From the IMG/VR virus record IMGVR_UViG_3300033150_000701, positions 4,985 through 68,984 of that record: 64,000 bases of DNA. One strand, 5' to 3'. Source of the stretch: a virus. Below the pieces are notes generated by a model. It was not told the origin of the DNA. It did no database searches and saw only the letters and a list, made by a program, of their open reading frames with translations. A program made the translations under genes and the position numbers. Numbering within the stretch: position 1 is the stretch's first letter; each line of letters begins with the position of its first letter. This document shows, piece by piece, positions 1 to 64,000 of the stretch.

Positions 1-187
1 TGCTTAGTTGTTATGCTAAAATTCACTCTAGAAATAAGAGAGAGATCAGATTAACTACTCACTACTTGACATGCTGGAGCCATTATGTTTCTTGTAGTGT
101 AGGTGTAGTGTGATAGCTTGGGATCTTAGGTTGAAACGTTCAAGCTGTGTTATTCAACGTTGAATATCCTCTCTAGGACTCAGATAA

Positions 188-198
188 TCCTTTAATAC
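188..198 (+). promoter_or_regulatory. Possible archaeal TATA box for the terminase operon
   Basis: CTTTAATA about 40 nt upstream of ATG 237, with a palindrome copy about 25 nt further upstream. Confidence 0.35.
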
Positions 199-236
199 GC
201 TAACAGGATAGGTTAGAGACTTAGAGGAGATCACTA

Positions 237-767
237 ATGGGTAGAGTCTGTCAAGTATGCTATCACCCTCATAGAGCATGGATAGAGAAGAGAATACTAG
301 AGGGATGGGTTAAGAAAGAGATCTATAACGAAATGAAGCGTAAAGATATGAATCCACCTCCATACAAGTCTATACTTAACCATGCTAGGAAATGTATGCA
401 GATCTACATGGATCAGAGTCTTAAGAGTGATAGGCTTAGAAAGGAAAAGATTAGAGAGGAGATCAAGCGTGATCTGAATACTGCTAAGGGACTTAGACAA
501 AATCTAGAACTGCTTAACAGAATGATAGACAGGGTAATAGCTGAAAGTGATGTAGACGATAAGGCTACTAGAGAAGAACTCAGTAGGCTAATACACAGAG
601 TCAATGAGACCATAGAGCTCATACTAAGATTCAGTGACAAGGTAGGGATCATAGAGGAACCTGAATCACTAGAGGACAAGATCATATACTGTCTAAGAGA
701 CTTTCCTAGTGACCTAATAGTAAAGTTCAAGCAGAGGTGGGAGTCTCATGGCGATCAAACAGCTTGA
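237..767 (+). CDS. Putative terminase small subunit
   Basis: Directly upstream of and overlapping the large terminase. N-terminal CxxC...H..C helical segment followed by a coiled coil. Assignment is positional. Confidence 0.6.
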   Translation: MGRVCQVCYHPHRAWIEKRILEGWVKKEIYNEMKRKDMNPPPYKSILNHARKCMQIYMDQSLKSDRLRKEKIREEIKRDLNTAKGLRQNLELLNRMIDRVIAESDVDDKATREELSRLIHRVNETIELILRFSDKVGIIEEPESLEDKIIYCLRDFPSDLIVKFKQRWESHGDQTA

Positions 768-2049
768 GGAAGGAGTCACTTCAGGGTTAAAGTTTCTAGA
801 GTGGTATAATGATCCAGTTCAATTCTACAGAGACGTGTTTAAAGAGGATCCATTCGACTATCAAGCAGACATACTCAGACTGGTTAAGAAAGGACATAAG
901 AGAATTCTATGCTGTGCCTGCGGGGGCTCAGGAAAAACGAAGTTACTTGCTAGTATAGGCCTGTGGTATGTTACTGTTAAATCTAGGTTTGAAGGTAGAC
1001 AGGAGGTTATAGTGATATCTGGATCAGCTAGACAGGCTAAGAACCTGTACAATTACTGTAAAGACGCTCTACTTGACAATCCTATTCTCAATAGACTAGT
1101 TGAAGGTGAACCTAAGATATCAGAGACTAGATTCAAAGATAGAAGTGTGATCAGAGCACTACCCAGCTCATTAACAGCTATTCAGGGTCAACATGGTAAT
1201 CTAGTACTGTTAGATGAGGCTAGTCTAGTAGATGACTTCCTGATCAGAGACACATATCGTATTGTAGGTGCACATAAAGGAGCTATAATAATGTCCTCTA
1301 CTCCAACCTACTATAACAGTCTGTTTGTAGAGATGTGGGAGAATACAGACAAGTACCCTGAATGGATACGTAGATCATGGGATGCATATGACTGTCCACT
1401 ACTAGACGATGACATGATAGAGGAAGCTAAGAAACTACCTAGTCAAACATTTGAAATATTTTGGTTAGGTAAACCATACCCTATGACAGGGACCATGCTG
1501 CCTTTAGACAAGCTTAAAGCATGTACTAGAGGAGTTAAACGATTCACATTCAACGTTGAATATCCTACCTTTATGGGAGTTGATTGGGGCTGGGGCCATC
1601 CACTAGGAATAGTGATCTTACAAAAGAAACAGGACACCTACCTAATACTAGAGACCTTTCTTAAGAAAGGTGGTACTTTTGAAGAGATACATGACTGGAT
1701 AGAGTCTAGAGCTAAGTACTACAAGGTTAGATCGATCTATTGTGATGCTTCAGATGTAGGTGAGAACCAGAGACTAGCTAGTAGAGGACTACCTGTTATA
1801 CCTGTAGCATTCAATAAGGAGAAAGGGTACTTACAGAGTAAGCTTAAGGACTTAGTGATCAAAACTAAAATATTCATACCTGAAGACGAGTACGATCTGA
1901 TCAACCAGCTAAGAACCTATACATGGGAGAAAAAGGAAAATGATGATCTAGTGGATGCTTTGCTGTTAGCCATTAAGGAAAGTGATGTTGAACCTATCAA
2001 CAACATTACGTTTTCCGTTAGAAGAATAAAGAAAAGTAGAAGATGGTAA
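748..2049 (+). CDS. terL: Terminase large subunit
   Basis: Walker A GGSGKT, Walker B LLDEA, motif III SST, RNase H-like nuclease motifs GVDWG, YCD and DDLVDA. Confidence 0.93.
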   Translation: MAIKQLEEGVTSGLKFLEWYNDPVQFYRDVFKEDPFDYQADILRLVKKGHKRILCCACGGSGKTKLLASIGLWYVTVKSRFEGRQEVIVISGSARQAKNLYNYCKDALLDNPILNRLVEGEPKISETRFKDRSVIRALPSSLTAIQGQHGNLVLLDEASLVDDFLIRDTYRIVGAHKGAIIMSSTPTYYNSLFVEMWENTDKYPEWIRRSWDAYDCPLLDDDMIEEAKKLPSQTFEIFWLGKPYPMTGTMLPLDKLKACTRGVKRFTFNVEYPTFMGVDWGWGHPLGIVILQKKQDTYLILETFLKKGGTFEEIHDWIESRAKYYKVRSIYCDASDVGENQRLASRGLPVIPVAFNKEKGYLQSKLKDLVIKTKIFIPEDEYDLINQLRTYTWEKKENDDLVDALLLAIKESDVEPINNITFSVRRIKKSRRW

Positions 2050-2051
2050 GT

Positions 2052-5000
2052 CTAGGTGTGATCTGAAATACCCGACACTGAATGTTGATGCTTTACAAAT
2101 TGATATGCTGTTAGATTTGAATGTAGGGACACTGTACCAGTATCATCTTTGTAAGCTTCAACAGTAATCGTAGCACCACTTAAGTCAATTAGCTCTGTAG
2201 TGTCCAGTAGATAACGCCATAGATCACCTGAGAAGTACAGACAAGTATCGTATAGTACCGTGTCATTGGCTCTAATCCTTATTTCAACATGTCCATATCC
2301 TGCTGTACGGTATACTGATGTTTCAATGTAAGCCAAGTCTATAGCATTTGAAACACTTGAACATACTCCAGATCTGAGTGTATGCCACTGAGTGTTATCA
2401 ACATCAATTGTCGATCCAAATCCTGCATTAAGCACTAGAGTTTTAGTTGCACCTGCTACATCCACGTTACCTGAATGACTTAATGGAAACTTAGGTATAT
2501 ACTCTGTACCCTCATCAGATCTAAACCTTAACTGATTCTGATCACTCCTATACCACATCATACCTGTCTCTAAAGGAGACGGATCACTAGTCTTAACATC
2601 AAACCTTACATGTTCAGTTTTAACCTCACCTGCCTTGATCTGTACAGCAGTAACAGTATCTGTGTATATGTCTCCACCATCAATGTACGTTGTACCCGTA
2701 TACTTCCATCCTTCTACTATAGCACGATCACTACTGGAAGAGAACAGCCTATTTTCTACAGAGCTGTCTAAGTGTCCAACTACTATTTCACCAGCTTTAA
2801 TATGTTCAGCCAGTACAGCGTTAGCAGCTAACACGTCAGCATTAACATTCCATCCCTTAGTGTAGAAGGGCTGTATGAATACCTGCTGACCAGTATCACT
2901 GGATACCACTACCATACACAGTAAGCCTCTATCGTCACCTACAGTATTAGCGTAGTCAGTAGTCCTACTTAGACTTGAAGATCCAACTGTAAAGTAGATG
3001 TAGTGTGTACCTGCATCCAGATTGGTAAATGATCCACTGCTAATACTCTGGGTAGTTCCATCTGCAAACTTGATGTACCCGCTACTCCAAGATACAGAGT
3101 CATGTTCATCACCACTATACGGAGCAAACACTACACTACTAATGTAAGGTTGACAACCCTTCTTAAGCTTAGATCCAGTTACAGCTCCAGCACCTAGCTT
3201 CAAGGCTGTAACAGCATAGTTAGCTAGTTTATCAGTTGTTACACATAGATCCTCTAACAGTTCAGTGTTAACGAATCCAGGCTGTAGCTTCTCTTGATCT
3301 TCAGGTATAGACTCCCATACACGTCTAAGACCTACATAGTCAAAGTATATTACACCACTACCTACACTGGTTAAACCTAGCCTACCATACTTAACGTTAG
3401 ATGGAGTAGTAACTATACCTGAATACCTATCCCAACTACCAGTTCCTACATTACTCTTAACAACACTCATAGTAATAGTAGAGTAGCTAGAGTCTAAATA
3501 GTACAAGACTATCTTACCGTCAATATTGTTAGGATCATAGATAGCTACCTCAGCTTGATATTGAGTGTCAGGCAGTAGAGGTACAGGACTAGACACTATA
3601 GTACCTGCATTATTAGTAGTGTCCAGATACACGCTTAAAGTACCCTCATACGAAATAGTGCTAAGTCCCCACTCTGCTGCTCCACTAACAGGCATAATGT
3701 CTGCATATTCACCTGGTGAATACAGAATGTAGTCTGACACTAAAGGCCCTTCAAGATACCATGAGTCAGGATAACCATTCTGAGGAATATCATCCTCAAA
3801 ACTAGGGTTGAAATGCAACAATAGGTTGTCACCTGTCATTCTGATCATGAGATCTCTAGATCCTATAGGCCCTGTAACAAAGTTAGCATATGCACTTGGA
3901 GATATTTTCTCTTCAAGCTCCTTACTCTCCAATACCTTGATCCTAGTTTGAGCTTCAGTAAGAATAGACTCTATAGAGGGTACTTCAACAGGAGACAGCT
4001 CTATTCTAGTAACCAGATCACCATCCACCAGAGAATGCTCTATTTTCCTAACTACACCAGGACATTCTATGTCCTGTGCTGTAATAGTGTATTGGGTACC
4101 AACGTTAAAGTGTAGTTCACCAGGAGTAGACACAGACCTAACACTTTCAATAGGATCCTTGTAAGCATCAACTATAGCTGTAGCTACATCTAGACATGCC
4201 TGATCACTATCTAACCAGCCCTTCTGTATTAGTTTACCTCTACGTTCACCGTACTTAGACACAGATTCACTATCTACCTTAACAGCATGATAGAACCCTT
4301 TAGTAAACCACATACCGTCAATATAGAAGTCTCTTAGATACTGAGACACCGTAGGTAGAAACTGTAGCTTAAACTCGATCTTGGTGATCTCCTCCCATGT
4401 AGGACTACCTATAGCAGTCCACTCTGAAGACTCAGTAGTGTTAAACGGTACCTCAACCTTGATCCAGTTAGTGTCTAATGCTAAAGCATTATCGTATGTA
4501 GGGTTAACCTCAAATCCCTTAACAGCTTTAGTCCTCTGGAAATAGTTAGAGTCATCAGTGTACATTCTGATCTGAATGTTCATGTCTTCATTAACCCAGT
4601 CAAATAGAGCATCATACAGACAGTAGTATCTAGTGTAGAACTCTAACTGTCCAAAGTACTTTAGATTCAACGTTGAATCAAACACTTTAGTGAGAGTAGG
4701 ATCAAAGGTACTAAACTGTGTCCTACACAGTATAGACTTGTTACCTTCTCTAGCTACATTACTCTCTACAAGAGTGTATCCAGTACCAACACTCCAGCCT
4801 ATAGTAGATTCTGTATAGTCAGCATCTGATCCAGTAGTCTTATTCATAGCTCCTAGAACAGTCTGAGTATTGATAATGTTGTAGTCACTCTTCTCATACT
4901 CCAGATCAAAAATAGTATCCAGTGTGTATGAAGACACTAGGCTACCTCTAGGAAAGCTTCTAAATATACGTTCATCAGACACGTAGTACTCGTAACTATA

Positions 5001-6143
5001 CTTAGACGTAAAATCATTAACAGCCTCATTAATAGTCTGCTCAGTAGTCCTGTAGGACGTGGTAATAGTAGACGACACTATTTGTGTACCTACAAGTTTA
5101 CCTGCATCTACTAGAGGCTGCACTAGATCACTAAGTATCTCATGTACCTGACCCTTAAACAGTCCATACGTATACCTGTAGTTTAATACGTCTGTAAACC
5201 CTATAGCTGCAATATCTAACCATCTAGGTACCTGTCCCTCTACAGTCTTCTTGATACCTTGTATTACACCACTAAACACCCTCTTAGGAAAGTGTCTAGA
5301 ATACCTTGTTAGATTAGATACCTCACTACTAGACCTAGCTACGCTCCAAACCCTAACCTCATCTAGTTTACCCCTCAACAGAAACTCGTTAGTAAGAGTG
5401 CTCTTTTGACCTAGCACTAGATCGGTAGTAGAGTGCTTAATAGTGAACGATCCAACATTAGCTTCCTGATATAGAGTACCATCAATATACACCCTCATGT
5501 AAGTACCGTCATAAGTGCATACCACATGGTACCAAGTATCATTCTGAATATTCCAAGTACCAACGATATGAGAATTATCACACGTTCTAGTAACGTCATC
5601 TGTACCTATCAGCTTAAACTCAATATACGGATTAACACTATCCCACTTGTATACGACCCAGTACCCTTCCCACTTCATCATAATAGTCTGTAGATCCAAA
5701 GTATAGTCGTTTACAGTAAAGTATGCTTCAAGAGTGATCTCTGAAGTAGGCTTAAGACTATCACTATCACTAATCCTAACATAATAGTCGCTACCATTAA
5801 AGTATAGACCATAACCAAACTTACCATCAACCCATTCAGCATTTGAAATAGTACCATAGTACCAGTTCTGAGTGTGATCGTAACATCTAGATCCAATACC
5901 CTCATCCATAGGCAGGTACAGTTCACAGTTAGAGTTGTCCAGTCTACCCAGATACACGTCTATAGTGTTACCTATGTCTGGATCCAAAGTACCCAGTAAC
6001 CTAGTATCTATCCTGATCTTAGCTAGATCAGCATCCCTATTGACGCCCTTAGACACATCTAGCTGACTAGCTCTAACACTCTGATCACCATCACGTCTCA
6101 ACACCACTATACCGTTACCTGTAGGCAGATAATAGTGTGTCAA
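2052..6143 (-). CDS. Tail tip/baseplate hub protein with LamG (ConA-like) and carbohydrate-binding-like domains
   Basis: 1363 aa, immediately after the tape measure gene. LamG signatures (WYHVVCTYDG..MRVYIDG, GKLDEVRVWS), hub-like ESVSKYGERR segment, CBM-like NPSFED..PDSW. Confidence 0.75.
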   Translation of the reverse strand: MTHYYLPTGNGIVVLRRDGDQSVRASQLDVSKGVNRDADLAKIRIDTRLLGTLDPDIGNTIDVYLGRLDNSNCELYLPMDEGIGSRCYDHTQNWYYGTISNAEWVDGKFGYGLYFNGSDYYVRISDSDSLKPTSEITLEAYFTVNDYTLDLQTIMMKWEGYWVVYKWDSVNPYIEFKLIGTDDVTRTCDNSHIVGTWNIQNDTWYHVVCTYDGTYMRVYIDGTLYQEANVGSFTIKHSTTDLVLGQKSTLTNEFLLRGKLDEVRVWSVARSSSEVSNLTRYSRHFPKRVFSGVIQGIKKTVEGQVPRWLDIAAIGFTDVLNYRYTYGLFKGQVHEILSDLVQPLVDAGKLVGTQIVSSTITTSYRTTEQTINEAVNDFTSKYSYEYYVSDERIFRSFPRGSLVSSYTLDTIFDLEYEKSDYNIINTQTVLGAMNKTTGSDADYTESTIGWSVGTGYTLVESNVAREGNKSILCRTQFSTFDPTLTKVFDSTLNLKYFGQLEFYTRYYCLYDALFDWVNEDMNIQIRMYTDDSNYFQRTKAVKGFEVNPTYDNALALDTNWIKVEVPFNTTESSEWTAIGSPTWEEITKIEFKLQFLPTVSQYLRDFYIDGMWFTKGFYHAVKVDSESVSKYGERRGKLIQKGWLDSDQACLDVATAIVDAYKDPIESVRSVSTPGELHFNVGTQYTITAQDIECPGVVRKIEHSLVDGDLVTRIELSPVEVPSIESILTEAQTRIKVLESKELEEKISPSAYANFVTGPIGSRDLMIRMTGDNLLLHFNPSFEDDIPQNGYPDSWYLEGPLVSDYILYSPGEYADIMPVSGAAEWGLSTISYEGTLSVYLDTTNNAGTIVSSPVPLLPDTQYQAEVAIYDPNNIDGKIVLYYLDSSYSTITMSVVKSNVGTGSWDRYSGIVTTPSNVKYGRLGLTSVGSGVIYFDYVGLRRVWESIPEDQEKLQPGFVNTELLEDLCVTTDKLANYAVTALKLGAGAVTGSKLKKGCQPYISSVVFAPYSGDEHDSVSWSSGYIKFADGTTQSISSGSFTNLDAGTHYIYFTVGSSSLSRTTDYANTVGDDRGLLCMVVVSSDTGQQVFIQPFYTKGWNVNADVLAANAVLAEHIKAGEIVVGHLDSSVENRLFSSSSDRAIVEGWKYTGTTYIDGGDIYTDTVTAVQIKAGEVKTEHVRFDVKTSDPSPLETGMMWYRSDQNQLRFRSDEGTEYIPKFPLSHSGNVDVAGATKTLVLNAGFGSTIDVDNTQWHTLRSGVCSSVSNAIDLAYIETSVYRTAGYGHVEIRIRANDTVLYDTCLYFSGDLWRYLLDTTELIDLSGATITVEAYKDDTGTVSLHSNLTAYQFVKHQHSVSGISDHT

Positions 6144-7447
6144 GCTAAACCACCTCTCCTCTTAACACCCATCACTATAGACTCAAGCTGTTCTCTGATC
6201 CTGTAAATGTCTCCTTCACTTCTAACACTAGCATACAGGTTGATCTGTCCTATACTGGTTCTAGTACTAGCAAACGCTATACGTGATCTACCTATTTCAA
6301 CGTTGAACTCTTTAACAGCCTCCAACAGTGAAGGTGAATGGCTACCTAAAAGCTCACCACTAAACCCTTCAAGCTCCTCTCTAACCTTAGCTATTCTCTC
6401 CTCTGCTCTCCTATAAGCCCATTCCTGAGCTAGATAACTGATCAGTAGAGACAGTCCTATTGTAGCACCTGCTATAACAGCCTGTAGCTTAAGATAGGAC
6501 AGTGTTAAAGCATCAGTTCTGATCTTGTTAAGTATCATGCTTAAACTAACCTGTTCACGTACAGCATTACCAACCATTTCCTGAGTAGTAACAGCCTGTT
6601 CTGAAAACGATAAAGTCCAGAGTGATCTGGTTAAGTCACTACTCAACCTGATAGCTGTAGGTAGAAAACCTAAGTACAGCATGGTAGTAGTGTACATCCT
6701 CTGTAGTTCAGCCTGCCTAAGAGCTTCCTCTGCATCTACAACCCTGTTGTGTGCTCTCCTAAGAGCATCACTAGCACTAACAGCCTGTTCAGTACCTGCA
6801 CCATACTCGAACAGTGTCCATGTAAGTCTCTCTCTAGCTCTCTGTTCAGCTATTAACGCTTCACGTAACGATCTAACCTGTCTCTCATAAGCATAGGTTC
6901 TAGATGACACTCTAGACAGACTCATAGTCATAAACATAAACCCTAAACCAGACCAGAATACTGTTCTAGCTAGACTGTTAATGCTTACACCTGTAGCTCC
7001 AATATACCCTAAGTACTCTCTCTGTAGGTTAGCTGCTTGAGCTACACGTTTGTTAACCTGATCAAAGTGCATAGCTAGTTTCCTAGCAGACTCTTCACCT
7101 AAAGCATTAAACACTTCACGTAACTGTAAAGCTTGATATCTGGTAAACTTGATAGGTCTATCACCCTCATGTAATGTAGCCCAGAACCTACTGAACTCGT
7201 CTCCTACACGTTTACCTCCACTAGTAAGATCCCTCATAGCCCTCTCTAACTCTCTAAACTCTTCAGCAGTAACCTTACCAGTAGTAGCTATCTGTTTAGC
7301 ACTAGGTAGAAACACTCTAGGAAGTGTACCACTAAGCTTAGAGATCTCAGAAAGCTTGTCAGTAACAGTGTTAAGAGCATTCTCTACCTGTTGATAAGCA
7401 GCTACATCTAAAGCTATCTTAACAGTGATAGGTAGTTCCCAACTCAT
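6140..7447 (-). CDS. Tape measure protein (short, 435 aa)
   Basis: Ala/Leu/Arg-rich helical protein with hydrophobic segments, downstream of the tail tube and frameshifted chaperone pair. Confidence 0.75.
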   Translation of the reverse strand: MSWELPITVKIALDVAAYQQVENALNTVTDKLSEISKLSGTLPRVFLPSAKQIATTGKVTAEEFRELERAMRDLTSGGKRVGDEFSRFWATLHEGDRPIKFTRYQALQLREVFNALGEESARKLAMHFDQVNKRVAQAANLQREYLGYIGATGVSINSLARTVFWSGLGFMFMTMSLSRVSSRTYAYERQVRSLREALIAEQRARERLTWTLFEYGAGTEQAVSASDALRRAHNRVVDAEEALRQAELQRMYTTTMLYLGFLPTAIRLSSDLTRSLWTLSFSEQAVTTQEMVGNAVREQVSLSMILNKIRTDALTLSYLKLQAVIAGATIGLSLLISYLAQEWAYRRAEERIAKVREELEGFSGELLGSHSPSLLEAVKEFNVEIGRSRIAFASTRTSIGQINLYASVRSEGDIYRIREQLESIVMGVKRRGGLA

Positions 7448-7454
7448 CTAGTAT

Positions 7455-7646
7455 CTACCTCCCTCTCCTAAACACTCTAGACTGGATCTCATCCAATCTA
7501 GCCCTAGCCTCAATATCCCTGTTCTCCTGTTTGATCATGGTAGACAGCCATATCCTCTGTTGATCAGTCATAGCTAAGTAGATATCTGAAGCAGTCTTAA
7601 AGTCGAAGTTACACAGTTTCAGTAGCTGGTAGTATTCCCTACTCAT
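7455..7646 (-). CDS. Tail assembly chaperone, C-terminal (T-like) frameshift extension
   Basis: In the -1 frame of the upstream chaperone, open from the T TTT TTA heptamer at 7670-7664. Confidence 0.7.
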   Translation of the reverse strand: MSREYYQLLKLCNFDFKTASDIYLAMTDQQRIWLSTMIKQENRDIEARARLDEIQSRVFRRGR

Positions 7647-8029
7647 TCTACCCTCATCCGATCTAAAAAATCTCTAAGTGCCTTTCTACTACGATCAGTA
7701 AGAGCAGATATCCTCTCAGCATAGATCATGCTGAGATACTCTATTAGCTCATTGATAGCCTCCTCTTTACAGCTCAAATACTCCTCTCTAGTGATCTTGG
7801 GATCAACAAGCATCTTAAGCATCAACATACGCTGTACCTCCCTAGCCTTCTCTAAGTCGTTAAACTTGTCCCATAGTGGATGCTTACTAGCTTCAGTTTC
7901 AGCATCAATCCTGTCCTTAACACTTAGATTTCTAATGGTAACAGTTAACCCGTTAGGCAATGTAACGTCTTGAGTGTTTTCACTATACAGTATGTCCTTT
8001 AGGGTTAACCGTTTAACATCCTTATTCAA
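7643..8029 (-). CDS. Tail assembly chaperone (G-like)
   Basis: Between tail tube and tape measure. TTG start lies inside a palindrome copy and is preceded by SD GGGGAGGTG. Confidence 0.72.
   Translation of the reverse strand: MNKDVKRLTLKDILYSENTQDVTLPNGLTVTIRNLSVKDRIDAETEASKHPLWDKFNDLEKAREVQRMLMLKMLVDPKITREEYLSCKEEAINELIEYLSMIYAERISALTDRSRKALRDFLDRMRVE
7664..7670 (-). other. -1 programmed ribosomal frameshift slippery site U UUU UUA
   Basis: GAT TTT TTA is in X XXY YYZ phase. The -1 frame reads ...RSDEGRMSREYYQ into ORF 7455-7646. Canonical G/GT position between tail tube and tape measure. Confidence 0.75.
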
Positions 8030-8047
8030 CGTTGAATAACACCTCCC

Positions 8048-9004
8048 CTAGATCGGATAATCGGATATAGTACCATAGGGGCCTATAACCCTAACAGAAC
8101 AGGTATCATAGGCATCTGAAGGTCTACATACAAATGGAAACTCTACCTCTAAAGGCTCAGATCCCCTTAAGCTATCTTCAACCTCTGATATAGCCACGTT
8201 CTTTAGTGTGATCGTGATAGTGCCATGAGTATTGTTAGCTAGTTCAAGAGTCAGATCAAACTCATGTCTATCCATAGCCATATCTATGTAAGTTTCAATA
8301 TCCTCATCAGTAGTAAACCTACCAGACACTTGAAACAGTCCCTCTCTAATCTCCTTACAGGTGTAGTCACTAGTCTGGTTAACCTCCCATCTAGCCTCCA
8401 GATTATTCCTGATCTCAAAAGACACTCTCTGTAACCCTGTAACAATAGTACCGTCATACTTGAGAACCACATCTGAAAACCTGTATGCTGGACTAGCATA
8501 GTCAATACTAGGAACCACACTAGACCATGTATACGATGGAATAGTAGATCCCTTACCTGCTAATCCAAGTCTAAGCATAACATCCTCATCTACCTCAGCT
8601 ATAAGCTCTAAACTGTCTATTTTAAGACCGTAGTACCCTCTATACTCTGCTACACCATCAGGAGGAGATCTAATACCCCTCTCTAGAGTAAACGAGGGTA
8701 TAGAGCTAGATACAGCTATGTCAATAGTGTAAGGTGAACTAGCATCACTACTAACACTACCCATACCGTAATAGAACAGTCTAGGAGACAGTAACGGTAA
8801 CTCCCATGATCCAGCTACCTCTCTCTTAAGAAACGATCTAGACACACTATCCCTACTAGGAGCTATAATGTCTCTGTCCTGTATGTTGTCTGTAACCCTC
8901 ATGATCAGCTCTGTAGGTCTATTGACAGCTTCAAAGCTACTAGGATAAGTACCCCAACTACTCTCCTCACCAAACCTAACAAACCTTTCAGTATAGTACG
9001 ACAT
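8048..9004 (-). CDS. Major tail tube protein
   Basis: N-terminal FGEESSWGT, PSFTLE, G.KIDSLEL motifs typical of tail tube proteins; beta-rich; position in the tail module. Confidence 0.8.
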   Translation of the reverse strand: MSYYTERFVRFGEESSWGTYPSSFEAVNRPTELIMRVTDNIQDRDIIAPSRDSVSRSFLKREVAGSWELPLLSPRLFYYGMGSVSSDASSPYTIDIAVSSSIPSFTLERGIRSPPDGVAEYRGYYGLKIDSLELIAEVDEDVMLRLGLAGKGSTIPSYTWSSVVPSIDYASPAYRFSDVVLKYDGTIVTGLQRVSFEIRNNLEARWEVNQTSDYTCKEIREGLFQVSGRFTTDEDIETYIDMAMDRHEFDLTLELANNTHGTITITLKNVAISEVEDSLRGSEPLEVEFPFVCRPSDAYDTCSVRVIGPYGTISDYPI

Positions 9005-9028
9005 ACCTACACCTCTCTACAACCTAAC

Positions 9029-9253
9029 CTACTGAGTCTCTTTTAAATCCTTATCTTCTATACTGGTAGCTACATTAGAGATCACTTGATCCTGTACGTG
9101 TCTAAGCAGATCCTGTAACTCTCTAAGTCTGTACTGTCTCCAATTATAGGCATCATTCCATAGTTGAATAATATCCTGATCAGGTAGACTCCTAATAGCC
9201 TCCACCAGTTTAGCTTTAAGCCTCTGATCTAAAGCACTCAATACTCTAACCAC
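9029..9253 (-). CDS. Hypothetical protein
   Basis: 74-aa ORF in the main coding orientation. Confidence 0.5.
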   Translation of the reverse strand: MVRVLSALDQRLKAKLVEAIRSLPDQDIIQLWNDAYNWRQYRLRELQDLLRHVQDQVISNVATSIEDKDLKETQ

Positions 9254-9377
9254 CTTGACTACTAGTCAGGTAGGTATCTGTAGGACACTAATAATTGAAC
9301 CTTACTGATACCTTTATTCAACGTTGAATAAAAGAAAGAGTGTAGGTAAAGTATAGACGAGACTTAGACAGTTTTCA

Positions 9378-9905
9378 CTATTCAATCCACCACTTGTAAC
9401 ATAGAGCTACCACAGCTATGATCCTCAAATATATGGATACACCCATCAACATTGAGCTAACAGGTACCTTGAAGAATCCACCATTAAAGTACCACCATAC
9501 CTCTGATCCCATAAACCCTAACTGAAACCTGTACCACTCCAACAGGTCTATTCTAGTACCAAACATGATCCTAGCAGCAGGATAGTATCCTAGATCATTC
9601 CATAGGCTACCTAACAATCCCAAACTTGTAACCAGTTCCCAGTCATCAAATCCTAATAGAAAGAACAATGGTAAGAAAGGCATAAAGTACTGACATACAA
9701 GCCACAAGTGATAGCCACCTATGCTAGATCCATTCACTACCAGATCTATGAAGTTTATAGAAAAGAACCCGTATAGTGAAGAGTAAGCTAACAGCTTGTA
9801 TAGCAACGCTAACTTAGAATCGTGATTTATTCTAAGTCTAGATGATAGTCTAGTAGAGCATACATGGCTCATAGTACATCGAAGGCTATCTTGATCACCA
9901 TGCAC
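9378..9905 (-). CDS. Multi-pass membrane protein inserted in the tail module (true start uncertain)
   Basis: Several hydrophobic segments; flanked on both sides by palindrome copies (9317, 9918). Confidence 0.55.
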   Translation of the reverse strand: MHGDQDSLRCTMSHVCSTRLSSRLRINHDSKLALLYKLLAYSSLYGFFSINFIDLVVNGSSIGGYHLWLVCQYFMPFLPLFFLLGFDDWELVTSLGLLGSLWNDLGYYPAARIMFGTRIDLLEWYRFQLGFMGSEVWWYFNGGFFKVPVSSMLMGVSIYLRIIAVVALCYKWWIE

Positions 9906-9970
9906 ATTTTAAGATTTTTCAACGTTGAATAAAAAAATAGTAGAGAATAGAGCTATCAGGTTCTACTAGC

Positions 9971-11902
9971 CTATGGCTTATACTCAGCATACCAGCTAAT
10001 GTCCCTATCTGCTGTAACCGCTGCTGGAACAGTAATAGTGATGTTAGTTGCATCAGCACTCCAGATAGCATCAGCAACCTCAGAGTGAGTAGCTCCTAAA
10101 GTTACAACCGTAGGTGTACCAGCTAAGCCATGAGCAAAAGTAACACTTGTCTGTCCGTTGGCTATGGTTGCGGTTCCACTATTCTCTGTGACAAACCCAA
10201 TATTACCTTTAACTTCATACACCGTGCCACTCGGTATCGATACGCTACCTCCAAAATAGTTACCTATCAAGACATTGTTCGCTGCACCTGCGTTAATTTG
10301 GAAGTCACCTACAAAAGAATTGCCAAGCAAACGATTAAGCTGCACATTACCTATTGTTGTATTTGAGTATAGACGATTGCCTACTATTATGTTTTGCCAA
10401 CTGTCTATAAATACGGGGCGTAATATATAATTCCCAACCATGACGTTTACAGTTGCATCAGTATCCAGATACAAGCCGTAGTCAGGATCTGTTTCTCCAT
10501 AAAGCCCAATGAGATTACCCTCTATTCTAGCCGCTGAATTTCCAACGTAGACAATTGAAGACTCTTTCCCTGAATATTCTGATTGACTGTTAGCTCCATG
10601 AATAAATGAATCTTGCAGACTGAAAAGAGTTGCAGTACAGTAAATATTCCGTTCTCGTGCCCAAGGCATAAAAGCTCCAGTTATGCGAACTTGACTATTA
10701 CCAGAGATGTCAAAACATCGCCAACCTTCAAAATGCCCACCTATAATGTCTCCATGAGAATCCTCAATTTTCACAGCACTGTATCCGCTACTCTGCCAGT
10801 TAGTGTTTACTTCAACTATGTTCCAAATCCAATCATAACAGTCAAAGTAGTGTATTCCATGTCCTGTTCCGCCAACAGTCCCTCCCCAACCTCCAACTTC
10901 TCCAATAAGTACGTTCCATAGCCTATGTACGTTTCCGTTATTAATTTCTAAAGCAGTTGACTCTGTTCTAAAAATTCGTATGTTTTCAATGCTAAAATAA
11001 CCTGTTCGTCCTGTCTTACTTGGGTTAATCACTATGCCCTTGCCAGTAAATCCATTTTCACAGTTGCCATAGAATACAATATTTTTAATGGCAAAGCTGT
11101 TAATAGCGTCGTTGGTTGTATAATCTATGTTAAGCATTGTACCGTTAAATTTCTTTACAAAAACTGTTTGTCCTTTTCGATTAGGCTGATAACCACCTAT
11201 TCCCTCCCCTTCCAAAACCCAATACCTTTTATCTACCAAATTTACTGAGTTGCAAAAGCTGTATACGCCAGCTTTTACGAATATTTTTCCTCCTTCTGCT
11301 GGTAGTGTACCTATCACCTGCTGTATCACTACATCGTCTGAATCTCGATTAACTAGCCAGTCAAATCTATAGGTAGCTGTAACAGCAGTACTACCTAGCA
11401 ATCGAACACACATAATACTGTCCCATCCAGTAGGCGTACCGATATCAGTAAACGAAGATCTCAAAACATCAAATTGTTGCCAACCTGAAAAATCATCAGT
11501 GATAGCATAGTAGTATCCATTAGTCTTACTAGCATAAGCCTCATTCCAAAACTCTAACCTAATAGTGGATCCAGTGTTAGCTCCGTACATCCAGATCCTA
11601 AACGAGTTCTTAGATGAGTAATCCTGTGCTGAAGAGTAGTCATGGTAAGCATCTAGAGTCTGACTAGACAACTCTACCTTGTAAGAGTTTGATCCCTTCT
11701 TGTACTCTGTAGAATCATCTGATCCAGTACCCTCAACTAGAGTCCAGAAACTGGATCCTCCATCGTTGAATATCTGTGTAGGTGGGTTACTGTAGTCTAT
11801 AGCACCTGTCTTACCGTTCCTAGCCAGTACCAGATCATACTCATCCTCAGTATAGATAATGTACGATGCCTCAACTAAGTGTTCTCTAGGACTACTACCC
11901 AT
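9971..11902 (-). CDS. Tail fibre/spike with CBM-like and right-handed beta-helix domains
   Basis: VIQQVI..L..GGKIFVKAGVY beta-helix cap, Asn/Gly-rich repeats, C-terminal TENSGT..AHG..TP domain shared with the neighbouring gene. Confidence 0.75.
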   Translation of the reverse strand: MGSSPREHLVEASYIIYTEDEYDLVLARNGKTGAIDYSNPPTQIFNDGGSSFWTLVEGTGSDDSTEYKKGSNSYKVELSSQTLDAYHDYSSAQDYSSKNSFRIWMYGANTGSTIRLEFWNEAYASKTNGYYYAITDDFSGWQQFDVLRSSFTDIGTPTGWDSIMCVRLLGSTAVTATYRFDWLVNRDSDDVVIQQVIGTLPAEGGKIFVKAGVYSFCNSVNLVDKRYWVLEGEGIGGYQPNRKGQTVFVKKFNGTMLNIDYTTNDAINSFAIKNIVFYGNCENGFTGKGIVINPSKTGRTGYFSIENIRIFRTESTALEINNGNVHRLWNVLIGEVGGWGGTVGGTGHGIHYFDCYDWIWNIVEVNTNWQSSGYSAVKIEDSHGDIIGGHFEGWRCFDISGNSQVRITGAFMPWARERNIYCTATLFSLQDSFIHGANSQSEYSGKESSIVYVGNSAARIEGNLIGLYGETDPDYGLYLDTDATVNVMVGNYILRPVFIDSWQNIIVGNRLYSNTTIGNVQLNRLLGNSFVGDFQINAGAANNVLIGNYFGGSVSIPSGTVYEVKGNIGFVTENSGTATIANGQTSVTFAHGLAGTPTVVTLGATHSEVADAIWSADATNITITVPAAVTADRDISWYAEYKP

Positions 11903-11906
11903 AACA

Positions 11907-14513
11907 CTACACCTCTGCTTTCCATCCTATTACAACGTTATCTGTTCCTATAGGTGGAGGAGTAATAAACGTAACTGTAATGTTGGTATCATCTGCTGAC
12001 CAGTACTTGTCACCTACAGCATCAGCACTCTTAGCCTCTAAAGACACTACTGTAGGAGTAGACGCACATCCATGAGCTATTGTGAAGTTGGTAGTAGTAC
12101 CGTCTCCACTAAATGTTGTGGTTCCACTGTTCTCGGTAATGTAGCCTATATTGTTGCGAGCCTTAGAATCACTACCGTAGATTCTGATTCCTTCAACTGC
12201 ATAGTGTTCTATGACGTTGTTTGCAAACAGATTATAATTACCTGCACTAGTTTCATACACTCCGTAACGCATGTAAGCATCAGGGCCACCATTAATCTGA
12301 TTTCCAACGACAACACATTTCGTAGTGTGAACACATATCCCACTTGCTAAAGCATCGGTGCTATTCATCTGATTCACTCTGAAAAATCTGTTACCTACTA
12401 TAACAGATCCTCCACCGCTTGTGAAAACCCCCCCATACCATAGATCGTTGAACACGTTACCTACCGCTACAATATTTGAACTTACTGCTTCAATACCGTA
12501 CCGACCCAAAAATATTTTATTGTTTTCAATCCGTCCACTTGAATCTATAAGATAAATTGCATCTTCATCGTAATTTGTTAGATCCGTAATCACTCCGATG
12601 TCATTGTTTTCAACAACAAAATCACCTGTGCTATCATAATATAATACATGACCCCCACTCCTACCAATTTTATTCTTAGTAATCCAATGCAATCCAGAGT
12701 TTGAAATATGCACGCAACTATCGGCAAAATCTCTAATCCAACATTTTTCAATGACAAAATAATAACCATAAGAGATCTTAACACCCTTACCAACATACGT
12801 ACCCTCCTGTCCATCAAGCTGTAAATTTTCTAAAGAGAAACCTTCGACGTGGTCTTCTGCCGTCCCATCAACTGTAATTAAATCTATGTTCGCTGATTTT
12901 TGCAATACTGTCACTTTTGTATTCCAAGGATAAATTCCCCAACCCTCACCAATTATATGTATATTATTTTTTATTGCAATAGAAGTTTCTATAGGATAAA
13001 TCCCAGTAGAAATAAAAATTATTCCACCATCCGTTAAGCCGTCTATCGCCTGCTGTATCACCGTTGCAGCATCTGTACCACTAAACTCTATCTCACCCGT
13101 TAAACCGTTCCTAGCCCTATACTCTGATCCAGACTTGTAAATAATGTATGATGCAGGTACTTCCAGTCCACCATCTGAAGCTATCACTTTACCATCTGTC
13201 TTGATCGCTCCAGATCCAGACCTATACCAACCTACATCACTCCATTGGACTTTGTAAGAGTCACCTAGTGTTAGATCCTGCTGTACAGAGGCTAATCCTA
13301 TCAGTTGTCTAGAGCTGTTAATCACCTCTGTACCACCAACATACAGATTCAAAGGATCTAGACCTGCATATGCACTATCACCACTAGCTCTAACCCTTAG
13401 AATTTGATCAGTAGCCTTAAGCAACACGTTACCTACAGGAGTAGAGTCTACATCTTTGATCTCAGGATTATTCAATACAGCATTAGCTATTTCATTATCA
13501 GATAAGTCTAGAGTGTTATTCAACGTTAAACCATTAAACGTAGGTGAGTCACTAGTCCTAACACCCTGATCCAGATAGTCACTAAACTCGTAACCATCCC
13601 ATAGATCAGCATTAAGATTAGCTACTAAACCACTACCTGATGTAACAGCAAACGGTGGATCAGGATCTCTATCAAACGTGTGTAATGCAGTAATGGTTCT
13701 GGGAGTAGATACGTGAACATACTGAGTGTGATCGTCATCTGATAAACCAGTAAGAGCTAAACCATGATCTAGCTGTCCACCCTCTGCACCTGAACTCTGA
13801 TGAGTGTGATCTGCATTGATCTTGAGGATCCTATGTTGACCGTCAATTAGATCAGCATCTAGATTAGTGACTTTACCTGATCCAGATGAAACACTAAATG
13901 GTGCTTCAGGATCTCTGTCAAACAGATGTAGAGCAGTTATAGTTCTAGGACTGGATACATGAACGTACTGAACATGATCGTCATCTGCTAACCCGCTAAT
14001 ACTTCCATGATCTAAGTATGACTGTCCACTAGGACTAGCTATAAACTCTACACCTGATCCCAGAGCCTTATTTGTTAAAGTCTGGCTAATAGTAGTTCCA
14101 ACAATATGTCCTGATCCAACACCATGCACTCCACTTGTTAAAGCTGCATGTGTAGCTATATCAGAATCTATCTCACTAGATATCTCGCTGTAGTGTACTC
14201 CATCTAACATGTCAGAGTCTAGATTAGGTACTACTGCACTGCCAGTACTGACAGCAAATGGGCTACTAGGATCCCGATCAAAAGTAATCAGATCTGTAAC
14301 AGTACCACTAACCAGTAGACTAGCACTAATCGTTACATTCTGTAGTACCCTACTACTGGTTATCACCTCTACTTCTTGAATAGTTAAATTATCAAGGGTT
14401 GGAATACTTTGACCGCCAGTATCAGTTTGACTAACGTAATCATCTATGAGCTCATTCCATTGAGGTGCTCTAATCTTAGGTGGATACTTCCTAACCCTAG
14501 TCATATCGATCAC
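11907..14513 (-). CDS. Tail fibre/spike with internal repeats and beta-helix domain
   Basis: Repeats DHG..GL.DDDH.QY and FDRDP..PF.V..GS..V.NL.AD..DG (three copies of the latter), IQQAID..GG.IF...G.Y cap, NosD-like beta helix, shared C-terminal domain. Confidence 0.78.
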   Translation of the reverse strand: MIDMTRVRKYPPKIRAPQWNELIDDYVSQTDTGGQSIPTLDNLTIQEVEVITSSRVLQNVTISASLLVSGTVTDLITFDRDPSSPFAVSTGSAVVPNLDSDMLDGVHYSEISSEIDSDIATHAALTSGVHGVGSGHIVGTTISQTLTNKALGSGVEFIASPSGQSYLDHGSISGLADDDHVQYVHVSSPRTITALHLFDRDPEAPFSVSSGSGKVTNLDADLIDGQHRILKINADHTHQSSGAEGGQLDHGLALTGLSDDDHTQYVHVSTPRTITALHTFDRDPDPPFAVTSGSGLVANLNADLWDGYEFSDYLDQGVRTSDSPTFNGLTLNNTLDLSDNEIANAVLNNPEIKDVDSTPVGNVLLKATDQILRVRASGDSAYAGLDPLNLYVGGTEVINSSRQLIGLASVQQDLTLGDSYKVQWSDVGWYRSGSGAIKTDGKVIASDGGLEVPASYIIYKSGSEYRARNGLTGEIEFSGTDAATVIQQAIDGLTDGGIIFISTGIYPIETSIAIKNNIHIIGEGWGIYPWNTKVTVLQKSANIDLITVDGTAEDHVEGFSLENLQLDGQEGTYVGKGVKISYGYYFVIEKCWIRDFADSCVHISNSGLHWITKNKIGRSGGHVLYYDSTGDFVVENNDIGVITDLTNYDEDAIYLIDSSGRIENNKIFLGRYGIEAVSSNIVAVGNVFNDLWYGGVFTSGGGSVIVGNRFFRVNQMNSTDALASGICVHTTKCVVVGNQINGGPDAYMRYGVYETSAGNYNLFANNVIEHYAVEGIRIYGSDSKARNNIGYITENSGTTTFSGDGTTTNFTIAHGCASTPTVVSLEAKSADAVGDKYWSADDTNITVTFITPPPIGTDNVVIGWKAEV

Positions 14514-15460
14514 TAACCTGTATACATACGATACACGATCTCAAACTCCTCTATCCGACTATAAAGGTTTCTAGACTCTATTCTAGGCACAAATATTCTC
14601 CTAGGTGTGATCAACTCAATATTGTCTGTGGTAGTTCTAACCTCAAACAGTGCTCTATCAGCATACGACAGTAAAGTATCAACCAGATCAGGGTAGGTAG
14701 CTTGAGCTATAAGAGACAGGTTAATCTCGTACACCATAAGCCTATGATCCAAGTAGGGCTGTCTAGTTCTAGGTCTACCTGTAACATCAATGATCAATCT
14801 AGGAAACGAGTATCGTCTAAGTTCCTCTCTAGGATAAGCTGAGTGTATAAAGTCAGGTACATCCACTACAAAGTATATGTCTCCTACAAACACATCCCAT
14901 GATCCACTGATAGTGCTACCTAAACAATCTCCTAACCAGTACCCTGATCCATCCTCATCAGTGTACACAGTGAAATAGTCTGCTGTAGAGGGTGTACATT
15001 GAGGAGATATCTTTAACCAGTACTCGTTCTTAGGTATGAAACCATACTCTGGTAGAGATAGTGTACATGACACTACTTCCATACTGGTAGGTATATCATC
15101 TACAGGGATAGAGTAACTAGACAATGTACTTGTAGATGGATACTCATCTTCACCTTGTATTAGAGATATAACCACCCCTTGATCAGGTGTACCACTCTTA
15201 CTAAGCCTAACAGATACTACCACATTTGGATCGTTAATGTTAGAAGAGGTTAAACCAGTACTGAAAGGCATAAACTTTTGAGCTACATCAATATTCAACG
15301 TTGAATCTGTAACCAGATCGTAAGATACGGTAGCATCAGTATACTCAGGCATCAATCTAGATCGAATAGCGTCTCTAACAGTGTCTTTGATCCAGTTTAA
15401 ACCAAACGGTTCTATAGTGTCAAATATGTTAGAGTCAAAGTATAGTGGATCATAAGCCAT
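14513..15460 (-). CDS. Putative tail terminator/completion protein with inserted beta-sandwich domain
   Basis: Position after the neck genes; C-terminal FPRLIIDV..EINLSL segment resembles tail terminators. Confidence 0.45.
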   Translation of the reverse strand: MAYDPLYFDSNIFDTIEPFGLNWIKDTVRDAIRSRLMPEYTDATVSYDLVTDSTLNIDVAQKFMPFSTGLTSSNINDPNVVVSVRLSKSGTPDQGVVISLIQGEDEYPSTSTLSSYSIPVDDIPTSMEVVSCTLSLPEYGFIPKNEYWLKISPQCTPSTADYFTVYTDEDGSGYWLGDCLGSTISGSWDVFVGDIYFVVDVPDFIHSAYPREELRRYSFPRLIIDVTGRPRTRQPYLDHRLMVYEINLSLIAQATYPDLVDTLLSYADRALFEVRTTTDNIELITPRRIFVPRIESRNLYSRIEEFEIVYRMYTG

Positions 15461-15461
15461 A

Positions 15462-15890
15462 CTAAGACACCTCTCTGATCAACTCCCATAAACTATCAAG
15501 TATCTTATCTCCTATCTTAGTATAGGTGAGATCAACGGTATCGTTAAGCTTGGTACTACCACCTACAACCTTCCTAATAGCAGTAGACCTATACAGATTC
15601 TGAGGACACCTGTACATGGTAAACTCTACCTGTCCCTCAGTAAACTCTTTAACAGCTACACGATAAGCCTCCTCATACTTTGTTATGTCAGGTATAATGT
15701 ACACAGCCATTTCACTACGGCTAACAAACACCATCATGTTAGACAGTTCAGGTATGTTACTCTCAATCTCACTCTTGATCTCCTCTGCTCCCCTAACCAT
15801 ACCTCTCAACACAGCATACTCAAGCCCACTACTAAACCTAGACATAGAACCAGTAGCCTTGCCTATGTCAGGTACTTTAACAGTGATCAA
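15462..15890 (-). CDS. Putative neck/tail completion protein (HK97 gp10-like)
   Basis: Size and position between head closure and terminator. Confidence 0.45.
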   Translation of the reverse strand: MITVKVPDIGKATGSMSRFSSGLEYAVLRGMVRGAEEIKSEIESNIPELSNMMVFVSRSEMAVYIIPDITKYEEAYRVAVKEFTEGQVEFTMYRCPQNLYRSTAIRKVVGGSTKLNDTVDLTYTKIGDKILDSLWELIREVS

Positions 15891-16246
15891 TCTCTAATCC
15901 TCCTCAACAGTACTTCCAAGTAGTCTACTTTAACACCTGTTCTTCTAGGTACAACCTCTACTACCTCACATCGTTCACCATTCCTAAGCACAACATGATC
16001 TCTAGGCTCAATATTCAACGTTGAATAAGTGGACATCACGTAATCGACATCTTCAAAGTACCCTACCTGCTCCCATGACTCCCTATATCCCCTAGCAGCA
16101 TACACTAACGCTCTAGCTGTAATAGTGCTTGAAGGAGTAAAGTATGTTCTCATGTCATCATCTAGATTGTCAGAGTACTTGATCACAGAGATAGTTTCAC
16201 CCATAACCCTGATCACAGATGCTATAGCAAACTCCATGTTGATCAC
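15887..16246 (-). CDS. Putative head closure (stopper) protein
   Basis: 119 aa, beta-rich, directly after the adaptor. Confidence 0.55.
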   Translation of the reverse strand: MINMEFAIASVIRVMGETISVIKYSDNLDDDMRTYFTPSSTITARALVYAARGYRESWEQVGYFEDVDYVMSTYSTLNIEPRDHVVLRNGERCEVVEVVPRRTGVKVDYLEVLLRRIRD

Positions 16247-16899
16247 TATAGACTCCTCCTTAGTAACGAAGGCTCACTAGACCTGTTAACACTAAACTGT
16301 TTAGACCTAGCAAGATTAAGCATCATGTAATAGTTCTCTAACATCTTGTAGAAAGGCTTAACCTGTCTAAGTCTCAAAGCACCATGTTGAAACGAGTCTG
16401 GTACCAGAGCATACTCAGCAGTATACAATAGGAAACCTGCTAAGTATCCTGAAGCAACACCTAACAGAGTATAGTCTATAGTGTTCATGTGATAACAGTA
16501 GTCAGCAGTAACAATTTCAAACGTACTACTGGGGGCATCAGACAGTATAATCCTACCCTCATAAGGCTTAACAGTAGACACTTCAAGCACAGTCTTACTC
16601 AAAGGATCATCAGAGTCACCCCAACCATACACTATCAGATCTGAAGCTGTAACAGTACCATCATAGTCTATGTCAGCTATAGGAGTATGAGCAACATCAA
16701 ACGTAGTGTTAGATCCATCTATAAGTCCACTAAGACTCTCATTAACAACCTCAACACACACATCATGCTTAACCATTAAACACGCCTTACCAAGATAGTA
16801 CTCTACCAGATCATCAGACACATAGTCTGGATCAGTAGGCACAGTACTTAAACCACACAGTCTCCTAACATCTGAAACACTACACCAGTACGTACTCAT
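16246..16899 (-). CDS. Putative head-tail adaptor
   Basis: N-terminal YWCSVSDVR (the Y.T..DV pattern of gp6/gp15-like adaptors); directly after the capsid gene. Confidence 0.62.
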   Translation of the reverse strand: MSTYWCSVSDVRRLCGLSTVPTDPDYVSDDLVEYYLGKACLMVKHDVCVEVVNESLSGLIDGSNTTFDVAHTPIADIDYDGTVTASDLIVYGWGDSDDPLSKTVLEVSTVKPYEGRIILSDAPSSTFEIVTADYCYHMNTIDYTLLGVASGYLAGFLLYTAEYALVPDSFQHGALRLRQVKPFYKMLENYYMMLNLARSKQFSVNRSSEPSLLRRSL

Positions 16900-16936
16900 C
16901 GATCAACACCCTAACCTCTACCTACACGAACTATCT

Positions 16937-16981
16937 AAAAAACATAGTTAGGGGAATATTGCTATCACCAAGCAATATCCC
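16937..16981 (-). terminator. Hairpin plus T-tract downstream of the major capsid gene
   Basis: Inverted repeat ATATTGCT-7 nt-AGCAATAT flanked by GGG/CCC (16951-16981), followed on the - strand by T6 (16942-16937). Confidence 0.5.
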
Positions 16982-17014
16982 ACTACCACACACTCAAAGG
17001 TACTAGCTTAAGGT

Positions 17015-18091
17015 CTAAGCTGACTTCTTACCTGGATACGTACCTGAAGCACAGTTAACAACAACTGCTACACAGTCATCGTTAACTACACCAAAATTAC
17101 GTTCAGCCCACAGGTGATACCATACAGCATCATACTCAGGCTTGTCCTCCCTGTACCCTCTAAGATCCCTCTTGTGAACATCATATCCAAGTCTCTCAGT
17201 ATCGATCAGTATAGCTATACCTTCAGGAGCCCTACTGGTGGTAACCACCTTCATACCTGCTATCTTACCGATCTCACCGTTAAGCAGTCCCTCTTCACCA
17301 TAAGCACTCTTGTCTAAGAAATCAACCTTTTCATCAAACAGTAACCCTGGTAGATCAGCATCGTTGATCACTATAACATCTGGAGACCTATGCTTACCAA
17401 CCAGCTTAGCCCTAGCAGTCAGTATGTCCCACACTGAAAGAGTCTGAGCACTCTTAGCGTTAACATACAGACCAGAACTATGTAGCCTAGCAGAGAACCT
17501 AAACGTGACCGTAGCATTACCAGACGATAGAGAATCCTTCATGTAGAAGGTTCCACCATAGTAGTCTACAGCGTCAATAGTGTTACCCTCAACTTCATCA
17601 ACAAATATGATAGGCACAGATCCAGTAACAGCATACGTAACATCTACCGTAGCACCCATAACTGCAATAGTCTGCTTTAGATCCAACAGCTCATCTAGAG
17701 CTACTGAATCTATGGTTTCAGCCCATACTAGACCAGCCTCATAGATGTGATCTCTCAACACATCTCTCTGAGCAGCCTCTAAAGCCTCATTGGTAAACTC
17801 TAACCTGATACCACCCTTCTTAACCCTGATAGTAACAGCATCATAGTCAAAGCTAGAAGCACTAATAGTGCTACCTGGTGAAACATCCCAACTAGCAGCT
17901 ATACCAGTCTGCTTCTTAGGGAACTGGATCTCTAAACCTGGCTTGTTAACCAGATCCCTGTTCTCCTTAAAGAACTGAGCAAACACCCTTTTACCCCTAG
18001 CAACCTCTTCAATAGCAGCAGCTATGACCTTAGGTGTTAACACTGAAACATCAGCAGTACCTAGACCAGCTAGTTCCTCTATTTCCCTCAT
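17015..18091 (-). CDS. Major capsid protein (HK97 fold)
   Basis: 358 aa downstream of the protease. DLVNKPGLEIQFPK, K.G...FT.E, GEIGKIAGMKVV motifs typical of N4-gp56/HK97-like capsids. Confidence 0.85.
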   Translation of the reverse strand: MREIEELAGLGTADVSVLTPKVIAAAIEEVARGKRVFAQFFKENRDLVNKPGLEIQFPKKQTGIAASWDVSPGSTISASSFDYDAVTIRVKKGGIRLEFTNEALEAAQRDVLRDHIYEAGLVWAETIDSVALDELLDLKQTIAVMGATVDVTYAVTGSVPIIFVDEVEGNTIDAVDYYGGTFYMKDSLSSGNATVTFRFSARLHSSGLYVNAKSAQTLSVWDILTARAKLVGKHRSPDVIVINDADLPGLLFDEKVDFLDKSAYGEEGLLNGEIGKIAGMKVVTTSRAPEGIAILIDTERLGYDVHKRDLRGYREDKPEYDAVWYHLWAERNFGVVNDDCVAVVVNCASGTYPGKKSA

Positions 18092-18125
18092 AGTGTTCTA
18101 CCTCGAACACTATCCACGTATAAAT

Positions 18126-18141
18126 CGTTTAATAAAGGTTT
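18126..18141 (-). promoter_or_regulatory. Possible BRE/TATA promoter of the capsid gene
   Basis: AAACCTTTATTAAAC on the - strand about 35-50 nt upstream of the capsid ATG. Confidence 0.4.
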
Positions 18142-18274
18142 GTATTCAGAGTACTAGCTAGTCCAGTAAACAATACACAGCTAAGCAGCTATAACACATT
18201 CAACGTTGAATAAACAGTATAAGAGAAAAAAATACTAAGGGAGATCATGGATCGTAGACTTTGCCAGGTACCAG

Positions 18275-18544
18275 CTAGATAGCTCTCTTAGGTGGATTCA
18301 CCTTGAAATCTCTAATAGAAAACTCTACAGCCAGATCTAGTATCCTGTCTAGATCAGACCTAGTGTCAGCTATGCCCTGACTAAGAGACTTAATAGTGTG
18401 AAACACAGGACTCTTAGAGTCAGAACCCTTCCTAGACTTAGACAGCTCCTGTATCTGATTCTCTAAGTTAGAAATTTTCTCTAGTAACGATCTAAGAGTG
18501 TCCTCCTCTACAGCTATAAGCCTACTACCCTCCTTAACACCCAT
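18275..18544 (-). CDS. Small coiled-coil protein (possible scaffold fragment)
   Basis: Between protease and capsid genes; heptad LLEKISNLENQIQEL. Confidence 0.5.
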   Translation of the reverse strand: MGVKEGSRLIAVEEDTLRSLLEKISNLENQIQELSKSRKGSDSKSPVFHTIKSLSQGIADTRSDLDRILDLAVEFSIRDFKVNPPKRAI

Positions 18545-18550
18545 ACCACA

Positions 18551-20206
18551 TCACCTACGCTCTAAATGCAGTAACAGATCAGCAGCTCTCTCAGGTGTAA
18601 TACCCTCAGTGATCTCCTTAAGCAACTCCTCTATACTCCTAGTTTTACCAGTAGTGGTAGTAGTAACAGTTTCAGTAGGAGACTCACTCTTAACAGACTC
18701 CTGATCACTAGGCTCGTTACCAGCTTCATCTTCAGAAGTAGAAGTAGACTCCTCTTGAGAGCTCTCTTCAGATCCAGACTTAGACACGTTACCACTCTCC
18801 TCTATATTTTCAGATCCAGATTCAGATTCAGGTTTAGACTCAGACAACCCCTCTTCTGATCCAGACTTAGAATCTGCTTCAGGGTAACTACCCTTACCCA
18901 TCAACTCTCTCATGTACGCTTCAGCATCCTCTCTACTATCAAAAGCCTTCAGTAGCTTAAGCTCCCCTACACCTTCACCTGTAGGTGTAACCTGAAACAC
19001 ACCATATTTGCCATCCTCAGTCTTCTTGATCCTGTACTTAACAGAAGCATTAGCATCAGACTCAACATTAGATCCAGACTCAGTATCATCTATGTGTAGA
19101 TTAGAAACATATTCTCTAGCCTCTTTCTCAGAGTCAAACTGCTTAACGATCCTCCACTTACCAAAGCCCTCTTTAGATGTAGATCGCATTACTATCCACT
19201 TACCAGTCTTAGTGTTTTTAATGACCTTGAACTGTACAGTCAACACTTCCTCTTCCTCATCCTCCTGATCAGAGTCTTCCTCTTGATCTTTGTAGTAGTA
19301 ATAGTAGTAAGGTGGATAACCATAGTAGTAGTACGGGTAGCCATAGTAGTAATAGTATCTCTTTCTCTTAACCCTAGTACTAGGCTTCTTATACCTACCA
19401 GGTGGATAGTAACCGTATATCCTACGCTTACCAGCTAAAGCCTCTGTTAAAGGCATAAACTCTAGATCAATCTCCTCTTCCTGATCATCCTCTTTAGGCA
19501 GCACCGTAACATAGAACTCGTTTAACTCTATAGCTTCATCTGTAGCTTCAGTACTGGTACCTTCACTACTCACATTACCATCTTCAGATCGAGTCATATC
19601 CAACTCACTAATCCCCAAGTAAGTTACACTTGCTTTTGAACCTTGTGATAATTCTTCAACCTTAAAGATGTGACACACATTACATGCAGGTGTACCTGTT
19701 AACGATGCTTCAATAGGTACAATGTTACGAGCAGTCCATACACCATTAGACAACACTTTGTCTATTTTACTCTTAAGACTGATAGATGTGTAATCACCAT
19801 TCAAAATACCCTTGATAGCCTTCCTATCCACAACCACTCCCTTGAATAGTGCAGCATTAAGATCAGGATTCCACTTAACCTCACTAAGCGATCCAACAGC
19901 ACTATTCTTAAAATCTTCTGTATTACCGTGATCCACTAGTATATTGAGGCTGTTCAATAGATCCCTGTAGTTTTCAGTCATAGCCTTGATCTCTTTAGGA
20001 GGATAATACACGTTCTTCCACATACCTTCACCGATCAGCACACCGCTAATCAGTAGCCTATCAGGTAGCTCTTGTTCAACGTTGAATATACTAGCTGACA
20101 GCACAGTAACATTCTCAACCTTAGACTCAGACTCGTAAGAGTTAAGCTTCAACCTAAGCATTTCATTCTCTGCTAACAGCTCCTCCAACACACTAGATCC
20201 TTCCAT
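18551..20206 (-). CDS. Prohead protease/scaffold fusion
   Basis: N-terminal ILVDH..VG...SIS...IEASLTGTPAC (HK97/herpes-like protease H/S pattern), then a Tyr-rich tract, two repeats of a small domain and an acidic Ser/Glu-rich tail. Confidence 0.75.
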   Translation of the reverse strand: MEGSSVLEELLAENEMLRLKLNSYESESKVENVTVLSASIFNVEQELPDRLLISGVLIGEGMWKNVYYPPKEIKAMTENYRDLLNSLNILVDHGNTEDFKNSAVGSLSEVKWNPDLNAALFKGVVVDRKAIKGILNGDYTSISLKSKIDKVLSNGVWTARNIVPIEASLTGTPACNVCHIFKVEELSQGSKASVTYLGISELDMTRSEDGNVSSEGTSTEATDEAIELNEFYVTVLPKEDDQEEEIDLEFMPLTEALAGKRRIYGYYPPGRYKKPSTRVKRKRYYYYYGYPYYYYGYPPYYYYYYKDQEEDSDQEDEEEEVLTVQFKVIKNTKTGKWIVMRSTSKEGFGKWRIVKQFDSEKEAREYVSNLHIDDTESGSNVESDANASVKYRIKKTEDGKYGVFQVTPTGEGVGELKLLKAFDSREDAEAYMRELMGKGSYPEADSKSGSEEGLSESKPESESGSENIEESGNVSKSGSEESSQEESTSTSEDEAGNEPSDQESVKSESPTETVTTTTTGKTRSIEELLKEITEGITPERAADLLLHLERR

Positions 20207-20400
20207 ACAACCACACCTCTACACACCACTTCATACACCTAACACTCTCCAAGCACATTAATAAATCTCTTTACGTGGTACACCATAAGCTGTTACCATC
20301 AGCACCTCCTTTATGTTTCCAAGTTGAACCTTTCAACACTACTGGCTACAAGCAGTAGCACACCATTATACAGGATTTGAACGTAAGATAAAGACATGTA

Positions 20401-20982
20401 TCACACTTCCTTGTAGCGTGTAAACCAGAATATTTTAGCTCCGTTATCTACACCAGTCCAGCTTACCTGTATTGGCTCATCAATATCACCTTGAAAGCGT
20501 ACCTGTTCCAGAGTCACCATAGCAAACTTGTTACAGTAGATCTTACCCAGCAGTATGTTGCTACTTGGAAACTTAGCCTCTATCTCACCCGCACTACTAT
20601 CTGTCGAAATATAGATTGATCGAGTATCCACCCTTTTACCTGAACTAGGAGTTAGCACAGTTACTGGAGATGTATCTGTAGAAGTGTCTATTTCACCACT
20701 CTTAGAACTCTCTGTACCAAGAGTATCTACCTCCAACACAATAGATTGTCCCTGTATGTCTACAGGAACCTGAATCTCACTACCTGCAATAGCCATTCTC
20801 AACAGGTTACCAGCATCAAATAGAAGCTTGTCAGTCTGAGCCTTAATACTCTCAAGATCACTTTCAAGAGTAGTAAAGTCTCTGTCACCAGTACCCTTCA
20901 AAGCACTTCTTAACTCTCCAATAGTAATATCGTGTTTAGCTAGGATCTCATCCAAGATCTCATCTCCACTCCTGTAAGGCAT
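20401..20982 (-). CDS. Hypothetical, probably virion-associated protein
   Basis: Full-length ORF with SD; C-terminal beta-sandwich-like segment. Confidence 0.5.
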   Translation of the reverse strand: MPYRSGDEILDEILAKHDITIGELRSALKGTGDRDFTTLESDLESIKAQTDKLLFDAGNLLRMAIAGSEIQVPVDIQGQSIVLEVDTLGTESSKSGEIDTSTDTSPVTVLTPSSGKRVDTRSIYISTDSSAGEIEAKFPSSNILLGKIYCNKFAMVTLEQVRFQGDIDEPIQVSWTGVDNGAKIFWFTRYKEV

Positions 20983-21041
20983 ACACTACTCAACCTCCTC
21001 TATCCTCTGTAAGCCTTAAAGAGTACAGACAGTACTTAAAC

Positions 21042-23045
21042 CTACTCTCTAATCATAGGCTTAGACCATGTGTGCAACTTGTTCTTACGGATCCATGACT
21101 CAGCATCTTGATAACTCCACTTGTCCCTATCAAATCTGACATAGGCTACTCTAGCATGATGTATTCTACGAGGTACACGATACAAGCAGATACCTACCTT
21201 AACACCTTCAGGTATGTCAATGTCTAAGTATCGTTTTACCTTCTGATCACTCTCACACCTAGTAAACATTCTAAGATCGTACAGTTCAACAGTAAATGTA
21301 GGTCTACCCTTAACATCTATAATCCTAAACGGATCAAAGTACTTACCTGTTCTAGGATCACCATCAGCATCCAGATCCACTAGACTTAGAGTAGGTAGTC
21401 TACTCTTCATAAACACGTAAGGTGAATCAACCTTTAGAATATAGTAGCCTTTCAGTTTGGATCCTTTAAAGTCCATAGACATAAACTGATCAGTGTCCTC
21501 AATAATATTCACAGATCCACTATCTAACACGTTTACTATAGTATCTAACCTACCCACCTTACGGTGTATTCCAGTACCAGACTTGATCATCCATAGATCA
21601 GGATCGTAACAGTACTTCTTAACAGCCCTAATAGGCTCCTCTAACTTAGCCTCTAATGGATTAGAGTACAGGTTAAACTCTACAGCCTTATCAGAAGACA
21701 GTCTAATCCTGATATCCCAATGTGGCTTATCCCTAATCACATGCTCATGCAACACAAACTCATGTTGATCCAGCTCTACACCATTAAGCTTTTCAATAGT
21801 GTAAATGTCACTACCAGCCTCATCCTGTAGTATCTCCCAGTCACCCTTCAATATCTTACCGTTAAACCTGATCCTGATCAGTTCCGATCCATCCACTTTT
21901 TCAACGTTGAATGAACATGATCCAGAATCTAGAATCCTATACTCACCTACAAGCTCCTTGTTAGGGTTAAACCTACTATCTGGATCAGTCTTACCCTCAT
22001 ACGTCATCCACTTCTTACTAGACCGTCTCATTTCAAACAATGATACAAAAGTATCCCTCAATAGGTTACCGTCAACTAGAAACGTTCTAACAGTATCCCT
22101 ACCATCATCTATCAACAGGTACTGTCTAAACTGAGGCATACGTCTACCACTTACAGCCCTAGCCCCCATCCATGAACTTAGTCCTATAGCAAATCTTCCC
22201 TTAGTAAGAGACTCCTCTTCTTCAGATCCTTTAACCCATTCCAACCACTTCTCAAACTCCTCTTTATGCTCCTTAATCCAGTTAGGTGGAATGGGTATAA
22301 CACCTTTAGGAGGCTTCCATTTTTTGTCTCTAGCCCTTTTCGAGACTGCATACGGAGTTTGATCTACAGGAATCATAAACCTCCACATACGCTCATATCT
22401 ACCTGTAGGCTGTTTGGTTTGTGGATCCACAATTGGAACTTTGACAGCTGTAACTACACATCTAACATAGTTCTTAAGCTTAGTACCATTAAGAAAGAAC
22501 TCTTTAAAGTACGGCTTAATAGCACCATCCCACCATGTACCCTTATCCAGTATTGTAATGGTACCTGCCTTCTCTACACCTGCACCTACCTCTTTAGGTT
22601 TAAACTCAATAGTGTCACCTATGTCCTTATCCCAGAACAGCCATACTTTAGGCTGTCTAGCTAGTTCTGTAATAGTACTTAAACTATGATCCTTAACGCT
22701 AACGTAAAATTCACCATCTACACATTCAACGTTGAATAAGTGGTCTGTACACTCACTCTGACTACACTTAGGTTCAGCTCTAAACCCTCTACCCTTCTCC
22801 AATAGCTTATCTACAGTAGCAGGTTGATCCACACTAAACCCTACAATAGATAAACCATCTAAGTACCCGTCTTTCTCTAGTCTAAGATCGAAGTGCTCAG
22901 CGTTGCCTACCCGATGAGACTGAAGTACAAATCTCCTCTTAGACTTTGGATCAGAGTACTCTGTAAACCATGCTAGAGACTCTAGATCCTTCAAACCCTT
23001 AGATCTTACATACTCCCAATCGATCATACTAGGAAGAATCCTCAA
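21042..23045 (-). CDS. Protein with about three LigD 3'-phosphoesterase-like domains
   Basis: FVLQSH..HFDLRLE...GAG...ILDKG and FVLHEH..HWDIRIR...LDSG...F.G.KLKG.Y motifs, plus a degenerate middle copy. Confidence 0.68.
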   Translation of the reverse strand: MRILPSMIDWEYVRSKGLKDLESLAWFTEYSDPKSKRRFVLQSHRVGNAEHFDLRLEKDGYLDGLSIVGFSVDQPATVDKLLEKGRGFRAEPKCSQSECTDHLFNVECVDGEFYVSVKDHSLSTITELARQPKVWLFWDKDIGDTIEFKPKEVGAGVEKAGTITILDKGTWWDGAIKPYFKEFFLNGTKLKNYVRCVVTAVKVPIVDPQTKQPTGRYERMWRFMIPVDQTPYAVSKRARDKKWKPPKGVIPIPPNWIKEHKEEFEKWLEWVKGSEEEESLTKGRFAIGLSSWMGARAVSGRRMPQFRQYLLIDDGRDTVRTFLVDGNLLRDTFVSLFEMRRSSKKWMTYEGKTDPDSRFNPNKELVGEYRILDSGSCSFNVEKVDGSELIRIRFNGKILKGDWEILQDEAGSDIYTIEKLNGVELDQHEFVLHEHVIRDKPHWDIRIRLSSDKAVEFNLYSNPLEAKLEEPIRAVKKYCYDPDLWMIKSGTGIHRKVGRLDTIVNVLDSGSVNIIEDTDQFMSMDFKGSKLKGYYILKVDSPYVFMKSRLPTLSLVDLDADGDPRTGKYFDPFRIIDVKGRPTFTVELYDLRMFTRCESDQKVKRYLDIDIPEGVKVGICLYRVPRRIHHARVAYVRFDRDKWSYQDAESWIRKNKLHTWSKPMIRE

Positions 23046-25069
23046 TCCTCTTCAACCTCCACTAATGTAGGATACTTTAACTCATAGAAATCGTAATAGT
23101 AATTTTTGAGATAAACGCACCTTCTAATATATGCTATTGGACAGTTAACTGGAAACTTTAACCGTTCTACTAAAGGCAGATCGTTAAGCTCTAAGTATCT
23201 AGGCCTACCAAACACCTTTCTCAAAGGACAGAAATCCTCCTCACTAAACGGACAGATCGGTAGCCTCAACACTAGCCTACTCAACCTCTCTAAGTATCCT
23301 GGCCCAACCTTAGCGATCCTCCTGATCTCCTTTAGACTATCAGGTCTATCCTTATCCTTACGTATCTTCAAGAATTTTGGAAACATCCAAGAGATACTGA
23401 TCTTACCAGTTTTAGGATCATGGTATTCACGTACCCTACCCACCCACACCTCTATAATGTCTCCCCTCTTAGGCTTAACAGCCCTACCAAAAGTCCTACC
23501 TATCCTAACATAATACCTGCCTTTCCACTCTACTACTTGTTCAGACCTAAACTGTTCAACTACCTCTTTAGGTATCTCGATGTAAGACTCTACCATAAAA
23601 GTGTCTAGTTCCTTACCCTCCTTAGACACTTTTGGAATACACTTCCATGCCATAGCGTATACAGGCTTCAAATTCTTGATCTTAGCATGGTACTGAGTAC
23701 GATTCTCTCTCTTGGTAACCACAGGATACTTAGCAGTAGCCACCCTACAATATACACCTTCAGATCCCTTCATACGTCTAAGCTTGTCAACCCACCTCTT
23801 AAGATCACCAACAGTAGTAATTTTAGGACTAGACTCTACAACCCTGAAATATTCCAAAGTATCGGGTATAGTCTTCTTTAACAGTTGAAACCTGTACTCG
23901 TACGTTTCACCTGTAAGATCCTTACCATCCAAGTACATAAGATCATGAGCATGAAATACTAAGCTACTCTCCCATTCAGGAGTTATGTTACCGACAGTAA
24001 TGATCGCTGTGTCTTCACGGGGTATTTCCTCACAGGTATACTCTTTGAGTTTAGCACTCTTAACCTTCTTACCTTTACAGTCATAACATACAGCCTCAGC
24101 ATGTAATATCAGATCATGATCAACCTTAGACACCAGTTCATCACACACGTTAGGCATCTGATCAGCCCTATCACGCATCTGATCCTCAGTCTGGATCATA
24201 ACCCTACTACCCTGCTTGTGTACAGCAAACGATCTACCATCATACTTCTTACTAACATAGATACCGTACTGAAGATACTTACTAGCCCAGTTATCATAGA
24301 ACAACTGAAAATCTTTAAACTCAGTCCTGTTCCATCCACTAGCCTGTTTAAGCAACCTGATCTTGGTAAACGGTTTAAGACCTGCTAGTCCATGTCTATA
24401 AGGCCCATAACCATGTTCAAACTCTTCCTTACTAACCTTAAAGAATCCATAACGGTACAACGGGTAAGATGTGCCCACTAAAGGGCCTAACGGATCAAAG
24501 AAAGCATGGATAGATCTACGTAGCCATTCAGGCTTGATCTTAGATAACGCTCTAAACACTCTAGGATCAAAACCCTGTCTAAACAGCCAGTCAATATCGT
24601 GTCCTACAGGGATCTTACCCTCATTACTGATCCTGCCTACACAGTACACAGCATAAGGCTCATCTTCTATAACAATAGTGTTAGGAGCAGCATCATACAG
24701 TTCTTCAATAGTAACCTCTCTATCAGATCTCAACTCAGCAGGTGGATACTCTACTACCTCAAACTCAGATACTTCAGTAAGCTTATCAGAGATCTTGTAC
24801 CTGTCGTATAGTCCCCTAGCATCTAACTCTAACGATACAAACACGTTAGCATTAACCAGATCCTCGTTAACACCCTGAGACTTAGCTACATTATGCAAAT
24901 ACCTGTACAGGGACACTAAGTCTCTATCACTAAGATCCTTAACGTACTGATCGTCAATATCAGCTATCTTCATATATTCAGGTAGCTTCCACAGTTCAGA
25001 CTCTTCTAACTCCTCAATAGAGTATCCTCTCCTCAACCACTCCTCCCTGATCTCTTCTAGAGTAATCAA
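23042..25069 (-). CDS. ATP-dependent DNA ligase-like protein with N-terminal nucleotidyltransferase-like segment
   Basis: Ligase motifs I KYDG, III HAE, IIIa HDLM, IV EGVY, V KIK, VI FPKFLKIRKDK. N-terminal G...DID (Pol-beta-like) and C-terminal Cys cluster. Confidence 0.78.
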   Translation of the reverse strand: MITLEEIREEWLRRGYSIEELEESELWKLPEYMKIADIDDQYVKDLSDRDLVSLYRYLHNVAKSQGVNEDLVNANVFVSLELDARGLYDRYKISDKLTEVSEFEVVEYPPAELRSDREVTIEELYDAAPNTIVIEDEPYAVYCVGRISNEGKIPVGHDIDWLFRQGFDPRVFRALSKIKPEWLRRSIHAFFDPLGPLVGTSYPLYRYGFFKVSKEEFEHGYGPYRHGLAGLKPFTKIRLLKQASGWNRTEFKDFQLFYDNWASKYLQYGIYVSKKYDGRSFAVHKQGSRVMIQTEDQMRDRADQMPNVCDELVSKVDHDLILHAEAVCYDCKGKKVKSAKLKEYTCEEIPREDTAIITVGNITPEWESSLVFHAHDLMYLDGKDLTGETYEYRFQLLKKTIPDTLEYFRVVESSPKITTVGDLKRWVDKLRRMKGSEGVYCRVATAKYPVVTKRENRTQYHAKIKNLKPVYAMAWKCIPKVSKEGKELDTFMVESYIEIPKEVVEQFRSEQVVEWKGRYYVRIGRTFGRAVKPKRGDIIEVWVGRVREYHDPKTGKISISWMFPKFLKIRKDKDRPDSLKEIRRIAKVGPGYLERLSRLVLRLPICPFSEEDFCPLRKVFGRPRYLELNDLPLVERLKFPVNCPIAYIRRCVYLKNYYYDFYELKYPTLVEVEED

Positions 25070-25998
25070 GATCTAGTCAACCTCCTATACAGATCCTTCA
25101 ATTCTTCTTTAGATAATTCACTAAGTCTAGGACTAGGCTTATCCATAGACCATCCTCTTCTAGTACACTCCTCCCTAATAGCTTTACACAGCTTTTTAAT
25201 AACCTCTATCTGTTCCTGCCTAGTAAGATCCTTAAACTGTTCAGACTCAAACTTAGCATTAGGATGATCCTTAAACCATTGCATCCATAAGTGACATGCT
25301 ATCCGATAATCGTCTCTTAACACTTTGTCGGGTACATTCTTAGGATCATAAGTCTTCCAGTTACGAATCAGCTCTACTACGCTATCTAAACAGTCTAAGT
25401 GTACATGAGTAAGCCCTCTCTTATTCAACGTTGAATAAAGTCTAGAGTGCAACCTACAGAATGGATCCATAGGTTCACCATAAGCATGTGTTAAAGCATG
25501 ATAGTAAACCAGATCCCTAACACTCATAGAGTCTAGATCTAGAAACTCTACCCTGTCAGTTCTAACCCATGTCTGTACCCCTTTAGGTAGCTTAACAGGC
25601 TTAGGAGGATCAAACTTAGACACCAACCTGAAACCGTAAACATACAAAGGTTTACTACGATCCCAACCCCACCTATCAAACTCCTCATTGCTAATCCTAT
25701 GCTGATCCCTTAACGACTTAAACCGTTCATAGTCTATCTCTTCAGGATCCTCTAAGTATAGGACACCATAACACAAGCCATCACTAAACAGGTACACCTC
25801 CTCTTTCAGGTGTGGCTTAAGATCCTGCTCTCTACTCCTAACTATCAAAGTCTTAGATCCATCCCATATCAACCTACCATGAGGACTAACAAGATACAGT
25901 CCATACTCAGGCTCAGACTTAACGACTTTAGGGGTAACAACCTGTACATCTTCAGGTTTAAGCTGTAAACCATATCCACAGCCATTTAGATCACTCAT
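25066..25998 (-). CDS. ASCH/PUA-like domain protein
   Basis: GLYLVSPHGRLIWDGSKTLIVRS resembles the ASCH L.I..P.A..I..G.K..E.R motif; PVKLPKGVQTW at the end of the domain. Confidence 0.55.
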   Translation of the reverse strand: MSDLNGCGYGLQLKPEDVQVVTPKVVKSEPEYGLYLVSPHGRLIWDGSKTLIVRSREQDLKPHLKEEVYLFSDGLCYGVLYLEDPEEIDYERFKSLRDQHRISNEEFDRWGWDRSKPLYVYGFRLVSKFDPPKPVKLPKGVQTWVRTDRVEFLDLDSMSVRDLVYYHALTHAYGEPMDPFCRLHSRLYSTLNKRGLTHVHLDCLDSVVELIRNWKTYDPKNVPDKVLRDDYRIACHLWMQWFKDHPNAKFESEQFKDLTRQEQIEVIKKLCKAIREECTRRGWSMDKPSPRLSELSKEELKDLYRRLTRS

Positions 25999-26198
25999 AG
26001 AGTATACCCCTCTATTCAGACAACAGTAGATTATCTAATATACGTTACCTAACATAACTAGATCTAGATGGGAAACTAGCATACGTGCTATAATGCTTCC
26101 TACCTACCGTGAATCAATATTCAACGTTGAATAGAATAGAAACAACCTATCCGATACTTAGAAAAAAAAAGAGGAGGGAAAGGTAAGAGTGAAAACAG

Positions 26199-26804
26199 CT
26201 ACCTACACTCTAAAGATAAACACTCAGTAGTGTTAGGCCAGTACACTTTGTTACATATCCAAGTATTCCCTTCAGAAGAATCTACACTACTCAAAGCTGA
26301 AGGAATAGTGTTAATCCAATCTGGCTTCTTACAAGTAACCCCTTCAGAATCTAACTTGTTCCTACCATACTCGTATCCATGCTTAAACCCATGTATAAAC
26401 GCTTGTTCATACACCCACCTAAAGAACCCACTAGTCCACTCTGCATGTTCAACAGCTAACTGTTTACCCTCCTCAGTAATATCTACCACATCATCAAGCT
26501 TCCATATTAGCCACAACTGATATGGAAACTCACTAACCTCTTGATCCGTAAGCACCCTGTCTCTAGGAACATCCATTAACGGAGAGAATACTAGAGCACT
26601 ATCTCCCTTGTTCAGATCAACCCTAGCAGAGTTAACAGTTATAGGCACACCTAGAACACGACTCATAAGATCAGCTATTTCCTGTCTCCTAACAGCAGAC
26701 TTAAACCCATTAGACAACAGTTCCCTAGCCTGATCAACAGTAACAGACTCACATGAAAACACACCACACGGGTGAACAGATCCATCCATAACATACAGTG
26801 TCAT
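26199..26804 (-). CDS. DUF1874/AcrIII-1 (STIV B116/YddF)-like domain plus C-terminal extension
   Basis: VTVDQARELL..GFKSAV....ADLMSRVLGVPI.VN....L.KGD.ALVF...P...L...E....YQLWL matches the family pattern; GH motif replaced by RR. Confidence 0.7.
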   Translation of the reverse strand: MTLYVMDGSVHPCGVFSCESVTVDQARELLSNGFKSAVRRQEIADLMSRVLGVPITVNSARVDLNKGDSALVFSPLMDVPRDRVLTDQEVSEFPYQLWLIWKLDDVVDITEEGKQLAVEHAEWTSGFFRWVYEQAFIHGFKHGYEYGRNKLDSEGVTCKKPDWINTIPSALSSVDSSEGNTWICNKVYWPNTTECLSLECR

Positions 26805-26989
26805 TCTAAACCACCACTCTAACTATACTCCCCTGTTAAAGTAGAACCATGATAAAGCATCTGTCATGTCTATAATAGCATCCTCTAGTTCTAAGTCAAC
26901 ACCATTGCTTACACTACCCTTAGAGTCCACTACACCTGAATGCTTAACACATTCTGACATTTACCATCACACAGCATAGTATTCAAGAC

Positions 26990-27226
26990 TCACTTAATAA
27001 GAGACTCCTTAATGAGATCTTTAACTATCTTAGCGTACAGAGACTCTAGCTTAGGCTCATCACTAAAGTGTCTAGACTTTAACAATTCCACAACTGGATC
27101 ATCAAGATCAGAACATGTAAGCACCTCATTATAGAAGCCCCTATTGACCCTAGCATAGAACACACCATCCTGTACCAACAGATCTATTACACCCTTCATA
27201 GCTAACCTAACAAATGGACTAGACAT
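26990..27226 (-). CDS. Hypothetical protein
   Basis: ORF in the main orientation. Confidence 0.5.
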   Translation of the reverse strand: MSSPFVRLAMKGVIDLLVQDGVFYARVNRGFYNEVLTCSDLDDPVVELLKSRHFSDEPKLESLYAKIVKDLIKESLIK

Positions 27227-27233
27227 GTATCCA

Positions 27234-27569
27234 CTACACTACTCCATGAATAGCTCTATTACCCTGATCTCTCCTAAGCACTTTAGGACATAAACTCTTA
27301 GCCTTCTTACAATGCTCTAAGAACTCACTCTCACTAGTACTCTCAGCAGCCTTCAAACACTCATCAGCTACACTAATACATCCGTACTCCCTACATAAAC
27401 TAGACACGTACCTACACATCTCTCTAACATCTTCTAGTGACAGTACAGCTAGACTCTGAGATATCAAGTTACACAGGGTACTAGAGGTACTACAGGTTCT
27501 AACCGTTCTAAACTGTTCCAAGATCAGCTTCCTAACCTCATCACGTACAGTTTTCATAGTGTATGTCAT
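27234..27569 (-). CDS. Cys-rich hypothetical protein
   Basis: Helical ORF with multiple Cys. Confidence 0.5.
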   Translation of the reverse strand: MTYTMKTVRDEVRKLILEQFRTVRTCSTSSTLCNLISQSLAVLSLEDVREMCRYVSSLCREYGCISVADECLKAAESTSESEFLEHCKKAKSLCPKVLRRDQGNRAIHGVV

Positions 27570-27595
27570 TCCTTTAACAGTTAAATCTTAAAGCA

Positions 27596-27787
27596 CTAAC
27601 AGGCTCCCCAAATACAGATGTTTTCAATTATACCTTTCAACCTTCTCATACCCCTCATAAATGTTTCAGCCATCAACCCTTTCAGTTCTGAACTAGAAAT
27701 ACCAGTAGCTGAAACAACACAGACACTCACACAGATCATTATGATAGCAAACCCTATCAGTGCTATCTTAAACCTGTCTAACCTCAT
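27596..27787 (-). CDS. Small membrane protein
   Basis: One hydrophobic helix; SD AAGGTG upstream. Confidence 0.5.
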   Translation of the reverse strand: MRLDRFKIALIGFAIIMICVSVCVVSATGISSSELKGLMAETFMRGMRRLKGIIENICIWGAC

Positions 27788-27806
27788 TCACTGTCACCTT
27801 CCATAT

Positions 27807-28787
27807 TCAACGTTGAATACGTCTTTTAAACATGTCCTTTTCAATCCACCTGTAAAGCTTCTCTAACCCATCCTCTAGAGACACTATAGGCTCCCATCCT
27901 AAAGACCTCATAACAGTAATGTCTGCATTCCTACCTCTAACACCTTGAGGGTTACTAAGATCGTGTCTAACCTCAATATCCTTACCACTAATCTCAATTA
28001 TGATCCTAGCTAGATCATTAATCGAGATCAACCTGTCAGACCCTACGTTAACAGGCACATTAAGATCAGAATTCAACAGTACATCTACAGCCCTAACAAA
28101 ATCATCTATGTACAGAAATGATCTTGTCTGATTACCATCTCCCCATATAGTGAAAGGCTCTTTAGGATATAGTATAGCCTTCCTACATAGTGCAGCAGGT
28201 GCCTTCTCTCTACCACCACTATAGCTTGATCCAACACCATACACGTTGTGTATACGAGCTATCTTAACATCTAAACCATAGTCCTTACAGTAAGCCATAC
28301 ACATTCTCTCAGTAGCTAGTTTCTCCCATCCATAAGGAGTATCAGGAGATGCAGGTATAGCATCACTCTCTTTCAAAGGCTGTACATTAGCAACACTCTG
28401 CTTAAACTCTGGATACACACATGCACTACTACAGTACATAAACATGTCAACACCTGCATCTACACTAGCCCTAAGCATGTTAGAGTTCATAGTTAGATTG
28501 TTACTCATTACGTCTGCTCCTACCCTAGTAATGTAGCCTATACCACCCATGTCTGCTGCTGTATGGATCACCAGATCCACATTCTTAGTAGCCCTCTTAC
28601 ACTTCTTAAACAGTCTCAGATCGCTAATCTGATATCTAAACCTAGAGTTACCTATGAGATCAGAAACCCTCTGTAAGCTACCAGTACTCAGATTGTCTAC
28701 AACCAGCACATCATGTCCTCTATTAACAAAGTGTCTAGCTAGATGGCTACCTAGAAACCCAGCTCCACCTGTAACTAAAACCTTCAT
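27807..28787 (-). CDS. NAD-dependent nucleotide-sugar epimerase (GDP-mannose 3,5-epimerase-like)
   Basis: TGGAGFLG, AADMGGIGYI, SSACVYP, YGWEK, REKAPAALCRK and GVRGRN motifs characteristic of GME-like SDRs. Confidence 0.88.
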   Translation of the reverse strand: MKVLVTGGAGFLGSHLARHFVNRGHDVLVVDNLSTGSLQRVSDLIGNSRFRYQISDLRLFKKCKRATKNVDLVIHTAADMGGIGYITRVGADVMSNNLTMNSNMLRASVDAGVDMFMYCSSACVYPEFKQSVANVQPLKESDAIPASPDTPYGWEKLATERMCMAYCKDYGLDVKIARIHNVYGVGSSYSGGREKAPAALCRKAILYPKEPFTIWGDGNQTRSFLYIDDFVRAVDVLLNSDLNVPVNVGSDRLISINDLARIIIEISGKDIEVRHDLSNPQGVRGRNADITVMRSLGWEPIVSLEDGLEKLYRWIEKDMFKRRIQR

Positions 28788-28793
28788 ACCATA

Positions 28794-29438
28794 TCAAACC
28801 TCCTTTACACTCCTTAAAGGTATCTTCTTAGTGATCTCAACACTACCCCTCTTAGACTTAGCTAATTTACTGTATAGTTTAGCCTTCCTGATCCGTCTAT
28901 CCTTAGACTCTAACACCTTAATGTGTATAAGGTGTCCAGCCTTAAACGCTACCAGCTTCTCAACATTAGTCAGTTTCTCATGCACGTTACCTACCCATCT
29001 AGCATAGCTTCTAAACAGTCTAAGCTGTGGATCAGGATAGTTAACACCTGTAAGCAACCTATCATACTCGTCAACCTCATAGTTTCTTCTAAGAAACACT
29101 ACACCCTCAATATCCTGTTTAGCAGTAAGATCCCCTAGAGCATCTAGCACAGACTGATCCAGTAGCTCATCAGGATCCAACATTAGAATCCAGTCTCCAC
29201 TACACTCCTCTATGAGATCATTCCTAATCTGAGAGTAATTCTCAAAGTCTAGTCTAACAACCTTGTCAGCATACCTGTATGCAATATCAAATGACTCTGA
29301 GGGTACAGATATTTCCCTACCAAACTCTGTAACAACCACACCTACAACTACCTCATCAACATACGGTTTAACATGTTTAAGCAACCTTTCTAGTTCCCAT
29401 GTCTCATCAAACACTACAGTACAGAATGATATTGTCAA
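28794..29438 (-). CDS. Glycosyltransferase family 2
   Basis: RN..IEECSGDWILMLDPDE (DxD), YPDPQLRLF, W.G.VHE. Confidence 0.85.
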   Translation of the reverse strand: MTISFCTVVFDETWELERLLKHVKPYVDEVVVGVVVTEFGREISVPSESFDIAYRYADKVVRLDFENYSQIRNDLIEECSGDWILMLDPDELLDQSVLDALGDLTAKQDIEGVVFLRRNYEVDEYDRLLTGVNYPDPQLRLFRSYARWVGNVHEKLTNVEKLVAFKAGHLIHIKVLESKDRRIRKAKLYSKLAKSKRGSVEITKKIPLRSVKEV

Positions 29439-30571
29439 ACCAGATCAACCTCCTCTAACAGATCCAACCATAAATCTACACATTCACAGTTGAACAGGAA
29501 ATAGGATCTAAACTGGGTATCTACATGACTATACATTTCACCTCTAAGCTTAGAGTTCAACTCTCTAGAACACTCATAGTAGTCTCCACCCTCAAGCTGT
29601 ATACCTTGTACAGCATCATAGTACATTTTAGACATCAGGTTACCCCAGTACTCCCTAGCTAGATCACCCTCCACTACATGAGCATTCCTAAAGTGTTCAG
29701 CTTGAGGTGATCCAAAACACACCCTGTCATCTACCATAGCATCAACAACCTTCTTACAGAACACACCTGTCCAAATGTCCCCTATACGACCTATCCTAAG
29801 ATTGTGTATAGGATACCCCATGTAAAAGTAATAGTAGCATGGTAGTATGTCAGGTATAAACGAAGTGTTCTGTGTAGGAATAGGCAACATGTTACCTGTC
29901 TGAACCATAAAGTGAAAAGGCTTAAACCTTTCAGCTCTAAGCCCCTCATAAGATAATCTGGTAACAGCATCTACATCAGGTGCTAGACTCCATAATCCAG
30001 CATTCAACACTACACGTTTATACTCTACCCTGTACACATAGATCGATTCTGATCTCAAGTACCATGGGTACCCTCTAGAGAATATTTCATCCCTGTAGTT
30101 ATGCTTGATAAACCTGCTAGTATTGATCCATTTAACCCCACTAGCCACACTCAACAGTGTAGCAGTACCCCCTGTAATACAGTGTTCACCTATAAAGTCT
30201 TCTTGATAGTATGGAAAGTTATCATCATCCAATGTTATGATCACGTCTGGATCAAACTGTTTAACTGCTGCTAAATACCCTAATGCCCTCATACCATCAG
30301 ATCCACTTGGAAATATCTTAGAGTACCTGTCGTAGTCCACATCCAGAACATCTCTATAGAACTGTTCCTGATCACCGTAAGACAGGAACAGTGTAGGAGT
30401 AGATAGTGTAGCTATCATTTGATCAACCCTATGATCAGGTGTCCTCTGATCTCCAACAATAACATAGCTAACATTATCATGTCCATACCTTGAATAGTTA
30501 TGCTCCAGTACCTGAAGCACTTTAGGAACATTAACAGTTGTAACCACTACTGAAACCTTTTTGTTACTCAC
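29435..30571 (-). CDS. RGP/STELLO-like (GT75, UDP-sugar mutase-like) protein
   Basis: VVGDQRTP, LDDDNFP, RGYPW, GLW..APDVDA, QNTSF, R.GDIW motifs. Confidence 0.75.
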   Translation of the reverse strand: MSNKKVSVVVTTVNVPKVLQVLEHNYSRYGHDNVSYVIVGDQRTPDHRVDQMIATLSTPTLFLSYGDQEQFYRDVLDVDYDRYSKIFPSGSDGMRALGYLAAVKQFDPDVIITLDDDNFPYYQEDFIGEHCITGGTATLLSVASGVKWINTSRFIKHNYRDEIFSRGYPWYLRSESIYVYRVEYKRVVLNAGLWSLAPDVDAVTRLSYEGLRAERFKPFHFMVQTGNMLPIPTQNTSFIPDILPCYYYFYMGYPIHNLRIGRIGDIWTGVFCKKVVDAMVDDRVCFGSPQAEHFRNAHVVEGDLAREYWGNLMSKMYYDAVQGIQLEGGDYYECSRELNSKLRGEMYSHVDTQFRSYFLFNCECVDLWLDLLEEVDLV

Positions 30572-31380
30572 GCTTTAACCCTCCTCTTGTCATGTAGGTG
30601 TCCCCACCTATCATAGTATATTTGATCGTCATGTATCCTAGTCTCACTAGGGATCAGCCTACATCCACCTGTATCAGGATAGAAATGGTACATGGCTACA
30701 CCAGTATGGATCACATTCCTAGTGTTAAACTTGGCCTGTATAGTATTGGTGATCTCAGACTCTATTCTATGAGCCATGTGAGAGTACCCTAGAGTAGGAT
30801 ACACACTAAAGAAATCAGTCTGTCTAAGCAGATCAGCCCTGTACATGAAAGGTGCTCTAATAAAATCTACATCTACAAGCTGTTCCTTAAACCTGAACCG
30901 TAGAGTAGTATAGTCATTCCACCATCTACCGTCTTTACCACTCCACCTGTTAAAGTTTCTAGGTATACTAGGCAGATCAATAAGATCCTCGTTAATAGGA
31001 TACAACATGCCACCTACAGCACCTACAGTAGGATCAGAATCTAACACGTTAACCAGCTTCTCTAAACAGTCAATAGCCAACAGGTGATCATCATCCATTT
31101 TCATAGCATACTTACTAGTAGTCCTCTTCATAACCTCAATAGCAGATCTAGCACATCCCAGTCTACTCTGAGGCCTCAAGTATGTAACATTGTGACCAGT
31201 CCTCTTGATCAACCGTATGATAGCTCTAAACCTATCATTAGCAAGGTACTTACAGTCATACTCTTCTAGAAACGTTAGATCCCAGTCTGTAAAGGTCTGG
31301 TTGATCAAGCTAGTCAACAATATGTTACAGTACTCCACCCTCTTCCTAGACCATAGTTCAATAGTTAACCTGTGAGTCAA
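30568..31380 (-). CDS. Glycosyltransferase family 2-like
   Basis: LTSLINQTFTDWDL, MDDDH, CLEKLV...P.VGAVGG. Confidence 0.75.
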   Translation of the reverse strand: MTHRLTIELWSRKRVEYCNILLTSLINQTFTDWDLTFLEEYDCKYLANDRFRAIIRLIKRTGHNVTYLRPQSRLGCARSAIEVMKRTTSKYAMKMDDDHLLAIDCLEKLVNVLDSDPTVGAVGGMLYPINEDLIDLPSIPRNFNRWSGKDGRWWNDYTTLRFRFKEQLVDVDFIRAPFMYRADLLRQTDFFSVYPTLGYSHMAHRIESEITNTIQAKFNTRNVIHTGVAMYHFYPDTGGCRLIPSETRIHDDQIYYDRWGHLHDKRRVKA

Positions 31381-31454
31381 CTCTAAAACACTCCCTCCTT
31401 ACACACACTAGAAATATTCAACGTTGAATAAAACAGATTGATCTCACCCTCCAT

Positions 31455-32705
31455 CTAGATCTTGATCTCCTTAACTTTAGGTGACTCAACATCTTCCTTG
31501 ATGTCTCTAGCAACCTTCTCTAGTAGAGGAACCCACTTGTCCTTTAGAAGAATCTTCCAGTCATACTGTCTAGCAAACTCTAAAGCCTTCTTAGCAAACC
31601 TAGACCGTTGCTTATCGTTAAAGTATGCATCCTTGATCTTGTTAGCCAGATCAAGATGATCAGGTATACCTGTAACAGCATTGATCCTAGTATCCAGATA
31701 GAAACCTGTCTTACACAACCATCCTCTACCTTTGATCAGCTCAGTCATAGACGAGAAATCATGCCCTATTACAGGCGTACCGCAAGCCATTGATTCAAGA
31801 ATACAGAGGCCGAACCCCTCCCGAAATGAAGGATGCAGTAGCACATCAAAGCTGTTATAGAGTAAGCTAAGCTCCTCTCCTCCTAACCCTATAACAGACA
31901 GCTCTGGATCCTCAAAACCACAAATATCCAGAATACCATATTTCCTAGCAAAGTTCTTGAGTCTAAGCCCTCTAGGATCATCAGGGTTAGCATGTACAAC
32001 CAGCCTTACATCTCTAACATCAGGATTCTCTCTTAGAAAGTGTCCTAGAGCTTTAAATGCAGGTACCCATCCCTTCCTACCTTCATGATCAGCATTAGCA
32101 CCTACCATACCAATAACAAAGTCTTCATCGTTAAGCTTAGCAAACTCCCTAGCCTTCCTACGATCCCTAGGGTGAAATATGGTAGTGTCTACACCATGAT
32201 AGATAGGATCTTCACATTTGATCCCATACTTGTCTAGCTCCTCCTTCTGGAAATAACATAACGGTACAACCCACCTGTACTGCTTGATCAACTGTTGCCA
32301 TTCAACACCGTAATCGATCTGATCCATAGGAGAATACATTAAAGAATTCTCAATATTTGTAGGCATCCATGGAAAGGCCCAGAAATCGCTCATTAGAATG
32401 CATAGGTTACGTCTAAATCCTTTGTAGTGTCTAAGACAAGATATCCTACCAAAGTCTCCACCTCTACGTGTACATGGTAGAGTAGGTAACCCATCTATAA
32501 GTAGAACACCACCTTCTTCTACACCATAATATGCTGACACTATAATGTCGTAACCTAACCTATGTAATCCACCAGCAACATACCTAGTAACAGTACCATA
32601 CCCCGACCTACAAGCACTTGACACTCCATGCCAGAGTATCTTAAGAATCCTCTTAGACTCTAGATCAGCATTCTTGATCTCATCTAGAGACTCAAACAAG
32701 ATCAC
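31455..32705 (-). CDS. Glycosyltransferase family 4 (GT-B)
   Basis: SGYG, HGVDTTIF, RKG, PS..EGFGL.ILESMACGTPVI. Confidence 0.9.
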   Translation of the reverse strand: MILFESLDEIKNADLESKRILKILWHGVSSACRSGYGTVTRYVAGGLHRLGYDIIVSAYYGVEEGGVLLIDGLPTLPCTRRGGDFGRISCLRHYKGFRRNLCILMSDFWAFPWMPTNIENSLMYSPMDQIDYGVEWQQLIKQYRWVVPLCYFQKEELDKYGIKCEDPIYHGVDTTIFHPRDRRKAREFAKLNDEDFVIGMVGANADHEGRKGWVPAFKALGHFLRENPDVRDVRLVVHANPDDPRGLRLKNFARKYGILDICGFEDPELSVIGLGGEELSLLYNSFDVLLHPSFREGFGLCILESMACGTPVIGHDFSSMTELIKGRGWLCKTGFYLDTRINAVTGIPDHLDLANKIKDAYFNDKQRSRFAKKALEFARQYDWKILLKDKWVPLLEKVARDIKEDVESPKVKEIKI

Positions 32706-33001
32706 TTAACCTCCCTCAGTATTTTTTCAACGTTGAATATGGGTAGATCAGGATGTTCAGACAGCCTATCATAGAACTCAGGATTAACATCCTTGATAAG
32801 CTCAATCAGTCTCTCCCTAGCAATATAGTATCCAAGCCTAATAGAAGAGATATCTCTAAGCTCCTGATCTGACAGTAACAGCTTACACAGCTCTAACTGT
32901 CTCCTACTACGATCAGACAAGCTGTCAACATACTCTGAATAGTTCAGCTTATCCTTAAGACTGGCTCTAATCAATTCCCAATCTACCCTTCTAGCTTTCA
33001 C
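32702..33001 (-). CDS. Hypothetical protein
   Basis: ORF translationally coupled to the GT4 gene. Confidence 0.5.
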   Translation of the reverse strand: MKARRVDWELIRASLKDKLNYSEYVDSLSDRSRRQLELCKLLLSDQELRDISSIRLGYYIARERLIELIKDVNPEFYDRLSEHPDLPIFNVEKILREVK

Positions 33002-33025
33002 AGTCTAACGTACACAATTTAAGGT

Positions 33026-33844
33026 TTAACCATCCTGTACCTGATCTGCAATGTGAACTAGTGGATACTCTACGTATTCAGGTGTAACCTGATCCTGAGT
33101 AACAGTCAAGATCACTCCTCCTAGATCAGGTTGAAACTTACCGTACAGCCTTAAACTACCCTTGTAAGGTATAAAAGTACAGAAACAAGGCAACTGAATC
33201 AGGTGAATACCGTAAACCTGAACATACAAGTATGAATGCCAATGTCCCCTAATCACTATGTCGATCCTAGGCACTTTACACATAGCTGATGCTTCCAGTA
33301 TAGCTCTAGCCTCCCTCTCTAACTGAGTAGCCTTGTAAATGTAGGCTGTAGAGTAACCATGATGAATATTAGCAATGTGATCCGTAGGCACTATTCTAAG
33401 ATTAGCAACCTTATCAAAAAACCTTGATTCACTAGCTACACTCTTAAGCATGTCACATAGCTTAGAGTGTATCCTAGTGTCTAAAGCCTCATGGTACTTA
33501 GTACCAGACCATACACCTACCCGTCTATCAACACATAGATCTTCAAGTAGCTCGTATGCTGCCTCTACCTGTTCATCTAAGTCTGGAGTAACCAGATCCC
33601 TATTCTGATCAGCATAGTTCCTACCGTGCATAATATCACCAACTAGAAACACAGTGTCAACATTTTCTCTATCACATCTAGTTTTAAAATCCTCAAAGTA
33701 TTCCAGTAACTGTAACTGCCCATCACTAATAGATCTACCTAGCCTAACATCATCCTTACCCACATAGGTATCTGGAAACACAGCATATCTAGATCCCACA
33801 TGTAGATCAGACAGTAAAGCTATCTTCCTAGTACTCAACAACAT
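33026..33844 (-). CDS. Calcineurin-like metallophosphoesterase
   Basis: SDLHVG, VGD, HHG and RGHWH motifs. Confidence 0.82.
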   Translation of the reverse strand: MLLSTRKIALLSDLHVGSRYAVFPDTYVGKDDVRLGRSISDGQLQLLEYFEDFKTRCDRENVDTVFLVGDIMHGRNYADQNRDLVTPDLDEQVEAAYELLEDLCVDRRVGVWSGTKYHEALDTRIHSKLCDMLKSVASESRFFDKVANLRIVPTDHIANIHHGYSTAYIYKATQLEREARAILEASAMCKVPRIDIVIRGHWHSYLYVQVYGIHLIQLPCFCTFIPYKGSLRLYGKFQPDLGGVILTVTQDQVTPEYVEYPLVHIADQVQDG

Positions 33845-34052
33845 CAGCCTCCAACCGCTTTAAAGCATCCCAATTGATAAACGATTCCCCTGTAGGTCTA
33901 GTTAGACCTAAACTACTAGCATGTTTCCTGATAGCACTCCATGATCTATGAGGAAGTATCTTGAGCAGTAACTCCCTACATTCACTATCAGAGTACTTAG
34001 GGTTAGGATATATCTGTTTGAGTATGTGATCTTCCTTATCACTCCATTTCAA
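33828..34052 (-). CDS. Myb/SANT-like HTH protein
   Basis: WSDKEDHIL...RSWSAIRKHA..LGL pattern. Confidence 0.65.
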   Translation of the reverse strand: MKWSDKEDHILKQIYPNPKYSDSECRELLLKILPHRSWSAIRKHASSLGLTRPTGESFINWDALKRLEADVVEY

Positions 34053-34073
34053 CTTAAACCACCTCCCTTTAAA

Positions 34074-35966
34074 CTAGATACTAGACCACTGTCTAGTCTT
34101 AAACTCTAACTGTCTAAGACGTGACCAGTCACTATAAGGCACAAAATACCCTACAACCCTAGTGATCCAGTCTAGATCCCTAGATCCACATTCAGGACAC
34201 TTATCATACACACCCATAGTATTATGTCCATTCCTACAAATAGTGAACCCTCTATTAAAAGCAAAGTACACTACTCTAGTATTCTCTAACATTTTAGAGT
34301 GTAACTTGAAACTAGACTCATCATCCATCCAACCCATAATGTTGAAGTGTGCAATAGTACCACCAGTGATCAAAGGCTGTAGTTCACCCTCCACTCTAGC
34401 TCTCTCAACCATAGGTACATCCCTGTATAGAGGCACTAACTGGTTAGAGTAGAAATTGTATGTTCCACCACACATCATCCTATCCTTAGTAGCCAGTATG
34501 TTAGTAGCTCCCTCAGCAGGTACCTCTTCAATGTTGTACATGTAACCATCCTTAACCGAATATTGTAGACTTAACTGTTTAAGAGTCATCAGTACTGTCT
34601 TAGCAAACCGTAAACCATCCTGATCCATAATGTCCATACCCAGTATTTCAAGTGCTTCAGGTAAACCATGAAAACCTATAGTGCTAAAGAAGTGCTTGTC
34701 AAGATCTAACAGCCCTATACTAAAGAAGTAGTTATGCTTCACCTTGTGCTTTAGAAACTGAGTCCTCTGAATAAACAGGATCTGCCTAGCCTCCTCCATT
34801 CTCTCCTCTAACACCTCTAGGAACCTGTCCTGATCACGAGTCTCATAAGCTATTCTAGGCAGGTTAATAGTAACCACTCCATGAGATCCAACGCTCAAAT
34901 AGGATCCGAAAGTGTTGTTAGCATTAAGACCTAACAGATCTAGATCTGAGAACAGCCTACAACAACTAGAGATCTGTTTCAGGTTTCTATGATAGTTATT
35001 GAACAGGTTTAGGAAACACAGATCCTTGTTTAGAGACAGCACCCTATACCACTCATCAGGATACTCTCTACTCCATGATCTATCAGCAACCAGAGTAGTA
35101 ACTGGAAACCTGTAAGGTATACCCAGATAGCCTCCATTATTATCGGGTGTGCCTTTAGACATGAAATCTAAGTACAGCATCTGATTGTATATGATCTCAT
35201 CCATAAGATCGTCAATAGAGTAGCCTCTAAACAATACTGGATCACCATTTTCAACGTTGAATATGCTCCTCATAGTATCTGGAGACTGAATGTTAACATT
35301 GGTAAAGGGGGACTGGTGATTAGCCCTCTCCATGTCGTTAACACCATGTACTAAATTCTGAAAATCATTGATCCTATTATAGTCAGAGTAGTCAGATCTC
35401 TCAATGGTGTAGGCACTATATGCTGGAAACAGATCTGTAAGTGCTACTGCACCTGCAAACATGTTAGCAGCGTACATACACATCCTGATAACTAGATTGA
35501 TAAACGATGACGGTCTGGTAGGCGGCTTACTGGGTAGATTAGCAATATTCAACCCCTGATCTAAAATGTGCTTAGTGGGTAAACCTATACAGTAAACCAG
35601 ATCACAGAATGTAATACTGTTATGAACGTACAGCCTACCCTCAACAACATCACGTACCAACCTATCACCATTAAAACCTAGCTTGTTACCGTACCTCCTG
35701 ATCTGCTGGTATGTTCTAAGCTTGTTAACTGGAGCAGTAACCTCATGCATCAGTCTAATGTAGGATTTTCTATGGTTACCTATGTTAGCATTTGGATCAA
35801 TAGTTAAATCCTGTACAGGCTCACTCCAATACCTATCTCTAAAAGATAAAGGGTTAACTCTAGTAACACCCTCTAGTTCAAGTAGATCCTGATCTAGACT
35901 AGACAAGTAGTCACCCAGATCCTGATCATACAGTCTAACAATGTCCAAGTAGTCAATACCACTCAA
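34074..35966 (-). CDS. nrdD: Anaerobic (class III) ribonucleoside-triphosphate reductase
   Basis: QSPFTN, SSCCRL, GSHGVVTINLPRIA, EEVPAE, CxxxH..CPECG Zn site, glycyl-radical motif RVVGY. Confidence 0.92.
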   Translation of the reverse strand: MSGIDYLDIVRLYDQDLGDYLSSLDQDLLELEGVTRVNPLSFRDRYWSEPVQDLTIDPNANIGNHRKSYIRLMHEVTAPVNKLRTYQQIRRYGNKLGFNGDRLVRDVVEGRLYVHNSITFCDLVYCIGLPTKHILDQGLNIANLPSKPPTRPSSFINLVIRMCMYAANMFAGAVALTDLFPAYSAYTIERSDYSDYNRINDFQNLVHGVNDMERANHQSPFTNVNIQSPDTMRSIFNVENGDPVLFRGYSIDDLMDEIIYNQMLYLDFMSKGTPDNNGGYLGIPYRFPVTTLVADRSWSREYPDEWYRVLSLNKDLCFLNLFNNYHRNLKQISSCCRLFSDLDLLGLNANNTFGSYLSVGSHGVVTINLPRIAYETRDQDRFLEVLEERMEEARQILFIQRTQFLKHKVKHNYFFSIGLLDLDKHFFSTIGFHGLPEALEILGMDIMDQDGLRFAKTVLMTLKQLSLQYSVKDGYMYNIEEVPAEGATNILATKDRMMCGGTYNFYSNQLVPLYRDVPMVERARVEGELQPLITGGTIAHFNIMGWMDDESSFKLHSKMLENTRVVYFAFNRGFTICRNGHNTMGVYDKCPECGSRDLDWITRVVGYFVPYSDWSRLRQLEFKTRQWSSI

Positions 35967-36021
35967 AACAGTTCACTCCTTTTACACTATTGAAGCAGGT
36001 TAGACAGCTAACACTACCTCT

Positions 36022-36705
36022 CTAATATAGATCACGCTGTTTAAAGTACTCTACAGCCTTAAGGTACTGTTTAAGATTGTTAACTGTCAACCATACACCA
36101 TCATACACTAGCCCCTTAACAACACCCCGCTGTACCAGATCACCCATAACAACCCTTTCCAGATCACCCTGATCAGGAAAATACCTTTCAACTATAGCCC
36201 TGTCAAAACAGTAGTGTCCTAAAGACACTAAGTATGGTAGAATAGGCTTCTCTTCAAACCTTACAATCCTGTAGTCCTCATTAAGCCACACCCTACCGTA
36301 GGGTGATCTAGCTTTACCTAACAGTACTGACACTCCTGCACTATCAACAGCACTACAGCTAACCAGAGTATTAGGATCATAAAACACTATGTCATCACAG
36401 TTACACATGTACAGGTATCTACCACTAGTCCTGTCTAGAGCATTCCTAGCTGCACCACCAGTACCCAGCTTAGACTCCTCAACAGATAATTCAACGTTGA
36501 ATATAGAAGTTATGGACGTAGGTAGCTGATCAGCAACCTCTCTAGAAACAGCTAACACCACTCTATCAAAGTTATAGTGTTGCAGCCACTTGATCTGTCT
36601 CTCCAGTAAAGTACATGATCCCTTGATCTCAAGTAACGGTTTAGGTGTATCAATGTCAGGTTTCATTCTAAGAGATCTACCTCCAGCTAACACTATAGCC
36701 TCCAA
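36022..36705 (-). CDS. Sugar-phosphate nucleotidyltransferase (mannose-1-P guanylyltransferase-like)
   Basis: AIVLAGG.S.RM.P....PKPLL, E..LGTGGA, F.EKP. Confidence 0.88.
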   Translation of the reverse strand: MEAIVLAGGRSLRMKPDIDTPKPLLEIKGSCTLLERQIKWLQHYNFDRVVLAVSREVADQLPTSITSIFNVELSVEESKLGTGGAARNALDRTSGRYLYMCNCDDIVFYDPNTLVSCSAVDSAGVSVLLGKARSPYGRVWLNEDYRIVRFEEKPILPYLVSLGHYCFDRAIVERYFPDQGDLERVVMGDLVQRGVVKGLVYDGVWLTVNNLKQYLKAVEYFKQRDLY

Positions 36706-36764
36706 ACTACATACACACCTCCATTAAACACTTTAACAATTGTCAACTATTAGAACCTTTAAAC

Positions 36765-38138
36765 TCAACCACTACCAGCTTCCTTTCTAACATCTACCTC
36801 TCTAGTCTGAGCAGGTAGCTTACCTGATCTCTTCCACTCCTCTATCATGTTATCTAGGAAACTACTAGGCAGTCCCTCTTCAACCCTAAACGTTTTTTCT
36901 AACTCTGGATCCCAACTGATCAACCCTCTTCTAGCTAAGGTAGCTATACGTCTAGACCTAGCCAGTTTAATACTAGGCTCCCATGTTCTAAACCTCATAA
37001 CGGGAGTACTATCTACATCTAAGTCTCTAGCCTTAAACACCCTCTTAAACAGTTTATCTCTAACCTGCATAGCTAGAGACTCCTGTAAACATCTAATACG
37101 CCTCTCAAACATTAAAGACAGCTCTCTAAGATCAGCCTGTCTACTTGATAGAGGACTAAGCAGTAACGGTAACGGTACTCCCATACCCACACAGCACATA
37201 TCAGCAAAATAGTAGATCAGTCTCTCCCTATCCTTAATGTCTGGAGTAGGTAACCTATCCAGTTTAACGTCTCTTCTAAAAGCAAATACAGATCTCTGAT
37301 CGACCTCAGCTAACTGATCAGTGATACTCTCAAGCACACTATCAGGTATAGACTGAGGTGGCTGATTCTCAGATCCAACATAAGCTACCACAGATCCAGA
37401 CCTGTATGCAGACTCACCTACATTATCCTCTAGGTTCAACCTGATCTTAGCAACCTTGTAGATCATTTCTAAAGGTGAATGTCCTAGGTAAGACTCTCCT
37501 AGACCAAACAGCTTAAAATGTGCTATACGATCCCTACCATCATCCCTATCTGGATCTACAGCAGTCCACACTACTTCACCATCAACCTCTATACGATCCC
37601 TTCTCCACTCTACTAGGCTTCTAATACCGTACTGCTTTCTAAGTCTAAACCCTACAAACTCTCCCTGATCGTCTAGTTCAACGTTGTTGTCTTGATCCCT
37701 AATGTAGTCTATACCTGTCTTAGGGTTGATCATTCTAAGAGACACTACATCACTATTATCTTCTAAGTACCCTAACTCACACCAACCGTTACCACCTATG
37801 AAAATATCTCTAACCAGCTCTCTAAGAATATACGTAAGGTTAACCCTGTTACTCCACTCTACACACTGTTCAACAAGATCATCTTTACCCTCAAAATAGA
37901 ATCCTGATCCAACAATACCATCAACGTACTCGTTAACCATCCTGAACACTAAAGGATCAACAAGGTATAGAGTCTCCAGTTTAGGCAGGTAATCGACGTA
38001 CTGTCTACGCTCTTCTAGAGGAGTATAGAACCCTACAGATCCAGATCCACCTCTATCTAACCGTTTAACACTATAAGATAGAGACACCTCTCTAGGTTTC
38101 CTAGTTCTCCTCCTGATCTTCCTAGTAAACATAGACAT
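36765..38138 (-). CDS. Portal protein
   Basis: 457 aa. DIFIGGNGWCE, IAHFKL.....YLGHSPLE, GVPLPLL motifs typical of HK97-family portals. Confidence 0.8.
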   Translation of the reverse strand: MSMFTRKIRRRTRKPREVSLSYSVKRLDRGGSGSVGFYTPLEERRQYVDYLPKLETLYLVDPLVFRMVNEYVDGIVGSGFYFEGKDDLVEQCVEWSNRVNLTYILRELVRDIFIGGNGWCELGYLEDNSDVVSLRMINPKTGIDYIRDQDNNVELDDQGEFVGFRLRKQYGIRSLVEWRRDRIEVDGEVVWTAVDPDRDDGRDRIAHFKLFGLGESYLGHSPLEMIYKVAKIRLNLEDNVGESAYRSGSVVAYVGSENQPPQSIPDSVLESITDQLAEVDQRSVFAFRRDVKLDRLPTPDIKDRERLIYYFADMCCVGMGVPLPLLLSPLSSRQADLRELSLMFERRIRCLQESLAMQVRDKLFKRVFKARDLDVDSTPVMRFRTWEPSIKLARSRRIATLARRGLISWDPELEKTFRVEEGLPSSFLDNMIEEWKRSGKLPAQTREVDVRKEAGSG

Positions 38139-38154
38139 ACTAGATCAATACCCC

Positions 38155-38370
38155 TTACCCATTCTTCTTAAGAATCATGTACAATAGACCGTTAGTACTA
38201 AGCAGAGCCATAAACTGATCAGGAGTGATCTTGTCCAACAGTAAAGCTAACAGTATACCTCCAAATACAGCTAAAAACACTATTACCCTAGCCTCTAAAC
38301 TGGTAAGTGCTCTACCAATCAGATTCTCCTCTACTATCTCCTCTACATCTTCACTCATAGACACTTTCAC
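38155..38370 (-). CDS. Small two-TM membrane protein (holin-like)
   Basis: 71 aa, two hydrophobic helices, basic C-terminus. Confidence 0.45.
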   Translation of the reverse strand: MKVSMSEDVEEIVEENLIGRALTSLEARVIVFLAVFGGILLALLLDKITPDQFMALLSTNGLLYMILKKNG

Positions 38371-38377
38371 CTCCCTA

Positions 38378-38608
38378 TCAGAGTATGTTCAAAGCTTTTA
38401 ACAGTATCTGAAGTACGAGAGTAGACACTGGGATCATAATGCTAAGCAGCCACTTCCACATTTTCCATTCAGTAGACAACTCTCCAAACCTCTTATCTAG
38501 TTTACCAACCATAGTCTGCAAGTGGTTAAGAGCAATAAGAGACTCCTCTATGTTCTCCAGTCTAGTCTCTAGTACAGCTACCTTAAGTCTAAGCTCATCC
38601 CCTGACAT
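38378..38608 (-). CDS. Coiled-coil plus C-terminal TM protein
   Basis: Heptad N-terminus and one hydrophobic C-terminal helix (XhlA-like architecture). Confidence 0.5.
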   Translation of the reverse strand: MSGDELRLKVAVLETRLENIEESLIALNHLQTMVGKLDKRFGELSTEWKMWKWLLSIMIPVSTLVLQILLKALNIL

Positions 38609-38650
38609 AGAGATCCCTCAACACTTTCACTCCACTCAACTACTTAATAT

Positions 38651-38791
38651 TTATTCTGAATAGCCCCACCATCCACAGTGATCACATATGACTTCCTTGT
38701 ACTCTGAAGTATTCCACAGGTATCTAAGTATCTTACCACAGTTAGGACAGCTAGATCCTTTAGGAAACTTAGGCACTACACGCTTAACCAT
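38651..38791 (-). CDS. Small Zn-ribbon protein (46 aa, not in ORF track)
   Basis: MVKRVVPKFPKGSSCPNCG...CDHCGWWGYSE; SD GAGGTG upstream. Confidence 0.55.
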   Translation of the reverse strand: MVKRVVPKFPKGSSCPNCGKILRYLWNTSEYKEVICDHCGWWGYSE

Positions 38792-38957
38792 TCCCAGATA
38801 CACCTCACATTCCAATATTACAGGTTAGGTACAAAGGTTTAAGCATTCCTAGTATACTACTCAGAGTTCAATAGAGATAAAAAAAAAGAGATAGAGGGTT
38901 TAAGCACAGTACCTTTACCTGATCAGTTTCTGATTTATTCAACGTTGAATAAGAGTC

Positions 38958-39284
38958 CTAACCCTTATTGTGATACCTTTCAAGGATCTTGTAAGCTAAC
39001 CACAGTAATGGAGATCTCCAAAACGGTGTCTTCAGTAATACTGACACGTTCTTAAGCAGGATCTTAGGTATCTTCTGTTCTAGGTTAAGCTTTAAACAGC
39101 AGTCTCCAAACGGGATCATTACTATATCAGCTATCTTAATGCTCCAGTCATCATTTGACCGTTCAGCTTCCCAAACCATCTGTTTAGAACCGTCACTAGA
39201 TTGATCAGGCTTCCAAACCCATCTATCAGAATCATCAGTACTTTGATACGTTCTGTTACCAATTATCTTGCATCTACCATCCAT
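38958..39284 (-). CDS. Hypothetical protein, member of a local paralogue triplet
   Basis: Shares TYQ.TDDSDR and FW.SPLLW..KILERYH with its neighbours. Confidence 0.55.
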   Translation of the reverse strand: MDGRCKIIGNRTYQSTDDSDRWVWKPDQSSDGSKQMVWEAERSNDDWSIKIADIVMIPFGDCCLKLNLEQKIPKILLKNVSVLLKTPFWRSPLLWLAYKILERYHNKG

Positions 39285-39325
39285 ATTATCACCTCCTCTA
39301 GTTTCTTTCCTAAATCTAGAGTCTT

Positions 39326-39819
39326 CTAGTCAGTATGATACCATTCAAGTAACTTGTAAACTAACCATAGTAGTGGATATCCCCCAAAATGGAATCTTCA
39401 ATAGTACAGACACATTTTCAATGATATTCTAACAGCACCCTGCTCCTATCATGCTTTAAACAACAGTTCCAAACGATATCATCACAACATTGTTTACTTC
39501 AAACGTTCCATGCATCATTGGTATTAGAGTCGTTAGTTGACTGATCAGATTTGAACACCGATCTATCTGAATCATCAGTACCTTGATACGTCCAGACACC
39601 AACTACCCTACATTTACCACGCATATCATCACCCGTTAAAGTATGACTTTCTTCAAGCATACGAACACCTCTAAGTACGATCTTGATCACAGGCTCCTTA
39701 GCCCAGTAGTCATCAGAGTACTCCAAACTCTCAATTTCACCTAGATCCTTAAAGTCAACAACTCTCATTGCATCCTCTCCAGATCCAACCCATCTGTACT
39801 TACCAAGTATCAATCGCAT
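39326..39819 (-). pseudogene. Frameshifted paralogue of 38958-39284
   Basis: ORF 39499-39819 continues in other frames as VMISFG / NCCLK / ENVSVLLKIPFW / YPLLWLVYKLLEWYHTD*, collinear with 38958-39284. Confidence 0.65.
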
Positions 39820-39859
39820 TCAAAATCACCTCCTAGTATCCGTCTAAACCTAGAGTCTT

Positions 39860-40051
39860 TTAGTTACTATGATACCTCTCAAGTATCTTACACAAGATCC
39901 AGAGTAAAGGAGATTTCCAAAAGTGAATAGGCTTCCTAACAACATTAACATCCAGTACTATCGTAGGTACCTCTTTTTCAATCTGTACAGGGTGATCTCC
40001 ACTAGGAAACATTAAGATCCTTTCTCTCTTTACTTGCCAATCCTCACTCAT
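39860..40051 (-). CDS. Short paralogue of 38958-39284
   Basis: Ends FWKSPLLWILCKILERYHSN. Confidence 0.55.
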   Translation of the reverse strand: MSEDWQVKRERILMFPSGDHPVQIEKEVPTIVLDVNVVRKPIHFWKSPLLWILCKILERYHSN

Positions 40052-40065
40052 CTAACCACTTCCCT

Positions 40066-40419
40066 TTAGTCCACCTTTCTAAGTAGCCAAATCTGATAAG
40101 GGATCTCTTCAAGTTCCTCTACTGTTAAATTTTTCCCTTGAGGTAACTGTACAAGTAAACAGAAAGCAACTGCTCTATCTCCAATCCTCATTTTAATCGG
40201 TGTCTTGCTTACAGGTATTTCAACTCCTAAGATCTTAGACATTAAGGTAGCTAGACTCTCCTCTCTAACATCTGAAATAAAGGAATCAGCAGCTAAAAGC
40301 CTTCTTGCTTCCTCCACTGTAATAAGTTTACCATGGTATGATCCAACTCCATACGTATTAAGATAGGAAGCATCTATCACGTATGTTACTCTATCTACTC
40401 CATCCTCTAATTCCATCAA
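40066..40419 (-). CDS. DUF1874/AcrIII-1 (STIV B116/YddF)-like protein
   Basis: ITVEEARRLL...FISDVREESLATLMSKILGVEIPVS...IKM..GDRAVAFCL..QLPQGK.LT.EELEEIPYQIWLL; GH motif replaced by RE. Confidence 0.78.
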   Translation of the reverse strand: MMELEDGVDRVTYVIDASYLNTYGVGSYHGKLITVEEARRLLAADSFISDVREESLATLMSKILGVEIPVSKTPIKMRIGDRAVAFCLLVQLPQGKNLTVEELEEIPYQIWLLRKVD

Positions 40420-40536
40420 TCTCTATCACCTCCTTGAACAGGTACAATTCAGAGATCAATCTCAATCCAGAATATTCAACGTTGAATGTAAAACACATGC
40501 AGATCTCTCACTAGCATCTCTATAGTAATGTAGCTT

Positions 40537-41118
40537 CTAGTCATCTTCTTCACTAAGTACCTCAACCTTAAAGCCATCTCCACCTCGAATAGTATCAATA
40601 AAGCAGCCTTCACAACCATCCAGATCCATATTAACAAAAGCATTGTACCCTTCAGGTAGGCTATTAAAATCAATGTAGCCATCACATGGAATATACTTGT
40701 ACGGTAGTGTTACCCTAATGAATTTCCTCTTCATGTTCTTCAATCGAACTGTAAGCAACGCCTTAACATCTGAATCAGAGTGTAAAGCCATCCCTGAAAC
40801 AGCCTTATCTTCTTTAGATCCTATCTCGTTAGACTCCTTGTTTACCTCAGCAAGTAATCCCTTAAGCCTCGAAATCTTAGATTCTCTGATTCTGGAAAGA
40901 TCAACATCAGATACATGAAAAATGTATTGAAGCTGATCCAGCATTAGCTTAGCATCAGCTATTTCCTCAGTGATACGTTTCAGATTGAATGGTTTAACAG
41001 CCCTTAGAGAATGACATAACTCTACTATAAGCTCAGAGAGTTCCTCGATAGCCATAAGAATCTGGCTTACTTCTTCATAGTGATTGACGCACTCTTTGAA
41101 GATCTCAGATTCATTCAT
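40537..41118 (-). CDS. MazG-like NTP pyrophosphohydrolase with C-terminal extension
   Basis: QILMAIEELSEL...ITEEIADA (ExxE...EExxD). Confidence 0.8.
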   Translation of the reverse strand: MNESEIFKECVNHYEEVSQILMAIEELSELIVELCHSLRAVKPFNLKRITEEIADAKLMLDQLQYIFHVSDVDLSRIRESKISRLKGLLAEVNKESNEIGSKEDKAVSGMALHSDSDVKALLTVRLKNMKRKFIRVTLPYKYIPCDGYIDFNSLPEGYNAFVNMDLDGCEGCFIDTIRGGDGFKVEVLSEEDD

Positions 41119-41480
41119 ACTTCAGAAACCTCCTCTACTGATACAACGTTTCCTCTTACTTCAAAACCAAACGGTGTGAACCACATCTGATCTACAAAGA
41201 CTACATGGTATGTTTTACCAAGTTCCAATTCAACCCTACCAATGAACCTGTAGGTTATGTCCTGTTCCCCATATACCCTAGCCCATACATTAGTGTGATC
41301 ACCAAATCTAGAGCTGTACTCTACTGCTTGAACTGTAATGGTAACCTCATATCTCTGTTGGTGATAGGTTACTGCTTCTATAAAGGTTAAACTGAAAAGG
41401 ATACTTACCAGTAAACCAGTAAACGCTAAGTATACTATAGTGCAAAATTTAACATCATCCAGATCCAATCTACTAACCAC
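41115..41480 (-). CDS. Membrane-anchored protein with small beta-barrel domain
   Basis: N-terminal TM helix followed by a beta-rich domain. Confidence 0.5.
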   Translation of the reverse strand: MVSRLDLDDVKFCTIVYLAFTGLLVSILFSLTFIEAVTYHQQRYEVTITVQAVEYSSRFGDHTNVWARVYGEQDITYRFIGRVELELGKTYHVVFVDQMWFTPFGFEVRGNVVSVEEVSEV

Positions 41481-41491
41481 CCCTTAACTCA

Positions 41492-41758
41492 TCAAGTTCT
41501 AATCTTAGTTACACTAGTAAGTTTATCTCCTCTAACTTTAACACTTGGTGAGTGATCAATAGCCCACTGAACCGCCTCAGAGCAACTACCACTTTCAAAA
41601 ACAATTTCATCATTGTGTTTCACATAGTATCTCCCGCTTATAGGAAATCTGCCTACATAGTATCCCATAGAAAATCTACCTATGATCAATTCTATCTCCA
41701 ATGCTTTCAGATAAGACTCTTCCAGATCTGAACCTAGATCCCGTTCTCCCTTACTCAT
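41492..41758 (-). CDS. Hypothetical protein, paralogue of 43027-43296
   Basis: GRYYVKHNDEIVFES....EAVQWAIDH.P. Confidence 0.55.
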   Translation of the reverse strand: MSKGERDLGSDLEESYLKALEIELIIGRFSMGYYVGRFPISGRYYVKHNDEIVFESGSCSEAVQWAIDHSPSVKVRGDKLTSVTKIRT

Positions 41759-41967
41759 TCTTTACTCCACCTCTTCCCATCTGGCTCTAGTCCAATTCTT
41801 TGAATAATCTCCTTGTAACATCGTTGACACAGTTCAAAAGTGGTTTCGTCTAGAGGAACCCATGGCCTAATTATTTTAAGTATGTAAGTGCCACCTTTCC
41901 ATCCACTTCCCCAAGGTTCCATTTTAGGAATTTCCTTTCCACACCTATCACAAAAATACCTTTTCAA
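41755..41967 (-). CDS. Small Zn-finger protein
   Basis: CDRCG...ELCQRC. Confidence 0.6.
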   Translation of the reverse strand: MKRYFCDRCGKEIPKMEPWGSGWKGGTYILKIIRPWVPLDETTFELCQRCYKEIIQRIGLEPDGKRWSKE

Positions 41968-42266
41968 CAGTTCTCACCTCCCTTCTTTATTTTAGAAGCC
42001 TCCTTCAGTATGTCAGGAGCTGACATGATCTCCTTAAGAATGTGATCCCTAGATCCAAGTGAATCAAGATAGGTACATGTACACTCTCCACCGTACTGAG
42101 GACTCTTAGTACATGGAAAGTGAGAGTTACCACAACAGCTAGTATGCTCATGCCCACACTTAGGACACATCCAGTCTATTTCACCATGATCGTTTACTGG
42201 GAATAGCCATCCATCTCTATCTTCAAGTCTAGTAAAGACCAATACAATATCACCTCTTTGATTCAC
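41964..42266 (-). CDS. Cys-rich small protein
   Basis: CPKCGHEH..CC...H..C......CTC. Confidence 0.5.
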   Translation of the reverse strand: MNQRGDIVLVFTRLEDRDGWLFPVNDHGEIDWMCPKCGHEHTSCCGNSHFPCTKSPQYGGECTCTYLDSLGSRDHILKEIMSAPDILKEASKIKKGGENC

Positions 42267-42507
42267 TTACATGAGCATCTATGTCTCTAGAATGATCCAC
42301 TAATGGTAGATTAAGCAGATCCTCGTTACACTTCAACAGATCATCATAAGACGGTATCGGTAGACCTAGCAAATCCAGCCTGTTCCTCAACATGTTAGCT
42401 GTCCAATCAGCTAAGCACTCTGGACATATCCTACCGATCAGTTGATCGTAGTAATTAGTGATCCTACCACAGAATTGACATGGTTCTTCCTTAACAGTTC
42501 TAACCAA
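42250..42507 (-). CDS. Small Zn-finger protein
   Basis: CQFCG...ICPEC. Confidence 0.55.
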   Translation of the reverse strand: MVRTVKEEPCQFCGRITNYYDQLIGRICPECLADWTANMLRNRLDLLGLPIPSYDDLLKCNEDLLNLPLVDHSRDIDAHVSESKR

Positions 42508-42509
42508 TT

Positions 42510-42941
42510 CTACAGTCCCCCATAGCCTACATTAGATTCAACAGTTGAATTAGATTGAATAGGCTTACAACTAAACAGTATAGTCAGATCTAGAGGTACA
42601 TCTAGTAAATTGTCAACCACTATCCTGTTACACACTACAGGTGTAAACCGCTTAATCTTGAACTGTTCCTTCTTAATCTTGTAGATAGGTATCTTAACAC
42701 CTAGAACAGTAATGTATCCCCATAGCTCTTTATGATCTTTCTTAACATGTGGAGCTAAGTAAGAATGGTAGCTTACTAGATCACGATCGTTGTAAAAGCT
42801 TATAGTGAAGCCTGACTCACTACTAGAGTATAAGCCTGTAATGGTAAGGATGGGTAGTTCCAGTTCAAATGACATTTTAGAAGGAACAGTTATGCTGGTA
42901 AACATTTCACCTCTCCTTAGGAAACACTCAGACTCATTCAT
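42510..42941 (-). CDS. Hypothetical protein
   Basis: ORF with SD AAGGTGA. Confidence 0.5.
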   Translation of the reverse strand: MNESECFLRRGEMFTSITVPSKMSFELELPILTITGLYSSSESGFTISFYNDRDLVSYHSYLAPHVKKDHKELWGYITVLGVKIPIYKIKKEQFKIKRFTPVVCNRIVVDNLLDVPLDLTILFSCKPIQSNSTVESNVGYGGL

Positions 42942-43026
42942 TTTAATTCACCTTCCTATCGCTTTCTCTTTAACTCATTCTCTCTTGTATCAATGCACGT
43001 TACAACTTCAACCTCCTTACTGAAGT

Positions 43027-43296
43027 CTAAAGACCAACCAAAGGCATATGATCCACAACCCATTGTAAAGCCTCATTAGCATCATCAGTTTCAAACACTA
43101 TACTATCATCCTTTTTAACATAGTATTTACCATTGTTAGAGTGTCTACCTATAGTAAGACCAGCTATCTCATTACAGTCCAAAGTGTCAAGAGTAGAATC
43201 AAGTCGTCTTCTATTTTGAAATACATCCTTACTGCTCCAGTCTGAAGATAGACACCTACCTTGATCCTCAAGTCTTTTATAAACCAATAACATCAC
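43027..43296 (-). CDS. Hypothetical protein, paralogue of 41492-41758
   Basis: GKYYVKKDDSIVFET....EALQWVVDH.P. Confidence 0.55.
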   Translation of the reverse strand: MMLLVYKRLEDQGRCLSSDWSSKDVFQNRRRLDSTLDTLDCNEIAGLTIGRHSNNGKYYVKKDDSIVFETDDANEALQWVVDHMPLVGL

Positions 43297-43473
43297 CTCC
43301 TATCCTTCTAACTATATTCAAACTAGTAGTAGTGTTTAAACAGGCTACCTTTGAGTCCTCACAATATTCAACGTTGAACAAACTAACCCAATCCCTCCTA
43401 TACTTGATCTCATAGAATTAACAGGACACCGTAATTCGTTAATTGCTCTAGTCTATTCAAATCCTGTTTACCT

Positions 43474-43725
43474 TCAACCATACAGAATCACCTTTGTATC
43501 CAGATCATGATCTACCTCATACGCATAGTACACTAAGTATTTCTGACCCATCCAGTCTGATCCACTCTCATAGTAAGATCTCTCTACCCCTTTCACAAAT
43601 GGATCCTGTCTAGCTTTAACTATTGCATCTAATCCTGATTCCTCAGAATAGACACCTAAACACACTTGCTTAGGATACTCCATAGTTCCAAACGTATACC
43701 TCATCATTACTTCAAACCTCTTCAA
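43474..43725 (-). CDS. Hypothetical protein
   Basis: ORF following the MTase. Confidence 0.5.
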   Translation of the reverse strand: MKRFEVMMRYTFGTMEYPKQVCLGVYSEESGLDAIVKARQDPFVKGVERSYYESGSDWMGQKYLVYYAYEVDHDLDTKVILYG

Positions 43726-43729
43726 TACC

Positions 43730-44980
43730 CTATCCTCCTCTAGAACCTATTATGCTAGGTTTCTCCATTACCAACACATACTCGTGAGCTAAACAAGGTA
43801 CTTCAGGATACTTCTTATGGTACAGGATACGCCAGAACGATTGCTGTTTCAATCTCAGCTTGTATAGGTTAACAAGTTTGAATCCAATCTTCTTTAACAA
43901 TAGATACGTATGCCAGGGTAGATCTACAACCCTCTTGTTTCTAATGAAAGGCTTAATGACGATTATGGCTTTTCCACCTGTCTTAAGCACCTTCCACATT
44001 TCAGTGTAGACTTGAAACATTGCCTGTAGGTATGTTTCCCTCTTGAGGTTACCTATGTTTTCTTTTGAATCACTATACTTTACACCCTCACCTATCTTTA
44101 TCATAGTGTCATGTTTACCCTTCTCTCTTTCAAGTATTCCACCAGTATGTCTTGATCCTCCCTCAAAGCTACCTTCGTAAGGTGGACTCGTAATGATCGT
44201 ATCTACCTCTGAATAGTGTTTTAAAACAGCGTTTCGAGCTTTACCTCCCAAATATTCTTCAGGATCATACCCAGCTTTTTCAAGTCTTTCTCTTCGTTTC
44301 TCTGAATCTCCACCACTAAGACAAGATCCCTCGTAAGGTGGTGATGTAATAACAGCATCTATATTTCCCAAAGGCAGGTTGCCAATGTTCTCTCTTGAAG
44401 CCCCATAGCCTTCATCTTGCATTGCCAGTCTTCGTTTTAATGCTTCTAGTGATGTAAATGCCCATTTTCGTCCTTTCAAAACCGCTCTCCTATCAACCTC
44501 AATAAGCTTCTTTAATCGCTTTTCTTTGTCTTGTGGATTGTGTTTAAATCCATCTGCGTAAGGGGGACTTGTAACTATGACGTCCATTTCTCCTTGAAGT
44601 AACTTTGATAACTTACGAGCATCACCACAAATATTTACAATTTTACCTTTAGGTGTTGAAGAACGCAGTCTTTCAACTTTTTCCCTTGCCCACTCCATCC
44701 ACTGCCAGAACGTTTTCTCTAGTTCAACACAGACAGCGTGTCTACCATGAAGAGCTGCAACTACGCCTGTTGAACCAGTACCAGCCATAGGATCGAGAAC
44801 TACATCACCTTTATTCGTAAATTTCTTAATGAGAAACTCCAATAGCCTAGTGTTCATCTTTGCAGGATGAACAATCGCATGGTACAAGAACATCCTGTAC
44901 CTACCGAACCCAGGTGTAGGATCGAAGAATAGCTCTTTAGCCTCTAATACATCTTCCACTCTACTCTTAAACTCAATCAA
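43730..44980 (-). CDS. Amino (N4-C/N6-A) DNA methyltransferase with triplicated motif IV
   Basis: HPAK, motif I DPMAGTGST, three TSPPY motifs, VLKTGG, HEYVLVM. Confidence 0.88.
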   Translation of the reverse strand: MIEFKSRVEDVLEAKELFFDPTPGFGRYRMFLYHAIVHPAKMNTRLLEFLIKKFTNKGDVVLDPMAGTGSTGVVAALHGRHAVCVELEKTFWQWMEWAREKVERLRSSTPKGKIVNICGDARKLSKLLQGEMDVIVTSPPYADGFKHNPQDKEKRLKKLIEVDRRAVLKGRKWAFTSLEALKRRLAMQDEGYGASRENIGNLPLGNIDAVITSPPYEGSCLSGGDSEKRRERLEKAGYDPEEYLGGKARNAVLKHYSEVDTIITSPPYEGSFEGGSRHTGGILEREKGKHDTMIKIGEGVKYSDSKENIGNLKRETYLQAMFQVYTEMWKVLKTGGKAIIVIKPFIRNKRVVDLPWHTYLLLKKIGFKLVNLYKLRLKQQSFWRILYHKKYPEVPCLAHEYVLVMEKPSIIGSRGG

Positions 44981-45047
44981 TTAGCATCACTCCCTTCTTT
45001 TCAAATATCATTCCCTCTAGACTTTATTCAACGTTGAATAAGACCAT

Positions 45048-47486
45048 CTAGATCCACCTGTCTAACACGTTAACCCCTACAATATCCCTATCCCAGTCTA
45101 AACCTATGATCCTGATCATTTCCTCAACCTTACCCTTAACCTCTCTATCTATAATACGATCATAGTCTATCCTGTCAAGTATCTCATCAGGTAACTGGTC
45201 TACACTACTAAACCCTATAGCCTTCACTATCTTTTTAGATCCCTTAAACATGATAGTGTCTCTAGGATCCTTCTGTAAAGGCAACATGTAAAACCTGTTG
45301 TTAGCTCTAAGCTCTATATCACACTTAACAGCCTTAAGATAAGCATTAACATGTTCAGAGCACACAGCATACTCTTCAACAGGCTTAGACAGTTTAACAG
45401 GTATAGCTACCTGATCTAAACTTAGAGACCTAATAGAGTCAAGCACACTCTTAACGTAACTAGAGATCTCCTCTTTACCCTTACCCTCAAGCATCATTTC
45501 AGACACCTTTTCCTGAATCTGCTTGGTTAGCTCAGACTCGTTCTTCCTAATGATCTCAAGCCCCTTAGTAACCATGCTACCATCAACAGTTTTACCCCTA
45601 TACCTCTTCTTGGTAACCATGATCAAGCTCTCAAACACATTGTCTACGTCTAACACTATTTCACCTGTATCCCTACCCCACCTAGACTTAATGTGATCCT
45701 TAAGATACTTAGACACTTCACTACTAAGCATAGTGGCTTCACCTAACAGATCATCGGTTTTAAGATCTACAAACACGCTATCAGTATCTCCAGCTATAAC
45801 CCTGTACCCTTTAGACTCAAAGTATCCTTTAACAGCCTTCAACAGTTCCCTACCCAGATATGTTATAGACTCAGCTATCTTAGGGTTGTACAGTCTACTA
45901 GCAGGTACCCTATTAGAAGCATTACCTGAGTAACCGTAAATACCATAAAACGAGTTAATAATGTGCTTAAGAGCATCTGATCTCCTCTTGATCCTAAGTC
46001 TCTCCTTACCCTTAAGACTTGGATCTTTAAGCCTCTGCTTTAACGGTCTACGTAACTTCCTGATCTCATCCAGTAGTGTAGGTGTCCATCCTCTAGGTTC
46101 AGATCTGTAACTGTACTTACCGTCTATGTTAATGTCCCCATTACCAAACGGATCCATAGTTTCATAGCTAATATTGAAAGCAGATATGATACTTGGATAC
46201 AGCTCACTAAAATCCAGTACAGCTATACCAAAATGTACCCCTACAACAGGATCTAGTACTAGTCCACCCTCATAGTCTCTATGCTCATAGAATCGTTTAG
46301 TAGGTAGAGCAACATTGCTCTCTCTAGCCTTTCTAAGATAGCATAGGTCACCTATCTTAGAAGGGTATAGTGTATCACTAAAATTACATCCTACTGTTCT
46401 ACGTATAAGATCAAAGAAGTAGTCTATGATACCTAACTCCTCATCTAACAGCCTAGTTAACTCCACGTCTCTAAGGTTACGTTCCAGTACCTGTATCCAG
46501 TTACTATTCCACATGTCAAACACTTTCTTGTCATGGTGTAAACCAGTATAGCCTAACTCCTGTTCACAAATATCTTCTAGTGTTTCCCATTGAGGTGTAC
46601 CGTAAGCTATCCTGTACAGCTTAGCAAGATCCAGTATTTCCCTACCTTCTATTCTAACACTGTTCAATCCTAGCTTAACACAGTCTAAGCTAGATGCTTT
46701 CTTGTACGGTACACGTAACCGTCTAGCTCTATGAAACACATACAACATGTCAAAGTCACTAAAAGACACTATAATATCTGGATCGGTACTTTTAACGTAA
46801 CTAAAGAACCTAGACAGTAAGGCACGTTCAGATCTGCAAGGTATAAGCATTACACTACTAGACTTATCGATCAACACGCTACTTAGATCAGGACTACCAG
46901 TCTTACCAGTGTACAGTACAAGATAGGTGTCACTGTAAGAGTCACTACACCCTACAGCTATGATCTTGTGTTCAGCATTCAATATACTTGGAAACGTATC
47001 TGAATACGTCTCAATGTCAACATACAGCTTCCTGTATACTGAAGGTACACTATTATCAGGCACTATCTCGTTGTCAATGATCCTGTAGCCACATTTAATA
47101 CCTGAATCTATAAGGTATCTAAGTCTAAACAGTACATCAGCCTCATACGTGTCTACCTCAAAGTATCTTGTTCTAACATCCCTAACCTGATCAGGTATAC
47201 CAGTATAGACCTTGATCAGATCCCTATTTTCAAGTAGACTCTTAACATCAGTCTCAGAGTAACCTGCTATAGCACTATCATTCTTAAGCCTCTTAAACAT
47301 GTAACTGTAAAAGTGATCCCTACCCACATAGAAATAGGGTCTAAACCCTTCTACAGGAGTAACAATCCTAGACTTAGAACTTGGATCTCTACCTAACAAA
47401 TACACTACAGGCTTACCATCCTCAATCTTGTAACACACATTGCAGAGACTAACAGTCTTATACTGCAAGTGGGTTCTCATCCCCAT
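45048..47486 (-). CDS. polB: Family B DNA polymerase
   Basis: Exo I DIET, Pol A DFSELYPSII, Pol B K..INSFYGIYG, Pol C GDTDS, KKRY, KGLE; C-terminal PIP-like NVLDRWI. Confidence 0.96.
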   Translation of the reverse strand: MGMRTHLQYKTVSLCNVCYKIEDGKPVVYLLGRDPSSKSRIVTPVEGFRPYFYVGRDHFYSYMFKRLKNDSAIAGYSETDVKSLLENRDLIKVYTGIPDQVRDVRTRYFEVDTYEADVLFRLRYLIDSGIKCGYRIIDNEIVPDNSVPSVYRKLYVDIETYSDTFPSILNAEHKIIAVGCSDSYSDTYLVLYTGKTGSPDLSSVLIDKSSSVMLIPCRSERALLSRFFSYVKSTDPDIIVSFSDFDMLYVFHRARRLRVPYKKASSLDCVKLGLNSVRIEGREILDLAKLYRIAYGTPQWETLEDICEQELGYTGLHHDKKVFDMWNSNWIQVLERNLRDVELTRLLDEELGIIDYFFDLIRRTVGCNFSDTLYPSKIGDLCYLRKARESNVALPTKRFYEHRDYEGGLVLDPVVGVHFGIAVLDFSELYPSIISAFNISYETMDPFGNGDINIDGKYSYRSEPRGWTPTLLDEIRKLRRPLKQRLKDPSLKGKERLRIKRRSDALKHIINSFYGIYGYSGNASNRVPASRLYNPKIAESITYLGRELLKAVKGYFESKGYRVIAGDTDSVFVDLKTDDLLGEATMLSSEVSKYLKDHIKSRWGRDTGEIVLDVDNVFESLIMVTKKRYRGKTVDGSMVTKGLEIIRKNESELTKQIQEKVSEMMLEGKGKEEISSYVKSVLDSIRSLSLDQVAIPVKLSKPVEEYAVCSEHVNAYLKAVKCDIELRANNRFYMLPLQKDPRDTIMFKGSKKIVKAIGFSSVDQLPDEILDRIDYDRIIDREVKGKVEEMIRIIGLDWDRDIVGVNVLDRWI

Positions 47487-47760
47487 ACTGACGTAACATT
47501 TTCTTAAAGTCTATACCCATATACTCATAGAACTCATCTAGCTTAGTGTTCTCTAAGGCAACAGTAATCTTGAAGGGCATAGCTAAAGCACACTTCTCCT
47601 GATCGAAGGGTAAACAGATCTCACCTATCTTGTTCCCATTCTCATTAAAAATCCATAAATCGGCTATAACCATAACCCCCTCTTTAGGAACATTGGTAAT
47701 CCTAACACTCATAACCCTACCAACCAGATTCATTAGCTCCATCAGCACATCACCATCCAA
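47458..47760 (-). CDS. Hypothetical protein
   Basis: ORF upstream of polB; contains PIP-like NTKLDEFY. Confidence 0.45.
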   Translation of the reverse strand: MDGDVLMELMNLVGRVMSVRITNVPKEGVMVIADLWIFNENGNKIGEICLPFDQEKCALAMPFKITVALENTKLDEFYEYMGIDFKKMLRQYGDENPLAV

Positions 47761-47958
47761 TATTGTTCTATGTATACGCTATTGATCTACGCTCTTTACA
47801 ACTGTGTGTCCACACTCTAAACAGAAAATAAACTTGGATCTTGAAACGTCTAGATCAACCACCTTCCTATACGCATTACACTGGTTACAGTACGCTACAC
47901 AGTCCATGTTAAACCACCTAGTCCCACAGCATATTCAACGTTGAATAAAAACTGATCA

Positions 47959-48816
47959 CTAAGCCTGATCCTGATCCTCTAGTAAAGTATCGTCAATAGC
48001 ATAAGTACCCCACAGCTTCAACAGGTTGTTAACAACCATCTGTAAGTCTTTACTCTGCCTCTTACATCGATCCTCTGCTGGTTTAAGATTCTCCTTGAGT
48101 ATCCTCCATGTAACAAGTTCTGAGGCAGGATCACCCCTGTCATTTCTAGCCTTAGCTATTTCTAGACGCTTTTTGATCTTGACAGGTAAACCCCTCTTAA
48201 GCTCCTTAGCAAACTGTTCAGCATCATGCAACGGTATCTGATCTCCAACACTGTACAGTTCAAACCTAGCAACAGGATCATCCCTAAACGGCTTATACTT
48301 CAACAGTGGATCCAGTATGTTACGTTTACGTATAGACATCTGTCTAGCTAACACTTTAGTCTTCTCTTCAGCCTCTATCATAGAAGGCATAGTAACCTTT
48401 CTAGCATAGTTGAACAGTGTGCTTTCGGGTATACCTGTACGTTCAGATAACTCTTCAAATGTCAATCCTTGATCCCTAAGCTTCTTAACAGCTAAACCCT
48501 TTTCCTCTATAGATAGAGGTTCTTGATGTTCATTCTCCATTAGAGACTCTATCATTTCATCTATGTCTGAATCGTACTCTCTACGTATAAAAGGTATAGA
48601 GGGGTGGTTAGCCTTTAAAGCAGCTAACCACCTTCTCTGTCCAGCAACAACCTCATTGTTAGTGTTAATGATCACAGGCTGTCTAACACCTTCAGACAGT
48701 ATAGACATTGACAGTTCACTAATCCTCTTCTCCCTCTCAATAGTTCTAACGTTGTTAGGTGAAACCTTTAACAGCTTAGGATCAATGTCTCCTCTCTCTA
48801 CCGTTCTAGATCCCAT
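47959..48816 (-). CDS. ParB/Srx-domain protein with HTH (ParB/Noc/KorB-like)
   Basis: N.R, L..SI...GVRQPV, AGQRRWLAA (GxxRxxA box), ENEHQEPLS, HTH LTFEELSERTGIPESTLFNY, C-terminal putative dimerisation segment. Confidence 0.87.
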   Translation of the reverse strand: MGSRTVERGDIDPKLLKVSPNNVRTIEREKRISELSMSILSEGVRQPVIINTNNEVVAGQRRWLAALKANHPSIPFIRREYDSDIDEMIESLMENEHQEPLSIEEKGLAVKKLRDQGLTFEELSERTGIPESTLFNYARKVTMPSMIEAEEKTKVLARQMSIRKRNILDPLLKYKPFRDDPVARFELYSVGDQIPLHDAEQFAKELKRGLPVKIKKRLEIAKARNDRGDPASELVTWRILKENLKPAEDRCKRQSKDLQMVVNNLLKLWGTYAIDDTLLEDQDQA

Positions 48817-48819
48817 AGT

Positions 48820-49857
48820 CTACATCACCAGTTCCTCAATAGGCACATATCCTAGACCTCTAACAAACATTCTCTCTTCTGATCCATCGCTACCTCTAAA
48901 CGAGTCTAAGTACCCTAACAGGTACACCCTACTGTCCTCTCCAAACCCTATAGGAATATCCCTGTTCATCAGACACATAACACCCTGATCAAAACCTAAC
49001 TCCTCATCATCCAGCCATAGCACGGTGTCACTATTATCTTTCAACTTGATACTTACAACATCAGCCTCAATCACCATAGGTGAAGTAGGATCTCTACCTA
49101 GTACACTCCAAGCCATATCCAGCTCTGAAAGCCTGTATATTTTAGGCATCACACTCTTAAGAACCTCAGAGTGTTTAATGTCCAGATCCACCTTTTGAAT
49201 GTCAGTGTACTGTGTAGCATTAAGCTCTAATCCAAACCCTGACGTACCAGTATTCCTCTCCATAGCTCTAAACCTTACATCACTTAGAAACGGGTACTTT
49301 AACTCAGCAGCCTGATCCCCTCTAAAGTATACTGAAGCAAACTGGTAGTCAGAATTGATCTTACGTACTACACCGTAGAGCGTTCTAGCATAGGAGTGAT
49401 CATCATATGCAAACGGTCTAAGATAGTTAGGGTTCTCCTTCCATCCCTTACTAGTAAAAATACGCTCTCTAGGATCTAAAGGTGTACCGTCAATATCTGT
49501 AAGCTTATCTCTAACAGCCCTATCTGGATCCCTCTTGTATGCAGCTACAGCCTTGTTCTTCAGTATCTCTACAAAGTCTAGTAGACCACTCTCACCTATT
49601 ATGAACCCTTCAAACACTCTAGTAGGTGAAAACAGTGATCCCTGTCTTCTAAGTTCACCTCTAAGCTTCCTTTTAGCTCTGATCCAGTGCTTGTTAGCTT
49701 TAGGGTGCTTCTCAACATCCATCCTGTAGTACTTTACTAGATCAGCCTTAAGCCTGTCTAGTGGTATCCATAACTGTTCAGAGTACTCTTTAAGAGACTC
49801 TAAGATACTTTCAGGTATATTCTCCTCACTCAAGTTTAAACACACCTCCATTTTCAA
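48820..49857 (-). CDS. Putative OB-fold ssDNA-binding protein (likely start TTG near 49833)
   Basis: C-terminal OB-like strands; located among recombination genes; SD GGAGGTG before LSEEN. Confidence 0.45.
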   Translation of the reverse strand: MKMEVCLNLSEENIPESILESLKEYSEQLWIPLDRLKADLVKYYRMDVEKHPKANKHWIRAKRKLRGELRRQGSLFSPTRVFEGFIIGESGLLDFVEILKNKAVAAYKRDPDRAVRDKLTDIDGTPLDPRERIFTSKGWKENPNYLRPFAYDDHSYARTLYGVVRKINSDYQFASVYFRGDQAAELKYPFLSDVRFRAMERNTGTSGFGLELNATQYTDIQKVDLDIKHSEVLKSVMPKIYRLSELDMAWSVLGRDPTSPMVIEADVVSIKLKDNSDTVLWLDDEELGFDQGVMCLMNRDIPIGFGEDSRVYLLGYLDSFRGSDGSEERMFVRGLGYVPIEELVM

Positions 49858-49868
49858 TACTATGTTTT

Positions 49869-50030
49869 TTACTGGTGAGCATTCAGAAGTAACCTCTTCT
49901 GTAGCTCTTTATCCTTAACAAACTCTCTAATCAGTCTAGGGATCAGATCCTTCTGTAAGCCATAAGGCATTATGATCCGTTTAAGCTCCCTAGACAGTTC
50001 ATCAGGTATCTCTATTAACAGCTTAGTCAT
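49869..50030 (-). CDS. Ribbon-helix-helix (CopG-like) regulator, 53 aa (not in ORF track)
   Basis: MTKLLIEIPDELSRELKR...LIPRLIREFV; SD GGTGA and TATA-like CTTAAATA upstream. Confidence 0.55.
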   Translation of the reverse strand: MTKLLIEIPDELSRELKRIIMPYGLQKDLIPRLIREFVKDKELQKRLLLNAHQ

Positions 50031-50165
50031 ACATTATCACCTTACCCTAAGTTAGGTACTTGTATTTAAGAGTTAGCTAAGCTAACCCATTTACCATACT
50101 GTGCTAACACTCCCTCCTTACACTTTGATTTTCATTAGAGTAGGTAGACATGCTAATCCTACCAG

Positions 50166-50843
50166 TCAGTTGGTTAAGCACTCTAGGATTTTACTAGCTC
50201 TCTTAATCCCTAACCCCTTAATCTTTCTACTCATGGTTTTAGGAGACATACTACATAGATCGCTAAGTGAAAAATCCTTAGCTATCAGATCAGCAGTACT
50301 CCTACCTATACTAGGAATCTGACATAGCATGTTAGACTTGATCTCCAGTAGAGTACTGCCTTTCCTACGTACAGGCTTAAGAGAGCTAGTTTTCTTAGTA
50401 TGCTTAAGGTATAGAGATGTAACCAGCTTAACAAACTGTTCCCTATCCACCACATTAAAAGTGTGAACATTATAGGATAGTGAAACAGTAGCTAGTACTG
50501 ACAGTATAGTGTTCTCTCTCTTATCTATGTCCTCATCACTAAGCTTAGCCTTGTACACCCTAGATCCACTTCTGATCCACCTGTACACAGGCGGTATACT
50601 ACCTACAACTATCAATATAGGCTTGTCAAAGTTACTAGAGATATTATACATTTGATCCCATAGTCTACTATCGTATATTGAACCCATCAGATCACTAACT
50701 GTCTTCCTCTCTATAGCTACCTCTCCAAACACATAGTCCCCTACAGGCAACTGTTTCCTTTCAACAAGTATACCAGACTGCTCTAACATAGTCTGAATCC
50801 TAACAGGCTCATGTACGTCTATGAATAGAGTCAAGCTGATCAC
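50166..50843 (-). CDS. ERCC4/XPF-family structure-specific nuclease with HhH motifs
   Basis: IDVHE, LPVGDY, IERKTVSDL..SI.D.RL..Q, C-terminal IPSIG / IKGLG. Confidence 0.9.
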   Translation of the reverse strand: MISLTLFIDVHEPVRIQTMLEQSGILVERKQLPVGDYVFGEVAIERKTVSDLMGSIYDSRLWDQMYNISSNFDKPILIVVGSIPPVYRWIRSGSRVYKAKLSDEDIDKRENTILSVLATVSLSYNVHTFNVVDREQFVKLVTSLYLKHTKKTSSLKPVRRKGSTLLEIKSNMLCQIPSIGRSTADLIAKDFSLSDLCSMSPKTMSRKIKGLGIKRASKILECLTN

Positions 50844-50890
50844 ATACCTCTTACAGAGACTTTATTCAACGTTGAATACTTACAGCTAAA

Positions 50891-51910
50891 CTATCCTGAT
50901 CTCCTAGACACATCTCTGATACCACTAGAGTCAATAACGAACTCTGCTGATCTTCTAGGTAGTGAAGGAGCATCAAACACTGTAGCCTCCCATAGCTGTC
51001 TAGTAGAGCTTTTCTGTCTAAGAGCAATCCATGTTGTAACAGAGTGCTTCAGTACATGTCCACCGTACAGTGCATGTGGTCTAGCCTCTTTCATTTGAAC
51101 CTCTAACTGTTTACTGCTGTCAGGTATACCCATCACCTGAATAGTAAGCACTACAGCCATGTTGTATTGTGAAGCTAAATACTGTAAATACCCTAAGTGT
51201 CTAGCAGTCTCCTGTGATCTACCTGACAGTACCTCTCTACCTTGAAACTCATCTCTAAACCTAGCACTAAAAGAATCCACTACTAGTAAGCCTATGTCTA
51301 CTCCCTTCTTGATCTCCTTCTCTATCCTTTCATAAGCCAACATTTGCCTAGCAGTATCAATGATCAAGTGTGCAGGTATAACAAATATGTCTCCACTAGG
51401 ATCAATACTGACACCTTTAGCCTCAGCTATCTCAAGTATTCTCTCTGGTCTAAAACAGCCTGGTTCTGTCTCGATCCAAGCTACCTTACGATCCAGATAC
51501 TTCTTACAGTTAACAGCTAACTGCTTACATAACTGAGTCTTACCAGTACCAAACTGTCCACTTAAACCTGTAATAGCATCTGTCTCTACTCCACCACCTA
51601 GAACAGCATCTAGATCACTTGAACCTGTAGGTATACGCTGGATCTTAGTAGCTCTATACTCCACTATCTCTTCTAGAGTCTTAAGTTCCAGTGCTTTATC
51701 TAGAGCTATAGACTTAGCCTGATTGATCAACATCCTACTCTTAGCCTTACTCCACCCTAGTATCTCAGATATCTCTGACACTCTAGATATAGCAACCTTT
51801 TCTATACTGTCAATACCGTTGTCTATTAGCTTCTCTGCTGACTTAGCACCTACACCTTTAAGGGTGCTTAACACTTCAACACTATTGCTGTTGCTCATTC
51901 TCACTATCAC
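50891..51910 (-). CDS. radA: RadA recombinase
   Basis: N-terminal HhH LKGVG, RIPTGSSDLDAVLGGG, Walker A GQFGTGKTQ, LLVVDS, GGHVLKH. Confidence 0.92.
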   Translation of the reverse strand: MIVRMSNSNSVEVLSTLKGVGAKSAEKLIDNGIDSIEKVAISRVSEISEILGWSKAKSRMLINQAKSIALDKALELKTLEEIVEYRATKIQRIPTGSSDLDAVLGGGVETDAITGLSGQFGTGKTQLCKQLAVNCKKYLDRKVAWIETEPGCFRPERILEIAEAKGVSIDPSGDIFVIPAHLIIDTARQMLAYERIEKEIKKGVDIGLLVVDSFSARFRDEFQGREVLSGRSQETARHLGYLQYLASQYNMAVVLTIQVMGIPDSSKQLEVQMKEARPHALYGGHVLKHSVTTWIALRQKSSTRQLWEATVFDAPSLPRRSAEFVIDSSGIRDVSRRSG

Positions 51911-52094
51911 TCTCCTTACAAAGGCTTAACCATGCTATAACAGCCCATATGTGAATACAGTAAGAGCTACTAGAGGTAAAGCTCTTACAGTCACACTTGA
52001 ATTTTAGATTAGGCATTAACCATACTTCAGCTTCATCTTTAGGGGTAGTAACCTTCCAACACCTGTATGATAAAGGCTCTACTACAATCCCCAT
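51882..52094 (-). CDS. SWIM Zn-finger protein
   Basis: FKCDC..F.....CIHI.AV. Confidence 0.75.
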   Translation of the reverse strand: MGIVVEPLSYRCWKVTTPKDEAEVWLMPNLKFKCDCKSFTSSSSYCIHIWAVIAWLSLCKESDSENEQQQ

Positions 52095-52947
52095 GATCTC
52101 AAACCCTCCCTGATATCTTCACATATCTTGTCAAATGTGATACTGGTGTCTAGTGTAGCTCCTATAAACCCTGGATGACCACCTATCTTGTACCCTTTAG
52201 GCCTTAACAGGTCAACAAGTAACAGTGACAGTTCACCTCTACCTGAAAGGGTATGTCTAGCAGTGTTAACAACAATCACCGTGTACTCAGGACTATTACT
52301 CCTGATCTCAGTAGCAATCCTACCAGTAATCTTGAGATCACTCTCCAAGTGTAACAGTAAGAAATCCTTGATCACAACAGTATTCTTGATCTTGTCCTGT
52401 CCAAACTCTCCAAGTACCCTCTTGATCTCCTTCTTGACTACTCCCTTAGCATTGATCCCTATAACACTATTAAGCAGTTGATCAGGACTGTCAACCCTAT
52501 ACAACAGATCAAATGCTTCTATAGGATTACCTGTTCTACAAATAGCATTAACAGGTGAACTCAACAGCTTATACACAGAGTATGGATAGTGCTTAACTGA
52601 TCCATAACTAGAGTACTAGGTATACGATCCTTAAACAGACTATACACCAACATACCTGTAGGAACATAGCCCTTAACCAGCCTGTAGTTAGGAGACTCAT
52701 CGTGATCATGATGATCTATGCATAGACCTTGATAGTTGTCTGTTAACGGTCTACCTAGATCTAAAGCTACATCTTGATCGTAGTCTCCAAACACACTAGG
52801 TGAATACAGTTTAGGCCTATACCCTAAAACATAGCTAAACAGTACTGCACTAGCTACACCATCACCATCATCATGAAATGCAACAGTTAGATCAGGCCTA
52901 GACACAAACTGATCTAGGTCTTGTCTAGACAGATTGTAAAACTCCAT
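52082..52947 (-). pseudogene. DHH phosphoesterase (RecJ/NrnA-like) split into two ORFs (52561-52947 and 52082-52576)
   Basis: First ORF has HDDGDG, LDLG and IDHH; second has DHHA1 SGRG and GGH. The two ORFs overlap in different frames. Confidence 0.7.
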
Positions 52948-53195
52948 ACATTATCACCTCCTACCTTTTCCTATTATCCAATACTCTACCGTATTCAACG
53001 TTGAATAGCCACAGTATAGAAAACAGACACTTACCCATTCTGAAATTGCCCCTTTTCCTATAGTATAGCTTCTTAACTCACCTTAGAGTCTAGAACCTTA
53101 ACCCATACAGACATTAATAAACATTAGCTAGAAGCGTTTAGGGATCGAGCACAACAAAATAAAAAATATCTAAGTCTCGTGATCCCTGTTCTAGC

Positions 53196-53456
53196 TTAAC
53201 ATTGGAAAATAGGTAGGCTGTTAAGCTTACTAGCTAAGTTCTCAGCATCCTTAGATCCCAGTTTAAACTTGTTTCTAATGTAGTCCATGCTCAAATAGCC
53301 CTTGTTAAGAAAATAGCATGATCCAGTATTGCCTACCATAAGCACAGTCAAGAATCTACCTCCAAACCACTCTACAAAATAGTCTTCACCATCTACAACC
53401 ATAACAGTGTAGTTGGTACTGTCCATGTTAAAGTTGTCAAAGTATATTATCCTCAA
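53196..53456 (-). CDS. Hypothetical protein
   Basis: ORF in the main orientation. Confidence 0.5.
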   Translation of the reverse strand: MRIIYFDNFNMDSTNYTVMVVDGEDYFVEWFGGRFLTVLMVGNTGSCYFLNKGYLSMDYIRNKFKLGSKDAENLASKLNSLPIFQC

Positions 53457-53667
53457 GTTGCTTCACCCTCTCCTGTAACTGTTTTGAAGCAAGTAAACTA
53501 AAAGCCTCTGCTTCATCTAGCAGATCCCATATCGACTGTACTAGAGAGTTGAACGGTGCATTATACAGTACTACTATCTCAGCATCTTCAGTAGACTCTA
53601 GATCATCTAAGTCTTCAGGTTCTACCTTAGTGTCGTACAGTATACCTACAACTAAAGCCATCTTCAT
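53437..53667 (-). CDS. Acidic hypothetical protein
   Basis: Coupled to neighbours; SD GGAGGTG. Confidence 0.5.
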   Translation of the reverse strand: MKMALVVGILYDTKVEPEDLDDLESTEDAEIVVLYNAPFNSLVQSIWDLLDEAEAFSLLASKQLQERVKQLEDNIL

Positions 53668-53933
53668 TCTAGATTATCACCTCCTATTGTTTTAACGGTA
53701 GTAACAATAACATTACCATCCTGTAGGGTTGCATTAAAGTCTCTAGACATAACACTATCAAACCGTATAGCATCAATAGTACCCCTATTGTAGTGAACCT
53801 TGATCACTGGACATTCAGGATTACCACACTCTAACCATGCTTTACTCTTTCTATCTAAGTATCGGATCAATGGTTCACCACACAATGGACATCTTTTAGT
53901 TTCATCTATAACAAAACCATTCAAACACACCAC
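53664..53933 (-). CDS. Zn-ribbon protein
   Basis: CPLCG...ECGNPEC. Confidence 0.55.
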   Translation of the reverse strand: MVCLNGFVIDETKRCPLCGEPLIRYLDRKSKAWLECGNPECPVIKVHYNRGTIDAIRFDSVMSRDFNATLQDGNVIVTTVKTIGGDNLE

Positions 53934-53961
53934 CCCTGTAAATATTCAACGTTGAATAAGA

Positions 53962-54147
53962 TTAGGAAGACAGTCCCTTCAGGAGAGACTCTATGTTATC
54001 CAGCTTAGATAATATCACCTGTAACCTACAAACTACACAGTACATTAGCAGATCAGACTGGCTATAGTACATAACATCAGAGCTATTGAAGCACTTACAC
54101 TTCTCACCTGTAAACCTACAAGTTAACGGTTCGTTGACCATAGACAC
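53962..54147 (-). CDS. Small Cys-rich protein
   Basis: C.....C.C...C..C plus a short coiled coil. Confidence 0.45.
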   Translation of the reverse strand: MSMVNEPLTCRFTGEKCKCFNSSDVMYYSQSDLLMYCVVCRLQVILSKLDNIESLLKGLSS

Positions 54148-54173
54148 TTATACTTCACCTCCCATACTATTGT

Positions 54174-54509
54174 TTAATCTGATCCTTGAAACCTGTTAAG
54201 AAATAAAGGGTTAACTAAATACCTATGAGATCTATGACGATCCCTGATAATAGTAAGTACGTTAAAGTCTCCCAGTCTATGAAGTAACTGATACATGTAC
54301 TGTCCTCCAACATTATAACAGAGAGATCTTAAGAGACTAGACGTAATAGGAATACCAACCCTATCTACTGCTATACACCATCTAACTACATCTACAGTCT
54401 GCTCGTATATCCGTTTAACACCATAGTCCCTTAATGCAAAGTATACCTGTTCAGGCTGGATATTAGAGTACTCAGCCCTAATCTGATCAAGTAAATCCTG
54501 TAACTCCAT
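54174..54509 (-). CDS. Putative winged-HTH protein
   Basis: PITSSLL...YQLLHRLGDFNVL.......Y pattern. Confidence 0.45.
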   Translation of the reverse strand: MELQDLLDQIRAEYSNIQPEQVYFALRDYGVKRIYEQTVDVVRWCIAVDRVGIPITSSLLRSLCYNVGGQYMYQLLHRLGDFNVLTIIRDRHRSHRYLVNPLFLNRFQGSD

Positions 54510-54523
54510 TTGTGTATCACCTC

Positions 54524-55225
54524 TTAGAGCAGTCTATTGTAAAGTTCTGATATTGGAACCATTACGGGACTTAGATAATTTTGATCAGCTAGATCCAGCT
54601 CTAATAGTCCAACTACATCACCCTTAAGCCAGTACACACTGTACTTGTAATATGTTGGATCAGCAGTTCTCAACTGTTCAAGTTGATCCATAGTAGACAA
54701 CCCTACATCACCTATGATCTTTCTAATGAAGCTTCGATCATAGGGATTAGTACCACTACTTCTGAATATGATCCCATCCAGATTAGATCTAAGCAGTGGA
54801 TCAATACTAAAGAACCTATGTACCCCTAGAACAGACAGAATGTATCCATAGTTTCTACCAGTACACTTTAACCAGTCATGTCTAATAGTAAAGTATCTGC
54901 TTAAAACATCACTAGGTACCTTCTGTAGGGTTAGATCGTCTATGAACAGTAGCTGTACAAGCTTATCGTCTAAACCATACTGCATAGTAAGCTCCAGATC
55001 AGTAGACTGCTTACAGTTAACGTTAGCTTCACCATAATAGTCACAAAGTATCTCTGCTAGTTTACGTACACACTCAGTCTTACCTGAACCTATTTGACCG
55101 TATATCAGTATGTTACGGAACTGTACATGATTGATCTCGTAGCTAGTGTCAGGAACAGATCGTATGATCTCAGTAGGTATCAAGATCCTATCCATAAACA
55201 CATTATTGCTACTGGTTAACTTCAA
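54524..55225 (-). CDS. P-loop ATPase, FtsK/HerA superfamily (A32/Zot-like)
   Basis: Walker A GQIGSGKT, Walker B LLFIDD, arginine-finger IRH, then H..F.ID..LRSN. Confidence 0.65.
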   Translation of the reverse strand: MKLTSSNNVFMDRILIPTEIIRSVPDTSYEINHVQFRNILIYGQIGSGKTECVRKLAEILCDYYGEANVNCKQSTDLELTMQYGLDDKLVQLLFIDDLTLQKVPSDVLSRYFTIRHDWLKCTGRNYGYILSVLGVHRFFSIDPLLRSNLDGIIFRSSGTNPYDRSFIRKIIGDVGLSTMDQLEQLRTADPTYYKYSVYWLKGDVVGLLELDLADQNYLSPVMVPISELYNRLL

Positions 55226-55228
55226 CTC

Positions 55229-55522
55229 TCACTCCTCTACATTATTTTCAACGTTGAATGAACACTCTAACTCTATAACTGGAGTGTCAATAGGCACATC
55301 ACCAGACATGTAACTGTCCTGAGTAATCCTACATGCGTCAACAGTCATGTTAGGATTAAACTTCTTCAATAGTAAGAAAACTTTAGGGATCTTAGAAATC
55401 CTCACTCCTCTAGCTCTAAGTACCACAGTGCCAACACCTGAATCTCTAAGTGCATGAGCGTACACCACATAACTCATAGGTGATCTCCTACCTACCCTTA
55501 CAACGTTGTCTAATTCACTCAT
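55229..55522 (-). CDS. albA: Alba-family nucleoid/RNA-binding protein
   Basis: NVVRVGRRSPMSYV...GVGTVVLRARG..ISK...IEL matches Alba (NVVLIGKKPVMNYV...KARGRAISK). Start taken at ATG 55522 after SD GGAGGTG. Confidence 0.8.
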   Translation of the reverse strand: MSELDNVVRVGRRSPMSYVVYAHALRDSGVGTVVLRARGVRISKIPKVFLLLKKFNPNMTVDACRITQDSYMSGDVPIDTPVIELECSFNVENNVEE

Positions 55523-55529
55523 GTATAGT

Positions 55530-55751
55530 TCACCTCCACATTTCATCTATTTTGATGTACACGTCTACACCTACAACCTCTCTAAGAGATTGTATTATGT
55601 TCCTTAATGCTGTTTGGTTGTGTTTACTTATAAAGATCACCATGTTGCCATCACCATCTTGTCCTGTATACTCTAGCCTTCCACAGATCACCATTGGTAG
55701 CACCGATCTAGTATCAGCCTTTTGTGGTGGGTACTCTAATTCCAATTCCAT
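55530..55751 (-). CDS. Hypothetical protein
   Basis: ORF with SD GGAGGTG. Confidence 0.5.
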   Translation of the reverse strand: MELELEYPPQKADTRSVLPMVICGRLEYTGQDGDGNMVIFISKHNQTALRNIIQSLREVVGVDVYIKIDEMWR

Positions 55752-55837
55752 GCTGTGTAGATCACCTCCTTCTAGTTGTTTTTATCCTGTTGTTAAAGCA
55801 GGACTGTGATCTAGGTAGGGATCTATTCAACGTTGAA

Positions 55838-56587
55838 TCACTTTATGCAAGGTGCTAGGTAGTAGCATAGCTTATGTCCCGTAGCAATTAACTCTACAGG
55901 TGCATCGTTACCAAACAGTAATGACACTACGTCACATAAAGGCTTAAGAGCTTTAACCAGAGGCATTAACAGTTCTAGATCAAAACTAGACTTAGCACAT
56001 CCATCAATGTCAAGTACAGCATCATCTCCAGATTCAAATACTACATCACATGTAGCAGATTCATCTCTAGACGTCAACGTGAATACTCCAGATTCAATAT
56101 TGAAATCTATAATGGTATCTTCAACAACCTTGAACATTTTAAGTGACTCTTCAAACTCTGCTAGGTCTAGTATTACCATAGCATTAACAGGTATGTTAAC
56201 ATCAGGCAGATCAGATCTGTACAGTGTTGGAATTGGAATAGTAAACTTGGATCTCTTGATCTTAATGATCAGCGTGTCTAGTAGATCGTTGTGATATTCA
56301 ACGTTGAATATTACTGGATCACCTTTCTTAGCCATCTTCAATACTCCTGATCTACCAACTACCTTCTCTAAAGGCATATGAAATGATACAGGAGTCTCAA
56401 CACTATACTGATCAAAGTCTGAACTAGGTATCTCTAAGCGTATCAATCTGGTGTGATCTCTAGATAGCTCTTCCACTAAGAGACCAGATTGACTAAACTG
56501 CATTAGTGGATCATCATTGTTAATGACAGCTACAGCATTGAATAATTTTCTAAGTCTAGCTCCATCACTATAAGTAAACAACTCCAT
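55838..56587 (-). CDS. pcn: PCNA sliding clamp
   Basis: 249 aa. L......D.T.LI.L.IP...FD.Y, SSF.L..L, L.FG.D.P, YYLAP. Confidence 0.88.
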   Translation of the reverse strand: MELFTYSDGARLRKLFNAVAVINNDDPLMQFSQSGLLVEELSRDHTRLIRLEIPSSDFDQYSVETPVSFHMPLEKVVGRSGVLKMAKKGDPVIFNVEYHNDLLDTLIIKIKRSKFTIPIPTLYRSDLPDVNIPVNAMVILDLAEFEESLKMFKVVEDTIIDFNIESGVFTLTSRDESATCDVVFESGDDAVLDIDGCAKSSFDLELLMPLVKALKPLCDVVSLLFGNDAPVELIATGHKLCYYLAPCIK

Positions 56588-56601
56588 AGCAATATCACCT
56601 C

Positions 56602-56769
56602 CTATTCTAAACCACTAGATAGTATAAGATCACTTACTGTCTCTTCACCATAATACTCCTCAATAGCCTTAGTTGGTACACCATCCAAGTACTCAGCAAC
56701 CAGCTCTTCCAATACTAAACATAAAGCCTCATCAAAACAATCAAGTTTCTCCTTATGTTTCTTGTACAT
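56602..56769 (-). CDS. Small acidic protein, 55 aa (not in ORF track)
   Basis: MYKKHKEKLDCFDEAL...LSSGLE between E1 and PCNA; SD GAGGTGA upstream. Confidence 0.5.
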   Translation of the reverse strand: MYKKHKEKLDCFDEALCLVLEELVAEYLDGVPTKAIEEYYGEETVSDLILSSGLE

Positions 56770-56790
56770 TACACATCACCTCTCACTTGA

Positions 56791-57450
56791 TTAACCATCA
56801 TGGAATAGGAACTGAAACGTGTTAGTGTCGAATGTAGTAACAAACGGTATAGGCTTGCCCATAACCCAGTTACGAATGTAACTAGCTACTACTGAAGCTA
56901 AAGTAAGCACATTAAATATGATACTCTGAGCAGTACACGGTAATTGTTCACCATCACCCTCTAGAGACTCTAGATATTCATAGTTAGGGTGTTTGAGATC
57001 AGTAAGAGCATACACAGCACCTACTAATCCACCCATCCTAGTATCAATGTATAGTTTAGGGTAGATATGTTCACTAGCAATTCTAAGTAGACTTGAATAG
57101 ATATCTCTTCTAGTCTCCTTAGAATCAACAGCAGACACTACTATCGGAGTAGAGATCAACTGTGAAGTATACTCTACTGGTTTAGCTCTGATCTTAACAC
57201 CATCACAGAATTGAGATATCATTCTAGAGAGAGCTTCTACCTTGTACTCTCCTACCTCACTAGCAGGGTAGAACTGGTTAGGAATATTGTGTGGCTCTAT
57301 ACGATCAGGATCGTACAGCACTAGCCTGTTAACACCCATCTTACCAAGTGTTAAAGCAGTAAACGATCCCACAGATCCAGTACCTATAACAGTAACAGAG
57401 GTCTTGTAGATGTTAGGATCAAATATGTCTAGTTGTCTAAGAAAGTCCAT
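56791..57450 (-). CDS. ThiF/E1-like adenylating enzyme
   Basis: RQ, GTGSVG, YDPD.IE.HNI.NQ, K, SAVDS..TR, DTRMGG, putative catalytic Cys in LPCTA; no CxxC pairs. Confidence 0.88.
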   Translation of the reverse strand: MDFLRQLDIFDPNIYKTSVTVIGTGSVGSFTALTLGKMGVNRLVLYDPDRIEPHNIPNQFYPASEVGEYKVEALSRMISQFCDGVKIRAKPVEYTSQLISTPIVVSAVDSKETRRDIYSSLLRIASEHIYPKLYIDTRMGGLVGAVYALTDLKHPNYEYLESLEGDGEQLPCTAQSIIFNVLTLASVVASYIRNWVMGKPIPFVTTFDTNTFQFLFHDG

Positions 57451-58088
57451 TAGTATATACCACCTCTAAGATAGCTCCAATCCCACTCATCATCAAATAA
57501 TCCATAGTCGTTGTAAGTGTCTAGTGCATCACCTTTAGACTTGTAGTAGCTAGACTTACGCTTCTTAGACTTCTTACCCTTCTTGTACTTGACCCTAGGA
57601 ACTAGCTCTTTGATCTTAGGTAGCTGTTCCTGAACCCACTTAGACACATCTATCTCTGGTAGCAACACTTTAACATCACACTTGACAGTACATTGTACAG
57701 GTTTAAAGTACGTAACTGAACAGCCATACTCACCCCTCCTATTAGTGATCAAGCTAACAACGTAAGGTAGCTGATCCAAGATACTTAGCCATGTTTCTTT
57801 AAAGTCATCATCGATCACAGAATCATGCGTACCCATATACGCATGACTATGCCATATACCTCTAATGTACTGATCAACCTCTGGATCAAGACTAGACATC
57901 CACTTAACCAGTTCCTTAGCATCTATATCGACACTGGTACTAGTAACAGTCTGTGGTGGTACATGTACATCTACGATCACATTGCCTCTGATCTCTAAGT
58001 ATCCACCTACCTCAGTAGTTAGTTTGTCTGTTAGACTCCATATTTTTTCATAGGTTTCAGGTGTTATGTATATTGTAGGATTGCTCAT
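57450..58088 (-). CDS. JAB/JAMM metallo-isopeptidase
   Basis: EVGG...HSHAYMGTHDSVID = E...HxHx7Sx2D. Confidence 0.87.
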   Translation of the reverse strand: MSNPTIYITPETYEKIWSLTDKLTTEVGGYLEIRGNVIVDVHVPPQTVTSTSVDIDAKELVKWMSSLDPEVDQYIRGIWHSHAYMGTHDSVIDDDFKETWLSILDQLPYVVSLITNRRGEYGCSVTYFKPVQCTVKCDVKVLLPEIDVSKWVQEQLPKIKELVPRVKYKKGKKSKKRKSSYYKSKGDALDTYNDYGLFDDEWDWSYLRGGIY

Positions 58089-59353
58089 TCTATACTCACC
58101 TCACTCAAGTACACATTATTCTCTGGTAACTCATCATAGGGTATCACATCATCAGATGTGATCTTGAAAGGTAAATGACCATCTAACTCTTCAATTAACT
58201 CGTTCCAACAACAAACAACCTCTCCTGCATAGTCAGAATCTACATCACTAAATTGAATTATCAACTCTTTAATCCAATCGAATAGCCTAACGTATGGCTC
58301 ATCACCACTATATGACTGTAAGAAATTAATCACCACTCCTATTAGTGAAGCTAGATCCATCTCTTGAAGTAGCCTATGAACGTAATCTGAATATTTACCC
58401 CAACATGGATCACCTTCACGAGATACGTGAGGGTGATCGTTAAGCATCGATACTTGCTCTAAGTATATTTTGATATCCATATAACTACCGATCTTAACTG
58501 TGTATTCAGGTAAGGGTATACCAGCTAGTTTAAGACCTTTAAGCTTAACCAGTATAAAGCTACTACCAATCTGTAGATCACTAATCTTGTTGATCTTCTT
58601 TAACGAGTCTAGTATGTATCTAAGATCAACGTTGAATCGAACAATATCATCTAAACCACTCATCTCATCATATAGATCACCTAGAGTTGACTCCAGATCT
58701 TCAAGTTGATCACGTAAGCGATCAATCTGTGATTCAACCCTGTCGATCTCCCTCTCTAAATCAATTCTTACATCTTCTAGATTAGACACTATAGATCTAT
58801 AGAAGTCCTGTAACCGTATTATGGTAGATGCATCAGGATCGTCAATCCTGTTAAAGTTAGGAAACAACTTAGTCAGTACATAATCAAAAAACACGTTAAG
58901 CCCTTGATCAGAGTGTAACATGTCATGTTGAAGCCATAGTCTATTGCTACCTTTCTCTCTAATAGCTATACACGTACTAATAGTATCATAAAGTGTTTGA
59001 ACCCACACAGAATCATACTTCCCAGCTTGATTACTACTAGAGTACACAGGTAGAATACAATCACTAACATGACCTGTAAATTCCTGATTACCAATCTTGA
59101 AAGACGCTCTGTTCCTAGTAGGTGGTGAAGTGTTTAACTCATCGGGTACAGCGTAATTGTAAATGTACAAAGTATCGTCTTCATAGCATTCAATGATATT
59201 CGATGTACCAAGGGTGCTAATAATGCATACCTTATCGTAAGGTTGGATCTCTACGTTCCTGAAGTAGTCTATTAAAATCCTCTCAACCTTAGTAGTGGGT
59301 AGAGTTGAGTATATTTTGTATATGAATGATACCTCCATAAGATCACCTTTCAA
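58085..59353 (-). CDS. E2/UBC-like protein, long form with catalytic Cys (N-terminal domain + coiled coil + E2)
   Basis: HPHVSREGDPCWG has the same spacing as canonical HPNxxxxGxxC; adjacent to JAB and E1. Confidence 0.7.
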   Translation of the reverse strand: MKGDLMEVSFIYKIYSTLPTTKVERILIDYFRNVEIQPYDKVCIISTLGTSNIIECYEDDTLYIYNYAVPDELNTSPPTRNRASFKIGNQEFTGHVSDCILPVYSSSNQAGKYDSVWVQTLYDTISTCIAIREKGSNRLWLQHDMLHSDQGLNVFFDYVLTKLFPNFNRIDDPDASTIIRLQDFYRSIVSNLEDVRIDLEREIDRVESQIDRLRDQLEDLESTLGDLYDEMSGLDDIVRFNVDLRYILDSLKKINKISDLQIGSSFILVKLKGLKLAGIPLPEYTVKIGSYMDIKIYLEQVSMLNDHPHVSREGDPCWGKYSDYVHRLLQEMDLASLIGVVINFLQSYSGDEPYVRLFDWIKELIIQFSDVDSDYAGEVVCCWNELIEELDGHLPFKITSDDVIPYDELPENNVYLSEVSIE

Positions 59354-59411
59354 TCAATTGACTTAGATCAATGTAGTACTCACTCATTCCATGACCAACA
59401 TACACATCCAT
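59343..59411 (-). pseudogene. Deletion scar of a long E2-like paralogue (22-aa mini-ORF)
   Basis: MDVYVGHGMSEYYIDLSQLIER = N-terminus like MDVYFGHGMS (62165-63394) fused to a C-terminus like SEYYVDLSRL (60108-61424). Confidence 0.7.
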
Positions 59412-59413
59412 GT

Positions 59414-60121
59414 TTACTCACCTATATCAGAAAGTAGGTTTCTAACCGTCTCTTTGATATCATTCCATGCTTCAAGCAACCTCTTAGTATACGATGGATC
59501 ATCAATGTAGTAGTGCAGCATGTGTTCAACCCATGAATCAAATTTGATAAAGTGATCAAAATTGTAACATTCTAGATACTTTATGAGTTTGGTAACAACG
59601 TCTACTAGATCAAAATGCTCTAGTGAATCACTAAGATCTAGAACCACCAGTGCTATGTTGGTAAGATCACCTGTTCTCGGTACTGAAGGATGTAGTTTTC
59701 CTACTACACCACGCTTCAATTTAAGCTTCAAAATGTAATCGTAACGTATTTCTAGAATGTAAGACGGTAACGGTATAGAACCTACGTAAAAAAGATCGTC
59801 TAATTCAATCTCAACACAGTCCTTGTAGATTTTAACTCCCTTAACCTTATTCAGGTTTCTAAGATCACTAAGCACCTTAGTGAAATCTACAGTATCTTGT
59901 TCAGACCTTAACTGTTCAAGATCTTTATAGGCTGAATCCAACTCATACCTTAAATCATCTAGTTCTGAGTATAAGCGTTTACGTCTGTCTTCTAATTCCT
60001 CTAATCCTTTCTCTAGTTCTAATCTGTGTCTACTTCTATTGATCCCTACAGATTCACAATACAGTTTCAATTGCTCAGCTAACGATCTATGATTCCATTC
60101 TGATTTGCTAAACGATCCCAT
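59414..60121 (-). CDS. E2-like protein, short form lacking catalytic Cys
   Basis: Coiled coil, IPLPSY, HPSVPRTGDLT (Thr at the Cys position). Confidence 0.62.
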   Translation of the reverse strand: MGSFSKSEWNHRSLAEQLKLYCESVGINRSRHRLELEKGLEELEDRRKRLYSELDDLRYELDSAYKDLEQLRSEQDTVDFTKVLSDLRNLNKVKGVKIYKDCVEIELDDLFYVGSIPLPSYILEIRYDYILKLKLKRGVVGKLHPSVPRTGDLTNIALVVLDLSDSLEHFDLVDVVTKLIKYLECYNFDHFIKFDSWVEHMLHYYIDDPSYTKRLLEAWNDIKETVRNLLSDIGE

Positions 60122-61424
60122 GTTCAGTCAGCCTACTCAGATCGACATAATACTCTGATAATTTGTTATCTGGTACTTCACTTACCTTAATAGAACCATC
60201 AATGATCTTGATCGGTACACCATGATAGTAATCCAACATATTATTCCAAGATTGTGCTACCTGCTCAGCTAGATCACTCCTTCCGATCCTCACGTATTGA
60301 TAAGCTAACTCCTTAACCCAATCCATTAACGGTACGTATGGATTGTCATCATCGTAACTCCCTAGAAACCTAATTACAATATTAACTAATGATGCTAGAT
60401 CGAGCTCAGTAATCATGTAGTGTGTGTAATAGGATAACTCACCCCAACATGGATGACCTTCAAGATCTAAATGTGGATGTGCACGTAACATATCAATGTC
60501 TTTAGTAGTGATAGACACGTATAGTTCTTTAGTGATCGTAACTATGTACGGTGGTAGCGGTATATCACCTAGGCTTAGATCATCAAGCTCTATTACTATA
60601 TGATCACTTTGAATAGCAACAGATCTCACCCTATCGATCCTTTCAAGTGATCTTAAAGCACCTTCATAATCAAAAGTGACCTGTACTTTATCTAAGTCCT
60701 CTAACTCCTCCTTTACGTCCTCATATACTTGTTCCAGATTGCTAAGCTCCATTTCTATCTTTGATCTCCTGATCTCCATGTTGTCGATATCTAACTGTAG
60801 TTCACGTCTCCTACCTTTAACACCATATTGAGAAGCATCATAGAAGCATCTAAGTTTCTCACTATCAGATAGTTCATCCCATTTAACACGTCTAAAGTTA
60901 GTAAACAGCATAGACAGCACTAGATCAAGGTATTCGGTAAACGTCTCTCTAGATGCAAACCCAAACACGTTCTGTGTAAGCCACAGTTTATTCGATCCTC
61001 TGCTAAGTACAGCTATAGGTATAGGATCATCCATAGTAGAGATCATAGGAAGATTAGGGAGTTTAGTAAACTCAGAAACGATAGCTTCCACCAGAGTATA
61101 ATCTTGATTATGCTCTCTAGATCTAATTGTAACGCTAAAATCACTATTAGGTTCAAGGTAGTACTTTATGATGTCTTCAGGAACAGGTGCAGACATACAC
61201 CGTGAGTAGTAATGTGTTAAGTCTCTAGGTAGATCACAGTTCAACACATATAGTGTGTTGTCTTCTATTTCAAAGTCTGGTATTACCTGATAATGAACGT
61301 CTACTAGATGCACCTTATCAAAGGTGTCTGACTCTAACAGTTGAAAATAGTTTAGTAGGGATTTTATAGTGGCTTGACTATACGATCCCATACCATAACC
61401 TAAAGACACTTCCATATTAAGCAC
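60108..61424 (-). CDS. E2-like protein, long form with Cys
   Basis: HPHLDLEGHPCWG; paralogous to 62165-63394 and 58085-59353. Confidence 0.7.
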   Translation of the reverse strand: MLNMEVSLGYGMGSYSQATIKSLLNYFQLLESDTFDKVHLVDVHYQVIPDFEIEDNTLYVLNCDLPRDLTHYYSRCMSAPVPEDIIKYYLEPNSDFSVTIRSREHNQDYTLVEAIVSEFTKLPNLPMISTMDDPIPIAVLSRGSNKLWLTQNVFGFASRETFTEYLDLVLSMLFTNFRRVKWDELSDSEKLRCFYDASQYGVKGRRRELQLDIDNMEIRRSKIEMELSNLEQVYEDVKEELEDLDKVQVTFDYEGALRSLERIDRVRSVAIQSDHIVIELDDLSLGDIPLPPYIVTITKELYVSITTKDIDMLRAHPHLDLEGHPCWGELSYYTHYMITELDLASLVNIVIRFLGSYDDDNPYVPLMDWVKELAYQYVRIGRSDLAEQVAQSWNNMLDYYHGVPIKIIDGSIKVSEVPDNKLSEYYVDLSRLTEHGIV

Positions 61425-62154
61425 CTAACTGGATGTATTGATTATCAACTGGACATAGCAACGGTTTAATTACACCATTAAAGATATTGTACGGTATCCC
61501 TTGGTATTGATCAAGAGTATTATTCCATGCGTCAACTATAGCCTTAGAGTATTCAGGATCAGACCTATAGTACAATTGTGATAATTCTCTAATCCACTCT
61601 CTAAGATCAATGTACGACCTGTAATAATTATAAGACTGTAAAAACCTAATCGCTTCTAAGATCACACCTACCAGATCGAAGTCTATAAGCAATTCATCAA
61701 TGTGAACTGAATCCCAGTTTGGTATACAAGCAAAAGAGACATGTGGATGATCGTACTTCAATGAAGTATGCTTAAGGTAAATAATAACAGAGTAGTTATA
61801 TTCGATTCTAACTATGTATGGAGGTAACGGGATACTACCCAGTTTAAGATCGTCTAGTACAAGTTCTAAACAGTCCCTTTCAATATTGATCTCACGTACG
61901 TTACTGATCCCTTTAACCTCTCTAAGTAACTCTTCAAAATCAATGATCGTATCCTGTTGAGCATCTAGTTCTCTAAGTTCTCGTTGAGCAGACTCTAAAG
62001 AGTAATCTAGATCACATAGTTCCTCGTTAAGCGAGTTCATCTCATTTTCAATATCATCTAGCTCTTCTACAAGGTCACCTCTTCTAGCATTAGGACTCAA
62101 ATTGATACTTTCACAGAAACGCTTTAACTGTTCAGCTAACTCAGACATTAACAC
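61417..62154 (-). CDS. E2-like protein, short form (Asn at the canonical Cys position)
   Basis: HPHVSFACIPNWD; coiled-coil N-terminus. Confidence 0.62.
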   Translation of the reverse strand: MLMSELAEQLKRFCESINLSPNARRGDLVEELDDIENEMNSLNEELCDLDYSLESAQRELRELDAQQDTIIDFEELLREVKGISNVREINIERDCLELVLDDLKLGSIPLPPYIVRIEYNYSVIIYLKHTSLKYDHPHVSFACIPNWDSVHIDELLIDFDLVGVILEAIRFLQSYNYYRSYIDLREWIRELSQLYYRSDPEYSKAIVDAWNNTLDQYQGIPYNIFNGVIKPLLCPVDNQYIQLGA

Positions 62155-62164
62155 TCAACCTCCT

Positions 62165-63394
62165 TTAGTTATCCAGATCAATACAATATCTTAACAGTTC
62201 ATCAGTTGATGCTTCACTGACCTCAAGTGAACCGTCAATCTTAATCGGTAAACCATGATGTTGATGTAGCATACAGTTCCAAGATTGTACTACCTGTTTA
62301 GCTAGATCAATCATACCACTCTTTACATATTGATAAGCTAACTCTTTAACCCATAGATACAGTTCCACGTATGGATTCACTTCATCATAGCTTTGTAAGA
62401 ATCTAACTATTAGATTAACCAGAGACACTAGATCAAGATCCATCAGTACTGAATGTGCATAATTAGCTAGATTACCCCAACAGGGTTTATTATCGACGTT
62501 TAAGTGTGGATGATCATGTATCATGTTCAAGTCCTTAGCTCTAATTTCAACGTTGAGTTCAGTATCAACAGTAATTACATACGTTGGTAAGTTGATGTAT
62601 CCAAGTTTAAGATCACCAATCTCGATCTCAAAACCATTTGAGTTGAAATCTATTGACTTGACTTTACTGATGCTGAGTAGTGACCTTAAGATATCATCAT
62701 AATCAAATGTTGTATGTAAGTCTTCAAACGTGTCTAGTTCATCCCTTAGATCCCTGTAGACTTCATTTAGAGATTCCAATTTCTCTTCTAGTTCTTTCTT
62801 TTTAACCCTTAGAGCATCTATTTCTATTAACAGTAAACGCTTATTACCCATAGGGCTTAACTGTGAAGTATCATAAAAGAACTTTAACTTATCAGGTTCA
62901 GACAGAGTATCCCAGTTTATACGTTTTACAACGCTAAACAGTTTATCTAATACTAAGTCAAAAAACTCCGCATAGTAACTAGAAGCTAACACAGGTCTAG
63001 TAATGTAAAGAGAATCTGAATCACGAATTGCAATCGGTATAGAATCAGAATCATCTAATGTAACAAATATAACTTTACATCCCTCATAGTCACACAAGCT
63101 AAACACTACATCATGTTGATCTGAGTAAACGTAGTTCTCGTATAATAACTCAATGCTAGGTGCGTCTAAACATTGACTCTTAAAGTCAGACATACACAAT
63201 GGTAGATCGTTATTGAGGACATACAGGGTATTCTCCTTATGCTCTATCGTAGGTGATTGGTAGTTGCAATCTAATATGAGTACTTTATTGAAACCTTCTA
63301 TTTCTACACCTTGAAAATAGTCAATTAGATTCTTACGTATGGCAGAATCGTAACGAGACATACCATGTCCAAAGTACACGTCCATACTAGTCAC
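62165..63394 (-). CDS. E2-like protein, long form with Cys
   Basis: HPHLNVDNKPCWG. Confidence 0.7.
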   Translation of the reverse strand: MTSMDVYFGHGMSRYDSAIRKNLIDYFQGVEIEGFNKVLILDCNYQSPTIEHKENTLYVLNNDLPLCMSDFKSQCLDAPSIELLYENYVYSDQHDVVFSLCDYEGCKVIFVTLDDSDSIPIAIRDSDSLYITRPVLASSYYAEFFDLVLDKLFSVVKRINWDTLSEPDKLKFFYDTSQLSPMGNKRLLLIEIDALRVKKKELEEKLESLNEVYRDLRDELDTFEDLHTTFDYDDILRSLLSISKVKSIDFNSNGFEIEIGDLKLGYINLPTYVITVDTELNVEIRAKDLNMIHDHPHLNVDNKPCWGNLANYAHSVLMDLDLVSLVNLIVRFLQSYDEVNPYVELYLWVKELAYQYVKSGMIDLAKQVVQSWNCMLHQHHGLPIKIDGSLEVSEASTDELLRYCIDLDN

Positions 63395-63999
63395 CTAAAG
63401 AACTGATCCTGAAACAAATCCTTAAAGTCATTCCATGCTTCAGATACTCTTCTAGTATAGTCCAGATCAATATCCCGATAAGCTTCTATTACATCTTGAA
63501 CCCATAGGTCTAGGCTACGATATGCTAGATCGTGATTGTAATCTTCTAGAAATGTAATCACTTCAGAGATTGCACCCTTAAGATCTAAACGTATAAGCAG
63601 TTCACTGAAATTAGACAGATGAATTACAGATATAACAGTAATGTTACCTGTTCTAGGTACTAGTGGATGTACATTCATAAGCGATCCTTCTTTTAACTCC
63701 AACTGTATAAACCCATAATAGAGTATCTTGAGTATGTAAGTTGGTAACGGTATAGATCCCATGTAGAGATCATCTAATTCGATCTCTACACGATCCTTAT
63801 ACACACTTACAGATCTAACTTTACTCATGCTATTTAGATCGTTAAGCACTTTAGCAAAGTCCACTTCAATACTTACAGATTCAAGTTTCTCCAAATCACG
63901 ATAGCGATCTATTAACTCATAGCGTATATCTTCTAGTTCCTCACGAGTGTTTTCACGTTCAGATCCTAACCTGTCCAGTTCCCTCTCTAGTTCAAGTTT
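63391..63999 (-). CDS. E2-like protein lacking Cys, closest to the short form 59414-60121 (5' end truncated by window edge)
   Basis: HPLVPRTGNIT. Frame is open to the window end (KLELERELDRL...DIRYEL), matching the coiled coil of 59414-60121. Confidence 0.62.
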   Translation of the reverse strand, partial: KLELERELDRLGSERENTREELEDIRYELIDRYRDLEKLESVSIEVDFAKVLNDLNSMSKVRSVSVYKDRVEIELDDLYMGSIPLPTYILKILYYGFIQLELKEGSLMNVHPLVPRTGNITVISVIHLSNFSELLIRLDLKGAISEVITFLEDYNHDLAYRSLDLWVQDVIEAYRDIDLDYTRRVSEAWNDFKDLFQDQFFR

Positions 64000-64000
64000 A

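What the first reader, a model, noticed from the sequence alone, without database searches (positions are those of the whole stretch)
47934..48816. Orphan ParB-HTH protein as candidate reader of the palindrome: a Noc/KorB-like viral system without ParA
Seen: a ParB/Srx domain with an intact GQRRxxA box and EN motif, an HTH and a C-terminal dimerisation-like segment. A palindrome copy lies about 14 bp after its stop codon. No ParA/MinD ATPase is adjacent or elsewhere in the window. Known: ParB-family CTPase clamps load at 16-bp palindromes and slide; Noc and KorB use many dispersed sites for nucleoid occlusion or long-range gene control rather than one centromere. Inference: an archaeal-virus ParB loaded about every 2 kb could coat the whole genome for condensation, segregation, shielding from host defence or global transcription control.
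Basis: inference. Interest (0 to 1): 0.85.

Follow-up and report, generated by a model that had tools for sequence, protein, structure and literature searches.

The report
Virus-wide palindrome sites for partner-less ParB
An uncultured archaeal-type tailed virus writes one 16-letter DNA palindrome about every 2 kb along its genome and encodes a partner-less ParB-type DNA-binding protein that is the best candidate to dock on it, and related viruses show the same pairing with a different palindrome each.

Summary
Observation confirmed. ORF 47959-48816 (-) encodes a 285-aa ParB/Noc-like protein: ParB_N domain, HTH and a C-terminal dimer domain. The whole 68,984-bp genome has no ParA, ParM or tubulin hit. 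TATTCAACGTTGAATA occurs 30 times in the window and 35 times in the genome (expected 0.01). Most copies lie at gene borders. Twelve lie inside unrelated genes, in both stop-free frames.

New here: six related viruses each carry their own over-represented palindrome. All six genomes that include the replication module, counting this one, encode this ParB between an RPA-like gene and PolB. Three complete, more distant relatives have neither ParB nor a dispersed palindrome.

Corrections: box II never has the catalytic Glu (GQRR here), and the Arg of the EN box is Gln, so CTP hydrolysis, and perhaps binding, is doubtful. The C-terminal domain looks ribbon-helix-helix-like. Binding of ParB to the palindrome is inferred, not shown (confidence about 0.55).

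The scan has reported orphan ParB with genome-wide palindromes before, in several bacterial viruses. Cluster O mycobacteriophages have a printed analogue of unknown function. I class this as a new variant of a known kind.

The parts
47959..48816 (-). ParB-family gene, 285 aa, orphan (no ParA)
48532..48786 (-). ParB_N (CTPase-fold) domain, residues 11-95. Box II is GQRR. EN box is present but its Arg is replaced by Gln98
   Evidence: residue roles from PMC8367383
48352..48516 (-). Central helix-turn-helix DNA-binding region, residues about 101-155
   Evidence: weak Pfam HTH hits; aligned to the Noc HTH region
47962..48135 (-). C-terminal dimerisation domain, residues about 228-285, ribbon-helix-helix-like (one strand, two helices)
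   Evidence: dimer model interface; family alignment; no Pfam RHH hit; only a weak PDB hit
47932..47947 (.). Palindrome copy (perfect), 11 nt after the parB stop codon
48820..49857 (-). RPA/OB-fold-like gene directly upstream of parB. The gene pair is syntenic in relatives
   Evidence: (lead only)
45048..47486 (-). Family B DNA polymerase. parB lies next to PolB in all relatives that hold this region
151..166 (.). Palindrome copy, perfect, upstream of the TerS-like gene
1547..1562 (.). Palindrome copy, 1 mismatch, inside TerL
4664..4679 (.). Palindrome copy, 2 mismatches, inside an ORF
8023..8038 (.). Palindrome copy, perfect, at a gene border
9315..9330 (.). Palindrome copy, perfect, intergenic
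9916..9931 (.). Palindrome copy, 1 mismatch, intergenic
15292..15307 (.). Palindrome copy, 1 mismatch, inside an ORF
16012..16027 (.). Palindrome copy, perfect, inside an ORF
18197..18212 (.). Palindrome copy, 1 mismatch, 106 nt upstream of the major capsid gene. G004 has a site at the matching place
20073..20088 (.). Palindrome copy, 1 mismatch, inside an ORF
21898..21913 (.). Palindrome copy, 2 mismatches, inside an ORF
22723..22738 (.). Palindrome copy, 1 mismatch, inside an ORF
25422..25437 (.). Palindrome copy, perfect, inside an ORF
26118..26133 (.). Palindrome copy, perfect, intergenic
27804..27819 (.). Palindrome copy, perfect, overlaps a stop codon
31415..31430 (.). Palindrome copy, perfect, intergenic
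32724..32739 (.). Palindrome copy, 1 mismatch, in the last 22 nt of an ORF and 18 nt before the next start
35248..35263 (.). Palindrome copy, 1 mismatch, inside NrdD
36488..36503 (.). Palindrome copy, 1 mismatch, inside an ORF
38936..38951 (.). Palindrome copy, perfect, intergenic
40473..40488 (.). Palindrome copy, 1 mismatch, intergenic (covered only by a 43-aa opposite-strand ORF)
43365..43380 (.). Palindrome copy, 1 mismatch, intergenic
45025..45040 (.). Palindrome copy, perfect, 7 nt after the PolB stop
50863..50878 (.). Palindrome copy, perfect, 12 nt after the RadA stop. G004 has a site directly after its RadA
52992..53007 (.). Palindrome copy, perfect, intergenic
53943..53958 (.). Palindrome copy, perfect, intergenic
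55245..55260 (.). Palindrome copy, 2 mismatches, 19 nt upstream of the 233-aa ATPase gene
55824..55839 (.). Palindrome copy, 1 mismatch, at the PCNA stop codon
56295..56310 (.). Palindrome copy, perfect, inside PCNA

Best explanation
The 16-bp palindrome is the docking site of the virus's own ParB-family protein. That protein is an orphan: it has no ParA and no ParA-binding motif. It combines a ParB N-domain, a ParB/Noc-type HTH and a ribbon-helix-helix-like C-terminal dimer domain.

A dimer would sit on each of the 35 sites. Two thirds of the sites lie at gene borders, typically just after a T-rich stretch and just before the next ribosome-binding site and start codon. The result would be a genome-wide ParB-DNA network.

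This network most resembles the KorB operator network of plasmid RK2 (global control of transcription units). A role in organising or marking replicating viral DNA is also possible, because parB is a fixed member of the RPA-like / ParB / PolB replication module.

Box II lacks the catalytic Glu in the whole family. Any nucleotide-closed clamp would therefore be long-lived rather than recycling, or the protein may act as a static binder.

Shown: the anatomy, the statistics and the co-occurrence across the clade. Inferred: that ParB binds the palindrome, and what that binding does.
For: 1. The protein is ParB/Noc/KorB-fold with an HTH. Pfam. PDB sequence matches to Noc, Spo0J and ParB. AlphaFold model pLDDT 93.1, with top Foldseek hits Noc 7nfu, ParB-CTP/CDP 7bnk, 6sdk, 7bm8 and KorB 8qa9.

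2. A homodimer is predicted, as a palindrome reader needs. Score 0.75, best of 3 controls 0.00. This mark was reached by 20 of 30 proteins solved as pairs of one chain and by 1 of 23 solved as single chains. The runs agree in at least 87% of contacts and the partner pLDDT is at least 77. ParB dimers are solved, so part of this pass may be likeness to known structures.

3. The site behaves as a dsDNA protein site.
- It is a perfect dyad through its centre.
- The 11 central positions are invariant in 35 of 35 copies. Variation occurs only at the outer positions and is not compensatory.
- The 12 in-ORF copies use both stop-free frames (4 read STLN, 8 read FNVE) in unrelated proteins.
- No two copies are closer than 301 bp (P = 0.0036 under random placement).

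4. The trait is clade-wide, with a different word in each virus:
- G004: TGTAGTCCGGACTACA, 43 copies.
- G005 and G006: GATAGTWACTATC core, 23 and 31 copies (reversed-pattern control 1 and 1).
- G001: AAGATSATCTT, 16 copies.
- G003: TCTCTANTAGAGA, 8-9 copies (expected 0.06).
- G002: TTAATATTAA, 23 copies (expected 2.2).

5. ParB is present, in the synteny RPA-like / ParB / PolB, in 6 of 6 genomes that hold that region: G000, G002, G003, G004, G005 and G006.

6. Three complete or near-complete, more distant TerL relatives have no ParB and no dispersed palindrome. For G011, G019 and G030 the top dyad scores are 7.8-11.1, against 5.5-10.3 for shuffles and 33-200 for the clade.

7. Phyletic pattern. 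orf128, orf164, ERCC4, PolB, the methyltransferase and NrdD also occur in the palindrome-less genomes. RHH53, wHTH111 and Myb74 have no tblastn hit (E <= 0.01) in any relative.

8. Of 56 proteins of this genome scanned with Pfam, ParB is the only one with an HTH-type hit.

9. Non-viral relatives of this ParB sit near single perfect 16-bp palindromes. There are 7 in 53.5 kb, against a shuffle mean of 1.3. One of them is a perfect bacterial-type parS in L029/L030.
Against: - No binding data exist, and no protein-DNA model could be made.
- The co-occurrence comes from one clade, so the genomes are not independent. RPA-like, RadA, the 233-aa ATPase, TerS and the structural genes show the same presence pattern.
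- Many small ORFs have no annotation, and any of them could be an unrecognised DNA binder.
- G002 has only a weak AT-rich motif, and G003 has few sites, although both have ParB.
- G045 has a ParB_N protein but no palindrome in its 28.9 kb.
- L028, which holds the closest cellular relative (49% identity), has no 16-bp palindrome in 13 kb.
- CTP chemistry is doubtful. The equivalent of Caulobacter E102 is Gln60 and the equivalent of R139 is Gln98 (R139A bound CTP weakly or not at all; PMC8367383).
- The concentration at gene borders would also fit an ordinary operator bound by another repressor.
Confidence: 0.55

Rival explanations
1. Another virus-encoded dimeric DNA-binding protein reads the palindrome as a genome-wide operator or roadblock, similar to stoperators. 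Candidates are an unannotated small protein, the 53-aa RHH-like ORF, the TerS-like protein, or the conserved 99-aa ORF 32702-33001. ParB would then have a separate job in replication or recombination.
For: - About 23 of 35 copies lie at gene borders, often 3-12 nt after a stop codon and 9-24 nt before the next start.
- Most small ORFs have no family assignment.
- TerS and the 99-aa ORF are shared with G004, G005 and G006.
- Stoperator networks bound by a dedicated repressor are known in Cluster A mycobacteriophages (PMC9283540, abstract in the listing).
Against: - RHH53, wHTH111 and Myb74 have no homologue in any relative, although the trait is clade-wide.
- TerS proteins are not known to use dozens of dispersed sites (my general knowledge).
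- No protein other than ParB gave a sequence-specific DNA-binding hit among the 56 scanned.
- The sites are symmetric, unlike the oriented stoperators (PMC4351075 discussion).
Confidence: 0.25
2. The palindrome acts at the RNA or transcription level, as an intercistronic hairpin, terminator or processing signal, or as part of a promoter, without a dedicated viral DNA-binding protein.
For: - Nearly all genes are on one strand, so every copy is transcribed in the same sense.
- T-rich sequence often precedes the copies, and a Shine-Dalgarno-like sequence often follows them.
- Haloarchaeal HF1/HF2 viruses carry intergenic repeats with promoter elements (PMC7230728, passages).
Against: - The loop and stem are both invariant, and the outer changes are not compensatory.
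- 12 copies sit deep inside ORFs.
- The distance to the next start codon varies from 4 to about 120 nt.
- Closely related viruses use unrelated words. That is hard to reconcile with host RNA polymerase or host RNase signals.
Confidence: 0.08
3. The palindrome is a self-mark or a hot spot for a nuclease, recombination or defence-evasion function, for example a target or protection site for the XPF/ERCC4-RadA recombination module, or a site for a host factor.
For: - The genome shows extreme short-palindrome biases. CCGG, GCGC and CGCG each occur 0 times against about 97 expected; GATC is 3.6-fold and CTAG 2.5-fold over-represented.
- The virus carries RadA, ERCC4, a ligase and an RPA-like gene.
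Against: - ERCC4 and the methyltransferase also occur in the palindrome-less relatives.
- The exact 16-mer is at chance level elsewhere: single copies in 24 viral contigs and in at least 120 stretches of cellular genomes. No cellular genome stretch held more than 2 copies within 8 kb.
Confidence: 0.07

Closest known systems
KorB and its 12 dispersed OB operators on IncP-1 plasmid RK2 (PMC11790492, passages and reference list; PMC3597684 introduction)
   Same: - A ParB-fold protein with an HTH (Foldseek hit 8qa9).
- A short palindromic site dispersed over a replicon of about 60-70 kb.
- Many sites at or near transcription-unit borders.
- A plausible global silencing role.
   Different: - KorB works with IncC (a ParA) and with the clamp-lockers KorA and TrbA. 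It is a DNA-stimulated CTPase.
- Here there is no ParA and no recognisable KorA.
- Box II lacks Glu.
- There are 35 sites rather than 12.
- The C-terminal domain is RHH-like.
- The genes are archaeal-type and the replicon is a tailed virus.
Noc and its chromosome-wide binding sites in Bacillus (structures 7ol9, 7nfu, 7ng0)
   Same: - The best sequence and structure matches.
- An orphan ParB paralogue without the ParA-binding motif.
- Many dispersed 16-bp-class palindromic sites.
   Different: - Noc has an N-terminal membrane-targeting helix (recalled; PMC12704722 passages mention its membrane-binding activity). Here only about 10 residues precede the domain, and they are modelled as a strand.
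- Noc has GERR; this protein has GQRR.
Cluster O mycobacteriophages (Corndog): more than 30 copies of a 17-bp dyad repeat plus the ParB-like gp90 (PMC4351075, passages)
   Same: - A tailed virus of about 70 kb with 34 invariant dyad-symmetric sites throughout the genome.
- About one third of the sites lie inside genes.
- No parAB system; a ParB-like protein and an AAA ATPase are encoded.
- The authors predict a dimeric DNA-binding protein and leave the function unknown.
   Different: - The host is bacterial and the repeat has a 3-bp spacer.
- The authors did not link the repeat to the ParB-like protein.
- This case adds the clade-wide change of the word, the ParB-less negative relatives and the RHH-like tail.
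Stoperators of Cluster A mycobacteriophages (PMC9283540, abstract in the listing; PMC4351075 discussion)
   Same: Dozens of repressor sites spread over a phage genome, many next to stop codons, that silence it globally.
   Different: Stoperators are asymmetric, oriented with transcription, and bound by a monomeric immunity repressor, not by a ParB.
Canonical ParABS centromeres
   Same: - The ParB N-domain and HTH.
- A 16-bp perfect palindrome with a central CG. Half-site identity to the parS found in L029/L030 is 5 of 8 positions (by eye).
   Different: - No ParA, and no LG[KR]GL-type ParA-binding peptide (motif as defined in PMC12704722).
- Sites are not clustered near one locus.
Orphan ParB-CTPase-fold proteins on mobile elements and in Asgard viruses (PMC12704722; bioRxiv 10.1101/2024.03.22.586370)
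   Same: Orphan ParB homologues are reported as common on mobile elements. An Asgard virus (Opia) is reported to encode a ParB-like CTPase and a PCNA.
   Different: In the passages I read, neither paper mentions dispersed cognate sites or an RHH fusion. 'ribbon', 'RHH', 'CopG' and 'dispersed' each have 0 occurrences in PMC12704722.

Membership tests
ParB/Noc/KorB (ParB-CTPase fold with HTH) | ParB N-terminal domain (PF02195) | tested here: met
   E 1.8e-12, 47.6 bits against a cut-off of 26.3, residues 11-95
ParB/Noc/KorB (ParB-CTPase fold with HTH) | Box II Arg pair (G-x-R-R) used for CTP binding | tested here: met
   G59-Q60-R61-R62. G59 and R62 are invariant in 64 aligned family members. 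R103A and R104A lose CTP binding in Caulobacter (PMC8367383).
ParB/Noc/KorB (ParB-CTPase fold with HTH) | Catalytic Glu of box II (GERR) | tested here: not met
   Gln60 here. The position is Q, G or S in all 13 rows of alignment A6 and never E. Caulobacter E102A binds CTP but does not hydrolyse it and is clamp-locked.
ParB/Noc/KorB (ParB-CTPase fold with HTH) | Box III E-N followed by Arg (the ENLQR pattern is recalled) | tested here: inconclusive
   E94 and N95 are kept. The Arg position is Gln98 here, and R or K in G003, G004 and G005. R139A binds CTP weakly or not at all. I mapped residues by motif spacing, not by an alignment to the Caulobacter sequence.
ParB/Noc/KorB (ParB-CTPase fold with HTH) | Central HTH DNA-binding domain homologous to that of ParB/Noc | tested here: met
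   phmmer alignments to Noc and Spo0J run through residues 149-173. Foldseek aligns 190-220 columns to Noc, ParB and KorB.
ParB/Noc/KorB (ParB-CTPase fold with HTH) | C-terminal dimerisation | tested here: met
   Model only: score 0.75 against best control 0.00, interface in residues 197-280. The fold appears RHH-like, not Pfam ParB_C.
ParB/Noc/KorB (ParB-CTPase fold with HTH) | Binds a cognate palindromic site; CTP binding and clamp closure | not testable with these tools
   Needs EMSA, BLI, DAP-seq and nucleotide-binding assays.
Canonical ParABS partition system | Partner ParA ATPase and an N-terminal ParA-binding peptide | tested here: not met
   0 hits for PF01656 and PF13614 in the whole genome. 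The N-terminus, as translated, has no [LIF]G[KR]G[LIF] motif (read directly from the sequence).
Noc | N-terminal amphipathic membrane-targeting helix | tested here: not met
   Only about 10 residues precede the domain, and residues 3-11 are modelled as a strand. That this helix defines Noc is recalled.
KorB network | Clamp-locking partner (KorA or TrbA) and operators at or distal to promoters | not tested
   No KorA-like protein was recognised. Promoters of this virus are unknown.
Ribbon-helix-helix DNA-binding domains | Strand-helix-helix unit that pairs into an antiparallel two-stranded ribbon in the dimer | tested here: inconclusive
   In the dimer model, residues 231-241 of one copy pair with 232-240 of the other, followed by helices 241-254 and 258-270. 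The sequence pattern is conserved in 12 family members. There was no Pfam RHH hit at E <= 5. The best natural PDB hit is 2kel_A at E 0.21.
Stoperator-type repressor network | Asymmetric sites oriented with transcription | tested here: not met
   The site is a perfect palindrome.

The most novel reading that the evidence does not exclude
A family of ParB proteins in archaeal-type tailed viruses is naturally hydrolysis-dead (no Glu in box II) and carries an extra RHH reader domain. It loads at 20-45 virus-private palindromes and stays on the DNA. Each virus would then have a private genome identity code. The code would gather its own replicating DNA into a ParB assembly for replication, transcription timing or packaging, and would tell it apart from host DNA and from co-infecting relatives. 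The rapid turnover of the word between sister viruses would then reflect selection for incompatibility or exclusion.
Probability: 0.15. Interest if true: 0.9.

Novelty: new variant of a known kind. Interest (0 to 1): 0.7.

Why it matters
ParB-type clamps are textbook chromosome and plasmid segregation factors. KorB and Noc showed that the fold can also run long-range gene control or nucleoid occlusion from dispersed sites.

This case is a clade of viruses with archaeal-type replication genes that has no ParA. It keeps ParB as a core replication-module gene, and each virus rewrites its own palindrome dozens of times across its genome. If the link holds, three things follow:
- The KorB/Noc logic would extend to viruses that carry archaeal-type genes.
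- The clade offers natural ParB-site pairs (three or more different words) for studying how ParB specificity and its sites co-evolve.
- It would give a candidate explanation for the unexplained dyad repeats printed for Cluster O mycobacteriophages.

The test is direct, with purified proteins and synthetic DNA.

Tried and rejected
- Close relatives through ParB, capsid or PolB peptides in viral contigs: none found. The ParB subfamily alignment A2 gave 1 weak locus in viral contigs and nothing in genome contigs.
- The exact 16-mer elsewhere: 24 viral contigs with one copy each. So there is no donor or host genome enriched in the word among what was listed.
- Metagenome loci with ParB relatives (L026-L035) hold neither the window's word (<=3 mismatches) nor any dispersed palindrome.
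- Adjacency of a copy to parB: rejected as evidence, because it is too common at gene junctions.
- The 7.8-kb stretch without copies over the ubiquitin-like operon is not unusual (P = 0.5).
- RHH assignment of the C-terminal domain by Pfam: no hit. By PDB profile: only weak hits.
- Sequencing runs: one DNA holder with a small share (0.14) and no RNA holder listed. I did not lay reads.
- A protein-DNA complex model was not possible with the tools offered.
- I did not align the Caulobacter, Noc or KorB sequences themselves. No tool returned them as usable ids, so the residue mapping rests on motif spacing.
- The phage N15 dispersed-centromere analogy is recalled only. Search one search returned just a reference title, so I do not use it as evidence.
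- Supplementary files of papers were not seen. The supplementary tables and figures of PMC12704722 on domain fusions may already list an RHH-type fusion.
- A ParB-palindrome link for viruses in print: not found with searches. These are limited word searches of open-access text.
Full report
**What is at the coordinates.** The ORF runs 47959..48816 on the minus strand and encodes 285 aa. Pfam finds ParB_N (E 1.8e-12, residues 11-95) and several weak HTH models over residues 101-161. By sequence, the closest solved proteins are Noc (7ol9, 7ng0, 7nfu), Spo0J (1vz0) and ParB (6sdk, 7bnk, 6t1f). E-values are about 1e-13 to 1e-11, and the alignments run from about residue 17 to 149-173, so they cover the N-domain and the HTH. 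An AlphaFold2 model built on a 64-row alignment has mean pLDDT 93.1. Its best Foldseek matches are Noc 7nfu, nucleotide-bound ParB (7bnk, 7bnr, 6sdk, 7bm8), Spo0J and KorB 8qa9. A perfect copy of TATTCAACGTTGAATA lies at 47932-47947, 11 nt beyond the stop codon.

**The genome.** The window is bases 4985-68984 of a 68,984-bp virus record with a 48-bp terminal direct repeat, so it is probably a complete genome. Its genes include:
- HK97-type capsid, portal and large terminase;
- archaeal-type replication and repair genes: family B polymerase, PCNA, RadA/Rad51, ERCC4 with HhH, and NrdD;
- an RPA/OB-fold-like neighbour of parB, which is a lead only (feature score 0.85).

Nearly all genes are on the minus strand. 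No partition NTPase was found. CbiA/ParA, AAA_31, ParM/StbA and tubulin models each gave 0 hits at E <= 1 in the whole genome. The N-terminus lacks the [LIF]G[KR]G[LIF] ParA-binding motif as defined in PMC12704722 (passages). The protein is therefore an orphan ParB.

**The palindrome.**
- Copy number: 30 copies with <=2 mismatches in the window (expected 0.01; 0 of 100 shuffles reached 30) and 35 in the genome.
- Conservation: the 11 central positions are invariant in 35 of 35 copies. Changes occur only at positions 1-3 and 15-16 and are not compensatory.
- Placement: with a crude ORF set (96 ORFs, 93.6% coding), 19 of 35 copies lie mostly outside ORFs, against about 2 expected. Four more copies are covered only by 41-46-aa, probably spurious, ORFs or overlap a stop codon. 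That gives about 23 of 35 at gene borders (plus my curation).
- Copies inside genes: the 12 copies inside long ORFs use both frames that avoid a stop (4 read STLN, 8 read FNVE) in unrelated proteins, including TerL, NrdD and PCNA. Selection therefore acts on the nucleic acid, not on a peptide.
- Spacing: the mean is 1,970 bp. No two copies are closer than 301 bp (P = 0.0036 under random placement), and the coefficient of variation is 0.76 (P = 0.05). The 7.8-kb gap over the ubiquitin-like operon is unremarkable (P = 0.5).
- Flanks: read in the sense of transcription, a T-rich stretch often precedes the intergenic copies, and a Shine-Dalgarno-like sequence and start codon follow 4-45 nt later.

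Box II is G59-Q60-R61-R62. Passages of PMC8367383 report the following for Caulobacter ParB:
- R60A, S74A, G79S, R103A, R104A, N136A and R139A bind CTP weakly or not at all.
- Q58A and E135A bind CTP but do not hydrolyse it.
- E102A binds CTP and closes and entraps DNA, but does not hydrolyse. It is 'clamp-locked', dissociates about 15-fold more slowly, and spreads further in E. coli.

Mapping by motif spacing, R24, S38, G43, R61, R62, E94 and N95 are kept. The E102 position is Gln60 and the R139 position is Gln98. In a 13-row alignment of the family, the E102 position is Q, G or S and never E. The box is therefore not 'intact' in the catalytic sense. At best this is a non-recycling clamp, and nucleotide binding itself is uncertain.

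**The C-terminal domain.** A two-copy complex prediction supports a homodimer. The score is 0.75 and the best of 3 controls is 0.00. This mark was reached by 20 of 30 proteins solved as pairs of one chain and by 1 of 23 solved as single chains. The runs agree in at least 87% of contacts, and the partner pLDDT is at least 77. The interface lies in residues 197-280. Residues 231-241 of one copy pair with residues 232-240 of the other, followed by helices 241-254 and 258-270. This strand-helix-helix unit and its sequence pattern recur in 12 family members. It looks like a ribbon-helix-helix domain. However, Pfam gives no RHH hit, and a profile search of the PDB gives only weak hits. The best natural one is 2kel_A at E 0.21, which I recall to be an RHH regulator of an archaeal virus. 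ParB dimers are solved, so the pass may partly reflect likeness to them.

**Relatives of the protein outside viruses.** The word-index search found only 6 relatives. The exhaustive profile search found 11 representatives at E <= 1e-30 before the family merges into generic ParB, with 32,405 at E <= 1e-3. Ten metagenome loci encode relatives. None has the window's word or any dispersed palindrome. They do hold 7 perfect palindromes of 16 bp or more in 53.5 kb. The shuffle mean is 1.3 and the maximum 5 in 200 shuffles. Control viral loci hold 8 in 224 kb. One of the 7 is a perfect bacterial-type parS, 1.9 kb from the ParB gene in an integrated element next to a tRNA-Thr gene (L029/L030). This suggests that the family reads single 16-bp palindromes in its ordinary setting.

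**Relatives of the virus: the key result.** TerL homologues (alignment A5) led to 49 viral loci. A ParB family alignment (A6) led to two more genomes. Every near relative has its own over-represented palindrome:

| Genome | Size and status | Palindrome | Copies |
|---|---|---|---|
| G004 | 107 kb, terminal repeats | (AG)TGTAGTCCGGACTACA(CT) | 43 with <=2 mismatches; 18 of 43 intergenic at 92% coding |
| G005 | 107.9 kb, complete | ATAGTWACTAT core; consensus AGATAGTWACTATCT | 23 (reversed-pattern control 1) |
| G006 | 109.8 kb, complete | same core as G005 | 31 (reversed-pattern control 1) |
| G001 | 48.8 kb, 45% complete | AAGATSATCTT | 16 |
| G003 | 55.8 kb, 59% complete | TCTCTANTAGAGA | 8-9 (expected 0.06) |
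| G002 | 92 kb, 82% complete | TTAATATTAA | 23 (expected 2.2; weak) |

ParB is encoded next to PolB, mostly just after the RPA-like gene, in G002, G003, G004, G005 and G006. The G001 contig ends before this module and also lacks PolB, RadA and the RPA-like gene. Counting this virus, 6 of 6 genomes that contain the module have ParB.

Among 45 more distant TerL relatives, 2 have a ParB_N hit at E <= 0.01. The three complete or near-complete ones (G011, G019, G030) have none. Their best dyad scores (7.8-11.1) are at the level of shuffles (5.5-10.3), against 33-200 in the clade. G045 has a ParB_N protein but no palindrome in its 28.9 kb (26% complete).

Some site positions are shared between this virus and G004: upstream of the capsid gene, directly after RadA, and between ParB and PolB.

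**Who else could read it?**
- Of 96 ORFs, 30 have tblastn hits in both G004 and G005.
- orf128, orf164, ERCC4, PolB, the methyltransferase and NrdD also occur in the palindrome-less genomes, so they do not track the trait.
Short, fast-evolving proteins can escape tblastn, so this is not decisive.
- ParB, the RPA-like protein, RadA, the 233-aa ATPase, the TerS-like protein, a 99-aa ORF and the structural proteins share the trait's distribution.
- Of 56 proteins scanned with Pfam, ParB alone has an HTH-type hit.
- The genomes come from one clade, so the co-occurrence is not a set of independent events. The word itself has changed at least four times.

**Mechanism I commit to.** ParB dimers dock on the palindromes, with confidence 0.55. 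Given the placement at cistron borders behind T-rich stretches, the most likely effect is genome-wide control of transcription units. That resembles KorB on RK2 (12 sites; a CTP clamp reaching promoters from distal operators; PMC11790492), or a symmetric analogue of stoperators. A role in organising replicating viral DNA is also possible, given the fixed place of parB in the replication module. Whether the HTH, the RHH-like ribbon, or both read the word is open. The lack of the catalytic Glu argues for long-lived or static complexes.

**Novelty.**
- Orphan ParBs on mobile elements are described as common (PMC12704722).
- A ParB-like CTPase is reported in an Asgard virus (10.1101/2024.03.22.586370).
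- Phage ParBs that activate thymine dioxygenases lack an obvious DNA-binding domain (PMC13229309, abstract).
- Cluster O mycobacteriophages carry 34 invariant 17-bp dyad repeats of unknown function and a ParB-like gp90. The authors did not link the two (PMC4351075).
- This scan has noted orphan ParB with genome-wide palindromes in several bacterial viruses.
- My word searches did not find the link in print for viruses.

What is new here:
- the setting in a virus with archaeal-type genes;
- the RHH-like tail;
- the family-wide loss of the box II Glu;
- the change of the word between sister viruses;
- the ParB-less, palindrome-less outgroup.

I class it as a new variant of a known kind, with interest 0.7.

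Noticed in passing
whole genome (window 1-64000 and G000:C1:1-4984): CCGG, GCGC and CGCG each occur 0 times against about 97 expected. GGCC occurs 19 times. GATC is 3.6-fold and CTAG 2.5-fold over-represented. In G004, GCGC and CGCG are 0, but CCGG occurs 77 times, much of it within its own palindrome. In G005, CCGG, GCGC and CGCG are 0 and GGCC is 2.
   Followed up: partly
window 54524-55225 (-): A 233-aa P-loop ATPase, conserved in G001, G002, G004, G005 and G006 but not in the ParB-less relatives. The protein atlas places it with viral AAA / Pox_A32 / FtsK-HerA-type ATPases at scores 0.95-0.98. Pfam and PDB hits are weak. It is an extra DNA-pump-like ATPase in a virus that already has a TerL. 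It is not a ParA-type Walker A protein.
   Followed up: partly
window 48820-49857 (-): A 345-aa protein directly upstream of parB. It has no Pfam or PHROG hit. The atlas features and structure resemble archaeal RPA/SSB OB-fold proteins (0.85; TM 0.4-0.5; lead only). The pair with ParB is syntenic in G002, G003, G005 and G006; in G004 a 352-aa ORF separates them.
   Followed up: partly
L030 7915-7930 and L029 4338-4353: An integrated element with a tyrosine-recombinase-like ORF, next to tRNA-Thr. It carries one perfect bacterial-consensus parS and a ParB-RHH relative (41% identity). No ParA was evident in the ORF list, which I did not scan with HMMs.
   Followed up: partly
L037, L049, L085, L094, L112 (Lysinibacillus genomes): The same 16-mer occurs twice, 602 bp apart, in five Lysinibacillus genome stretches. 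It is presumably an unrelated bacterial operator pair.
   Followed up: no
G004:C1:6101: One copy of this virus's 12-bp core (as CTTCAACGTTGAAG) occurs in G004, which otherwise uses a different word. G001 has one near-copy at 26630.
   Followed up: no
G004:C1:48599-50771; G003:C1:51519-53660; G002:C1:18807-20807: tblastn hits to TerL (G004, G003) and RadA (G002) are split by gaps of roughly 1 kb. This suggests inteins, introns or inserted homing genes.
   Followed up: no
G004:C1:13984-15033 and 36688-37743: G004 has two capsid-protein paralogues, 41% and 55% identical to this virus's capsid protein.
   Followed up: no
L156 1722-2030 (-) (G000 bases before the window): A 102-aa protein with weak SAMP2 / ThiS / ubiquitin-like hits, close to the E1/E2/JAB operon that another note describes.
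   Followed up: no
window 55229-55546 (-) and 51882-52094 (-): A weak Alba-like hit (E 2.3e-4, below the cut-off) and a SWIM zinc-finger hit (E 4.7e-5) among the small replication-module ORFs.
   Followed up: no
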